A stretch of DNA of 64,000 nucleotides from Piromyces finnis finn (Eukaryota; Fungi; Neocallimastigomycota). Of the stretch, positions 1-64,000 are shown piece after piece. Where the stretch lies: assembly GCA_002104945.1 (NCBI GenBank), contig MCFH01000039.1, positions 462,827-526,826 of the forward strand. Direction: 5' to 3'. Position 1 is the stretch's first letter, and each line of letters begins with the position of its first letter. The notes beneath the pieces were generated by a model. That model ran no database searches, was not told the origin of the DNA, and saw only the letters and a program-made list of their open reading frames with translations. The position numbers and the translations under genes were made by a program.

Positions 1-3000
1 CTTGTGATTCTTAGTAGTACTGGAATTATTTAGAGAGGTAGGACTGCAAGGCCTTTTTCTTTCAGGATGGGAGGAATCATCAGAATTATCGGCCATAATA
101 TCATCCATGATATCATTTTCATCTTCCAAGTTTGGATCAGGATCATCCATAGATTTATTGTTGTCCGGGATAAAAGAATATGAGTCACGTGCAATATCTG
201 GAGAGTCAGAAATTTTTGAATTTAAATTTATGTTATCATTAATATCCATAGTGTCTGAGATGGTAGAATTATCCTGTGTAACATTAGAATTTATGCTAGA
301 ATTATGACGTGGATTAATTGATTTATCATCCAATAGAATGTTATCATTTTTATTTTGAATTTTTGAGTCAATTTTTGAAAAATCTTTATTAATAAAAATT
401 TTTTCACGATGATCAGAAATTGAATTTTCAGTAGTATTTTCACCATCATTTTTGGTATTAGAAATATTTTCAGTGGTGGAGTCATCAGTTGAAGAATTAT
501 TATAATAATCATGATTTTCAATAATTTTATTTTTGTTTTTGTCAGCAAGAGTTTTACCAGGACAAACGTTATCGGAACCAGGAGTTTCAGGATATTGGTA
601 TTTATTATTTTATTGATATTATTTGAAATTTTACAATTTTTCTTTTCGAAATTGCAATTGTCATTTGCAATTTCTTCTAAAACTTTTAAAATGTCATTAG
701 TAAATTTATTTTTGTCAAATTTCGAATTTGAATTATTATTTTTGTTTTGAGTGTCTTCATTCATGTATAAAGAATTTGTTTTTGAATTGTTCATTAAATT
801 ACTTTTTGAGATTTCCTTAGTTTGAGAAATAATATTAGTCCTTTTGTTATTTTCTTCCTCTTTCCTTTCAGTTTTTTCGTTATAAGTTAAATTTTTATCA
901 ACCAGGTCCTCGTCCATAGTACTTATATCGTCTTCATTTACCGTTTTTTCTTCTACTTCTTCTTCATTTACTTCTTCTTCTATTATTCCTTCATCTTTTA
1001 CTTCTTCTCCATTGTTTTTAAAGTGGAAATTCACCTTCTTCTTGGAAGTAGTCCTTTCTGTATTATTGTTCTCATTATTTATATTTGAATTTGTATCTGT
1101 AGTGTTGTTGTTCTTGCTGTCAACAACTTTCTCTTTTAAACCTTCTGTGTTATTGTTGTTCCTCGACGAATCTGAGGAGACCTTATTGTCGTAATTGTTG
1201 ATATTATATGAATCGTTGAAAGAGAAATACGGATTGTTAATATTTTTATTTTTATAAGTGTACTGTGCCGGCTTATCTTCACAGCATTCTATTTCTCTAG
1301 AATAGTGAATTTTAAGTTTATCACCACAAATTTCCATGACTATATATGAGTGATGTACTTCACTGAACCCAAGAAATATTCCTTCCTTTGAGTTTGGCGC
1401 GAATTTTGACTTTTTAAGGGAATAGTCCTTAAAGTAACATATACATCCAAATACCTTTAGGTATTTTAGATCGGCCTCCTCGTTGGTAAATACTTCGTCA
1501 GGGATTAAATTATTATTTTCTTGGTGTGGTATTTTGTTGTAAATATAACAAGAATATTTTACAGCAAAACTCCAAAAGTCTTCAGATAATTTAACCCAAT
1601 ATAAAAGTGTTTTAGCATAATTTTGAATAGTTTGGTTTATTCTTTCTGCTTTACCATTTAATTAATGTACGTAAGGAAGTGAGTTTATCTTAGATATACC
1701 GTTTTCCTTACAATATTTTATAACTTTACTACTGTTATATTCTTTTGCACCATCTGTCTTAAATGTTTTGACTTTATATTGGTCAAAAGTGTTATTGACA
1801 TTCTTTAGGAATTCAATAATGATATCAGGTGCTTCAGATCTTGACTTGAGAGTATAAATCCAAAGTTTTCTTGAATATTCATCCAGTATAGTCATAAAAT
1901 ATTTCTTATTGTTTATGGATGAATTAAACGGGCCTGAAATATCGGAGTGAATAGTCTTTAGAACTCTTCCGGTTTTAGGTACGGTTTTGTTGTGGGGAGA
2001 CTTCTTCATTTTTGATATTTTGCAGTCTAGGCAAGGCGTTACTTTAATTTTATGTTGATTTAGATATTTCTTCAGATCCTTCTGGTAGAAATGGCCTAAT
2101 CTCTTATGCCATATATCTAAATCATCTTCAAAATTTGCAATAAATGGTTCATTTTTATCTTTATTAATGTTTATGAGTTTAATTTGAATTGGTTTAATTC
2201 ATTTGAGTATGTTTGCATTATATTTTATTTTCAAGGACTCTGAAAATAAAGTCTGACTTTCCCATCGTCAGTAATATCTATAACGCTTCTTAAACCAACT
2301 TTAGTAAGTCCTACACCACTAATTAAATTCTTGCTAACTTTATCTGAGTACAAAACTTTTTCTAACTTGTAAGTTTTGTCTTTTATCTTGAACTCATATG
2401 AACCATAACCACTAAATTCACAGGTAGTTCCATTTGCACATCTAAGTTGGATGTGTTCTTCTGTGAAGTTTTCTAAGATGTCCTTATCATTAACTATATG
2501 TTCGGCGGCACCAGTATCGTAGAACCATTCGTCGTACTTATTTTCTCCATACACATAATCTATATTCTTTACATTAGGAGAGTCTTCTTTTGTAGCTTCA
2601 TCTTTTTCAATAAGGTAGATACTTCTTTCCGTTAAAGGCCTAATATCTTCAAATTCTACGTTAATACCGTAACTTTCGTTGTCGTCATAGTTTTCGACGA
2701 AATCTACTTCTTGTTCGAATTTCTTTTGTTGTTTTTTCTTGTGAACTTGCATCCCTTGTTGTGAATTTCTTTTAGATTTGTTTTGGTTATAGGCCTTATT
2801 ATTACTGTTTCTTCTTTGTTCTCTTTCCATTTTGGCCTTTTGATTATATTCACACATTTCGGTTGAGTGACCATGTTCACAGCAGATATGACAATAAGTA
2901 CGGTGGCTTCTATTTATATTTCTTCTGTTACCGTAGCTTTTATTCTTTGTTGATTTGTTTTCTCTAACAAAATCAACATCCATTGGATCATCAACTTCGA

Positions 3001-3378
3001 CATCTTCATCTTGGTCGTTGTTGATTCAATCCTCGAAATAGGATTTGGCACTGATGTAACTTTTGACCTTCTCATAGAGTTGATCAGAAGTTTCGTCTAA
3101 AGTTATATTCAATTGGTTCTTGACACTTCGTGGAAGGGAATTGTACATAAATTTCAATTTTTCCCTTTCACTTAAGGACATTCTTTGTTCAGACATCTCA
3201 AGGAAGATTTCCTTGATTTTATCAATGGTTTTACTGACTTTGCTTACATCTTCAGTATATAATTTTCTTAACTTTTTTAGCAAGTATTCGATGTCTGCAT
3301 TAGCGTTACCGTATTTTGTATTCAACTTCTTGAATACTTGGTAACAGCTAGTACTATGACCAATCTCTCTGAGGATCT
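1..3378 (-). mobile_element. Ty1/copia retrotransposon, copy 1. Decayed gag-PR-INT, 5' part cut off at ~3378, continues past the window start
   Basis: Minus-strand ORF pieces carry a zinc knuckle (CHICCEHGHSTEMC), protease (WFYDTGA) and integrase (IHSDISGP, KTDGAKEY), with protease before integrase. Highly similar to 39567-43030. Similarity stops at ~3378. Confidence 0.92.
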
Positions 3379-5147
3379 ACTGATGGGGAAACAAAAGTCA
3401 TACCATTTGGACATTCCTCTTATGATACTGACTTGACCCACGAAAAATACATGGAACCCCTCTTTCCTAATCCCAATAACAACACATGGGAAAAATTGTG
3501 GAGTTAAGGGATATATTTTAGTGCAAGTGTGATTACATACGCAAAAATAGAAAGGATTCAAATATAGGCCAACAACAAGGCAAACCCCCTACTGTTTATA
3601 ATATGTATTTTGAAGATGAAAATAATAATATGAGAGGAAGAAATGCTGCCTAGTCTTCCCTAACTCAAAGTACCCTTCATGAGTTAGGCATAAGAGGAGG
3701 AAGCAAAAACCCTCCCTATTCTAAAATTAATTCAACCCTGGCTATAGCTACAGATACAGCTACAGCTATAACTACAACTACAACTACAACTACGACTCCT
3801 AATTGGCTTCAATACTCTATGGATAAGGGTAGTTGTAATACTAATTTGAATAATGAAAACTTGGTTATGGAGAACTTATTGGATCCTCTAAATAAAATTA
3901 CTTTAGAGGAATTCAACAAATTAAGAAATTTATACAATGGATTAATAAAGTTGAAACACTTGAACGAAATTATTTATCTCTTACTGATAAGGTGAATACT
4001 TATCACTTATTATATGAAAATAATGATTTAGAAGTAAGAGAGAAAATAAAAAGTGTTTTTAATAATATTAAAAGCGAAAGTAATTCTTATAGTGAAATTA
4101 TTCCCTCAGTTACTTATGCTATAAAAGCAGCGGGCAAGGCAAATTCACCCTCAAGACTAAATGCTATAGTGGAACGTCGTAAGAGGGTTGAAGAAAAATT
4201 AAAAGAAGAAAAGAAGAAAGAAATAATAAATGCGAAGAAATAGAAAAGATAATTAAACAATATTACAATAAATTACCTTCAAATTTAAGAAAAGCATATG
4301 ATGAAGGTAATATTGAAAAAATTCAAAAGTCTTTTCTTGGTTTAACAACTAAAACCAAGATTAGCATCCAAAGACTTCAAAAGAGTCTATGTAAAAGGAA
4401 TACAAATAAGCCCAATAAGATCTAAGAGAATTTTTTGAATCTATAGAAATTCATAAAAAGGATTTAAAAAATATCTCTTTTATTGGAACTGACATGTGAG
4501 TTGGTTATTGTTTCTTCATATTTAGAGACCTTTGAACAATATATGTTTATTGCTTCAAAGATACCATCTTTAAATATTGAATATCTGAAGGATTTCAACC
4601 TTTATCAATGCTATGAAAAAAATCCTTCAAAAGAAGATATATATAAAGTTGAAAAGTCCTTTTACAATAGAATTTCAGGAATTATCGCTCGCCCAAACAG
4701 TCCTGATTATATAAAAGAATTCTTTATGGATGTTCTAAATGATTCTAACTTTAAAACTATTGATAAATTTAGTGATGAATTATTGGATAAAAATCCTCTT
4801 GATACTACTACTATTTCTGGCTCTGACTCTGACTCTGACTCTGGTTCTGGTTCTGATTCTGCTACTACTGTTACTAATCCTATTAATGATAAAGTGATGG
4901 AAGATGCTTCAAAAGTTAATAATAATGAAGAAAATAATTTAAATAAAAAGAGAAAAAATCCTAATGAAAGTTATAGTGAAACCGTACTTTATAAAAGAGT
5001 TGATCAAAGAAATGGTAAAAAGATATCTCCATAATAAAAATATAATTGCTTCCATCAATAAAGAAAATAATGTAGCAACTTCAAATCCTAAATTTTCAAG
5101 TTTTTCAGGTGGAACAATAATTCCTGAAACCCCAAAGTCTCAATATC

Positions 5148-8100
5148 TGTAACGAATACTGTCACAATAACATATATAAAAATTTAAAAAATTTGGACAC
5201 ATGGAAAAAATTAAAAATTTTTTTAAAATTTGAAAATTTGAAAATTTGAAAAAATTTATTTTTTAAATTTTTATTAAAAAATTTCAAATTATAAAATTTC
5301 TAATATTTGAAATTATTAAATTTTTTTAAAATTATTAAAATTTTATTATTAAAAATTCTATTTTAAATTTATTAACTATTTACAATAATTATATTAATTA
5401 TTAATTTATAAAAATTAAATATTTTATAATTAGACAATAATTAATTAAAATTAAAAAATGTAATAATTAAAATTGTTCATGTATAAAAAGAACAAAAATT
5501 GACAAAAATTACGAAGCTTTAGCGTTAGTAATTTTTTAACTTAAAGTTAATAAAATTTATAAACTCCTATAAAACCTAAAACTTTAAAAATTTTAATATT
5601 TTTAATAACTTAATATATGCTGATATTAAGTTATTGCTAAAATAAAAATATTATTTAATTTTCTTTATATAAATATTATTAGCTTTACGCCTTCAATAGG
5701 AAAGCGTATTATATTTGTTAATTAATATATGTAAAAGTTTTACTAAACTTATAATTTAATATTAAAATATTAAATTAAATAAAAGGTTAAAAGATAACTA
5801 GGTTAGAAAAAAAAATGTTTTATTAAAATAATCTTAATTGATTTATAAATGAATAATTAAATTATATATTATGGTTAAAATAATTTCTTTTATTTTATTT
5901 AATGATATATTGCTAAAATATATAATAATAAGATTATTTAGTAGTGATACTCATTAAGTATTAATTATTATTAATAGTTAATAATTTATAGTTAATAATC
6001 TTTAGTTAATAATTTATAGTTAATAATTTAATAATTTATGGTTAATAATTTTTGGTTAATAATCTTTACAAAGATTTTAATTTCATAAACTATTCTAAAC
6101 TATTTATACTATTTGTAATTTTACATTTAATAATAAAATAACTTTTCAATACATGATTATATTCATAATATATTTTATAATACTTAAACTAAACTTAAGA
6201 CTTATTCCTAATTATTAAAAAATAACTATTGTTCATAATATTCATAATATTAATTATTTCTTAATTATAATATAATTCATTGAATATAATATTAATAATT
6301 ATAATCCTCTAGTTCAAAGATTATAAATTATGTTATTGAAATAATTATTATAAAATAAAGTTAATTAGTTCCGGAAAATAATTTTAATTTAATTAAACAA
6401 TAATTTTTATACGTTGAGTGAATGATTTATGTTTGATATATCAGGGGTGATCATTCTCTGAATAAACAATTAATCATTGCTAACAAAATATCTTTAAATT
6501 GGAATATCTCGTGAACCAGCAGAGATATTGACCTGATTTTAAGATATGTTGTTTGTCTCGAGCGTGGCTTTCTAACGAACGTAATTATAACCAAAATATT
6601 TTTATTCAAAAATCGTCATTCGTTGAGGAGATACGCGTGTTTTTTCTTATTCCATTTTAACGATAAGGGTTAAAGTTATTTATTATAAAAATTATTAAGG
6701 GTTAAGGTCATATTTTAACCTTTTCTAAATTTTTAAATATTTCTTAATAAAATTTTATAATTTATTTGAAAATAAAATATTTGTTGATTTTGAAATTTCA
6801 TAAGTGATTTCACAATTCCAAGTGATCTTGAAATTGTATTTTCACTAGTATTCGTGACAATATAACTAGTGTGCTTACCACACTTTTCTTTAATAAAAAA
6901 TCGCTTTTTGACAAATGCTGTAAAAGGTTTTTTATATTATTAGTTAATAAGTTACTAATTAGTTAATTAAGTTAGTTATTACCTCTCTATACGAGTTAAT
7001 AACTAAATAAAGTTTTATAAAAAATAATAAAAGAAAGAAAATAAATATTATAACACTAAAATAAATATAAACACTTATATAAATATTTTATGAAATAACT
7101 TTTACTTAAATAATTATATTTTAATTATATCTTTTATTTATTTATTATAATTATAATACATTAATTATTATTATAGCTATTAATTTACTTTAATACTAAC
7201 GCTAAAGTATTTAACGTTAGTTTTGACTATACTATTTAACTATATGAGTTTATTTTCTTTACCACTTGATTGGGTAAAGCAAATAAACTTCCTATTTAAT
7301 TAATAACCATTAATATATGGCTATACATATATTTGGCCAATAAATGGTGACCAGAATATATGGTTTCAATTGAAATATTTGTGGGCAAACTTATGGCCAC
7401 AAATATTTCTTACAATGATACGTAGAAAATATTATCTTAATTCTATAAATGAATATAGAAAGTGATAATATTTGTATCTAAAAAATAATATTTAATAAAT
7501 AAAATTTAAAGAAAATAAAAATAAATGATTTTTATACTTGTTCATTTTCAAGTATTAGTTAGTTTTATAAAATATAGTTTATTTAATTATAAATTTTGAT
7601 ATTTAATAACTCTAGTATTATTAAATATATATTTTATTATGAATACATCTCGGTATGTATGTGAATATAATTATAAGTATTATTTTAATAAATTTAATAT
7701 TATTATCTAATTTTTCTGGATTATTAGGAACATTTTTAAAAATAAGTAATTCTATCACTATTTATACAAAATTATTATTTTAAGATATAATTATAAACAA
7801 ATATAAACTATTTAATTTAAAAAGAAATAAACAATTAAATAAACAAAAAGTTTACATTTATAATTTTTAATTTAATAATTTTATACATGTTAAATATTTT
7901 AAATTTTTATCTATATTTTAATTATTATTATTATTATTATTAATTTATAATTTATAAATTTAATTATTTATCAACAAATGCTAGAAATAACTAAATTGTC
8001 TTAGTGGTTAGTAGCTAAGACTTTGAGTCTGAATGACAATAGTTCAAGACATCATAGATACTATTTTAAAAAATTATAATTTTATTTTATTTTCAAATTT

Positions 8101-8398
8101 TATTTTATATAAAGATTATTGATTGGTTAAGAATTTTAAGTTGAAAAAATTTTATAAATTAATTTAAAAAATTTTTAGTATAAATACGAGTGAATTTTCC
8201 CAAATATTTTAAAGAATCGAGATTTTATTAATAAATAATTATATTATTAAACACTAACTTATTAAGTTAAATTCTATGTGCTTTTAATGATATTTTTATA
8301 AATTAATAATTTACAGAATATTTTAAAGTGTTAATATTACTAAGTTATTTAGTAAATATTATAATTTGTTTTTATTGTTAAAGACACATTTCTTTACA
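5148..8398 (+). mobile_element. Solo LTR (TGTAACGAATAC...CTTTACA family), split by a nested 2.8-kb insert
   Basis: TSD ATATC at 5143-5147 and 8399-8403. 7982-8398 resembles the LTR at 37311-37713 (GATTGGT, TATAAATACGAGTGAA, CTTTACA end). Confidence 0.85.
5160..7976. mobile_element. Non-coding 2.8-kb TG...CA insertion (non-autonomous or composite LTR element)
   Basis: Flanked by AATAC (5155-5159) and AATGC (7977-7981). Removing it restores TGTAACGAATACTAG, the start seen in related LTRs. No ORF of 60 aa or more. Contains an LTR-like block (about 6490-6859) homologous to 22513-22863. Confidence 0.65.
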
Positions 8399-8714
8399 AT
8401 ATCCAAACTTGACTTCAGGAAAAAATATTGTTTCAACACAAGTTCTTTTAGAAGAAACAGAGTACCCGACCCCCCTTTTTTCAATAGAAAATGAAATTTC
8501 AACTCAGGAATGTTTAGTGGAAGCAGTAATTCCAACTCAAATATTATCTGAAGAAACTGGAATTTCTAGAACTCAAACTCTTGTGGTAAACAATAATAAT
8601 AACTCTAAACTTGATAGTTCTCTTGAATTCTCTCCTTTAAATTTATCTGATTTTTAAAGTTTTTTTCTTTTTAAAGAACCAGTCATAATTATTAAAAGCA
8701 TATAGTATAAATAT

Positions 8715-11700
8715 ATGAATATTATGAATATATTTAATACTAATACATTTAATAATAATAACTCAGAAAATACTTTGCCATCTAGAGTGACTCTAGATAA
8801 TTTTTTTAAATTATCATATAAAAAACTTAAATTAATTCATATAATTGACAAAAGACTAGAATTATATGAATTTAAATCATCATTATTAAACAATTTAAAT
8901 TACGATTCAAACAAAAATATTTTTTATTATAATGAAATTCATAATTTAAATATTTTATATATTAATGCTAATGGTTTAGGAGATGTAAAACAAATCATTA
9001 CATTAAATAATCTGATATATAAATATGATATAATATTTATATCAGAATCATGGTTTATCGACCATGAAAAAATAATCAATGAACCCTATTTTGTTAGTTC
9101 AACACCATTAAAGTTGAAAAAGGGATTCAGACAAATCGATGGGATCTACTGTTTTGCTAATCCCTTAATGAAAAAAATGATAAAGGTGTTGTATCTAACA
9201 AAATACAGTATTACTATAAAGGTCATGGGTAAAATCATTAAAGCAATTTATTATCCACCTTCATTAAATAATGAAAAATTTGATAATGAATTTAATGATC
9301 TTTTCAAACCGGATCTTGTTCTTGGTGATTTTAATATCAATATATATAAACAGTATCCTTTAAAAAAACATAATATTTTAAATAAGTATTGTTCTTCCCG
9401 TAGTCTTTATCCTTTAATACCAATTAAGAAGAGCAATATATGCTTACCTAGATTAGATCATGTCTTTGCAAAAGAGGATTTAAAAAGGTAAGCTTTACGT
9501 TGGAAGTGCCCCTTTACGTACTGATCACCCAGCATTAGAAGTATCAATACTTGTTAATAATTCTATTGCTGTTGAAGATAATAGTGGTGTCAATGAAAAA
9601 TCATATAAATTAAAATATGATTTAAATAATTTAAAATATGCATATATAAGGAAAGCATTCAAGGATAGGATTAATATAATGTCTGATAATATAATAAAGT
9701 ATTATGAAAAAATCAATTTAGCTTTTTTTTACCTCTTCAATAAAAATTAAGCAAGAAATGGTAGATAAAGCTGATGATATTCTTATTGGTTTACTTCAAG
9801 ATTTTTCAAAAGATCTTTTGGGTGAAGTAAAAGAAAACAAAAAAGTAAACCAAATAAGAACTTATTATAATTTAATAAATTCAAATAATAGAAAAAGTAT
9901 TCACCCTACCACCCCTACCACTACCACTACCACTAATAATACCAGTACTACTACTAATACCAATACCCTTACAAATATTAATAATAATTATTGGAATGAA
10001 AATAAAGATAATCTAGATGATTACTACTTCAATTAGATTATTTAAAGAACATATAAAAGATTCTTCAGGAATGCCTTTATATGTACAATCTTCAAGCCCT
10101 AATAAAAATGAAGTAGAAGATGCTTATGATTATTATAAGGAATATTATAAACCTCTTAATAATCAATTTTCTCCCTATAATTTAAGACATTTATATTCAG
10201 GGAATAAAAGTCAAACATTTTATGACTATTTAACAAAGGAAAAAGTAGTCAATAAAATAAACAATCTACCATCAAATAAAGCATGTGGTAGTGATGGTAT
10301 ACATACTATCCTTTTAAAGTCGATGAATGATAGTATGTTGCCAGATATACTAACTGAATTATTCAAGTTATGTATATCATTTGGGATGACACCTTTGCGT
10401 TGGAATAAATCAGTGATATATCCTATACCAAAAAAGAAAGAATCATGCTAAATCCAAGATTTCCGTCCCATAGCATTGACTAATATTTTTAGGAAGATAT
10501 TTGAAGGTTTGCTACTTGATTTCATTAAAGAAAAGATGGAATCCGAATTCAAGGTATGTAGGAATCAAGCAAGCTTTAGAAGGGGATACTCCACCATTAC
10601 CCATGCCTTGATTTCAAATGAAACCGCGTAAAAAGGAAGTAAGCAAACCCATATATTGATCTCAAGAAAGCATATGATTCAGTTCCTATTAAATGCCTGA
10701 TTAAAAAATTGAAAAATAGAAAGGTGGAAAGCGGTATAATTTCATTGGTAACTTCATTATTTACCGAATGCAGTACAAGAATTATAGTCAATAATGTTTT
10801 TACTAATGAAATAAGAATGGATCGAGGTTTGATGCAAGGAGCCATCTTATCTCCATTGTTGTTTAATATTTTCATTGATGATCTAGCAAGTTCATTAAAC
10901 AACGCTTATCCTAATGATCCATTGCCACATTCATTATTTTTTGCGGATGATATAAAATTAAACCACAGTGATCAAAATTCGTTGCAAGACATGATGAATG
11001 TCTGTAACAACTGGGCCGAGGATAATGGTATGGAGTTCAATATAGATAAATCAGCCTATCTTTTGAATCCGGACATACCATTGGAAAAGCCATTTTATCT
11101 TTATAAAAATAGCGAGTGGAAAGAATTAGCTGGTGTGGAAAGTTACAAGTACCTAGGATTTCCACATACCAGTAAGGGGATTGACTTTAAGAAGCATTTA
11201 AATCATTCAGCGTTAAAGGCCTTGTCCATACTTCAATCCCTTGACTACTATAAGGAGGTGTAACCGGAGTATATTAAGTTGAATATATTCCGAATGTACA
11301 TTAGACCCGTTATGGAATATTCAGCAGGTCTAGCCTTCTACTGGATGAAGGAAATTCAATGTCTTAAGAACCAAAGTGGTAGACCCAATTATAGTGAAAT
11401 CGAGAGTTACCATGAAGTTATTGAAAAGGGTCTACGATGGATATTAGGCTATGGGAAATTGTCCAATGCATACTGTCTTCTTGGTGTACCAGGTAGTTTA
11501 ATGCGGTTATATATTTTAGCATTAAAGTTACGTGTGCATATTTCAAAGACGGACAAAGATAACCCAATCAATGTAGCGTTCCATCCACCGTCAAGAGAAA
11601 CACCAGTGGTGTCATCTTTTTCATTTCTCCACAAAGTAGTTAAATGGAATGGGTTGTTTAACGAATATGATTACTTTGGACTTCCACCTTCCAAGGGTCA

Positions 11701-12217
11701 AGAAGTACAAAGCTTGGGAATAAAAAAAGGAAAGAAATTAAATACGACAAGGGAGAAGCTTCTTGATGGGTTGGAAGGAAGAATTAACGATATGGTGTAT
11801 TGGAACTTTCAAAAGTTAACCATGAACCAATGTATCCTACCTCAAGCAAGAACCTACGATAAAGAGAAAGAAAAGTCCAAGCTAATTACCACTGATAAAT
11901 GTGTCTTTATAAGAAATAAAATGATAAGAAGAAATGCCATAGCTTGAAGATTAAATGCCATTGGGGTAGGAAATAAAAGAATGTGTCCTCTATGTGGTAA
12001 TGATTTCCATAGAAGTCATATTAATAAATGCAATTTTATCCTTTCACCACCCTTTAATACTATCTTGAAGGAAAAGGATATAATAGCATTTAAAGATAAG
12101 AAGAAACATCCTAATTTACCACCTACCTACAATATATTAGATTTCTTACTTAATCATAAAAAATATGAGGTATTTGGTGAATTTATAGATGCATTATATA
12201 AATATTGGGTTAATTAA
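8715..12217 (+). pseudogene. LINE ORF2 (APE endonuclease, reverse transcriptase, C-terminal Cys/His motif) with several stops and frameshifts
   Basis: ORF fragments 8715-9491, 9758-10451, 10709-11263, 11279-11947 and 11981-12217 carry the motifs in canonical order. Confidence 0.9.
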
Positions 12218-13627
12218 AGAAAAATGACATTTTCCAACCCAAGATATAAAACAAAATTTATTAATTAATAGAGAAAGAAAGAAAGAGTATAATTCCAATG
12301 CTGTGATGGCTGAAGACAGGCATCTCAGGAATATTTTTTTTTCAAAGCTGTAATGGCTGAACATAAGACTCTTTGAACCCTTTAATGTTTTACTCTCTCT
12401 CTTTGACACCTTTGTCTAACTTAAAAATTAAATTTTTTAAAAAAATTTTTCTTGATAGGGGAAAAATTTATTAAAAATTTAAGTTGTAACACCAAAAATT
12501 TCTACGTTTGAATAGGAATAGAAGATAAAAAAGACTTTATAACACCTTCTCATGCTCATGCTTAGATCCTTAGGTTTTATATATAAGAAAAATAATAAAA
12601 ATATATAGATATAAAAAAATTTTTTTTTATATTATCTATATTATTTTTATTATTTTTTAAAGTATATATATATAAAAAAAATACAGTTTACATAGAATAA
12701 AAAGTGTTAAGGAAATATAACCTATGTAGTTTCTAGAGCACCCTCTTATTATCCAAAAGCTTAAAAAAATAATAAGAAAAGTGCACTTTTATGGAATTGA
12801 AAGGACAGGGGGTAACGTCGTATATTATCAACATATTATGAGTTGACTTTGTCCATTCAACAATTGAATTTGAAAAAATATTTTTTTCACAAACCTTAAT
12901 TAATAATAAAATGATATCCACCGGGCGGGTAGGTGATATTATTTGTATTATTAATGCAATAATAATAGAAAAGCCTATTAAAAATAATAAATATAAGAAG
13001 GTAGTTCAATCTATATTTTTTTATGTACTTTTTTCTACCACTTTATATTTATTATTTAAGCCAAAACAACGATTTTTCCAACACTGTTAAGTCTACTTGG
13101 GAGTCAGCATATATTATCCATATAATATGAGTGGACTCTTTCTATTTAAAAAATTGAATCAAAATTTTTTGTCTCTTGCCAATCACGAACTCTAATTAAT
13201 AACAAAATAATGATATTTTATCCTACTTGATATTATATTATTTATTTTGTTATACATTTGTTATTCTATAAGCAAAGAACAGAAAGCTTTAGCACTGCTA
13301 ATGAATATATAATAAGAAATTAAATAACTTTATGTATATTCTTTATAAAGCTCATGAAAAACCTAGATCAATGCAAATTCTTAATCATTTCTCTATCAAC
13401 ATGACAATCACGTGATTATTAACAACTATGCAGTCTTCATATGAAAGTCCTGCAATTAATTAACTATAGATAGTAAATATTCTTTTGACTATACATATAT
13501 TCCTTCTCAATCAATCTACTCAACCTCTACGGAATTCTCCTACAGAATCTTGCTGATTTATACCACTACATAACATATAAAACATCACATTAATCTATAA
13601 ACTATGACATACACGTGATTATTAATT

Positions 13628-14197
13628 TGATATAAGTTTCTTTTATGTTGTAGTAATTTAATATTAGTTTATTTATAATTTATTATATTAGGTGAAAAAT
13701 ATTTTATTACTATTAACTTCTCTCTTATTAATAATTTCACTTATAATATTTTCTTATTAATTATTAAAGCTCTTCCCTTTCTAATTATTAATTATTTTTA
13801 CATGAATATTTTTATATTATAAAATTCCTATAATTGAATATCAATTATATAATGTAATGTATTCATAATATATGAATAATAATTAAATAGGATATAGTAT
13901 AATATATTTTACATTTTATATGAAATATTACTATATAAGGAAAGGTAATGTAATACAAATAAGTATTACAATAAAATTAATACTAATATATAATATTAAT
14001 ATTTAAGAATATAATGAAATATGTACATGAATTCTATAACTAATATATAAATAATGTATTATAATATATATCAATTATTATATTATTATTATGAAATATT
14101 ATATATAAATTTCTAAAGATGAAATTGAATATTTTAAATAATAAAAATTATTTTAAATATTGGCTAATATGTAGCTAGACATATTAATTTCATATCA
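13628..14197 (-). repeat. 3' LTR of gypsy 13628-21225
   Basis: Direct repeat of 20656-21225 with termini TGATA...TATCA. Confidence 0.95.
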
Positions 14198-14537
14198 GAA
14201 ACTTCCCTGCTAGAATTGAGCTATAATTATTAATTATTTGATATAATTAAAATAATTATATGCGAAATAATTTAATAAAATTTATATTGAAATATTTTTA
14301 TAATTATATAAAAAAAATTAAAAATTTTTATAAAAATTTTTATATTTAAAATTTTTTTTTTTTTGTTTTGTTTTGTTTATATATATATGTATATATCTTT
14401 CTATTATTATTAATAATTAATATAATTATTAATCTACTAAGTTATCAATCTTCCTCTTACTTATTATTATAATTATATACTTATATAGTTAGTATATATA
14501 TATTTTAATACATTTATAATTTTATTTCATTTTATTT

Positions 14538-17500
14538 CTACTCCCTGAATGGTAATATATTTTTAAAATGGACATTTCTTTCTAAATATTGTCCCGTCAG
14601 TTCATCTTGTAATTTAGCTGTGTTCCAAGATATTTCTCTAATAATAAAAGGACCAATAAAATAGGGTTCTAACTTGTTTCTTTGTTGGTTCCTAATCTTT
14701 ACCTTATCCCCTATTTTGTAGTTATTTTTATTGTTCATACTTTGTTGAGCTAATCTTCTACTTTTCCAATAATTTATCGTCCCTAGCATTTTACTGGCAG
14801 CTTGTTTTACCCATTTGGCGTGGTCTATAAATCTTTCCATTAATAATTCTTCTATTGATCTTTCTTCTATACTTAATATTGAATTTCTTATATTTATATC
14901 AATTGGAATATTTTCTGATCTTCCATACAAGAGTTCAAAACTTGAATAACCAGTAGAAACAGATTTACAAGTTCGAATAGCCCATAATGCAATTGGTAAC
15001 AATACATCCCAGTTTTCATTGTTATCAGAGATATTTCTTAATTGCTTACCAATTTCTCTGTTTCTGTTTTCCACCAGTCCATTAGATTCCGGATGGTATG
15101 TACTAATGAAATGAATGTATACATCATAAAGATCTACAAATATTTTTGTGTACTCTGAAACAAATTGTACACCATTATCTGTTATTATTAATTGTGGAGT
15201 TCCATGCCTACTAAATACTTCAACTAAGAAATTAGTTACGTCTTGAGAAGTAGTAGTTCTAACTGGTTTTGCTTCCACCCATTTTGTAAAGTAATCCACA
15301 CATACCATTATATATTTATTCCCAAGTGTGGTTTCTCTTAATGGACCTATAATATCAAGACCAAGTCTAACAAAGGGTGCTTCTACAGGAGTTCTAAACT
15401 TTTCTGTCGGCTTTGGTAATGGCTCAGATTTATTTAACTGACATATTTTACATAAAGAGACATATTTTTTTACATCTGATTAAATTTTTCCAATAAAATT
15501 TGTTTTTGATTCTTTCATAAGTTTTCTGTACTCCTTCATGTCCAATTCTATGCTCTTTTGCAATTATTTTAATTTTAGTGTAAGGGTCATCAATAATCTC
15601 CCTAAAATTATTATTATCCTTGAAATATAATTTATTGTCAATAGTGACAATTTTATCATTTAAAAATTTTTTCATAAAATCGGAAACAAATTTTTCGTTC
15701 TCCTCCTCGGTAAAATTGGAACTATTGGTTTTGTTGGAAACATCGATATTTTTGATATTATTATTATTATCATTATTATTATTATTATTATTAATTTCCA
15801 AATTATCCAAATTATTAGCAATAAACTTATTAATGTTACCATTATTCTCATCTTTATTATTATTGTCATTACCATCAGAAATAGTAGTGTTAACAATTAA
15901 ATTCTCTTTCAAAGTTATTCTGGATAAAGCATTAGCAATTTTATTAGCTTTTCCTGGTTGATAAATAATATTAACTTTTAATTGACTAAATTTATCACAC
16001 CAGCGTTGATGTTTCTTTGTATTCGGTTCTCCTTTCTTAATGATGGGAACTAAAGGTTCATGATCAGTATAAAGAATGGTTTGAAATGGATTCCCTAGAA
16101 TATATGGTTCAAATTGTAAAAGACAATAATAAGCAGCAGTACCTTCTAATTCAGTAGTGGTATAATTTTCTTCCGTTTTCTTAATACTTCTACTAACAAA
16201 ATAAACTGGGTGTTCAATATTGTCATCATATAACTGTAGTAAAACACCACCAATTCCATATCCACAAGCATCAGATCTAATTATAAAAGGAACATCAAAT
16301 TTAGGAAAACAAAGAATTGGTGCATTAACTAGGCAATATATCAGATTTCTGAAACTTTGTTCTTGAATTTCTGTCCATTCATATTTAATTTTTTTCTTTA
16401 ATAGTTTGCAAAGAGGAGCTGCAATAGCAGAATAATTTTCAATAAAATTTCTGTAATAACTAGTCATACCTAAAAATGAACGTAGTTCAGAAATATCTCG
16501 TGGTGGGTTCATTTCTTTAATAGATGCGACTTTCTTTTCCAAAGGAAGTAAGCCATCAATAGTAACCCGATGACCTAAAGCCTCTATTTCAAGTTGACAA
16601 AAAGAACATTTCTCAATATTTAACTTTAATTTGTTATTACGTAAAATAGTAAAAACTTTTCTTAAGTCATTAATATGATCTTCAAAACTGGGAGAATAAA
16701 TAATAACATCATCTAAATATATTTGAACACATTCATTAATTAAATCGAAAAAGATACGATTCATTTCACGCTGAAAAGTGGCAGGAGCATTAGTTAATCC
16801 AAAAGGCATAACTTTAAAATAATAGTTACCAAATTTAGTGGTAAAAGAAGTTTTATCCATATCTTCTTTGAACATAGGAATTTGATGATATCCACTAAAT
16901 AAATCGATTGTTGAAAAGATTTTTGAGTCTTTAAGTGAGTCAAAAATTTCTTTGATTTTAGGTAGGGCGTATGCATCTTTAACAGTTACATTATTTAATT
17001 TTCTAAAATCAATGCAAAGGCGCCATTTTCCATTTTTCTTCTTAACCATAACCACTGGAGAAGCCCACGGAGAATGAGACGGTTCAATTAGACCTTTATT
17101 AATTAGTTTTTCTAATTCTTCTTTTAAACCTGATAATTGAACTTGTGAAATATTATAAGCTTTTTGTTTAATAGGGCGCACATTATCCTCCAAAATAATG
17201 TGGTGTGGTAACAAATTTGATGGTTCCAAATCATCAGAAGATACAGCAATAACATCATTAAAATTTTTAAGAAGAGAACTAAATAAATTTTTATCAACAT
17301 CGTTATCAACTTTGATATTAGAAATTATATTATTAATAATATCCATTTTATTATTATTATTATTTTCTATTTTGTTAAGTCTATTTTCTTCAACTACAGC
17401 TAAAATAGTACTAGCGGTTATATCTTCATAATCAAAATAAATATCTTCTACATCATTGGAATAGCAAGAAAGAGCTTGGGATTGAAATATAGAAATATCT

Positions 17501-18996
17501 TCAACATCAACAATAGGAATAAATTTATTATCAGAAGATTTCAAAATTAATGTTTTATCAACTGTATCAATCATAATGCGATTTTCATTTTGTGTTTTAA
17601 ATCCAATAATAGCATCATAAAATGAATCGTTTTTATCTGATATTCTAAATATAGAATCAAATTCAATTTTGCCTATTTTTACATGAAGTTTCACTAGATC
17701 ATATACTCTAGCAACATCATCAACCATTGCTTGTCTTATTCTTCCTCTAATTTGTCCTACAATTTCAAAATCTTTAATTTTATTATCTAAAAAGGAGCGC
17801 GTAATTAAATTTGTATTACTACATGCATCAATAAATATAGCTGCTGAATGGGAATTGATTGTACCATGAACAACTGCAACATCATGATCGTTTACTTTGG
17901 TTCTTCCATCGATATTAATGAAATTATTATTTAATTTATACAAATTATTATTATTTTCATCAACTTCAGTGGTACTAATAGTAATATTATCCAACTTTAA
18001 ATTCTTTAATCCCTTAATTAATTCAGCTTTGGACGTTTTACTAACACCTAAAAGTTGTCCAAAAGTAATATTAGCTGGAGTATTTAATAAATCGGTACAT
18101 ATATTATATTCTTCTGAATCTTTTAGCATTTGGATTGAAGTTTTTGTTTTTATACTATTAGAATTATCACTAGGTAATATATTTTCCAAAGTGGATTCTT
18201 CATTTATACGCGTGTTTTTACGCGTTTTCTTTACCTTATTAGCTTCTTTCATATCTATATCGGTATTTAAACTAGTAGTCTTATTTTTCTTTGATTTATC
18301 TTCATTTTCTAATTTAAAATTTACTTTCTTGGTTTTATTATTCTTATCAATTGAATTATCATTAATATTATTATTCAATTTTATATTATTATTTATATCT
18401 TTTTCATTATTATTATTATCCGAAGTGTTATCTTTAATATTGCTATAATTATTTTTATTATTGATATTGATATTGTTATTAATATTATTATTATCATTAT
18501 TATTTAAATTATTATTGTTAAAATTATTACTAGAATTATTAGTATTATTATTGGTATTAAAATTATTATTATAGATATCATCAAAATTATTACTAATATT
18601 ATTGTTAAAATTATTTTCATTTGTAATATTGCTATTCATATTATTAAAATTATTATTATTCATATTATTATTTAAATTAGTTTTATTCATATTATTAATG
18701 TTATTATTAGTGTTAATATTAGTATTAATATTTTTAAAATTATTCTTTTCTCTTTCTGTATTAGGAATTCTGGAATATGGATTTTTAGCTTTTAATTTCT
18801 CATCTCGATGTCTTTTAGCTGCAGCAACAATAGCTTCATAATTAGGTGAATAAGTAGTTGCTGTAACATCGGGATTCATTGTATTATTATTATTATAGTA
18901 ATAGTTATTATTAGTGTTGGCAGTTTGATTAACGGAAGTTTGCCCTCTTCCATAACCTAGTTTTTTGTATAATATGTAGAGTTCATGTGTGGGCAA
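14538..18996 (-). CDS. pol: Gypsy Pol (PR-RT-RNaseH-INT), with one frameshift near 15480
   Basis: 1182-aa ORF (IFIDACS, WASPVVMV, QIYLDD, RSDACGYGIGGVL) plus a 256-aa integrase ORF (VDYFTKW, ITDNGVQF, GPF). The two join by a single indel before the integrase CxxC. Confidence 0.9.
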
Positions 18997-19886
18997 AATC
19001 TGGCAATATGACCTGGTTCATGGCAGAAATAACAGGTCTTTATGTGTAAGTTCTGCATTCCGTTAATCAAATCATTCATTTCATCATTTTGATTATTAAT
19101 GCTAGTAGTTAATCTTGTATTATTATTAGAATTTGATATATTAGAATATTGTGTACTAGCACCATTATTCATACTATTATAGCTTTTACTATAATTAACA
19201 TTATTACCATTATTATTACTATTATTATTAACATTATTATTTACTTTAATATTATGTGGAGGATTGTAATTATTGTAATTATTCGAATATCTAGGCCTAC
19301 TATAAGTATAATTCGAATTATTATAATTGTTATTATTAGTACGACGGTAGTTCATAGACGAAGTACTAGCTCTAAGATTTGGACCATTATGAATTTCATA
19401 ATATCTTTCAGCAATCCCCATAGCATCTTCAATTGATTTTGGATCTGCGAATGCAACCTTTTCATAAACATCATCTTGTGCAACTAGAGCGAATTCATAG
19501 TCATACACAGAAATCTTGTCTTTGAATTCATCTGGCAGATCATCATAAAGCTTCATAAACTTTTTATCAAATTCTAATACATTTTCATTAACTTCAATTT
19601 TTAACATTTTTAATTTCCTAAATTTGGCAGCTTTATCATTGTTTGAATGATATTTCTTCATAAGTATTACTTTACATTCATTAAGAGATAAGTCTCTATT
19701 TACTTTTCTCCTATGTTCCAGAATCGCTTTGGTAGCTTCTTCACGCGTACTAGCCAAAATATAACGGTAGATATCTTCATTAGCTACCTTTTCTATAGCT
19801 AACCAATTTTCTAAAAGATCCACCCAGGTATCTACATCTTGGTTAGTTCCTCCAATTGTTGGAAGTGGAATTTTAAATTCACCCAT
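18957..19886 (-). CDS. gag: Gypsy Gag (309 aa) with CCHC zinc knuckle
   Basis: Intact ORF with CYFCHEPGHIARFC. Ends in the slippery A AAA AAC immediately before TAG. Confidence 0.9.
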   Translation of the reverse strand: MGEFKIPLPTIGGTNQDVDTWVDLLENWLAIEKVANEDIYRYILASTREEATKAILEHRRKVNRDLSLNECKVILMKKYHSNNDKAAKFRKLKMLKIEVNENVLEFDKKFMKLYDDLPDEFKDKISVYDYEFALVAQDDVYEKVAFADPKSIEDAMGIAERYYEIHNGPNLRASTSSMNYRRTNNNNYNNSNYTYSRPRYSNNYNNYNPPHNIKVNNNVNNNSNNNGNNVNYSKSYNSMNNGASTQYSNISNSNNNTRLTTSINNQNDEMNDLINGMQNLHIKTCYFCHEPGHIARFCPHMNSTYYTKN

Positions 19887-20640
19887 TATTGAATTGAAAA
19901 TAGAATAAATAATTAAATGGTAATATTATATGAAATAAAAAAAAATAAAATAAAAATAAATGTAATTCTTAATTATAAGATTAAAATAATGTAAATAATA
20001 CAATATTTTAATTCTCTTTAAATAAAATAAAATAAAATAAAATAATTAAAATAGTTAGAATTAAAATAAGTAAGAAGATACAATATTTTAATTCACTTAA
20101 AATAATATGAAAATTTCTTTAAAATAAAACTCACTATAACTAATATAGTTGGTAGTAAGCTTAATCAGATATTATAAAATAAGTAAAAATATTATAAAAT
20201 ATGTAATAATAATTCTTAAATATAAAATTCTTTATATATAATATAATGTTATATAGTAATATAACATAAAACTTTTCAAACTATTGAATAAAAATAAAAT
20301 AAATAATCTACCAACTAATAAACATATATGAATAAAAGATTAATCGTTTTTATTCTGGTCCGATTTCCCCAGTTTCTCTTATTCAATTATATAAAAATAA
20401 TAAAATTGTATTAATAATAATATTCTTGTGGATATTAGAATATAGCTTGACTAAAGTAAATACTCTAAATTTCACAAAATACAAAGGTAAAATAAAGAAA
20501 ATAAAAATAACAATTAATTCAATTCAATAATATCGCGTTTATTTTCCACTTAATAATAAAACACTCAAACTAAATAATTAAATTCACCTATATTATAGAT
20601 TTAATTAACTAATATTAATATCTTTTATTCTACAACCTCA

Positions 20641-20652
20641 CACTTCGCACCA
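20641..20652 (-). promoter_or_regulatory. Primer-binding site TGGTGCGAAGTG (tRNA 3'-CCA type, possibly tRNA-Phe)
   Basis: Starts with TGG 3 nt from the LTR. Its complement ends TTCGCACCA, which I recall as the 3' end of yeast tRNA-Phe. tRNA identity not verified. Confidence 0.7.
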
Positions 20653-20655
20653 ATT

Positions 20656-21225
20656 TGATATAAGTTTCTTTTATGTTGTAGTAATTTAATATTAGTTTAT
20701 TTATAATTTATTATATTAGGTGAAAAATATTTTATTACTATTAACTTCTCTCTTATTAATAATTTCACTTATAATATTTTCTTATTAATTATTAAAGCTC
20801 TTCCCTTTCTAATTATTAATTATTTTTACATGAATATTTTTATATTATAAAATTCCTATAATTGAATATCAATTATATAATGTAATGTATTCATAATATA
20901 TGAATAATAATTAAATAGGATATAGTATAATATATTTTACATTTTATATGAAATATTACTATATAAGGAAAGGTAATGTAATACAAATAAGTATTACAAT
21001 AAAATTAATACTAATATATAATATTAATATTTAAGAATATAATGAAATATGTACATGAATTCTATAACTAATATATAAATAATGTATTATAATATATATC
21101 AATTATTATATTATTATTATGAAATATTATATATAAATTTCTAAAGATGAAATTGAATATTTTAAATAATAAAAATTATTTTAAATATTGGCTAATATGT
21201 AGCTAGACATATTAATTTCATATCA
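20656..21225 (-). repeat. 5' LTR of gypsy 13628-21225
   Basis: Direct repeat of 13628-14197, followed on the minus strand by the PBS. Confidence 0.95.
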
Positions 21226-22512
21226 AATTTGACTAACAAGAGAACAATAACTTTAGATATATCATCCTATTAAAATAAATACTATAGGATGATATGACTC
21301 TTTATTTATTATAAACATTGCCAACTTGCCAACACACTAAATAAATAACAAAATCCTTTCTAATCACATTTCTACCACTTGAACCATAAATCTATGCAAA
21401 TGAGATACACGTGATCCTCTTTTGAATATAAATAATCACTCTTTATTAAATGACTGATAAAAATAGGAATTACTATATCTATCTTTTAGTACACTTTATT
21501 TCCTATATTACCTAAAGACGAAACTCTTTTTAATAACAAACACCTGAATAAACAATACATGACCAACTATCAACCTCTTCACATAAATCTATGTTTTATT
21601 ATTAATTATAAAATGTTTTCTTTGTTTATTATTAATACTTAACTATCATTTTAGTTATTTATTAATATATACAAAAAAAGATATTTTCTATAACTAATAA
21701 TAATATTATTAAGCTATACTTATGTACTAAATTATAGTAAACAAGCAATACCCAAAAAATTTCTTTTTATATTAAATTGTATACAAAAAGCGCACATAAA
21801 ATTTCTTAATGATACCCATTGTACAACTTTGTTTCTACAATCTTGTAATGTATACAGTATTGTATAGTAATATCTTATAATATTCTACATTTGTAAGATT
21901 CTTTACATTACCTATACATTATTCATATCTTAAATACGCCTTACATTATCAACTTTTTCATATTTATTATCACAAAAAGGTATATACTTACGTAAAGTGG
22001 CGTATGATCCTAGGTTTTTATTCTCTTTGATGTTTTCTTGTTATGTTACTACCTAGTGGAAGTGGCGCATTATAGAAAATATCAGTTTATTATCTCTCAT
22101 GATTAAATTGTTTTTTCTCAAATTTTCTTTATTCTATAGTTAAAAACACATGTATTTTATTTCTTTTAATTCATGTAACTTGCTTTTATTACTTGTGCTA
22201 ATAAATTTAGTACAAATCACAAGTATTTAATTACATAAATAATTAAATAAAATAAAAGAATTTAAAACCTAACCCCTCTTTTCAAAAATTTTCTTTAATT
22301 TATATTCATATATTGCAATATATTATACATATTATATTAAATATATTCTTTATTTAATTATCATTTTATTTCATATTTCACCTATAACTATATATTGATT
22401 TATATTTAATATATATATTATTTCAATTTGTTATATAATTATACTTTTTAATATACAACTTATTTTATATTATTTCAATCGTTTGGTATTCGATTTTTTT
22501 TTGGCGTAGCGA

Positions 22513-22863
22513 TTTTACGAATACTAGTGGAATCTTCAATTTCAAGTGATCTTGAAATTGTGAAATTACTTCTAAAAAAACAGAAATTTTATTATTATCA
22601 AATTTTAAAGAACATCAGAAACATTAAAAATTCAAGTAACAAGACCTTAACCCTTTTAGAAATTATTATAAACACCTTTAACTCTTAAGGTCATAATTCT
22701 ATAACAAAAAACATACATAACTCAACAACGAATGGCAATTTTGGATAATTGTGTTTTCGATAATTTTACGTTCGTTAGAAAGCCACGCTCAAGAATTACA
22801 ACATATGTTAATGCGAGTATGATATCTCTGCTGGTTCACGGGATATTATGGTTTAAAGATAAT
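22513..22863 (+). repeat. LTR-like segment homologous to 6490-6859 (opposite strand), preceded by a pre-PPT hairpin
   Basis: Degenerate start TTTTACGAATACTAG. Shares an identical 25-nt block and a CTCTGCTGGTTCACG block with 6503-6584. Confidence 0.65.
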
Positions 22864-23539
22864 TGTAAAGATGTAAAATAATTAAATAATAAATAATTTT
22901 AAAATATCAGAGTTAAAAATGAAATTTGGATAAATATTCAAATTAGATCTTAAATAGCTTTTATTTAATTAAAATTAATTTAATAAAATATTTAAACTAT
23001 AACTATTTTAGTAAAACTAAATAGGCAATTCAAATCAAGTACTATTCACTTTGAATATGTGATCAAATATTATTTATATTATATTATTTATATACTATTT
23101 ATCTATTTCTATCAAAAATAATAATAAAACTATTAATACTAACCTGTTAAGGTCTTTTCGTGTTTTGATAGTTGTTTTCTAGGGAGTTGTTATTTTAAAG
23201 AATCGTTTTGGCAATAAAAACTAAGAAAATAACACTTAATTAAATAAAACACAAAATTATCAAAACACAAAAAGACCTTAACAGGTTAGTATTAATAGTT
23301 TTATTATTGTTTTTGATAGAAATAGATAAATAGTATATAAATAATATAAATAATACTTGATCACATATTCAAAGCGAATAGTACTTGATTTGAATTGTCT
23401 ATTTAGTTTTACTAAAATAGTTATAGTTTAAATATTTTATTAAACTAATTTTAATTAAATAAAAGCTATTTAAGTGTTATTTTCTTAGTTTTTATTGCCA
23501 AAACGATTCTTTAAAATAATAACTCCCTAGAAAATAACT
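22864..23539. repeat. Rearranged solo LTR of the CTTTACA family with a ~220-bp inverted repeat (22949-23170 / 23258-23474) and a second ~70-bp inverted pair (23171-23240 / 23470-23539)
   Basis: Reverse-complement matches read directly. Left end TGTAAAGAT is the family 3' end in minus orientation. Confidence 0.9.
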
Positions 23540-25959
23540 TGGTAAATCAAAATACAACAAAAAAAAGAGATTAATGAAGTGAGTTTATCCTGTACAATAA
23601 TTGGGTTGGCAGGCTCTTAATCTATATAATAGAATATAAACGTTCGAGGTACACTCAAGTACATTACCCTGTAATAGACAAGCTGGCTTGACAAATAAGT
23701 ATATACTATCTTTTATGTTTTGATTTACTACTGGAAAACTATATGAAGTACCTTTATACTTATTTTAATAAATTATTTAAATAAATTATTTTTCTAATGA
23801 AACATTTTTTCTAATAAAACAAAATTAAATTTTTATTTTAGACAAAATTTTAAATAGTTATAATATTTTAGAAGATTATATTGGCTCCCTTAGCGTGGCT
23901 AGTTAAATAGCTGTAAGTAATACTTCTTTGTTCAATTACTTATGATATTGGGGATAAATTCTAGTTTACTTCTATCAGCTAACAGTAAGTTAGTTATCAA
24001 GAGTTAAACCTCGAACTATCCTTTTATAAATATCTCTTTTATATTAACCATCGAATTTAATTGCGTAATTAAAGAAGAGCTACGAGGGACTTACTAATAT
24101 AATTTTTGACAAACTATACATTTGATGGTTTAACACTATATAGTTTGGCTAATATTATTTTACAATTTAAATTTTTATTTTTGTTTGATTATAAAAAGTT
24201 TTCTTATTTTTTTATTATATTTTACATTGGTTTTTCCAAATGTTACTATTGAATAATGGATGGATTCAACAATATCTTTGAAAATGCATCTTTGAAGGAT
24301 GGCTTCGCGTGAGATAGATGATTTCTCAAAGGATTTTTAGCTAAAATGGAACTTGTCTTCTTGCTTTACCCAGTCAGATATTAAGCTGATCGAACAAAGA
24401 TTCTTTATATTATTTCAAGATTATTTGGTAAACCCTATGAACTGGGCCGCTTCTCTAATTGAAAAAGGGGATCCATGTTTAGGAAATTATGACGCTTTTA
24501 TAAACCGTATTAAAGCATTCTATGGATACAATGACTCCGTTTATGTTGCTAACTAAATGTTAAAAAAATTAAGCAACAACTTTGTGGCGTTAGAGGATAT
24601 ATATTGGAGTTCAACAAGTATGCCGATGAATCTGACTGGAATGAACAAGCCAAGATGGATATCTTTATAGCCGGACTCAATCAACAAGTAGCCATAAAAA
24701 TTTTAGAAATATATCAATGACCAAAAGATCCCTTTTCATTACAAACTGTAGCCTCAAGAATAGATTCAAGGATATCCATTAGGTACAAATTCATCAATAA
24801 TAATACAATAAAAATCAATATTACAAAAATGAGTGAACGAAGAATTTGACAAAATCAGCAAATAATTATCACGGACCTCTCTCAAAAGAAGAAAAAGAAA
24901 GAAGAAAGAAAAATAATATATGCTTATACTGTGGATCACCAAACCATACCAAAAAGGGATAACAGTTCACAACAACAACATTTATGAATATCATTAATAA
25001 CAGTAAAAGACAACATTCCAATTAATTATTTAGTTTTAGTATGGGACGCGAATCTATATTTCCAATTTTAATCGACTCAGGCTCTGAACTCAATTTGATA
25101 GATGAAGATTTTTGTAAGACATACGATATCCCTTATTTCCAAGATGAAGATTTACCTAAAATTCAAGGTTTTGAGGGTAAACAGTCTATTATAGGTGTCA
25201 CTCCAAGTCTCAATTTAAGGTACAAGGATCACTTCTTTACAGTTAGATTTTATGTCAATAATCTATCTTTATATCAGTGTATTTTCGGAACAGAATTGTT
25301 ACGACTACATAATTCAAACATTGAATTTACCAACAAAACTCTTTTTTTAATTCCAATTATTATTTATCACATTGTATATCTGTACCAATTTCAAATATTT
25401 ATCAAAATGGGAATACTTCTTCTTCTGAACATAATTCTGCTTTTATTATTTTCTCACACTCCAATTCCAATTCCGATTCTTCAGAATTCTCTTCTTTTCC
25501 CATCGCCTCTATCATATCTCAGCTTCAATTAAATACAAATGAAAAAATGATCAACAATAATGGTACTACTCAATCTAATGAACTTAATCTTAAAACCTTT
25601 GATCAAATTAAACCCAAGTCTAATATTTCATCTTCTCGTTTTAATAATTTAGTTATCAAGCCTTTTACTTTATATTATAATAAATATCACTCTCAACTTC
25701 ACCTGAAACCTCTACCATCGTCGATAATTTTCCACATTCCATCTTAACTGTTAATAGCGAAAATCCATCTCCTGAAATAATTACACTTACCAAAAAGATC
25801 TAAGAATTTAAAGATGTTTTCAGTGAAGCTTCTGTAGATAAGCTTCATCCACACAGGCCATACGATTATCATTAATATAATAGAAAATGTAAAATTATTC
25901 TATGGTCCTATCTATCAGCTTACCGAAAAAGAATCGAAAGTACTCAAAGCAAAGAGTAT

Positions 25960-26488
25960 TGTAAAGTCGACGAAGAAAGAATAAATTAGGATATCTATTC
26001 TATTACAATAACATCAAAATTAAAAAATAAAAATAAAATTGTTATTAAAAATATAATGGAAATTTATTAATAACAATTACATCGATAAAATGATGAAAAA
26101 TATCTTCTATTTATATTTTTCCTAAATGCATTTATATTATAACTATTTATTTCTTATATATTATTATTTAAAATCTACACTAAAATCTTAATTATTAATA
26201 AAATATTTAAACTATAACTATTTTAGTAAAATTAAATAGGCAATTCAAATTAAGTACCATTCAATTTGAATATGTGCTCATGTGTTATTGATATATTAAT
26301 CATTTAATAATTATATACTATATATATATTTCTATTACAAAACAATACTAAAATTAAGGGTTTGGATTGAGAATTTTAATTTATTTTGTTTTAAACTTTA
26401 ATAATTAATAAATAAATTATGCCTCATTTTTCTTTTTCTGTAATATAATGTGTGTAACTTAAACAATAATATTTATGGCTTAAGTTAC
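25960..26488 (+). mobile_element. Solo LTR, B subtype; 3' end interrupted by a second copy
   Basis: Starts TGTAAAGTCGAC, colinear with 46087-46702, and stops after GGCTTAAGTTAC. Confidence 0.85.
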
Positions 26489-26962
26489 TGTAATGGTGAC
26501 ACAGAAAGAATAGATTAGGATATCTATTCTATTACAATAACACTAAATTTAAAATAAAAATAAAAATTGTTTTATTAGAAATATCTTTTATTATAATAGA
26601 AATTTTATTGATAACAATTACATTGATAAAATGATGAAAAATATCTTCTATTTATATTTTTCCTAAATACATTTATATTATATTATAACTATTTATTTAA
26701 AATATATTATTATTTAAAACCTACACTAAAATCTTAATTATTAATAAAATATTTAAACTATAATTATTTTAGTAAAATTAAATATGCAATTAAAATCAAA
26801 TACTATTTAATTTGAATATGTGCCCATGTATTATTTATATATTAATCATTTATTATTTATATATTATTCATCTTTTTCTATCAAAAACAATACTAAAACT
26901 AAGAAATTAAATTGAGAAATTTAATTTATTTGTAAAACATTAAAAATAAATTACTGATTCTT
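26489..26962 (+). mobile_element. Solo LTR, B subtype, 3'-truncated and joined to RNase H coding sequence
   Basis: Starts TGTAATGGTGACAC and is colinear with 46087. Runs directly into the TDSSNFDIGA codons. Confidence 0.82.
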
Positions 26963-28485
26963 CTAACTTTGATATAGGTGCTATACTTTCTTAAAAATGT
27001 CTAAAAGGTAATCTTACTCATCCTATTGCCTTCTTTTCAAGATCTCTTCAAGGTGCCGAAAAGAATTACCCAATATATGACAAGGAACTTCTTGCTATTA
27101 TGTTTTCCCTCGAAAATTAGCGTTATTTTCTTAAAGGTACAACTGAACCTTTCATTATCTACTCTGACCATAGGAACTTACTTTGTCAAAAGAAACTTCA
27201 AAGATTTCTTAACGTCTTGTTCGTTCGTTCTTATTTCTTTCTGAATTCAATTTTAAAATTCTTTATTGTTCCGTCTCTTCCAATGGTAAACATGATTCCT
27301 TATCCCGTCGCCCTGATTACGCTTTGTCTTTCTCTCCTGATGATGCTACTCCATTTTCTGTTCTTCGCCCTGAAAATTTTTGTGCTATAGTTTCTTCTGT
27401 TTCTACCCTTAATGACTTTATTCTTTCGGAATACAAAAATGATACTTTCTACTCTGATATTTGCAATATCCTTGATAACAAAAACATCACATGTCCTCAC
27501 CTTAAAATTGAAAAATTTTCATTAATAGTTTTCTTCTATTCAATTCAAAAATCTATGTGCCTCCTAATTGCCGTACTTCTATTCTCAAACTTTGCCATGA
27601 CTCCCCCTTGGTCATTTTGGTTTTAAGAAGACGTCTTCGCTTTTATCCCGCGATTTCTGGCGGCCTTCATTCTCTTTTGATGTAAAAGATTACATTCATT
27701 CATGTGGTATTTGCTGTCGTTTAAAATCTTCCCGTCATATATCTTGTGGTTATCTGAATCCTTTTGAGGTCCCTGATCTCCCTTGGTCTTCCATTTCTAT
27801 GGACTTTATCACCGACTTTCCCTTGGATGATGGTTATTCTTGCATCCTTGTTGTAATTGATAGATTTACTAAATTGAGTCATTTTATTGCCCTCAAGAAT
27901 ATTCCTTCCGCTGAAGATACAGACTCTGCTTTCATTGAGAATATTTCCCATCTTCATGGATTTCCTTATGAAATTGTGTCCGATCGCAGATCCAAGTTTA
28001 ATTCAAAGTTTTAGAATGCTGTTTGTTGTTCCTTTAACATATTTTTGAAATTTTTATCGTCCTCCCATCACCAGTCAAACGGACAGACGGAAAGAGTGAA
28101 CTACATTATAGAACAATACCTTAGATATTTCTCTAACTACAAAAGTACAAATTGGAGAAAATATTTGAGTCTAGCAGAATTTAATTATAATAATACAATA
28201 CAGGATTCAGCTTTCTTTCTAAACTATGGCTTTCATCCTAAACATTCTCCAATCATTCCTAGCAAATCCAATATTCCCCGGGCAGAAGAATTTACTACTG
28301 ACTTTAAACAACTAATTAAAAATTTAAAGGAAAATTTAATTAACTTCATTCAAACTCAGAAGAAGTATGTCGATAAGCATAGAAGAAAACCTCCAGAATT
28401 TAAAGTAAACGACAAAGGCTGACTTGACGGCTCTTTAGTTATTCATAAGGGAAATGAAAAGTTCAAACCAAGAAAGCTCGGTCCT

Positions 28486-28880
28486 TGTAAAAGTTTTTTA
28501 AAAAATTAAAACAGATTATAAAATTTTTACAATAAAACAAAAACACAAAATAAAATAAAAAATAAAAATAAAAACAAAAACAAAATTTATTTATAATTAT
28601 CTTTTATTAACTTTTATTTAATTATTAACTAAATTATAGTCGATAACAATTACATCGTTTTAATTACGAAATTTTACATGTATTTTTTAAACTAAGCTAA
28701 AGTTATTAAACTAATTTTAATTAAATAAAAACTTTTTAAGATTTAATTTGCATAATTATCCATTAATTTAAAAATTTATCCAAATTTCATTTTTAATTTT
28801 GATATTTTAAAATTAATCTTTATTTAATTATTATTTAATTAATTATTAAATAATTTAAAGATATATTTTATATCTTTACA
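28486..28880 (+). mobile_element. Solo LTR, A subtype (395 bp)
   Basis: TGTAAAAG...TATCTTTACA with TSD GTCCT, splitting the integrase GPY motif. Confidence 0.93.
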
Positions 28881-29466
28881 GTCCTTATAAAATTTTGAAG
28901 AAAATCTCAGAAGTATCATATAAAATAGAATTACCAAAATCTTTAAAAATCCACTCCGTTATTCACATCTCTAATCTTGAACCCTATTTTGAAGACAAAT
29001 TTGGACGTACTCAACCACATCTGCCACCTATAACAATTGATAATGAAGAAGAATACGAAGTAGAAAAAATCCTAGATAAAAGGAAATATTATGGGAAAAC
29101 TCAATATTTAATTAAATAGAAAGGTTATTCTCTTAACGAAGCTTCATAGGAACCTGAGTAAAATTAAAATTGTAATGAACTACTCCAAAAATTCAATAAA
29201 AAGAAATGATTATTAGATCTATTCAAATTTTTTAATTAATAAAAAAATTTTTTTATTTTATCTAAATTGTATTTTTATATTATTATATTATATTATTTAT
29301 ATTATATCATATTATATATTATTTTTATTTTATAAGAAAAGAGAAGAGATATTAAAAAAACTTATTTTATAAATTATATCATGTATTTTAAAATCTAATA
29401 ATGTATTAAAAAAATTTACTCAATTATTAATTTATAATTCGTCTGGTATCCGAATCCTCGAGGAGG

Positions 29467-29825
29467 TGTAAAAAATTCTAAAGTTCGGGTTTGTATACGT
29501 ACACTAAATTATCTTAGGCAACTAAACTAATTATTTTTAATATTATTTTATTTAACTTTTTTAAAAATTTATTCTAACACAACCGTTAATTATTTAACCG
29601 TGAAGGTTATTTTACCAGAATCCTCACTAGGTAATCAATTATTTTATTAATTAAAACTAAACTAATTATTGACTAATGCTAATTTATCTAAATTAAATTA
29701 ACCTATACGACTAAACTATACGATTTTCCAACTATTGTTTCAATAGTTGAAAAATTTTCTTTATTTATACTTTTTAATAAATTGAATAAATTTTAATATA
29801 CATGTTTTAATATAATAATTTTACA
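29467..29825 (+). repeat. Probable 3' LTR of the decayed chromovirus
   Basis: TGTAAA immediately after the purine tract CGAGGAGG. Right end uncertain and no matching 5' LTR found. Confidence 0.5.
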
Positions 29826-30539
29826 TTGTTTATATTTATACATTTATTAAAAGAAATTATTTGTATTAAACTATTTAAATTCAATTTATTTACTAAAGAA
29901 TTTTCTAAACTTAAAAATAAAGCTTTGATTTGTTTACTATATGGTTGATTATATTTCAAACATATATTTAATTTAAATAGTTTATTTAATATAAATATTA
30001 ATTGGAAAGCCATTTATTATCCGGAGATAAATAGTGTACCAATTAATTAATATTAAACAAACCAATTAATAAAATAAGATTCATTTAAATAATTATTAAT
30101 ATTATTTTTAACAACTTATTAATATCGATATTTAAAGAAAATTGTATTATTATTATATTTTATTAATATTTATATTTATATTATTATACATGTATAACTT
30201 AAATTATATTATTATTATACTTTATTAATATCAATATTATATTAAAAATGAAAATATAAATAAATTGAACAAAGAACAACTTTAAGAAATTCTTTGTGAG
30301 ATTATTAATACACATTTTTATATAGTAAATTTAGTATTTAAAACTGATAATTATCATTTATTTATATTATAAAAATTAAATAAAATAATTATTTAGAAAC
30401 TATATTTATTATTCTTTTATTTTTTAAAAAGGATTATTATTTATTATATAATTAAGCCTATCCTAACCTAATAGACTTAATTATAACTTGACAATTAAAT
30501 ACATTATTCTATTAATACAATATTTTACAAGGAGGGCCA

Positions 30540-32882
30540 TGTAACAATGTTACGGTTCAAATAAGATATCATAATTTTATATAATATGAATATTTTCGTT
30601 ATTAATATTATTAATATATTTTTAATAATATTTTTTTTATTTTTATTGTACTTATTTTTTTTTATGATCCAATTTTTAGTAAATTTTTCTAAAAATTGCG
30701 TACTTTTTGAAACTATCCATTATTTCAAATTTAATGATTTGGGATAATTAAAATTTTAAATTAATTCCATTCATAATATATGGATCATTCATTGTAACTG
30801 TAAAAGTATAAAATTTAAAACAGATTTTATACTTAAAACAAAACAATTTTTATTAACACAAAAATAAAAAAATAAAACATTAAATTTTTATTTTAAGAAA
30901 ACATTTTATTTAAACTCTTAAAAATATTATTAACTATATAATAGTTAATAATTAAAAAATTGAAAATAACAATTACATCGATTTAATAAACAAAAATTAC
31001 ATGTATTTATATTTTTTCATAATTATATTCTAATATATTATTCTATTTAAATAAACATATATTTAATATAAAATAAACAAAACTAATTTAATTAAATAAT
31101 AAAATAACAGAACTAAACTAAACTAATTCATTATACTTTTAATTCAATTTGAGTAAACTCAAAATTGAATAAAGCCCATGTATTTTCTATAAATTAATTT
31201 AATATTATCAATACTATTCTTAATATATTTCCTATTGAAATATAAATAAATCTATTTTTAAAACTAAGTTAAAATTATTAAACTATTCTAAATTTAAATA
31301 AAAAAGTATAATCTTCTAAAATTAAATAAAAAGTATTTAAAAAATATTTTAATTAAAATTCTTTTATTCCTTAAATTTAAATATTTATCTTAATTTAATT
31401 TTAACGGAATTATTATAAAACAATTTATTATTAAATTATTCCATAAAATTTATTCAAAAATTTTATAATAAGTTTTACTAAATATTAATTTATTATTTAA
31501 TAATTAATAATTAATTATTAAATAATCTAAAGATATATCTTATATCTTTACAGTAACGTATATTAATTAAATCATTAATATATATTATGAATCATCTATT
31601 AATATTAGAACAGATAAATTTTTAATTTATATTTAATAGATTTTTAATTTACTTTACATGTAGTGTTTTTGATTTCATATATTAACTAATAGACTTAGAG
31701 CATATAATAAATTTATATTATCCTATTAATTATGTCCTTTTTTAGACAAAAAGATTAATTTTTATGTAAAGGTATCTTCTATTAGTTGTGTAACAATTAC
31801 TTTTCTTACAACTATTTAGGTTCATTCCTTAACAGAATGCCCTTCGTTAAAACTCAAGCTACTCCATTGCTGAGTTATATTTAACAATATTTTTAAAGTG
31901 TACATTTCTATTCATTAGTACACCAGTAGTTGGATCAGCTAACACTACTGTATTAAACTGTTTCTGAACCACTTTGAGAGGTCCCACAAAGGCTCTAACT
32001 TTGCTCTACTAAAGTTCCGTACTAGAACTAAGTCACCTATTCTTATTTTCTTAGCTTTACTCATTCCTAACATTTTCTCTCTTCTTGTAGACCAATATTT
32101 ACTAGCCGTTTTGACATTCTCCGCAGCTTCCAAGGTCCACCGGTAGTGCTTGATGAATTTTTCTAAGAGAATTTCATCAGAAGTTTTACTTTGATCTTTC
32201 GTAGGTCTGGCAGCAATATCAAAAGGCTGCTGATCCTCCCTACCATAAACTAATTCAAAACTAGAATGGTTAGTTACTGTATTCTTGGATGTTCTTAGCG
32301 CTCAAAGAGCAGAAGGCAAAACTTCATCCCAATCCTTATTTTCTTTTCCTAAGAGTCGCAGTAACTTTCCAATTTCCTTGTTCCTATTCTCTGTTAGTCC
32401 GTTACTTTCTGGATGGTAGGGAACTGTAAATTTAACATATACATCATACAAACCCAAAAATATCTTGGTCATATCAGAAGTAAACTGTGCTCCATTATCC
32501 GTAGTGATAATTTGGGGTATTCCATGCCTTGCGAAAACATTTATTAAAAATTTTATTACATCTAAGGAAGTGATAGACTCTACCGCTTCGGTCTCTACCC
32601 ACTTAGTAAAATAGTCCACTGTAACTATTATATTGTTTATTGTTCTTTGTCTTTGGTAGTGGACCAATAATATCCAAACCTAAATGTACAAAGGGGCCTT
32701 TTACCTGCGTTGGACGATTTTCCGCTGGCTCAGGATAAGGTTGGGCCGATTTAATTAACATTTTTCATATTTGCTAATAATCCTTTTGATGTCAGTTATC
32801 ATATCATTCCAATAATAGCTTTTCTTTAGTCTTTGGTAAGTTTTATAGTAACCTTCATGGCCAACATTATGAGCTTGGTATA
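30540..32882 (-). mobile_element. 3' remnant of a non-chromoviral gypsy: integrase pseudogene, PPT and probable 3' LTR (31834 down to ~30540)
   Basis: VTVDYFTKWVE...FARHGIP..TDNGAQF..YHPESNGLTE, related to 14538-15308. AACGAAGGGCATTC is followed by TGTTAA. The far end of the LTR is tentative. Confidence 0.8.
30799..31552 (+). mobile_element. Solo LTR, A subtype (754 bp)
   Basis: TGTAAAAG...TATCTTTACA with TSD GTAAC. Confidence 0.93.
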
Positions 32883-33563
32883 TGCAAAATAATAATTTTA
32901 AAACAGATTATTATTTTTACAATAAAACACAAAAAATATAAAAAAATTAAACACTAAAATTAATAAATAAAAGTTTCACTTAATATTTCTTTTTAAAGGT
33001 TATTAACTATATAATTGTCAATAACAACTACGTTTATATAAAATTTGGAAAAAATACATGTATTTATATGTTTTTTCATTTACATTCATTATATATATTT
33101 TTCATTCAATTATACATACATTTAATATAAAATAAACAAAACTAATTTAATACAAATTTAAATAAATAATAAAATAATAAAACTAAACTAAAACAAATTA
33201 AATACACTTTTGATTCAATTTGAGTAAACTGCAAATTGAATACAGTCCATGTATTATTTATATATTATTTTAATATTAATAATACTATTTATAATATATT
33301 TCTTATTAAAAAATGTTATTTTAAAACTATTCTAAAGTTATTAAACAAATTTAAATTAAATACAAGCTTTTTAAGATTTAATTTGAATATTTATCCAAAT
33401 TTCATTTTTAACCTTGATATTTTAAAATTAATTGTTATTTAATTATTCCATAAAATTTATTGAATAAATTTTATAAATAATTTCCATTGAAATATCAAGA
33501 TTTTTATTTAACAATTATTAATTAATTATTAAATAATTTAAAGATATATCTTATATCTTTACA
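32883..33563 (+). mobile_element. Solo LTR, A subtype (681 bp), flanks do not match
   Basis: Degenerate TGCAAAAT start and TATCTTTACA end. Flanks GTATA / ATACT are not a TSD. Confidence 0.85.
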
Positions 33564-34967
33564 ATACTAATAGAGGATGGAAGACTAGATATGGTAGTTT
33601 ATTCATAACAACGAAATTCTTACAGATGAAACTCCTTGCTGAGCCTGAATTAATTAACAGCTTAATTTTTAATGTTTTGTTGTTCATCTTGATGATGAAA
33701 GTGGAATTCATTGTATTTGTTCTATTTGGCGTGTAATTGACTGAAAGTATTTCATTGTTTTTCTTGCTTTATTGAATATTTTTAATCTTTTTGTTTGTAA
33801 AAGTTTAAAACAGATTATAAAATTTTTACAATAAAATAATAAACACAAAATAAATAAAAAGAAACAAGAAAATAAATTATTTAAAATATCTCTTTTATTA
33901 ATTTTATTTAGTTAATAACTAAATAATAGTCAATTACAATTATATCGTTTTAATTAAGAAATTTCTACATGTATTTATATTTTTTGTAAATTATATTTTA
34001 ATATACTATTCTATTTAATTACACATATATTCAATATAAAATAAACAAAACTAAACTAAAACTAATTAAATACACTTTTGATTCAATTTGAGTAAACTGC
34101 AAATTGAATACAGTCCATGTATTACCTATATATTAATTAAATATTAATAATACTATTTATTATATATTTGCTATTAAAAAATGCTAATTTAAAACTACGC
34201 TAAAGTTATTAAACTAATTTTAATTAAATAAAAACTTTTTAAGATTTAATTTGAATATTTATCCAAATTTCATTTTTAACCTTGATATTTTAAAATTAAT
34301 TATTATTTAATTATTCCATAAAATTTATACAATAAATTTTATAAATAATTTTTCATTAAAATATCAAAATTATTATTAAATAATTTTAAGATATATTTTA
34401 TATCTTTACATTGTTGTTATCTATCTTGTAAAAGTTGTATAATTTTCTTCCGAAGGACTTCTTATCTTTATGGTCACTCTTGGGCTTCTTGTTATGAAAA
34501 TTATTAATATTATCATTAATAAGACATTTTTTGTCGAGATTAATAATAACATTAGTAGCTTCGAATACCGTCTTGGGTCTGTCAACTTCGTCGAATTCCC
34601 TTTGCACTTCTTCGTGAAGGCCTCTCCTGATAAGATCAACGAATACTTCGTCAGGCCATCCGATTCTCTTAGAGAGTCTTCTGAACTCGATTGTATAATT
34701 GGCTGCCTTCCCTAAATGATGCTGTTTAAGGTTTAAAAGTTGTTCTAAGAATATACTTTTGTTCCTTTATATCCCCAAAGTTATCCAGCAATAAGTTTTT
34801 GAATTCTTCATAACTTAGTACTAATAGTACTATCAGCAATGAGAAATAACCCCCATTTTCTTGATGCACCTTGAAGTTTATTAGCAACAAAAGAACATTT
34901 AGATTCGTCTTTTTGGAATGTGTTAGAATGTTCCTTGAAGAACATTTCACATTATCCAAGGACTTCA
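33564..34967 (-). pseudogene. Gypsy gag-protease remnant (chromovirus-type gag), split by solo LTR 33796-34410
   Basis: FVANKLQGASRKW, YTIEFRRLSKRIGWPDE and LLINSGSAR read in shifting frames. Confidence 0.75.
33796..34410 (+). mobile_element. Solo LTR, A subtype (615 bp)
   Basis: TGTAAAAG...TATCTTTACA with TSD TTGTT. Confidence 0.93.
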
Positions 34968-34969
34968 CT

Positions 34970-35392
34970 AATAAATTAAAATTCTCAATTCAAACCCCTA
35001 GTTTTAGTATTGTTTTGTAAGAGAAATAGATATATAGTATATAAATATTAAATGATTAATATATCAATAATACATGGGCACATATTCAAATTGAATAGTA
35101 CTTAATTTGAATTGCCAATTGTATTTTACTAAAAATAGTTATAGTTTTTATTAATAATTATAATTTTAGTGTAGATTTTAAATAATAATATAAGAAATAA
35201 GTAGTTATAATATAAATGTATTTAGGAAAAATATAAAGAGAAGATATTTTTCATCATTTTATCGATGCAATTGTTATTAACAATTTTATTACAATAGATT
35301 AATAAAAAACTATTTTTTATAAAATATATTTTATATTGTTATTGTAATAGATTAGATATCCTAATCTATTCGGTTTAGTGTCTGTCTTTACA
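34970..35392 (-). mobile_element. Solo LTR, B subtype, 3'-truncated
   Basis: Reverse complement starts TGTAAAGACAGACAC and is colinear with 46087. Confidence 0.85.
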
Positions 35393-35843
35393 CAAGTGAA
35401 GTAGAAGACAATCCCCGTAACCAATACATTTATCAAAAATATTTAAAAAGTGGACGACATTATGCTTCCATAGCATATAATTAAGAAAAACCATCATTGT
35501 TATGCTTATTAATAATTAAATATAACTTTTACATCATTTACAAAAATTTTTTATATCCACTAAATTTCGAAATTTAACTCATCGCAAAATTTTGAAATTT
35601 CAATATTTCAAAATTTTTACACTAAATATTTTTCAGTTATTATATTAAAACTTAATTATTTTTTATTTCTATTATCATTTTTAAATCCTACATTATCAAA
35701 TTTATTATTAAAATTTTATCTACAAGAAAATTTTTCAAAAAATGAAATTTCAAAAGTCTCACAATGGCCAAGCGACCTTTTGAAATTATTACTTCCTCTC
35801 GAAAAAATCTTTTTAAAATCAAATTTTTATTTTTCGCTCCAGT

Positions 35844-36480
35844 TTCTAGAATTCGTCTGGAATACGAATTCCTAGGAAGGGCGTTGTGAAGATATTAACT
35901 GGATTTAAAATAAATTCAGATAATATCTATAATCAATTAAACATAAAAATTATAATTAAATAATTCCAATAATTATTTTAAAACACCTTTCGAAGTCACC
36001 TTTTAAATTTTGATTCAGTGAAAGGGTTATGATTTCAAAAATTTAATATCTACACTATAATCTTTAGCCAAAAATAAACAAACACGAAACAGGGCGTAAC
36101 TTACCAAAATAAAACTAAGTATATTAGAAAGCGTAAGAAAAAAGATACATTTTGGTACAATCGAGGTCCTTCTAACTGATCATTTAAGGAAGTTATGATC
36201 ATTTAAAGATTTTAATAGGTAAATTAAAATCAATATGATATCAAGTATGGATCATAAACCTTTCTTATAACTTAACAGAAATTAAAAATATATCAATAGG
36301 AAATTTAGTTATATTAATTTAATTAATGATGATGACTGTTACTAAAAATAGAACTAAACCATTTAGGTGTTAACTGTTATATACATTAAATAATTTTAAT
36401 TATTATAAAATATGTTAACTACTAGTTTTACTAGAAATAATTTTTAAAATAATAATTATTTAATTATAACAAATATGTTA
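35844..36480 (+). mobile_element. Isolated gypsy 3' end: pre-PPT hairpin, PPT and LTR starting at 35885
   Basis: GAATTCGTCTGGAATACGAATTC-CTAGGAAGGGCGT-TGTGAAG. LTR right end not determined. Confidence 0.6.
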
Positions 36481-36484
36481 TGTT

Positions 36485-37041
36485 TGTAAAGATATCAAAC
36501 GCCACATATTGATATCTTTAATGTAACTTAAGCCATAAACATTATTGTTTAAGTTACACAAATTATATTACAGAAAAAGAAAATAGGTCATAATTTATTT
36601 TTAATGTTTAACAAATAAATAAATTTTTCAATTCAAACTTTTAGTTTTAGTATTGTTTTGTAATAGAAATATATAGTAAATAATTATTAAATGATTAATA
36701 TATCAATAATACATCATCACATATTCAAATTGAATAGTATTTAATTTGAATTGCCAATTGTATTTTACTAAAAATAGTTATAGTTTAAATATTTATTAAT
36801 AATTAAAATTTTAGTGTGGATTTTAAATAATAATATAAGAAGTAAATAATTATAATATAATATAAATGTATTTAGGAAAAATATAAATAGAAGATATTTT
36901 TCATCATTTTATCGATGTAATTGTTATTAATAAATTTCTATTAAAGATATTATTAAAACAATTTTTATTTTTATTTTTTAATTATGGTGTTATTGTAATA
37001 GAATAGATAACCTAATCTATTCTTTCTGTGTCGACTTTACA
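36485..37041 (-). mobile_element. Solo LTR, B subtype (557 bp), flanks do not match
   Basis: Both termini present (TGTAAAGTCGAC...GATATCTTTACA on minus). Flanks ATGTT / ATAAC are not a TSD. Confidence 0.88.
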
Positions 37042-37310
37042 ATAACAATTACCCAACGAAATCCAAGAATACGTTAGGGTATCTACCGCCGAAGGACAAG
37101 AAATTGAATAAAGTAAACTATTAATATCTTCAAGGACTTAGTAATACAAAACTTATTCGACACTGCTTTACAGAACGCGTTTGAATAACATTTGTATTAG
37201 AATAGATTGTATTAGTGTAATTAAAAAAAAATAAAAAAAATTTAAGATTACTTACTTGAAACAGTAGTAAGAAACAATTTTTATTTTATATTATATTATA
37301 TTTTGAATTG

Positions 37311-39566
37311 TGTAACGAATCATAGAAATTAGTAACCTATCTTAGTAACTAAGACCTTAGTTTGAACTTCTCGAGTTCGAAACCTTATTAATATATTTTT
37401 ATTAATTATTAAAATATTTTTACAACAAAATTTTACCAATAAGATAATTTCTGATTGGTCTAAAAAATTAAGTTTGTAAAATTTTTATAAATTTAATTTT
37501 AAAAATTTTTATATAAATACGAGTGAAATTTCTTTAAAAAATATTTTTTAATTCGAGTTTTTATTAATAAAAAATTTTATAATAAAAATAAAATTATTAA
37601 ACACTAACCTGTTATAATTTTGTTAAGTGTTCAATAATAAAATTTTTATTTGCTTTTATTATTTTCCTTTTTATATATTTGTGTTTTTATTTATTGAACA
37701 TTAGTTCTTTACAATAAAAACTCTTAAAATATAGTAACACCTTAGTATTTAAAAGAGGAAGAATTTTTAATTTATTAAAAATTAAGTAAGTCAGTGAAGT
37801 TTATTTTAACAATAGGGGTACTGAAAACAAAAGTAAAACTCACAGTTATTATAAGAGGAGCGCCAGGACGCTTAATTTAATAATAAAGAAAAAATTCATT
37901 TTTTAATAAAACGTTTTCTACTTTTAATAAATAAAATTAAATTTTATTTATTATTTTTGAAAAAATATATTAAAATAACAAAGTTAGGATTCAATATCTC
38001 CCTTAGTGTGGATAGTTGGACACCTATGCATAATACTTTGTTGTTTAGATATTATTAATAATCGGGGAATTAAACCTATTTTTTTCATTAAGTGGCAATA
38101 AAGAAACTAATATCGTTAATTTCTTTTATTGAAATTTTATATTTCCAATATTAACAATTGATAATATCTACATTATCAACAAAAAGCTACGAGGGACCTA
38201 GTATTGAGTGCTAATAAAATTAAATATTTGATGGTATAATACTATTTAATTTGACTCTGTCTATAAATAAAATATTTTAATCAATAAATAATAATAAGGA
38301 TTTAATTTTTTTTATTTCTTAATTTCATCAAATATAACTTTATCTTAATTTTCATAATTTTTCTTTTCAAATATTTTCTAATTTTTAATGGAAGGACGAA
38401 TATTTGATAATGCTTCACTAAAAGACGGTTTCGCAGGAGACAGAAAATATCTCAAAGGTTTCCTAGCCAAAATAGAACTTGCTTTTCTTCTCTACCCCGA
38501 AAGATATCAAGATGAAGAAAGCAAGGTTTATCTACCTGATTTCTTGCCTTTATGGAAATGCACTAAATTCGGCCGCTACGCTTATTGATAATCATGATCA
38601 ATTCCTGACCAACTACCAAGCATTCAAAGAAAGACTAAAGGTATTCTATGGGAACAACGACGCAGTCTACATAGCTAATCAAATGCTATGTACTCTCAAG
38701 CAACATCGTTTGGGTGGCATCAGAGGATACATCCTTGAATTCAACAAATATTCTGATGAATTCAACTGGAATGAAGAGGCTAAGATGGATGCTTTTGTCG
38801 CTGGGCTCAACCAAGAAGTTGCAATGAAGATCTTAGAGATGTTCCCAGGACCAAGAGATTTGTTTTTTCTCCAAACTATTGCAGCTAGAATAGACTCTAG
38901 ACTTGCTACCAGGGGATTACTCTTTGATAAAAACTCTAAAGGACCTAGTTCTAATTTCAGCAATGGCTCCAGAAAAGCTACCACAAATCTAAAAGAACAT
39001 CCCAAGAAGAAAAGATATTTTGGTCCGTTATCCAAGGAAGAAAAAGAAAGAAGTAAAGAAAACTTATGTGTCTATTGTGGATCTCCAGGACACCAACTGA
39101 AAGATTGTCATAAGAGAAGAAATAAAAACTCAGCAGTCGAATCTTTAGTTTCTCTACCAAATAATTCTTCTAATTCCAAGAAAAATCAACAAGACAGGGT
39201 AACTTCAAATTTCAAATTATCTTTTGAACTAGACACCAAAATTCTTAGAGACTCCGTTTCTACTCTTAATCTAATCGATATCGACTATTGCAACGATCAC
39301 AATATTCCCTACCACTACGAAGAAGATATCCAACGTATTCGGTATTGGTGGTAGCAAAAAACTGTTCGGAGTTACTCCACCTCTTAATCTTCGTTACATG
39401 GATCACCTATGCCGTATTGTCTTTTATGTTACTGATCTACCTGCATATCCTTGTATTCTCGGTCTACATTAGCTTAAGGAACACAATCCAAGTATTGACT
39501 TTGAAAATAACAAATTATCTTTTGGTTCTTCTTATTGCTTGGATCATTGTATGACTCTCCCTTCAA
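37311..39566 (+). mobile_element. 5' part of a chromovirus-type gypsy: LTR 37311-37713, long 5' UTR, gag-protease from 38388; truncated by the copia at ~39567
   Basis: TGTAAC...CTTTACA LTR with TATA box. Gag with LKQHRLGGIRGYILEFNKY and CVYCGSPGHQLKDC. In-frame degenerate protease. Confidence 0.85.
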
Positions 39567-42500
39567 ATGTTCCCAAATTCCATCAGGAAATTTCTGTTTT
39601 TTCTACTGATTCTACTGATTGCAATTACTCTTCTTAGGAGTATCGGAATTATTCAGAGAGGTAGGACTGCAAGGCCTTTTTCTTTTAGGATGGGAGGAAT
39701 CATCAGATTTATCGGCCATGATATCATCCATGATATCATTTTCATCTTCCAAGTTTGGATCAGGATCATCCATAGATTTATTGTTGTTTGGAATATATGA
39801 ATGTGAGTCACGTGCAATATCAGGAGAATCAGAAATTTTTGAATTTAAATTTATGTAATCATTAATATCCATAGTGTCTGAGTTGGTAGAATTATCCTGT
39901 GTAACATTAGAATTTATGCTAGAATTATGACGTGGATTATTTGATTTATCATCCAATAGAATGTTATCATTTTTATTTTGAATTTTTGAGTCAATTTTTG
40001 AAAAATCTTTATTAATAAAAATTTTTTCACGATGATGATCAGAAATTGAATTTTCAGTAGTATTTTCACCATCATTTTTGGTATTAGAAATATTTTCAGT
40101 GGTGAAGTCATCAGTTGAAGAATTATTATAATATTCATGATTTTCAATAATTTTATTTTTGTTTTTGTCAGCAAGAGTTTTACCAGGACAAACGTTATCG
40201 GAACCAGGAGTTTCAGGATATTGGTATTTATTATTTTATTGATATTATTTGAAATTTTACAATTTTTCTTTTCGAAATTGCAATTGTCATTTGCAATTTC
40301 TTCTAAAACTTTTAAAATGTCATTAGTAAATTTATTTTTGTCAAATTTCGAATTTGAATTATTATTTTTGTTGAGTATCTACATTCATGTATAAAGAATT
40401 TGTTTTTGAATTGTTCATTAAATTACTTTTTGAACTTTCCTTAGTTTGAGAAATAATATTAGTCTTTTTATTACTTTCTTCCTCTTTCCTTTCAGTTTTT
40501 TCGTTATAAGTTAAATTTTTATCAACCAGGTCCTCGTCCATAGTACTTATGTTGTCTTCATTTACCATTTTTTCTTCTACTTCTTCTTCATTTACTTTTT
40601 CTTCATTTACTTTTTCTTCTATTACTTCTTCTCCATTGTTTTTAAAGTGGAAATTCACCTTCTTCTTGGAAGTAGTCCTTTCTGTATTATTGTTCTCATT
40701 ATTTATATTTGAATTTGTATCTGTAGTGTTGTTGTTCTTGCTGTCAACAACTTTCTCTTTTACACCTTCTGTGTTATTGTTGTTCTTCGATGAATCTGAG
40801 GAGACCTTATTGTCGTAATTGTTGATATTATATGAATCGTTGAAAGAGAAATAAGGATCGTTTATATTTTTATTTTTATAAGTGTATTGTGCTGGCTTAT
40901 CTTCACAGCATTCTATTTCTCTAGAATAGTGAATTTTAAGTTTATCACCACATATTTCCATGACGATATATGAGTGATATATTTCACTGAACCCAAGAAA
41001 TATCACTTCCTTTGAGTTTGGTGCAAATTTTGACTTTTTAAGGGAATAGTCCTTAAAGTAACATATACATCCAAATACCTTTAGGTATTTTAGATCGGCT
41101 TCCTCGTTGGTAAATACTTCGTCAGGGATTAAATTATTATTTCCTTGGTGTGGTATTTTGTTGTAAATATAACAAGAGTATTTTACAGCAAAACTCCAAA
41201 AGTCTTCAGATAAATTAGCCCAATATAAAAGTGTTTTAGTATAATTTTGAATAGCCTGGTTTATTCTTTCTGCTTTTCCATTTAATTCATGTACGTAAGG
41301 AGGTGAGTTTATCTTAGATATACCGTTTTCCTTACAATACTTTATAACTTTACTACTGTTATATTCTTTTGCACCATCTGTCTTGAATGTTTTGACTTTA
41401 TATTGGTCAAAAGTGTTATTGACATTCTTTAGGAATTCAATAATGATATCAGGTGCTTCAGATCTTGACTTGAGAGTATAAATCCAAAGTTTTCTTGAAT
41501 ATTCATCCAGTATAGTCATAAAATATTTCTTATTGTTTATGGATGAATTAAACGGGCCTGAAATATCGGAGTGAATAGTCTCTAGAGCTCTTCCGGCTTT
41601 AGGTACGGTTTTGTTGTGGAGAGACTTCTTCATTTTTGATATTTTGCAGTCTAGGCAAGGCATTACTTTAATTTTATGTTGATTTAGATATTTCTTCAGA
41701 TCGTTCTGGTAGAAATGGCCTAATCTCTTATGCCATATATCTAAATCATCTTCAAAATTTGCAATAAATGGTTCATTTTTCTTTTTATTAATGTTTATGA
41801 GTTTAATTTTGAATTGGTTTAATTCATTTGAGTATGTTTGCATTATATTTTTATTTTCAGAGTCCTTGAAAATAAGTCTGACTTTCCCATCGTCAGTAAT
41901 ATCAATAATGCTTCTTAAACCAACTTTAGCAGGTCCTACACCACTAATTAAATTCTTGCTAACTTTATCTGAGTACAAAACTTTTTCTAACTTGTAAGTT
42001 TTGTCTTTTATCTTGAACTCATATGAACCATAACCACTAAATTCACAGGTAGTTCCATTTGCACATCTAAGTTGGATGTGTTCTTCTGTGAAGTTTTCTA
42101 AGATGTCCTTATCATTAACTATATGTTCGGCGGCACCAGTATCGTAGAACCATTCGTCGTACTTATTTTCTCCATACACATAATCTATATTCTTTACATT
42201 AGGAGAGTCTTCTTTTGTAGCTTCATCTTTTTCAATAAGGTAGATACTTCTTTCCGTTAAAGGCCTAATATCTTCAAATTCTACGTTAATACCGTAACTT
42301 TCGTTGTCGTCATAGTTTTCGACGAAATCTACTTCTTGTTCGAATTTCTTTTGTTGTTTTTTCTTGTGAACTTGCATCCCTTATTGTGAATTTCTTTTGG
42401 ATTTGTTTTGGTTATAGGCCTTATTATTACTGTTTCTTCTTTGTTCTCTTTCCATTTTGGCCTTTTGATTATATTCACACATTTCGGTGGAATGACCATG

Positions 42501-43684
42501 TTCACAGCAGATATGACAGTAGGTACGGTGGCTTCTATTTATATTTCTTCTGTTACCGTAGCTTTTATTCTTTGATTTGTTTTCTCTACTAACAAAATCA
42601 ACATCCATTGGATCATCAACTTCGTCATCTTCATCTTGGTCGTTGTTGATTCAATCCTCGAAGTAGGATTTGGCATTGATGTAACTTTTGACCTTCTCAT
42701 AGAATTGATCAGAAGTTTCGTCTAAAGTTATATTCAATTGGTTCTTGACACTTCGTGGAAGGGAATTGTACATAAATTTCAATTTTTCCCTTTCACTTAA
42801 GGACATTCTTTGTTCAGACATCTCAAGGAAGATTTCCTTGATTTTATCAATGGTTTTACTGACTTTGCTTACATCTTCAGTATGTAATTTTCTTAACTTC
42901 TTTAGCCAGTATTCAATGTTTGCATTAGCGTTACCGTATTTTGTATTCAACTTCTTGAATACTTGATAACAGCTAGTACTATGACCAATCTCTCTGAGAA
43001 TCTTCTCATCCACATTTTGAATGATCATAAGGTGTGCATCAGCATTAAGACTTTCAGCTGCTGATACTATCTCGGCCTTATAAATTGGAGAGTTTGCCAA
43101 TTTATTGGCGGCTACAACATTAATGTTATTAATGTTGCTGTTTGGGTTTGCGTCCTCCCACATAGCTTTAGTGAAGGTTTTGTAAACGGATGCGAGGAAG
43201 TTATTAGTACGGTAGTTGGCAATAATTTTTACAATAGCCATAGTTTAAACATCTTTGAGATTAAAATCTATCACAAAGCTGTCGTCTTTGATGGTTCCAA
43301 CAATGTCATAATCAAGATAGCTAATTAGACCCTGTCTAGAAGCTGACTTGATTAAAAGACTCCAAGTGTCAAAGTTGGATTTTCCATGAAGACGTTGATC
43401 ATTGGCTAAAATTAATTGCTGGGACATACTAAAATTTTAAACACATAAAATTTTTGCTTTAAATTTTTCTTAAGAAATTTTTATTATTGATTAGAGTTTG
43501 AGACTCTTAATCTGTGAAATAAATTTAATTAATAAATAATTTTATTAATAAGGTTAACAAAGAGAAAAAGTTACATTGTAAATATTACAGTTATATAATG
43601 AGATATAAGGTCATGTGAACATATAAAATGAAATAAAATAAATAAAAAAAGCTTTCTCTACAACACGTAGACATTACGTTTACA
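39567..43684 (-). mobile_element. Ty1/copia retrotransposon, copy 2 (5' LTR from 43513, PBS, gag-PR-INT; RT/RNase H missing)
   Basis: Gag starts at 43427. 671-aa PR-INT ORF (YDTGA, WHKRLGH, HSDISGP, TDGAKEY, ELNGKAER). Far end of the LTR (~43684) is tentative. Confidence 0.92.
43499..43512 (-). promoter_or_regulatory. PBS GATTAAGAGTCTCA, complementary to the tRNA-Lys(CUU) anticodon arm
   Basis: Abuts the LTR end (CA). Its complement TGAGACTCTTAATC contains the CTT anticodon loop of eukaryotic tRNA-Lys. Confidence 0.75.
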
Positions 43685-44057
43685 ACACTTTTAATACATG
43701 TTTATACTTTTATAAATTAGTCACGTGTGCTTATAAATATATGATATAGATAAATAAAATTATGTGTCCATAAATGTTCACAAATTCTATAATTAATATA
43801 AATAATCTATTATAATATATATTGTTAACATAATACAAAATCATGTAATACATTATAATTTATAATGTAATAATATGTATTTGAAATAATGTAATAGAAT
43901 AATGTAGCATAATAACGTAATGTATTTGTTATATGTATGATATAAATGTAATGAAAATTTTTATTTAAAAAATAGAAGACTTTATAATAAAAATATATAA
44001 ATAAACATATACATTTGTATAATAACTCTCGAGTACCGTAACACTAGCTGGTTAATA

Positions 44058-44071
44058 GATTAAGAGTCTCA
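44058..44071 (+). promoter_or_regulatory. Identical PBS GATTAAGAGTCTCA of the plus-strand copia
   Basis: Same 14-mer, 68 nt upstream of the gag ATG at 44140. Confidence 0.75.
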
Positions 44072-44837
44072 AATCTAGCTAAAACCAAATCTTGAGAGAA
44101 TATTTTAGTAATTATAATATTAAACAAAAAAAAAAAAATATGTCACAAGAAAAGATGGCCATAATCCTTACAGGTCCATCAAATTATTTTGAATGGATGG
44201 ACTACATATGGGCCGAATTTTCAAAAGAAAAAATTATAAATTATCTTTATACAAATGGTATCAAAGATATTGATACCAAGAACCTTAAAGAGGGTGAAGA
44301 TGAAAAATTGGCTCAAAATGGAACAGTCAAATTTATCATCATTCACTCTATCTCTAGGAAAATTCATTCTGAGGTGGTAGGCATGGAGTCTGTAACAACG
44401 CGAGAGACTCAGGTTAACACAATACTAATTAACTATTTTTTATATTAATAGTATATTTTATTAATAATTTGATTATTTAATATTATTAATACAAATTAAC
44501 CTTAATACTAATTCTAAAAACTAAATTTACATGAATTTTATAAATTATTTATATCTACTATTTATAAATATTCTTATTTAATAATTATGAATAAACATTA
44601 TTCATATTGATTGGTAACTTCAATTATTTAAATAAAAAGAAGAAATAAAAATAGACAAATATTATGGATTAAATATAGCGATTGCTATATTTAATCCATA
44701 ATATTGAGAACCCGGAGTCGAATACATGACAAGTAGGTCAGCGTCCAACAACCTGACGGCGAAGCCAGCTTGGAGAACCCCGAAATACAATTTTGGTGAA
44801 AAGGTACAAAACCTTTATACGTTACAATGCCCTCCTT

Positions 44838-47800
44838 CTAATGTCGGATTCCAGACGACATTGAATGCGGTTTGTCTGGAAACTTTTTGTGGAAAGCTTT
44901 CAGTAATTCGGGGGCATGTATGTCTTCTGCGTTTTCCCATGAACGATCTTCAGCAGGATATCCTTTCCAATCAACAAGATACTGAAGTGCTCTGTTGTTA
45001 ATTCTAGAATCCAATATTTCGTTTACTTCATACTCTAGTTCATCGTTAACTAAAATGGGAGGCGGCTTCTGAATGTCTCGGTTTTCAAAGGTATTCTCAA
45101 TATAGGGCTCGAGATTAGATATATGGAAAATGGGGTGTCTTCGGTCTCGTTTGGATAATTTTAACTTGAAATTTTGATTTTCCAAGCATTCAATAATTTC
45201 ATATGGTCCCGATTTCCTAGGATCTAATTTCTTCACATTTGTTTTTCCTTTGGGATAGAGCAACCATACTTTGTCGCCTACATTTAAACTGGGAGGCTCT
45301 TGTCTTTTCTTATCAGCATATTCTTTAAACTTTTCTTGGGCTTCTTTCATATTTTCCTTTAGTTTTTCAAGTGTCGTACCAATGTCACATACAACTTTTT
45401 CAGCTTCAGGAACTAGGGACGTTATTGGAAGATCAATTAAGAATTCTGGATCATACTTTAAGTTGGCCTTGAAAGGTGACATTTTAATGGATTCCTGAAT
45501 AGCATTGTTATAGGCAAATTCTGAGAGTGAAATATACGAACTCCAGTCAGAATGTTTACCATTAGTGAAACATCTGAGATACTGTTCAATTATACTATTA
45601 AGCCTTTCCGTTTGCCCATCAGTCTGTTGGTGATGAGCAGTTGAAAGTTTGGATTCACAGTACAGTAGCTTACAAAAATGTTGGAAGAATTTGGAATTGA
45701 ATTGTCTACCGCGATCTGATATAATTTCCTTTGGAATACCATGTAGTCTGAATACATTATCCAAGATAAGTTGTGCAGTTTCTTCAGCTGAGGGAAGCTT
45801 TCTAAGTGGAATGAAATGACCCATCTTCGATAATCTATCCACCACTGTTAGGATAGCAGAGTAATTGTTCGATTTTGGTAGATCTGTAATGAAATCAAGA
45901 GATATTGAAGACCATTGTTTTTCGGGTATTGAGAGTGGTTGAAGAAATCCATATGGTTTATGATTGCTGTTTTTGTTTCTATTACACGTATCACATGAAT
46001 TTACAAATCTGCGTACATCCCCCCTCAAGCTCTTCCACCAAAAGTTTCTACTAATAAGTTCGAGAGTTTTCCTAATACCGAAATGTTGTACAGTTGACAC
46101 TAAAAGAATAGATTAGGATATCTATTCTATTACAATAACACTAAATTTAAAATAAAAATAAAAATTATTTTATTAAAAAATATCTTTTATTATAATAGAA
46201 ATTTTATTAATAACAATTACATCGATAAAATGATGAAAAATATCTTCTATTTATATTTTTCCTAAATACATTTATATTATATTATAACTATTTATTTCTT
46301 ATATATTATTATTTAAAATCTACACTAAAATCTTAATTATTAATAAATATTTAAACTATAACTATTTTTAGTAAAATACAATTGGCAATTCAAATTAAGT
46401 ACTATTCAATTTGAATATATGCCCATGTATTCTTGATATATTAATCATTTAATAATTATATACTATATATCTATTTCTATTACAAAACAATACTAAAACT
46501 AGGGATTTAAATTGAGAATTTTAATTTACTTGTTAAACATTAAAAATAAATTAATAATTTATTTTGTTTTAAACTTTAATTATTAATAAATAAATTATAT
46601 CTCATTTTCTTTTTCTTAATATAATTTGTGTAACTTAAACAATAATACTTATGGCTTAAGTTACATTAAAGATATCAAGTTGAGGCGTTTGATATCTTTA
46701 CAAATGTCCGGAAGAAGGGGAATTATGATGGGATTGAAGAATATCAACACGAAGGACTTCGGGAATGTAAATCTTATAGTTGTAAAGAAGAATACCATCC
46801 TTGAAAGTGAAAGGAGAATTGGGGAGATTAAGTCTTCTGGAGTTGTTTGTAGAATTGAAGTAAGGATCTGAAGGTAGGGCTGAACGAATCTTTTCTAATA
46901 GAGAGCTATCACTTAGAGAAATAACGGAGGAAATGCTAGTGAAATTAGAAGTGTTAAGAATTGAACCTGAATTAGAAACTTTATGTTCATAATCAGGTCT
47001 ACGAGACAAGCAATCAGCTCTATTCTTCGAACCAGGTTTGTATTTAATAACAAAATCAAAACGAGAGAAGAAGATACTCCAGCGGATATGACGTTGGGAA
47101 AGATGATCTGGTTTACGCTCAAAAAGAAGATTACGATGATCGGAGAAGACAGTGATTTGGTGATTGGCACCTTCAAGATGGTGCCTCCAGGTTTGAAAGG
47201 CTTCTTTGATAGCAAGGAGTTCCTTGTCGTAAATTGGGTAATTACATTCGGCGTTGGTTAAAGCTCTCGAGAAGAAAGAAACAGGGTGAAGAGAACCATC
47301 AAATTCTTGAAGAAGGACACTACCGATAGCGAAGTTACTGGAGTCGGATTCAATAATGAAAGGTTTGTTCGGATCGGCATGGCGGAGGAGACTGGCGGAA
47401 AGAAAAGCATTTTTTAAATTATTGAAAGCAGAGATGGTAGAAGAGTCCATAATGAAAGGAACATTTTTCTTTAATAATCGAGTCAAGGGCACAGCGATTT
47501 TTGAAAAATTTTTTATAAAGCGCCTATAGTAATTACAGAGACCCATGAATTGTTGGATATGTTTTGTATTTTGGGGAAGAGGCCAATTAAGAATGGCGTC
47601 TACTTTATTCTTTTTCATTGATATACCAGAACCAGAAAGATGGTGACCAACAAAATCAATTTCAGGGACATCGAATTCGCATTTTTCGAGTTTAACATAG
47701 AGGTTATTCTTGAGAAGACGTTCGAGAATTAAGCGAACATGCTTATGATGTTCCTCTAATGTATTGGAAAAAATGAGAATATCATCAATGTAGGCGAAGG

Positions 47801-49105
47801 CAAAGTCGTCGAGGAAATCACTTAAAATATCGTTGATAAAATGCTGGAAGGTAGCCGGGGCATTTTTAAGACCAAACGGCATGACTAAATACTCAAAATG
47901 ACCAAATCTAGTGTTGAAAGCCGTTTTATATTCATCACCTTCCTTAATTCGAACAAGGTTGTATGCGGAACGAAGGTCGAGCTTAGTGAAGAATTTAGCT
48001 CCACTGACTTTTTCAAGAAGATCATTGATTAGTGGAAGAGGATAGGAGTTCCAAATAGTGATATCGTTGAGTTTTCTGTAGTCAATGCACATCCGAAGCG
48101 AATTATCTTTTTTTCGAACGAATAAGACAGGGGCGCCGGCTGGGGAGATAGACTTCCGAATGAAGTTCTTTTCTAAGTTTTCTTTAATATAATCCTTAAG
48201 TGTCTTTGTTTCCTCCACGGTGAGAGAATAAATTGGGCCGTAAGGAAGAGAAGAGTCGGGTTTTAAATCGATTCTACAGTCGTAAGGTCTATGCAGGGGA
48301 AGTTCGTTTGCTGCTTTTTCAGAAAAGACGTCCTTAAAGTCAATGTAAAAATCCGGAATAGAGGGTGTTTTTGAAGGTGAATCTATAGAGGGACAAGTAA
48401 TATAAATTGCAAATTTTTGAGAATATGACGTTGGAGAACAGTGAGAAGTCTAGAATCAGGTTTACTTACCGGAGAGGAAGCAGGGATGGAGGAATCAATA
48501 GAAGGTGAAGAGGGAGTCGAAGAGATTGAGTGAAGATGAATATCCGAATTATTTGTTGAAACACAAGAGTCATTACACTGAGGGTTTTCGCAATTAGGTT
48601 TAAAATATGCTTTATTAGTTTCAAATTTAGATACATCTTTTTTAAAATACAATTTTTTACAATCAAAATCTACGACTGCCCTATTTGAATTGAGCCAAGG
48701 GGTACCAATAATTGGAGGTAGAGAATCATCATCTGTGATAATGAATTGAATAGAAAATGATTCATCTTTAAATATAATCCTAAGAGGTTTAGTCATTCCC
48801 AAAATATTAGAAGTTTTCCCACCACAGTCAATGATTCCAGATATTTTTGAAACCGATACTGGAATACTATATTTCTCAATAAAAAATTTGGAGATAGTGT
48901 TTTCAATAGCACCTGAATCAACCAAGATTGAGATATCGCATGGGTTATTATTAATCATAATGGTGAACGGGAAAATAAGGTATTTATCTAAGGGAATGAA
49001 TGGATTATAAGATTTTGGATGGTGTGTATTATTGGTAGAAGGCTTAGCTTCAAAGGGGTTTGTACTAGAGTAAGATTTAGGCTCAGAATCTATTCTAGAA
49101 GTTAG
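44838..49105 (-). pseudogene. pol: Chromovirus Pol (PR-RT-RH-INT-chromodomain), with one indel near 48450 and a solo-LTR insertion at 46087-46702
   Basis: ILVDSGA, AYIDD, SDSSNFAIG, SLDFITDLP, SDRGRQF, GQTERLN, GPY and chromodomain motifs. Confidence 0.92.
46087..46702 (+). mobile_element. Solo LTR, B subtype (616 bp), inserted in the integrase zinc-finger region
   Basis: TGTACAG...GATATCTTTACA with TSD AATGT. Removal restores SGHFGIRKT. Confidence 0.95.
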
Positions 49106-49935
49106 TTTTTTGGAACTTTAGGACAGGAAGTGACCAAATGATCCTTAGCACCACAATACATACACAGACCTTGATCACGACGTTTTTGTTTTTCTTCAGC
49201 AGATAAAGGACCACGTCTTTTACCATCAGATTGAGTGGAACGGGTAAAAGGATTTTGATCCTCATTTCTCATCTTTCGCACAAATGGATTATAAAGAGAA
49301 GCACCACGGTAATTTCTGGAAATATTATGTTTCTTAAGAAAGCTTGAGTCGATTATCATAGCTCTATGAAACGCAGCAAGAAGGGTTGGTATATCCTCAC
49401 CACGCATTAATAACTCGGCTTTGACCTCATCATGCAATCCATCAATAAATTTTGAGACAAGGGCCGGTTGATTCCATCCAAGATGGATTGAGGCTTGTTC
49501 AAAATCTTTGATGTATTGAGATACTTCACCTATACGTTCTTGTTTCAATGCCATAATAATTTGGTTGGCATTGAATACAATGTCAAGATTACCAAATACT
49601 CTTCTAAGTAAGGCAACAAAGCTAGGATAACTGTTCATAACTGGATTTCTTTCTTGGATCAAGTGAGCTACGAAGAGTTTGGCATCCCCTTTCATATAGG
49701 AAAACATAAAAGCTGTCTTATGGGCGTCCGAGCGGAATAGAATGCTTCTTAATTGAAAGATTAATTCACAATGTTGAATAAATCCTTCAAGATCCACACT
49801 TTTTCCTGAGAATTTGCTTGGATTTCCTATCGGTAGCACATAGTCCAGCATAAGAGGGTCCACAGGAGGTACTTGGCTTTGTTGAGAGGAAGAAGCTGAG
49901 GCGGTAGTGAAAATGTTGAAAGGGTTATAAGACAT
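49102..49935 (-). CDS. gag: Chromovirus Gag (277 aa), CCHC knuckle
   Basis: Intact ORF with CMYCGAKDHLVTSC. Ends in A AAA AAC TAA. Confidence 0.9.
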   Translation of the reverse strand: MSYNPFNIFTTASASSSQQSQVPPVDPLMLDYVLPIGNPSKFSGKSVDLEGFIQHCELIFQLRSILFRSDAHKTAFMFSYMKGDAKLFVAHLIQERNPVMNSYPSFVALLRRVFGNLDIVFNANQIIMALKQERIGEVSQYIKDFEQASIHLGWNQPALVSKFIDGLHDEVKAELLMRGEDIPTLLAAFHRAMIIDSSFLKKHNISRNYRGASLYNPFVRKMRNEDQNPFTRSTQSDGKRRGPLSAEEKQKRRDQGLCMYCGAKDHLVTSCPKVPKN

Positions 49936-51592
49936 ATTTAAAATGTTTTATTAGAAAATGGTTTTATTAATTTTATAAAGGGTTAAGTTATTATTGTGTT
50001 AAGGTAAGTCTTTTTTTTTTTTTAGAGAATTAGTATTGTAACAACGCGAGAGACTCAGGTTAACACAATACTAATTAACTATTTTTTGTATTAATAGTAT
50101 ATTTTATTAATAATTTGATTATTTAATATTATTAATACAAATTAACCTTAATACTAATTCTAAAAACTAAATTTACATGAATTTTATAAATTATTTATAT
50201 TTACTATTTATAAATATTCTTATTTAATAATTATGAATAAACATTATTCATATTGATTGGTAACTTCAATTATTTAAATAAAAAGAAGAAATAAAAATAG
50301 ACAAATATTATGGATTAAATATAGCGATTGCTATATTTAATCCATAATATTGAGAACCCGGAGTCGAATACATGACAAGTAAATCAGCGTCCAACAACCT
50401 GACGGCGAAGCCAGCTTGGAGAACCCCGAAATACAATTTTGGTGAAAAGGTACAAAACCTTTATACGTTACAGAGTCCGCGTTTTTAATGCTCAAGAAAA
50501 TTCAAAGAAATTATGGAGGAGGAGAAAATGACACTACCTATTGGATGATGAAATTGAATTCATTAAAAACCAGTAATGAAAAGGAAATAACCAACGTTTT
50601 AGAAGAAATGTCCAATATCTTTGACACGTTGGAAAAGACTGACTGCAAATTAAGTAACACGGAAAAATTAAAATATCTATATAATGCTCTCCCAGGAGAA
50701 TATATGAAAAAATACATTCTGAAGGACACAACAAAATATGAAGAATTGAACAAAGAAATCCAAGAAGACATCAAAAACCGCGCCTATGTGTTAGACTGGA
50801 CTGTAGATAATAGAAGGGATGATCCAATGGAAATTGACTTTGTAAATAGAGGATCAAATAGTAAGAAGCATTATACAAAGGACAAAATGGACCAACATAA
50901 AAACAAAAAATATTGTGCCATTTGTGAGAAAAATAGACACACTACAAATGAATGTTGGTTTAATGGTAGAACAAATAAAAACAAAAAACAAATCCCACGC
51001 AAGGATAATTCCAATAAAAATAGAAGGTATTATTCAGCTCAAAAAGAAAAGTTTAAAGGAAAGTCCACCAACTATGTTGGATATGTTCAAGATCCAAACG
51101 ATTATTATAACTCTAATTTGGATTTTCAAGATATAAAAACTATGTTTTTTGAAGATAATAATACCATAGGAGATAAAAATAACAATATTAATGATAATGT
51201 AAACTTAAACAAAAAATTATATAAAGATAAGAAATATAAAAACTACATAAAAAATGTGTTCAATTTGTGTTATAAGGATTTTCGTGTTAATAACGTATTA
51301 AATTTCAAAAAGTCATCATGGTTGTATGACTCAGGTGCAGGAGAACACCTTACTAGTAATAAAAATTTACTTATTACTTTTAAAAAAAAAATAATATTGA
51401 GGTGTGCTAATAATACTTCCGTTGTATTTGAAGGATACGGAGAATTTCATTTTTATATAAACAGTCATAAAATAGTTTTTAAAAGAGTCTTATACTCAAA
51501 GGAAGTATCAAGAAATATCATAAGTGGTGTTGAACTTGCAAAAGTGAATATAAAAGCTATTACAGATACAGATAAAGATAACAGAGTAAGAC

Positions 51593-54240
51593 TCATGTTA
51601 TACAATAAGAATGGATCAAATTTAGGTACTTTTCATTGTAATAATAACAATGAAATTTATGTGACCGCTGTACACGATAAAAAGACAAAAAACAAAATGC
51701 TAAAATATATTCATAGCATAAATAAATTAAATGAACAAAATCTGTTAAATCATTAAAACTATTTCTTCTATATAATTTTTTACATTGTTTTTGACATTCG
51801 GAATTATTTAATATTACTTTGCATTTAGCCTTTTCAGTTGTTTTTCCAACTATGGAATTAACATCCAATATGTCATTGCTACATTCATTAAAAATTTTAC
51901 AATCACATATTTCACTGGATGAATCATTATATTTCACCTTATGTTTAAAAGCTTCATTTTCTGGGTTACATAAATAATTAATTTCATCTTCACTATAATT
52001 ATAATCATATGTTTCATAATCTTTACATATTTTATTTTTTGTTAAAGTAACCTCTAAATCTGGTTTATTATCTAATAAATACAAATAAAAATCGATGAAT
52101 ATATCCGAATCTCTATATTTATTTAAATTGCAATATTTAAATATTAATTTACAATCTTCTTCGGATTGATTCATAAAAAGATCATAATCCATATTATCAT
52201 CATCAAAATGTTTGAGATATATTTTTCCTAATTGATCATCATCATCTTTCTCTTCTTCAATATTAATAATAGAAGTTGGATCTAATTTTAAATCAAAATT
52301 AATAAAACTCTTATTTGAATCATCATAATAATTCTCATCTTTAAATTCCTCCCCATAAATACCTACAGGTTTGAATAATTCTTCATTTTTTTCCACGAAA
52401 ACTTGAAGATGATTTTTTTCTGATATTTTAAAAATTGCATTATTACTAATACCCCCAGTTTCCGTATTATAAAATATACTATTTCCTCTACCAAATTTAA
52501 TATTTCCGCCATCATTATATATTCTTAAAGCGTACGATTTTAAAATACTGTTTAATGGATTTCTATCTGTAATTTCAATATTTCCCTTTAATTCCATACC
52601 GGTTATAAGTGCAGAATAATAACTTAAAGTTTTATCGTTAATTTCATCCAATAAAGTTACAAACCTATTTTGTTGTCTTAAAAACGAAGATTGATCAATA
52701 TTATTAACACATGAAGAAAGAAAATTTCCTTCAGCTTTTATTGAGTCTGAATCATGTTCATCAGAAAAAAGCATTTTATTTATATTTGTAACAGCTGTAA
52801 CATCAATATCAATATGTATAAGACTTCTTGTATTTTTACTAAAATTATTTTCATCATCTTTATCGTAGCAAGACGTAATTTGATTATATCTTTTAACTTT
52901 TTTATATATTGCAACTTCACATATTTCTTCATCATCTGGACCATTAATAGTGGTTTCTACTGTAAATGAATATGACTTTGACCTTGAATTTTCATCAGTA
53001 GAACCGGAATCAGTAGATTTGCTTTCTCCATAGGTAAATCCAATTTCACCACCATTTGAACTTTCTGTAGTTTTTGATGATGATGATGATCGCTCAATAG
53101 CATTAGATGTTGTTCGAGATCCTCCATTATTTCTAGTTGATTGTTCACTTACAGAAACGGAATCACTAGGGCCTTTTGATCCACCAGTAGAATCAGATTT
53201 TCCTGTTGTATTGTCAGTTGTAGTTCCTGAGGTTTTAGAAAAAGACCCACCAAAATCAGAAGTTGAACTGGAGTTGATTTCACTGGAGGAACTCGAACTT
53301 GTTGAGGTTTGACTACTTGTACTTACACCTGCACCAATTCCAAATACACTTACATTAGCATTACCTTCAATTGATTTTGTTTTAGTTTCTTCATTTGAAG
53401 AAGATAAAGAAAAACTATTTGTAAAACTATTACCCCAATTAGTTCCATTATCAGTAGATTCATTTGTACCTGATGTTGTACTAGAATTTTTTTCATGATT
53501 CCAATTATCTTCACTATGCTTTTCATTTGTATTTGTAATATCTTTCATAAAGCTTTCATCCCAGGTTGTTGTATCATCATTTGAACTCGTGTTGACTACA
53601 GCTGTTTCTATTACATCAGATATAGAGGAACTAAAATTAGTAGAGTTTGAATTTTCTCGATGGTTTTCAATGACAATGGAGCTAGAAGAGGAGTGTGATT
53701 CTTGTACTGAAATACTATAAGATTCATCAAATGTAAGGGAATATGTATAAGAAAACGAGTCCTTTCCTCTAAGAGCCATATTTGTAGTATGTATAAGTTT
53801 CCATCCATTTACAACATTGGCGTTTTTAATCCCGGTCAATTCTTCACTATATGGATTACCTTCAGCACTTTCACTGGTTAATAAATTGCATCTTCTAACA
53901 GATAGGAGAAATGTACTAGATAATTTAATAATAATTTTTTTTTTATTTTATGAATATTATAAAATATGAAAATTTATAATATATTTAATATTTAATATTA
54001 AATTAAGAAAATATATATTAAAAGGTAGCTTAATGTTTTTAAATCCTATGTTTTCCAAATATGATAAATATTAAATGTATTGAAGCAATGGAATATTGAA
54101 CCCTTTTAATTCCGTAAGAACAATGATGTCTATAAACATCAATATGTAACCCATTCATACTAGGAACTTTAGGATCAACACACTTTTGTACTGGCTTATA
54201 GTTCGAAAGGTTTTCTCTATACCATTTATCTGTAAAACAA
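51593..54240 (-). CDS. Probable host multi-exon gene: Ser/Thr-rich protein with a candidate aerolysin/ETX-MTX2-like beta-hairpin and a Cys-rich acidic C-terminal region
   Basis: 748-aa ORF open upstream to ~53915. Probable upstream exon ~54100-54236 (DKWYRENL...CVDPK). The region near 54300-54350 resembles a damaged signal peptide, so the gene may be a pseudogene. Toxin-like call rests on sequence pattern only. Confidence 0.5.
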
Positions 54241-54880
54241 AGAAAAAAAAGATAGAAATTCCTCTTTCGAAACGACATGAGACCTTAAAAAGGTAAACAT
54301 TAAGTCATGATAGAATTATTATTCTAATTACTCTTTTTATCCATTTTTCATTTATATATTTATATAGTAATGAAATCTTATTCAAATTATAAAATTCTAA
54401 TAACTTAATTATACATTATAAAGCGTTAAAAATACACCAACATTATGAATCAATGAAATAAATCGTTGTTTTTTAATATTTTATTTTATTTATTTATAGT
54501 TGATAATTAAATCATTATATTAATGATGAAAAAAAAAATATATAATAATAATTAATAATTATTATTTAATAAAAAATAATAAAATTTTTAATAATAAAAT
54601 AAATAAAATAATAGATTTCAATTATAATAATTAAAATGTAATTTTAATATTTAAAAAAAATGTTTCACTACATAATTATTATTTCTATAGCATAGTAAAT
54701 AAAACTAAATAAAATATAAAATAATTTTTCTTTTCAATTCCTATGTCTATGTCTATAATAAAGTTAAATCGAATAATTTATGTTATTTATGTTTTATATA
54801 TTTTAATAATAAATTTAAATTTTCTAAAAAAAAAAAGGCTTTATTTTCTTTAAATATTTTAAATGTCAAAGATTACGATA

Positions 54881-57800
54881 TTATTTCCAGCATGTACCAA
54901 ATTCAGATTGGCATCCATCTTCAACAGCACAATATTCAGATGACTTACCACACCAACCATATTTACTACAACAGTATCCTTCCATACATTTACCATAGTC
55001 TTTACCACATCTCCATGAATCATCTTCACTTGTCTTCTTTTTATCTTCTTCACTTGGTTTCTTTTTATCTTCAGTTGTAATTATAACACTTTCTTCAGTT
55101 TTTTCTTTTTCAACATTTACTGTAACGGAACTCTCAGTTTTATTATTAAGTATATTGGTTCTTCCGTTACATATACCAAATTCAGATTGACATCCTTCTT
55201 CAACAGCACAATATTCAGAAGACTTACCACACCAACCATATTTACTACAACAATATCCTTCCATACATTTACCATAGCCTTTACCGCATCTCCATGGATT
55301 TTCTCTATTTATAGAGTTTTCTTCAACATCACTATCTTCATTATCACCTTCTGGAATTTCATTTATTTCTTCATCACTGTCTTCATTATCACCTTCTGGA
55401 ATTTCATTTATTTCTTCATCACTATTTTCATCAACTCCAGAAATACCAACATCTTCATTAACTGTAGTAGTTGGTTTAACAATAGTAGTAACAGTAGTAA
55501 CAGTAACTGGTTTAGTGATAATAGTTTTAATAGTAACTGGTCGGGTAATAGTAGAGGTAATAATAACTCGTTTGGTAATAGTAGAGGTAATAGTTTTTTC
55601 TTCAAATACAGTAGTAATTGGTTTAATAGTAACAGTAGTAATTGTAGTTGGTTCAATAGTAGAAGTAGTAATAGTAGTTGATTCAATAGTAGAAGTAATA
55701 ATTGTAGTTGGTTTAGTAATAGTAGCTTCCTCAGTTATAGTAGTTTTTGGCTTAGTAGTGGTGGTGGTAATAGTAGTGTTTGGCTTAGTAGTGGTGGTGG
55801 TAACAGTAGTGTTTGGCTTAGTAGTGGTGGTGGTAACAGTAGTTGTTGTAGTTGTAGTTGCAGTTGTTGCATTATTTTCAACATATTTAATGGTAATCTT
55901 ATCACAGACTGGTTCTTTTTCAAACGTTAATGATATGGTGTATTGGCATTTGTTTTTATCAGACATTTTAATATCATAACTTTCGATAGTATTACCGGAT
56001 TCACTTGAAACTTCAATATTTTCGTTATTTAAAGCAAATTCCTCTTTTTCACAATTTTCATCTGATAATGTAACTAGAGTAATTAATTTATTACCTTCAA
56101 CTTTAGTATTGTTTGAATCTACGTTTCCTCCTTCAAATTCTACTTCTGTTTTACAAGTAGTAGGGGTTGTAGCGGTAGTTGTAGTGGTGGTGGTGGTGGT
56201 AACAGTAGTTGTTGTAGCTGTAGTTGCAGTTGTTGCATTATTTTCAACATATTTAATGGTAATCTTATCACAGACTGGTTCTTTTTCAAACGTTAATGAT
56301 ATGGTGTATTGGCATTTGTTTTTATCAGACATTTTAATATCATAACTTTCGATAGTATTACCGGATTCACTTGAAACTTCAATATTTTCGTTATTTAAAG
56401 CCAATCCCTCTTTTTCACAATTTTCATCTGATAATGTAACTAGAGTAATTAATTTGTTACCTTCAACTTTAGTATTGTTTATATCTACGTTTCTTCCTTC
56501 AAATTCTACTTCTGTTTCACAAGTAGTAGGGGTTGCAGCGGTAGTTGTAGTGGTGGTGGTGGTGGTAACAGTAGTTGTTGTAGTTGTAGTTGTAGTTGTT
56601 GCATTATTTTCAACATATTTAATGGTAATCTTATCACAGACTGGTTCTTTTTCAAATGTTAATGATATGGTGTATTGGCATTTGTTTTTATCAGACATTT
56701 TAATATCATAACTTTCGATAATATTACCGGATTCACTTGAAACTTCAATATTTTCTTTATTTAAAGCAAATTCCTCTTTTTCACAATTTTCATCTGATAA
56801 TGTAACTAGAGTAATTAATTCGTTACCTTCAACTTTAGTATTGTTTATATCTACGTTTCTTCCTTCAAATTCTACTTCTGTTTCACAAGTAGTAGGGGTT
56901 GCAGCGGTAGTTGTAGTGGTGGTGGTGGTGGTAACAGTAGTTGTTGTAGTTGTAGTTGTAGTTGTTGCATTATTTTCAACATATTTAATGGTAATCTTAT
57001 CACAGACTGGTTCTTTTTCAAATGTTAATGATATGGTGTATTGGCATTTGTTTTTATCAGACATTTCAATATCATAACTTTCGATAGTATTACCGGATTC
57101 ACTTGAAACCATGATATCATCCTTATTTAAGATACCATTTTCACAGTATTCCTCCTTTGGGAGGGTAACAATACTAGTTAAGTCATTACCTTTAACAGTA
57201 ACTTCATTTGGAATTACTTCACCGAAATTTATATATTCTACTTCATTTTCACACTTTTCTTCAACACGTCTAACGGTAATCTTATCACAGACTGGTTCTT
57301 TTTCAAATGTTAATGATATGGTGTATTGGCATTTGTTTTTATCAGACATTTCAATATCATAACTTTCGATAGTATTACCGGATTCACTTGAAACCATGAT
57401 ATCATCCTTATTTAAGATACCATTTTCACAGTATTCCTCCTTTGGGAGGGTAACAATACTAGTTAAGTCATTACCTTTAACAGTAACTTCATTTGGAATT
57501 ACTTCACCGAAATTTATATATTCTACTTCATTTTCACACTTTTCTTCAACACGTCTAACGGTAATCTTATCACAGACTGGTTCTTTTTCAAATGTTAATG
57601 ATATGGTGTATTGGCATTTGTTTTTATCAGACATTTCAATATCATAACTTTCGATAGTATTACCGGATTCACTTGAAACCATGATATCATCCTTATTTAA
57701 GATACCATTTTCACAGTATTCCTCCTTTGGGAGGGTAACAATACTAGTTAAGTCATTACCTTTAACAGTAACTTCATTTGGAATTACTTCACCGAAATTT

Positions 57801-60645
57801 ATATATTCTACTTCATTTTCACACTTTTCTTCAACACGTCTAACGGTAATCTTATCACAGACTGGTTCTTTTTCAAATGTTAATGATATGGTGTATTGGC
57901 ATTTGTTTTTATCAGACATTTCAATATCATAACTTTCGATAGTATTACCGGATTCACTTGAAACCATGATATCATCCTTATTTAAGATACCATTTTCACA
58001 GTATTCCTCCTTTGGGAGGGTAACAATACTAGTTAAGTCATTACCTTTAACAGTAACTTCATTTGGAATTACTTCACCGAAATTTATATATTCTACTTCA
58101 TTTTCACACTTTTCTTCAACACGTCTAACGGTAATCTTATCACAGACTGGTTCTTTTTCAAATGTTAATGATATGGTGTATTGGCATTTGTTTTTATCAG
58201 ACATTTCAATATCATAACTTTCGATAGTATTACCGGATTCACTTGAAACCATGATATCATCCTTATTTAAGATACCATTTTCACAGTATTCCTCCTTTGG
58301 GAGGGTAACAATACTAGTTAAGTCATTACCTTTAACAGTAACTTCATTTGGAATTACTTCACCGAAATTTATATATTCTACTTCATTTTCACACTTTTCT
58401 TCAACACGTCTAACGGTAATCTTATCACAGACTGGTTCTTTTTCAAATGTTAATGATATGGTGTATTGGCATTTGTTTTTATCAGACATTTCAATATCAT
58501 AACTTTCGATAGTATTACCGGATTCACTTGAAACCATGATATCATCCTTATTTAAGATACCATTTTCACAGTATTCCTCCTTTGGGAGGGTAACAATACT
58601 AGTTAAGTCATTACCTTTAACAGTAACTTCATTTGGAATTACTTCACCGAAATTTATATATTCTACTTCATTTTCACACTTTTCTTCAACACGTCTAACG
58701 GTAATCTTATCACAGACTGGTTCTTTTTCAAATGTTAATGATATGGTGTATTGGCATTTGTTTTTATCAGACATTTCAATATCATAACTTTCGATAGTAT
58801 TACCGGATTCACTTGAAACCATGATATCATCCTTATTTAAGATACCATTTTCACAGTATTCCTCCTTTGGGAGGGTAACAATACTAGTTAAGTCATTACC
58901 TTTAACAGTAACTTCATTTGGAATTACTTCACCGAAATTTATATATTCTACTTCATTTTCACACTTTTCTTCAACACGTCTAACGGTAATCTTATCACAG
59001 ACTGGTTCTTTTTCAAATGTTAATGATATGGTGTATTGGCATTTGTTTTTATCAGACATTTCAATATCATAACTTTCGATAGTATTACCGGATTCACTTG
59101 AAACCATGATATCATCCTTATTTAAGATACCATTTTCACAGTATTCCTCCTTTGGGAGGGTAACAATACTAGTTAAGTCATTACCTTTAACAGTAACTTC
59201 ATTTGGAATTACTTCACCGAAATTTATATATTCTACTTCATTTTCACACTTTTCTTCAACACGTCTAACGGTAATCTTATCACAGACTGGTTCTTTTTCA
59301 AATGTTAATGATATGGTGTATTGGCATTTGTTTTTATCAGACATTTCAATATCATAACTTTCGATAGTATTACCGGATTCACTTGAAACTTCAATATTTT
59401 CGTTATTTAAAGCAAATTCCTCTTTTTCACAATTTTCATCTGATAATGTAACTAGAGTAATTAATTCGTTACCTTCAACTTTAGTATTGTTTATATCTAC
59501 GTTTCTTCCTTCAAATTCTACTTCTGTTTCACAAGTAGTAGGGGTTGCAGCGGTAGTTGTAGTGGTGGTGGTGGTGGTAACAGTAGTTGTTGTAGTTGTA
59601 GTTGTGGAGGTGGTGGTAGTACTAATTGAAGAATCAAAATTAGGTAAGCATGCTTTAAATTCGTATAAATCAACTTCTAATGCTGAATTATCGTGATGAT
59701 ACTTTTCTGCTATTACTTGACCATTATGATGACCATTGGAACCAATGATGGTGGCATTTGGTGCTAAAATTGTGCCATGTATCGTAAAACTAGTAATTTT
59801 AATTTCTTCTGCATTTGGAAAATTCCATATAATTTTATTAGCATATTTTTCTAAATTAACAATATTTCCGTCTTTAAAATTATAATTTTTACTCTTCATA
59901 TTAATAATAATTTTATCATAGTTTTCAAGATCTATATTTTTCAAAAATTGTTGATTTGTTATATCATTAAATATTGTTTCATCACCATAATTAATAACAA
60001 GTGTGTTTCCTTCAGTCTAAAAATTATTAAATACGAATATGAAAATTTAGTAAATAAATAAAAATAACTTTTATATTTATTTATTTAACTTACATATGAA
60101 CTATCTAATTTAGCTAAATTATTTGATAAATTTAGCATTTCAGTTTTAACTTCTTCAAATGGGAAAATAGTATTAATATCAGATACTTGAGTTATATTGC
60201 AACCTTGATATCCTACTCCATTTTTATAAATCTCTTGATATGCAACATTAGTCATGAAGGTGATATTGCCTTCAATAGATTTACTAACTAATGAATAATG
60301 ATCAGGAGTTTCACATGAAAGATCATTCCTATCATTACGATTGGTAAGACTTATTATACCATTTATTTTTTCCTTAGCAGCAATTGCACCTCCACCACTA
60401 TGAGCTGAACTATAAGGTGATATAAATTCATTAAATAAAATATAAGAAAATTTTGATATTCCATGTCCAAATGGATCAGTACAAACACTATCTCTTTTAA
60501 TATTTGCTCTTTTTTGATGTAATATATTATTAAAAGATACAGAATTAGTTTTTGAATCTATGGCTCTAGCCTTAATAGTAGCAGTTAAAACTTGAACTAC
60601 TACTATAAAAATTAATATTTTCAAATGATCTCTAAAAAAAATCAT
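54881..60645 (-). CDS. Secreted surface protein (~1,895 aa): signal peptide, choice-of-anchor-A-like domain, Thr linkers, tandem ~95-aa Cys-containing repeats, mucin-like region, two hevein/CBM18 chitin-binding domains; join(60094..60645, 54881..60016)
   Basis: Hydrophobic N-terminus. Phase-0 GTAAGT...TTAG intron at 60017-60093 joins the two ORFs in frame. IIWNFPNA..HGTILAPNA..NGQVIA motif. Two WRCG..G.C..GYCCSKYGWCG..EYC..GCQSEFG.C modules. Confidence 0.88.
57060..59390 (-). repeat. Eight apparently identical 285-bp coding tandem repeats, flanked by four variant units with Thr linkers
   Basis: Identical antisense ORFs recur every 285 bp from 57111 to 59106. Confidence 0.97.
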
Positions 60646-60851
60646 TTTTTAATATAAAATGATAACTAAAATAATCAAATAAAAAAAATTATAATTAAAA
60701 TAATGGTTTTTTTATATAAAATTTGAAAACTATAGAAATATATAACGATAATTTATTTATTAATATATTTTTAAATTTAATAATTATTAAATGTATAAGA
60801 TGGAATAAAAAATAAAGAAAATATTAAAAGAAATCTTTCAAATATATACTT

Positions 60852-61049
60852 TTCATCAAAAATAAGCTTTTCTTTTACATAATAATCCAAATATTTATTT
60901 TAATATACATTTCTATATTCATCAAAAATAAGCTTTTCTTTTACATAATAATCCAAATATTTATTTTAATATACATTTCTATATTCATCAAAAATAAGCT
61001 TTTCTTTTACATAATAATCCAAATATTTATTTTAATATACATTTCTATA
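60852..61049. repeat. 66-bp tandem repeat, 3 copies, upstream of the adhesin gene
   Basis: TTCATCAAAAATAAGC... recurs at 60852, 60918 and 60984. Confidence 0.95.
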
Positions 61050-61119
61050 TAATAAAGTCAATCCTTTTTTAATTAAAAACTTTCTATACATTAACAATAT
61101 TCTATTTAAATATATAAAT

Positions 61120-61870
61120 AAATTTATTTTACTATATAATAAATATTTTTATTAAATTAATACGAATATCCCACTATATAGAATCTTAATTACCATTTAT
61201 TTTTTATTTCTTTATAAGAAAAGTTGTGGCAATTCATTTATAAAAAAGAGTTTATAATTTAATTTTATCTTTATCAAATCAAAATCTTTCAATTAAAAAA
61301 AAAATTTTTTTAAATATTAAAAAAAGATGGTATTTAAATTAAATTACAAATGACCAAAGTTTTTTATTGACGATATATAATATGATTGTATTGTTAATAT
61401 ATTTTTAATATATTATCTATATATTAAAATATAATTTATTATTAGGTTTTTTTTTTGGTAATCAATTTTTACTAATTTATTTTACTATAGAATAAATATT
61501 TATATTAAAGTAATACAAATATCACACTATAGTATCTTAATTACTATTTATTTATTATTTCTTTATACTATTATTGCTTTATATTATTATTGCTTTGTCT
61601 TATTATTTCTTTATAAGAAAAGTTGTGGCAATTCATTTATAAAAAAGAGTTTATAATTTAATTTTATCTTTATCAAATCAAAATCTTTCAATTAAAAAAA
61701 AAATTTTTTTAAATATTAAAAAAAGATGGTATTTAAATTAAATTACAAATGACCAAAGTTTTTTATTGACGATATATAATATGATTGTATTGTTAATATA
61801 TTTTTAATATATTATCTATATATTAAAATATAATTTATTATTAGGTTTTTTTGGTAATCAATTTTTTACT
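61120..61870. repeat. ~400-bp tandem duplication with a ~260-bp near-identical core
   Basis: TTTCTTTATAAGAAAAGTTGTGGC...GGTAATCAATTTTT occurs at ~61207 and ~61606. Confidence 0.9.
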
Positions 61871-63399
61871 TTTTTTACATCAATTTAATATATTATTAGT
61901 AAAATCATCCATCAATTGCTATCTTCTTTTTTTAGGTTTTATTAATATGAATAATGTAACAAAACAAGAAAAAATAACTTTTTCTTTATATTTAGATGAT
62001 GGAGGTATAAAATAAAAAATGAACTTTTATTAAAAGAAGGTACAGTATTAAATTTTTATTTTATTAAAATGAATTATATATTAATGTAATAAATATAATA
62101 TATAAAATAAATAAATAAAATATTTATCATTATAATTTTAAATGAGTTTATTAAATATTAATAACACCATTAACACTATATCTATTACTATTACTATAAA
62201 TAAAATAAAAAAAAAGAATGTTTCAGAAAATGTAATACACCATAAAATACATAATATTTCAAATAATACTTTTCATTTAAAATCACAATATAATTATTTG
62301 ATACATCATAATTATTATTTTTGTATTTTTCATTCTTCTGTAAATTAAAAGTAAATAATAGTTATAATAGTTTATTTATATTTTGAAGATAAATAAAAAT
62401 AACACCAGCAAGAAGTAGCAGGAATATTAATTACAATTACAATAATTAAATGATTTTTTACAATATGAAAATATGTATTATGATTAATAAAAATTGTAAT
62501 AAAAAAAATTCATTTATAAAATACAACTTTAAAATTAACACTTTACTATAAATATAATGTATATATATAAAATATAATTCTATTTTATATAATTTTAAAA
62601 TACAGAATATTTGATTTGATTAGTTAAATGACATATAATAAAACAAAGGTATAGTTAAATAATTAAAAAGATTTATATTGTATATTGAAAAATTAGAAAA
62701 TTGATAAATTAATTATCATTTAAATTATTCATTGATTATTTTTAATTATTTTAATAATTTTATATGAAAGAAATATTAAAGTTAAAAACTCATTATTATA
62801 AGATGAAAGAACTAAAAATTATATTTTAAAATACAATTTTATTAAAAATCAATTTTATTTATTTATAAAATGTTATAATAAATAATTTCTTTTCAATAAC
62901 AAATAATAAATGTACTTAGTATATTCATTTAAATTAAAAAAAGTATTCTATGTTTCGTTAAATCATTCATCTATTATTGCTTTTCTTTATATATAAAAAA
63001 AAAAGATTTCATATCATAAAAAGAAAACATTTTTTCCAGATTTAAAAAAATTAAAATATATAATAAAAAAAATGGCTTTTAGTTTATATTAAAAAAAATT
63101 GACACTTACATTTTTATTAAATTAAATGAATGATTATAATATGCGATGAATCTATTAATTATTATATAAATAAAATCATATAATTATTAAATTAAAAAAA
63201 AAAAATAAAATCAATGTATTATCATTTAAATATTGACATTTAAATCATTGACACACAAATTTCTAATTACTGTTAAAAAAATACTTTTATAGATGTACAT
63301 TATAATATTTCATATGATGTATTATTTTAATATTAAAAATTATAAATATGTATAAATGATTTAGAAGAAGATTTTATGAAAAGATTTTTGAATATCATT

Positions 63400-63740
63400 T
63401 TTAATTAATAAATAAAATTGAATATCAAATATATAATATATTCATAATTATAATAATATATGGAATATAATATAATGCATTTTACAATAAATTTAAATTA
63501 AGTATTACTATATAAGGAAAAAGCAATGTCATACAAATAAGTATTACAATAAAGTGTAACTCTACATTTAATAATGAATTAATATAATATTATTATTTAA
63601 GAATGTAATGAAATATGTACATGAATTCTATAAATAATTATATACATAATGTATTATAATGTATATTAATTATTATATTATTATTATGAAATATTTGATA
63701 TATATTTTTAAATATGAAATTACATATTTTAAATAGGAAA
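63400..63740. repeat. Diverged LTR fragment related to the 13628/20656 LTR
   Basis: Shares TATTACTATATAAGGAAA, ATACAAATAAGTATTACAATAAA and GAAATATGTACATGAATTCTATAA in the same order. Confidence 0.8.
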
Positions 63741-64000
63741 AAAAAGGTGTTAGTTTTATGTAGAAAGAATTTTAAATTAGTCTGTTATTGTCTTAAACTA
63801 TCTAAATATAAAACAAGATGCCTTTTTAATAATAAATTTGTTTGTTTATACTATATACATGTCTTATTTAAATAATTAATTGACTAATGATATGCCTGTT
63901 TGGTTTATATTAATCATTTGTATTAGATATTTTAAGAAGTTAAAAACTTCTTCATCATTAATTTATACAAAAGCACTAATTAAGTAATATCATATAATAT

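Follow-up and report, generated by a model that had tools for sequence, protein, structure and literature searches.

A covarying stem-loop next to the polypurine tract of fungal chromoviruses is a candidate plus-strand priming signal

Simple retroviruses carry export or packaging elements in the 3'-proximal part of their RNA, and these elements are structured RNAs upstream of the 3' LTR that are read by proteins. A different kind of structure, the Sirevirus-type inverted repeat, occurs in another superfamily of retroelements and has arms of 19-28 bp, the left one upstream of the LTR and the right one inside it, such that the polypurine tract lies in the loop. In the retroviruses and Ty1, a U-box or T-box is located upstream of the polypurine tract, and the sequence TCTT precedes the tract in the fission-yeast elements Tf1, Tf2, Tosmo and Tcry (PMC10085805). 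Tf1 also forms a folded RNA known as the 'pretzel' at its 5' end, which its RNase H recognises and cuts for the self-primer (PMC10085805). Here we examined a stem-loop that immediately precedes the polypurine tract of a chromovirus in the window, by which we mean the whole analysed stretch of 64,000 nucleotides from an AT-rich fungal genome.

The focal stem-loop is on the minus strand at 44840-44862. It comprises 23 bases that form a 7-bp stem and a 9-nt loop (5' arm, 44862-44856; loop, 44855-44847; 3' arm, 44846-44840), as read from the letters, and folding of a 59-nt context gives it as the minimum-free-energy structure. The spacer from the stem base to the LTR (44827-44839, minus strand) is 13 nt long and contains the polypurine tract as 10 purines followed by 3 other bases. 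The pol stop codon occupies 44840-44838 and the hairpin spans seven codons at the very end of pol plus the first base of the stop, consistent with the sequence-only reading, which had placed it over the last pol codons. The 3' LTR (436 bp, 44391-44826, minus strand, starting at 44826) is 99.1% identical to its 5' partner at 50037-50472 on the same strand, and an identical 5 bases border the element on either side as a 5-bp target duplication. The gag-pol region (44838-49935, minus strand) is broken and encodes a capsid, a protease region, RT, RNase H, integrase and a chromodomain. When compared with the relative L001, it has two in-frame stops, two frame changes and one nested repeat insertion, with one of the frame changes being the gag/pol shift that is also present in L001.

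The domains detected in the focal pol were RVT_1, RNase H, Integrase_H2C2, rve, SH3_Tf2-1 and Chromo (E = 3e-14). The gene order is that of Ty3/gypsy elements with the chromodomain at the integrase C-terminus. A candidate primer-binding site of the self-priming Tf1/sushi type was read from complementarity at 50026-50036 (minus strand). These 11 nt are the exact complement of an LTR-internal 11-mer at 50151-50161 (44505-44515 in the 3' LTR), and the same pair is also found in L001. The nearest named protein matches, to vertebrate 'Gypsy retrotransposon integrase-like' and to a Mucorales protein at 46-48% identity, are consistent with a placement of the element in the Tf1/sushi group. A GC-rich block in U3 appears tRNA-like by eye; ARAGORN found no tRNA in it, the window copy matched no Rfam family, and there are no tRNA genes within the 64-kb window.

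Three more hairpins are present in the window, all on the plus strand. Copy 2 (29437-29455) has a 5-bp stem, is noncoding and precedes an LTR-like start at 29467. Copy 3 (35849-35871) has a 7-bp stem and precedes an LTR-like start at 35885, with no pol remnant nearby. Copy 4 (22477-22495) has a 5-bp stem, two changed loop bases and a decayed purine tract, and the LTR following it starts at about 22513. At all four sites the letters were as the sequence-only reading had quoted them, and the gap between the last paired base and the start of the LTR, which it had given as 11-17 nt, was measured at 13 (focal), 11 (copy 2), 13 (copy 3) and about 17 nt (copy 4). Copy 2 is carried by a second chromovirus (24368-29197, plus strand), which is decayed and could be followed by homology from gag to the chromodomain. 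In comparison with its relative L020, it shows 19 in-frame stops together with 8 changes of frame; it also contains nested repeat copies, and the N-terminal part of its RT was undetected. The hairpin is about 240 nt beyond the last pol homology, which ends at 29197; the sequence-only reading had put it about 230 nt past pol.

The proposal that these hairpins mark four gypsy 3' ends is supported by the LTR pair for the focal element and by a repeat for copy 4. The repeat downstream of copy 4 recurs at 6489-6865 on the minus strand, and the existence of this second copy supports its identity as an LTR. For copies 2 and 3, the downstream sequence opens like an LTR (TGT...) and the LTRs are putative, as self-comparison of the window found no partner for either. 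A laxer self-comparison (word size 7, +1/-1) was swamped by low-complexity AT matches and was unused. There may be a fifth 3' end at 30479-30547 (plus strand), where an eroded hairpin is followed by a purine tract and an LTR-like start at 30540; it scored 18.9 bits with R1 (E = 0.028) and was missed by R2, the covariance model of the hairpin only.

Six further copies at the same position were found in metagenome contigs through protein similarity, which brought the total to 10 copies in four families. A core of 15 nt is nearly invariant among the 10 copies while the flanks are unalignable, and 11 of the 29 hairpin columns are invariant. Within the focal family, none of 21 hairpin columns varies, compared with 8-16 of 21 (about 50%) in each of 14 upstream coding blocks, and the synonymous sites in the hairpin are frozen as well. 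As the sequence-only reading had suggested, a covariance model was built, and it finds only the hairpin sites. R2 gave 39.7 bits for the focal hairpin and 36.9, 34.8 and 32 bits for copies 2, 3 and 4, such that the four window sites fall at 32-40 bits with the next best match at 12; on 90 kb of other relatives it returned nothing above 14 bits. A 13-nt core pattern has four matches in the window against 0.09 expected, a count that is circular because the pattern was derived from those same copies; independent support comes from the six metagenome copies, the R2 scores and the covariation counts.

The suggestion that this is not a described element stood up to searches of databases and literature. 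Rfam gave no match over 44840-44862 at E <= 10 and none in the whole window at gathering score, and no equivalent element was found in the literature searches. Neither a protein-based nor a pattern scan of a viral contig collection produced any match. In bacterial and archaeal genomes the core pattern occurred 24 times with about 30 expected. These matches are ordinary bacterial sequence with neither stem nor purine tract and serve as a negative control: three further stem pairs beside the core were present in 0 of 24 and two in 3 of 24, and at least two were present in 10 of 10 retroelement copies. L048, which is of a different lineage, lacks the motif; L021 and L047 stop short of the expected hairpin site. 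An 8-nt stretch just upstream that is complementary to part of the focal loop was considered and rejected because it is lost in L001-L004, and nowhere else does a complement of the loop occupy a consistent position across three elements.

Covariation was counted over ten pairs, namely the 7-bp stem and three lower pairs, in the 10 copies. Stem pair 4 is G-C in five copies, U-A in four and A-U in one; pair 5 is A-U in five and U-A in the other five. Both therefore change on both sides and are unpaired in no copy, in keeping with the covarying stem noticed earlier. Overall, 82.8% of cells are paired, exceeding the 68% in shuffles (0 of 500 reach 82.8%) as well as the slid-partner control (at most 48%). 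Double changes occur in seven of the ten pairs with a covariation score that no shuffle matched, although the power is low, with only four independent families and about three double-change events. Four cells hold G-U pairs on the sense strand, and the opposite strand would have mismatches instead. These results show that the hairpin carries the compensatory changes of a conserved structured RNA element. The thermodynamic signal is modest. The minimal hairpin stems are weak (-1.6 to -6.3 kcal/mol) and the fold z-scores are unremarkable (+0.1 to -2.2), indicating a stability not above background. When 60 nt of flanking sequence were included on either side, pairing was predicted with a probability of 0.02 or lower in the second family and 0.35 in L002.

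The position of the hairpin is informative in two respects. In the second family it lies 205-245 nt past pol, where the open stretches over it are 35 aa or shorter; since it is noncoding there, protein coding does not explain its conservation. Among the copies that are better preserved, 13-14 nt lie between the stem base and the LTR start. This spacing matches the approximately 13 bp that separate the active site of the polymerase from that of RNase H in the Ty3 RT, an enzyme from a clade other than that of these chromoviruses (review, PMC5371799), and the match favours selection of the polypurine tract among the roles proposed earlier. A related clade (L018, L049 and L050) has a different invariant 11-mer at the same place, with the stem again 13-14 nt from the LTR in L018 and L050. 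Other relatives have their hairpins at different spacings, namely 10 nt for L019 and about 5 nt for the soil contigs. Lower-stem pairing of upstream pyrimidines with the purine tract would shift the effective stem base towards the LTR. Taken together, the conservation, the covariation, the noncoding position in one family and the fixed spacing to the LTR point to a cis-acting structured signal tied to the polypurine tract. The sequence-only reading had proposed a cis-acting RNA or ssDNA signal, an interpretation that these four lines of evidence partly support.

We tentatively propose, at a probability a little short of even, that the structured element upstream of the polypurine tract helps set the cut that generates the plus-strand primer. 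The stem-loop in the sense-strand genomic RNA and the purine tract following it would constitute an extended, cis-acting plus-strand priming signal carried by a sub-clade of self-priming, Tf1/sushi-like chromoviruses. During minus-strand synthesis, RT would copy U3 and then the purine tract before reaching the base of the stem. Either a pause at this point or specific recognition of the stem-loop would put the RNase H site about 13 bp behind the polymerase site, which would be at the boundary between purine tract and U3, the point at which the primer's 3' end has to be cut. The near-invariant loop suggests that it is read by a protein, and the simplest candidate would be the element's own RT/RNase H, as the enzyme of this group already recognises structured RNA when making the minus-strand self-primer. 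Folding in the cell, pausing or binding by RT and an effect on the cut site are what we infer from the sequence comparisons. Several observations sit uneasily with a priming role: a simple roadblock needs no conserved loop, the stems are weak, only four families are represented and the distances vary in other relatives. In its strongest form the proposal becomes that of a molecular ruler, in which the element's own RT/RNase H reads an RNA structure specific to the clade, and this structure fixes the cut 13-14 nt downstream; we regard this as unlikely. If it were true, self-priming chromoviruses would rely, at each end of the genome, on RNase H cleavage guided by structure, and the differing invariant loops of sister clades would have co-evolved with their enzymes.

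The main rival is a protein-binding signal for packaging or export. The hairpin would be bound by Gag or a host RNA-binding protein so that the full-length RNA is packaged, exported from the nucleus, localised or stabilised, and its adjacency to the purine tract would merely follow from the short 3' untranslated space. Retroviral RNAs have export and packaging signals near the 3' end, and a constant loop carried by a changing stem is what protein recognition typically produces. The same loop in four divergent families of one genome and another loop in a related clade would also fit a shared partner. Nevertheless, the second family has more than 200 nt of noncoding room and its hairpin still abuts the purine tract at 13-14 nt, the focal gag ORF yielded no zinc-knuckle domain at E <= 0.001, and there is no known partner. 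We consider this explanation somewhat unlikely. Were it correct, the hairpin would be among the few such signals defined for a fungal retrotransposon.

The covarying stem would form equally well in DNA of the same strand, and the structure could act as single-stranded DNA in reverse transcription, as the sequence-only reading had allowed, by blocking spurious plus-strand initiation or aiding strand transfer. This is quite improbable. Plus-strand DNA of the sense-strand region before the purine tract is synthesised only late, with a duplex as the template; the four G-U cells turn to mismatches on the minus strand, where the conserved loop reads as its complement; and among the known steps none needs such a structure there. 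It is more doubtful still that the motif has no function, being shared by descent or by exchange of 3' end modules with an incidental palindrome in AT-rich DNA. While three of the four window copies belong to dead, decayed elements, short AT-rich palindromes are common and thermodynamics gives a weak signal, the island of conservation spans only about 15-23 nt amid unalignable flanks, its columns are fixed where about half of those nearby vary, the double changes preserve pairing and the bacterial chance matches have no stem. A kissing-loop dimerisation signal, also among the roles proposed earlier, has little to recommend it beyond a stem-loop with an exposed conserved loop and a 6-nt self-complementary stretch in the related motif of L049 and L050, as the loops of the four families share no conserved self-complementary stretch or palindrome and the near-palindrome of the focal family (including the closing pair) is lost in the second. 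Lastly, protein coding has essentially no chance of accounting for the conservation and, as an explanation sufficient by itself, has already been refuted: in the focal family the final seven pol residues are encoded by the hairpin, but the hairpin is noncoding in the second family, the open stretches covering copies 2 and 4 are all 47 aa or shorter, the 103-aa open stretch over copy 3 has no attached homology, the C-terminal peptide is found in only the two focal-family members among 120 homologous proteins, and synonymous sites are also frozen.

Even where a copy is badly decayed, the motif shows where its true internal 3' end lies, and it can help annotate very AT-rich genomes in which LTR boundaries are hard to call. 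As far as we have checked, the hairpin itself has no earlier description, and signals adjoining the primer tract are of a known kind. The retroviral export and packaging elements are far larger, and their distance from the primer tract is not fixed. The Sirevirus-type inverted repeat resembles the present hairpin in that it is a structure positioned exactly next to the purine tract, is conserved among divergent families and in some cases extends into coding sequence; here, however, both arms are upstream and the tract is outside the core hairpin. The U-box, the T-box and TCTT are likewise conserved cis elements directly 5' of the primer tract, outside the LTR, that are thought to help define the primer, and the self-priming Tf1/sushi group includes the Tf elements too. 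Those signals are short, unstructured pyrimidine runs, whereas this one is a covarying stem-loop with a near-invariant 9-nt loop of mixed sequence. The tract is preceded by the 3' arm of the stem, whose bases are not T-rich in the better-preserved copies and in no copy read TCTT. The Tf1 pretzel differs in its location at the 5' end and its role in minus-strand priming, and no sequence similarity was found between the 5'-end structure and the 3' hairpin. What the two would share, within the same group of elements, is a priming step that relies on an enzyme recognising folded RNA and not sequence alone. The fixed offset of this small structured RNA, equal to the spacing reported for the two sites of the Ty3 enzyme, points to a second, structure-based positioning of a cut in a group that already uses folded RNA for its other primer.

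The hairpin that a sequence-only reading had placed just upstream of the polypurine tract (PPT, the plus-strand primer) at four gypsy 3' ends was found at all four sites. The focal copy (44840-44862, minus strand) consists of a 7-bp stem, in which 44862-44856 pair with 44846-44840, and a 9-nt loop (44855-44847). A 13-nt spacer containing the purine tract (44839-44827, minus strand) separates the stem base from the LTR start at 44826. Since the pol stop codon occupies 44840-44838, the last seven codons are covered by the hairpin. The element is a chromovirus with capsid, RT, RNase H, integrase and chromodomain. Its LTRs, each of 436 bp (44391-44826 and 50037-50472), share 99.1% identity, and an identical 5-base sequence flanks the element on both sides. 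Its gag-pol is not intact: compared with L001, one of the metagenome contigs carrying related elements, it contains two in-frame stops, a nested repeat insertion and two frame changes, of which one is the gag/pol shift also present in L001.

The other three copies are on the plus strand. Copy 2 (29437-29455) belongs to a decayed second chromovirus (24368-29197, plus strand), whose integrase shares 44% identity with that of the focal element and which shows 19 stops and 8 frame changes relative to L020. Copy 3 (35849-35871) has no pol nearby and precedes a putative LTR recognized by a purine tract and a TGT start alone. The repeat downstream of copy 4 (22477-22495) recurs at 6489-6865 (minus strand), where it begins at the expected LTR start and is preceded by unrelated sequence. 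The motif is absent ahead of the purine tract of a young gypsy element without a chromodomain (13624-21225, minus strand; 574-bp LTRs, 100% identical), to whose LTRs a further LTR at 63413-63742 is related (82% identical).

The focal integrase-chromodomain ORF retrieved two close proteins and many more at about 50% identity. DNA was taken for the close proteins, for matches whose amino-acid composition pointed to an AT-rich host and for those closest to the second window element, while named vertebrate entries (Xenopus, Anolis and Pleurodeles) were left out of the DNA comparison. L001-L004, with integrases 76-83% identical to the focal one, carry an identical hairpin. L020 and L022, which are related to the second element, carry that element's version at 205-245 nt beyond pol, with its closing pair broken in L022. 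This brought the total to ten copies in four families. Measured from the LTR start to the stem base, the distance is 13 nt in the focal copy, copy 3 and L002, and 14 nt in L001, L003, L004 and L020, as well as in the damaged L022 if counting starts at pair 6. In copies 2 and 4, which are decayed, it is 11 nt and about 17 nt, respectively, so that the range of 11-17 nt first reported for the window holds. The hairpin of the second family also stays at this LTR-proximal place despite more than 200 nt of free spacer.

We examined whether coding could account for the conservation of the hairpin. Eleven of its 29 columns are invariant across the ten copies and two more are nearly so, whereas its flanks cannot be aligned between families. 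Within the focal family, none of 21 hairpin columns varies compared with 148 of 294 in the upstream coding sequence, a result with a probability of about 4e-7 if columns are assumed to be independent. The C-terminal peptide encoded by the hairpin ends only two proteins among 120 homologues, both from the focal family. Coding is therefore insufficient as the cause. In the second family the hairpin is noncoding: copy 2 lies about 240 nt beyond the end of pol homology, and the longest open stretch across the hairpin of L020 and L022 is at most 35 aa. These results bear out the view that protein coding does not explain the element.

The stem and three lower pairs are 82.8% paired on the alignment of ten copies; shuffles gave 68%, with none of 500 reaching the observed value, and sliding the pairing partners gave no more than 48%. 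At pair 4, five copies have G-C, four have U-A and one has A-U; at pair 5, A-U and U-A occur in five copies each. No copy has either position unpaired. Different stems thus close the same loop, as had been claimed. Counted by family, the double changes amount to about three events, and covariation power is consequently low. Four G-U cells favor the sense strand. Twenty-four chance matches of bacterial genomes to the same 15-nt core served as a negative control: the stem extends by three pairs in none and by two in three of them, while an extension of at least two pairs is present in each of the ten retroelement copies (by family, 4/4 versus 3/24; Fisher p ~0.002). The stems are weak, with energies of -1.6 to -6.3 kcal/mol and ordinary z-scores. 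When more flanking sequence is included, pairing is predicted with high probability for copy 3 and most of the focal family but with a probability near zero for the second family.

A covariance model of the hairpin alone scored the four window sites at 32-40 bits against 12 for the next best, and in other relatives, 90 kb in all, no match exceeded 14 bits. A model that included the tract added one weak site (30479-30547), where the hairpin has eroded but a purine tract and an LTR-like start are retained. The hairpin has no match in Rfam and no description was found in the literature searched, which, given the incomplete coverage, is weak evidence that it is a new element.

While the observation itself is confirmed, its interpretation as a cis-acting signal for PPT selection, packaging or dimerization is partly supported. 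The fixed offset from the LTR favors a link to the PPT, and we tentatively propose, as the likeliest of the roles considered, that the hairpin may be a structured signal that positions the plus-strand primer cut. RT would copy the tract and then halt at or dock on the stem base, which, with the spacing of about 13 bp reported between the polymerase and RNase H sites of Ty3 RT (PMC5371799), would place the RNase H site at the tract/U3 junction. The loop would be recognized specifically, since a pure roadblock would need no conserved loop. The simplest reader would be the element's own enzyme because in the Tf1/sushi group this enzyme already cleaves folded RNA to produce the self-primer (PMC10085805). 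The main rival is a site for Gag or a host protein in packaging, export or stability, which accounts well for the conserved loop but leaves the fixed offset unaccounted for. No palindrome is common to the loops, which makes dimerization unlikely, and a search for long-range partners of the loop found none that is conserved.

A primer-binding site (PBS) complementary to LTR-internal sequence is a hallmark of self-priming Tf1/sushi elements (PMC10085805). In the focal element, the 11 bases directly after the 5' LTR (50036-50026, minus strand) are the exact complement of an LTR-internal 11-mer (50161-50151; 3' LTR counterpart at 44505-44515, minus strand), and L001 has a matching pair (about 2039-2049 with about 1925-1935). 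Such a pair is the signature of self-primed reverse transcription and marks a candidate self-primer, from which the transcript start and the U3/R boundary can also be predicted. Separately, U3 contains a GC-rich block of about 75 nt (about 44715-44790, minus strand) amid otherwise AT-rich sequence; it has three predicted stems and is conserved across the focal family, with matching stretches in L001-L004. Part of it looks tRNA-like, but ARAGORN detected no tRNA, and an Rfam scan of the window copy returned no family. U3 also holds a long, nearly perfect hairpin (44658-44705) with only weak, microRNA-like Rfam matches. The equivalent position in L001 (about 1746-1795) is occupied by a hairpin with another sequence, and the two look like covariation across a stem of about 20 bp.

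Other repeats and genes share the window. A repeat family of about 450-600 bp, whose members may be solo LTRs or belong to a small non-autonomous element, is represented by six or more copies that share 82-94% identity (among them 34964-35392, 36523-37046 and an inverted pair at 22949-23474) and is inserted in both chromoviruses. A copia-type fragment is present twice (8-3378 and 39631-43003), with both copies oriented alike at a distance of about 39.6 kb and 96.6% identical over 3.4 kb. An ORF of 1687 aa (54881-59944, minus strand) consists mostly of 285-bp and 366-bp tandem units (55790-59550), with chitin-binding and adhesin-like domains at opposite ends, and is probably a host cell-wall protein; it is the clearest pointer to a fungal host. 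The ORF at 8715-9491 (plus strand) encodes an endonuclease/exonuclease/phosphatase domain of the type known from non-LTR (LINE-type) retrotransposons. At 61201-61903, where G+C is 13-17%, a repeat unit of about 300 bp occurs twice at a spacing of 399 bp, with 95-100% identity.

Related elements carry other structures at the same site. In the AT-rich sister clade of L018, L049 and L050, an invariant 11-mer unlike this motif lies 12-14 nt before the LTR (L018:5335-5414, L049:1712-1791 and L050:1795-1874). In L018 and L050 it is part of a short stem, at 13-14 nt from the LTR; in L049 the stem is largely gone and the closing pair is changed at both sides. The 11-mer of L049 and L050 contains a 6-nt self-complementary stretch. 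L019 has a 7-bp stem (L019:7067-7100) at the 5' edge of the tract, 10 nt ahead of the LTR, and in the GC-rich soil relatives L005-L009 the first half of the tract itself is paired with a pyrimidine run just after pol. Chromoviruses in this part of the tree thus seem commonly to carry a small structure at the tract's 5' edge, which differs in sequence from clade to clade. Two known kinds of signal are close in idea: the T-rich boxes that precede the tract in retroviruses and Ty1, together with TCTT in fission-yeast Tf elements, and the inverted repeat that brackets the tract in Sirevirus and other copia elements. The hairpin lacks the defining features of both, though signals at the upstream edge of the tract are already known.

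What the first reader, a model, noticed from the sequence alone, without database searches (positions are those of the whole stretch)
49985..50190. Complete Tf1-type self-priming RNA structure in the chromovirus 5' LTR/leader
Seen in sequence: there is no TGG tRNA PBS. The 11 nt after the 5' LTR (sense ATACTAATTCT, 50026-50036) are exactly complementary to sense AGAATTAGTAT inside the LTR (50151-50161), which lies ~21-27 nt downstream of a TATAAAA. U5 (GUUAAUUAGUAUUGUGUUAA-CC-UGAGUCU) also pairs over ~27 bp with the leader (AGACUUA-CC-UUAACACAAUAAUAACUUAAC). Established: S. pombe Tf1 primes with the first 11 nt of its own mRNA and needs a U5-leader duplex. Inference: tRNA-independent priming in a probable early-diverging gut fungus, with the structure intact.
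Basis: partly seen in the sequence, partly recalled or inferred. Interest (0 to 1): 0.8.

Follow-up and report, generated by a model that had tools for sequence, protein, structure and literature searches.

The report
Self-priming retrotransposon with competing primer clamp
A fungal jumping gene and two diverged relatives lack the usual tRNA landing site and carry an exact match to it inside their own terminal repeat, so they likely start copying themselves with their own RNA, a known trick of this group, here with a predicted extra hairpin that would hide the site until a downstream arm opens it.

Summary
Observation confirmed. The 11 nt after the 5' LTR of a young Ty3/gypsy chromovirus (LTRs 432/436 identical, 5-bp target duplication) are the exact complement of an 11-mer 125 nt upstream in the LTR (10 of 20,000 shuffles). 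U5 pairs with the leader over 26 bp (0 of 2,000 shuffles). Two relatives (Gag 68-71% identical) keep primer, PBS and a 15-bp U5:leader core, with no double-sided change. Self-priming is the described hallmark of Tf1/sushi chromoviruses, so the main inference is likely right but expected. 'Complete Tf1-type' is not shown. U5 holds a second copy of the primer that folds back on the PBS in all three elements (z -7.5, -6.0, -3.9). That hairpin contains the U5-IR-like third helix and excludes the U5:leader helix. In folding models the leader arm cuts the cost of opening the PBS from 9-13 to 2-5 kcal/mol, so it likely acts as an anti-clamp. The start site is unmapped, the TATA box is not conserved in place, the host is inferred, and this copy's pol is broken. 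New variant of a known kind; interest 0.4.

The parts
50037..50472 (-). 5' LTR, 436 bp, TG...CA
   Evidence: 432 of 436 bases identical to the 3' LTR
44391..44826 (-). 3' LTR, 436 bp
50473..50477 (-). 5-bp target-site duplication GACTC (other copy 44386-44390)
   Evidence: empty-site contig joining 44387 to 50476
50182..50188 (-). TATAAAA at -27..-21 of the primer; not kept at this place in L001 or L002
50172..50180 (-). TCATGTAAA motif, invariant in 3 elements, ending 10 nt before the primer; role untested
50151..50161 (-). predicted self-primer (predicted first 11 nt of the RNA)
50085..50141 (-). predicted AU-rich hairpin in R; a hairpin of different sequence lies here in both relatives and starts at nt 12
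   Evidence: z -2.0 (6 of 200 shuffles), -3.6, -3.2
50068..50076 (-). second, 9-nt copy of the primer in U5; 5' arm of the predicted PBS-clamping hairpin
50052..50068 (-). U5 core arm with two alternative partners: the LTR end (U5-IR-like stem) or the leader arm
50026..50036 (-). primer-binding site, directly after the LTR's terminal CA, no TGG
49994..50010 (-). leader core arm, 17/17 invariant, pairs with the U5 core (15 bp around a CC/CC loop)
49982..49993 (-). outer leader arm that extends the helix to 26 bp in this element; 1/12 columns invariant
49102..49935 (-). gag (DUF4939, Retrotrans_gag, C-terminal CCHC motif)
48383..49117 (-). start of pol with protease, in the -1 frame to gag
46698..48449 (-). 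RT and RNase H; out of frame with the protease part in this copy
46081..46701 (.). 621-bp AT-rich repeated element inserted in the integrase zinc-finger region; absent from other family contigs
44838..46112 (-). integrase core, SH3_Tf2-1 and chromodomain
44830..44839 (-). polypurine tract, 3 nt before the 3' LTR

Best explanation
This is a young Ty3/gypsy chromovirus whose primer-binding site is the exact complement of an 11-mer in its own LTR, and it likely primes reverse transcription with that 11-mer, the predicted 5' end of its RNA, once a leader arm has pulled U5 away from a predicted hairpin that would otherwise cover the site. Steps: (1) inferred: transcription starts at A50161. (2) Predicted: the nascent RNA first folds a local hairpin in which the U5 copy of the primer pairs with the PBS and the LTR end. 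(3) Predicted: the leader arm 12-15 nt past the PBS captures the U5 core in a 15-26 bp helix and leaves the PBS in a loop of about 40 nt. (4) Complementarity shown, pairing inferred: nt 1-11 anneal to the PBS; the R hairpin shortens the tether. (5) By analogy with Tf1 (PMC7175516 passage): RNase H of RT cuts between nt 11 and 12 and RT extends from the LTR's last base. This copy cannot do so on its own because pol is broken; family contigs without these breaks exist.
For: Exact 11-nt match beyond chance. No TGG in 3 of 3 leaders, while the non-chromodomain gypsy in the same window has TGG 3 nt after its LTR and only 4 nt of self-complementarity. Four blocks (primer, U5 core, LTR end plus PBS, leader core) are 11/11, 16/17, 16/16 and 17/17 invariant against about half for U3 and R; primer-to-LTR-end distance is 125, 122 and 121 nt. 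The one change in the core helix is G.U to A-U. In contigs of the family no change was listed inside the PBS, and a leader change falls in the CC loop. Clamp hairpin z -7.5, -6.0, -3.9, 0 of 200 shuffles each. PBS opening cost: 3.0/4.7/2.0 kcal/mol on the full RNA, 13.0/11.5/9.0 before the arm is made, 0.3/1.0/0.7 if the U5 copy is blocked, against -10.3 for primer:PBS. A sister family (L004, L005) has a U5:leader helix with 3 of 9 pairs changed on both sides. RT groups with fungal and vertebrate chromoviruses (SH-aLRT 99), a group described as self-priming (PMC10085805, PMC6317226 passages).
Against: Only 3 elements, 2 of them from one assembly; 25 of 26 pairs never vary, which says nothing about pairing as such. 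The TATA box is not conserved in place. The free-energy model cannot represent the primer bound inside the loop, so no loop or pseudoknot penalty is included. In L002 the primer would bind weakly even without the arm (-10.3 against 9.0). One diverged contig changes primer position 6, with its PBS unseen, and two contigs change the G of the U5 copy. L002 breaks 2 pairs of the clamp and lacks a third. The sister-family covariation rests on 2 sequences (71 of 500 shuffles reach it) and on a structure read from them.
Confidence: 0.7

Rival explanations
1. Self-priming is right but static, as in the Tf1 pretzel: the primer invades next to a U5-IR-like stem at the LTR end, and the U5 primer copy or the leader arm is a remnant of an old inverted repeat with no switching role.
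For: A U5-IR-like stem ending at the terminal CA can form in all 3 elements with different 3' arms (-8.0, -9.3, -8.5 kcal/mol with the PBS free). Tf1 uses such coexisting helices (PMC10085805 passage).
Against: The conformer with the U5:leader helix is 6-12 kcal/mol more stable (-19.8, -15.0, -15.7), the leader core is 17/17 invariant while the U5-IR 3' arm is 3/10, and both use the same U5 strand.
Confidence: 0.15
2. The U5 copy is the real primer: the RNA starts near 50076, or is cut at 50068/50067 inside the hairpin, which leaves a 3' end paired in register with the first PBS base.
For: The U5 copy pairs with the PBS in the same register as the upstream 11-mer and the hairpin is the predicted minimum-energy fold.
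Against: It matches only 9 nt (7 in L002) and is 7/9 invariant, while the upstream copy lies in a 16-nt invariant block; strong-stop DNA would be only about 31 nt long and could not copy R.
Confidence: 0.05
3. A host tRNA half or another small RNA with this 3' sequence primes the element, and the LTR match is a by-product.
For: Half-tRNA priming is described for Ty1/copia lineages (PMC6317226 passage). No host tRNA set was available.
Against: That paper found half-tRNA use only in Ty1/copia; an external primer would not explain an invariant complement at a fixed distance in the LTR; Rfam shows no tRNA-like match here.
Confidence: 0.05
4. The invariant blocks are DNA or protein-binding signals (promoter, integrase end, Gag site) and the complementarity is historical.
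For: No double-sided change in this family; invariance extends to unpaired CC/CC bases and to 4-5 nt past the primer.
Against: Some primer is required and there is no tRNA site; four separate blocks are pairwise complementary; the single change keeps pairing.
Confidence: 0.05

Closest known systems
Tf1/Tf2 of Schizosaccharomyces pombe, Tj1, Tosmo1-3, Tcry1 (self-primed 'pretzel' elements; PMC10085805, PMC4600332, PMC7175516, passages read)
   Same: Chromodomain Ty3/gypsy element; PBS right after the LTR's CA; 11-nt complement inside the LTR; long U5:leader pairing; no tRNA site.
   Different: The conserved U5:leader helix starts 12-15 nt from the PBS; the U5-IR-like stem and the U5:leader helix share one strand and exclude each other; U5 carries a second primer copy able to cover the PBS; gag and pol overlap in a -1 frame. 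The original Tf1 structure papers were not available, so a similar clamp in Tf1 cannot be excluded.
Tf1/sushi group in other hosts: Tcn1 of Cryptococcus, moss and club-moss Tcn1, vertebrate sushi elements (PMC6317226, PMC2864245, passages read)
   Same: Same RT cluster by proxies; self-priming predicted from sequence alone, as here. Tcn1-clade elements are reported from the chytrid Batrachochytrium.
   Different: Probable anaerobic gut fungus host; the searches listed no paper on self-priming in that phylum.
Retroviral U5-leader and U5-IR stems and alternative leader folds (RSV, HIV-1; recalled, no call)
   Same: U5 with alternative partners that govern access to the PBS.
   Different: Those use a tRNA primer; here the occluding strand is a copy of the element's own primer.

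Membership tests
Ty3/gypsy chromovirus | PR-RT-RH-IN order with a C-terminal chromodomain | tested here: met
   RVP_2, RVT_1, RT_RNaseH, Integrase_H2C2, rve, SH3_Tf2-1, Chromo (E 3e-14)
Ty3/gypsy chromovirus | TG...CA LTRs, PPT, target-site duplication | tested here: met
Tf1/sushi group | RT groups with fungal and vertebrate chromoviruses, apart from seed-plant lineages | tested here: met
   37-row clade, SH-aLRT 99, quick tree only; anchors are source-named fish, amphibian, Rhizoctonia, Berkeleyomyces and Pecoramyces proteins; Tf1 and sushi-ichi themselves were not in the tree
Tf1/sushi group | No tRNA PBS; PBS complementary to a segment of the LTR | tested here: met
   3 of 3 elements
Tf1/sushi group | The complementary segment is the 5' end of the RNA | not testable with these tools
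   needs mapped 5' ends; only DNA contigs were available
Tf1 'pretzel' structure | U5 paired with leader sequence 3' of the PBS | tested here: met
   helix begins 12-15 nt from the PBS, not adjacent
Tf1 'pretzel' structure | Third, PBS-adjacent helix on the 5' side coexisting with the other two | tested here: not met
   the U5-IR-like stem can form, but only instead of the conserved U5:leader core (prediction only)
Tf1 'pretzel' structure | Compensatory changes or mutants showing the pairing | tested here: inconclusive
   0 double-sided, 1 one-sided change in 26 pairs over 3 sequences; 3 of 9 in a sister family of 2 sequences
Tf1 'pretzel' structure | RNase H cut between nt 11 and 12 | not testable with these tools
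   needs RNA from particles
tRNA-primed Ty3/gypsy | TGG-starting PBS within a few nt of the LTR | tested here: not met

The most novel reading that the evidence does not exclude
A self-primed retrotransposon with a built-in primer decoy: a copy of the primer in U5 clamps the PBS on the nascent RNA, keeping the capped 5' end free and uncut for translation, and the leader arm (helped by Gag's zinc knuckle in the particle) flips U5 away so that the true 5' end can bind and be cut. This would be a translation-versus-replication switch for tRNA-free priming, in a phylum where self-priming was not found in the papers searched.
Probability: 0.3. Interest if true: 0.62.

Novelty: new variant of a known kind. 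Interest (0 to 1): 0.4.

Why it matters
Self-priming has been shown by experiment in Tf1 and is assumed for the rest of the Tf1/sushi group. A conserved case in a probable anaerobic gut fungus would extend it to a deep fungal branch, which is expected rather than surprising. The added value is a design problem of self-priming: the end that carries the cap for translation must later be tied down and cut off. Mutually exclusive U5:PBS and U5:leader helices would be a simple, testable timing device. Three natural sequences with the same blocks give ready templates for probing.

Tried and rejected
No whole genome is held, so copies could not be collected and no host tRNA set checked; ARAGORN found 0 tRNA genes in the window. 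No RNA holder listed among 4 runs of 1 study; contigs cannot show a start site. Viral collection: single RT query 0 of 13 candidates confirmed; RT alignment gave 60 loci, 1 relevant (L032), the other 59 at 26-36% identity were not examined; a 16-nt LTR-end/PBS pattern gave 55 hits, 0 of 55 with any other block, taken as chance. Prokaryote genomes: Gag alignment 0 of 128; RT alignment 29 loci, of which L003-L009, L011 and L015 were examined with L032; with 15 further loci they mostly lack the LTR part where a primer would lie, so primer:PBS covariation across families could not be tested. Two-strand folding cannot represent a primer bound in a hairpin loop, so its occupancies were discarded. 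Rfam: 4 weak matches, none near a gathering score. Host identity from the adhesin-like gene: atlas hits without useful taxa or under 0.9; no homologue among shorter proteins. The careful tree did not finish; L002, L099 and L109 gave no row under my segment filter. A spliced primer, as in earlier notes on BEL/Pao, is not needed because the 11-mer is contiguous. Original Tf1 papers PMC109269 and PMC6388632 are not held.

Full report
The element. The finding lies at the 5' end of a minus-strand LTR retrotransposon. Its LTRs are 50037-50472 and 44391-44826, 432 of 436 bases identical, flanked by the 5-bp duplication GACTC, with a purine tract 3 nt before the 3' LTR. Pfam gives gag (DUF4939, Retrotrans_gag), protease, RT, RNase H, integrase, SH3_Tf2-1 and a chromodomain in gypsy order. 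It sits inside a Copia gag region, and a contig of the empty site exists. This copy is defective: RT is out of frame with protease near 48449, where most family depth shows one more base, and a 621-bp repeated element interrupts the integrase region, skipped by 3 contigs. A quick RT-RNase H tree of 47 rows places it among fungal and vertebrate chromoviruses (SH-aLRT 99), inside a 21-row subclade (98) that includes a protein named by its source as Pecoramyces ruminatium. The careful tree did not finish and Tf1 itself was not a row. With 13-36% G+C and a chitin-binding gene nearby, an anaerobic gut fungus is a fair inference, not a result.

The observation. The 11 nt after the terminal CA are the exact complement of 50161-50151. 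10 of 20,000 shuffled LTRs hold such a match, and 16 of 12,313 composition-matched window 11-mers do. The U5:leader duplex has 26 pairs and -23.7 kcal/mol; 0 of 2,000 shuffled leaders reach it. TATAAAA is at -27. As an internal control, the other gypsy element in the window (LTRs near 13624-14197 and 20652-21225, no chromodomain hit) has TGG 3 nt after its LTR and 4 nt of self-complementarity.

Relatives. A Gag alignment found 2 loci among 129 candidates in metagenomes, L001 and L002, 68% and 71% identical, both from one assembly. Both hold a whole LTR and leader. Across the three, invariant columns are primer 11/11, U5 core 16/17, LTR end 5/5, PBS 11/11, leader core 17/17, against U3 158/310, R 35/74, spacer 5/15 and outer leader arm 1/12. 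The primer lies 125, 122 and 121 nt before the LTR end. All 78 cells pair; one pair varies on one side (G.U to A-U), none on both. This is selection on four mutually complementary blocks, not proof of pairing. The TATAAAA is not kept at its place; TCATGTAAA, ending 10 nt before the primer, is. Contigs of one sample show no listed change in the PBS and a change in the unpaired CC loop; against my reading, one diverged contig changes primer position 6 (its PBS is not shown) and two change the G of the U5 copy, one of them with a foreign flank at the LTR end. In a sister family (RT 56-58% identical), L004 and L005 have a 9-bp U5:leader helix closing a 19-nt loop with the LTR end and PBS, with 3 pairs changed on both sides; with 2 sequences 71 of 500 shuffles match this. 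Their LTR middle is missing, so their primer is unknown.

U5 repeats nine bases of the primer (50076-50068). The unconstrained fold is therefore a hairpin in which U5 covers the LTR end and the PBS: z -7.5, -6.0 and -3.9 in the three elements, 0 of 200 shuffles each; 48 of 50 cells pair, both failures in L002. Its inner part is a U5-IR-like stem ending at the terminal CA. PMC10085805 (passages and supplement legends read; figure not seen) describes the Tf1 pretzel as primer:PBS plus two PBS-adjacent helices. Here the conserved U5:leader helix begins 12-15 nt after the PBS and needs the same U5 strand as the U5-IR-like stem. With the PBS held open, the leader conformer scores -19.8, -15.0, -15.7 kcal/mol and the U5-IR conformer -8.0, -9.3, -8.5. 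Opening the PBS costs 13.0, 11.5, 9.0 kcal/mol on an RNA ending before the leader arm, 3.0, 4.7, 2.0 on the full leader, and 0.3-1.2 if the U5 copy is blocked, with or without the arm; primer:PBS yields -10.3. In the model the arm's whole effect is to undo the clamp. The primer-bound state is a pseudoknot that the program cannot score, so these sums omit a loop penalty. A hairpin of unrelated sequence fills R in all three (z -2.0, -3.6, -3.2) and starts at nt 12 in both relatives, which would mark the expected cut site and shorten the tether.

Mechanism. Shown: complementarity, absence of TGG, conservation. Predicted: clamp, leader helix, R hairpin. Inferred by analogy with Tf1 (PMC7175516 passage: first 11 bases pair with the PBS, RNase H cuts between 11 and 12): start at 50161, cut and extension. 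I put self-priming at about 0.85, the leader arm acting as anti-clamp at about 0.5, and a regulated translation-versus-replication switch at 0.3.

Known art. PMC10085805 and PMC6317226 (passages) call self-priming a common feature of the Tf1/sushi group in fungi, vertebrates and non-seed plants; PMC4600332 (passages) proposes it for Tj1; PMC2864245 (passages) reports the Tcn1 clade in a chytrid; PMC3601003 (passages) notes TGTAA motifs in LTRs. Eight searches (listings only, apart from the papers named) showed no report for anaerobic gut fungi and no primer-like U5 clamp, but the primary Tf1 and sushi papers are not in the library and supplements of the other papers were not read. The RSV and HIV-1 comparisons are recalled. 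Earlier notes of this scan list 148 self-priming findings in other genomes and none like this stretch.

Verdict. Real feature, probable self-priming, known mechanism in the expected group. The departure from the described pretzel, a conserved primer decoy in U5 with an exclusive leader helix, makes it a variant worth probing. Interest 0.4.

Noticed in passing
window 50172-50180, 44526-44534, 20825-20833, 13797-13805 (all minus strand): TCATGTAAA occurs 5 times in the window, 4 of them in the LTRs of two unrelated gypsy families, on the sense strand and just after a TATAAAA-like stretch; also invariant in L001 and L002. Possible host promoter or 3'-end signal.
   Followed up: partly
window 50304-50351 and 44658-44705: Near-perfect 48-nt palindrome in U3; a hairpin with the same stem base and different loop is present in L001 and L002.
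   Followed up: no
window 46081-46701; similar copies near 25957-26959, 34964-35392, 36483-37046: AT-rich non-coding repeat of about 620 bp with very high contig depth, inserted into this element's pol; two tandem copies near 26000.
   Followed up: partly
window 13624-21225 (minus): Second complete gypsy element with identical LTRs (574-bp match), a TGG-type PBS and no chromodomain hit; long branch in the RT tree.
   Followed up: partly
L004:25-62 and L005:99-136: Sister chromovirus family with a compensating U5:leader helix; the PBS has TGG after 2 nt but only 7 shared bases, so its primer (tRNA or self) is open.
   Followed up: partly
window 50058-50059 and 50003-50004: The CC/CC internal loop of the U5:leader helix is invariant in 3 elements although unpaired; possible protein site or a break that avoids long perfect dsRNA.
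   Followed up: no
L032:95-225: A GC-rich chromovirus-like contig has a 9-nt LTR complement to the sequence starting 2 nt after its apparent LTR end, read by eye; possible self-primer in another host.
   Followed up: no
window 54881-60016 (minus): 1711-aa protein with an adhesive-type domain, long Thr-rich and 285-bp tandem repeats and chitin-binding domains.
   Followed up: partly
window 8-3384 and 39631-43009: Two 96.5% identical copies of a Copia element.
   Followed up: no
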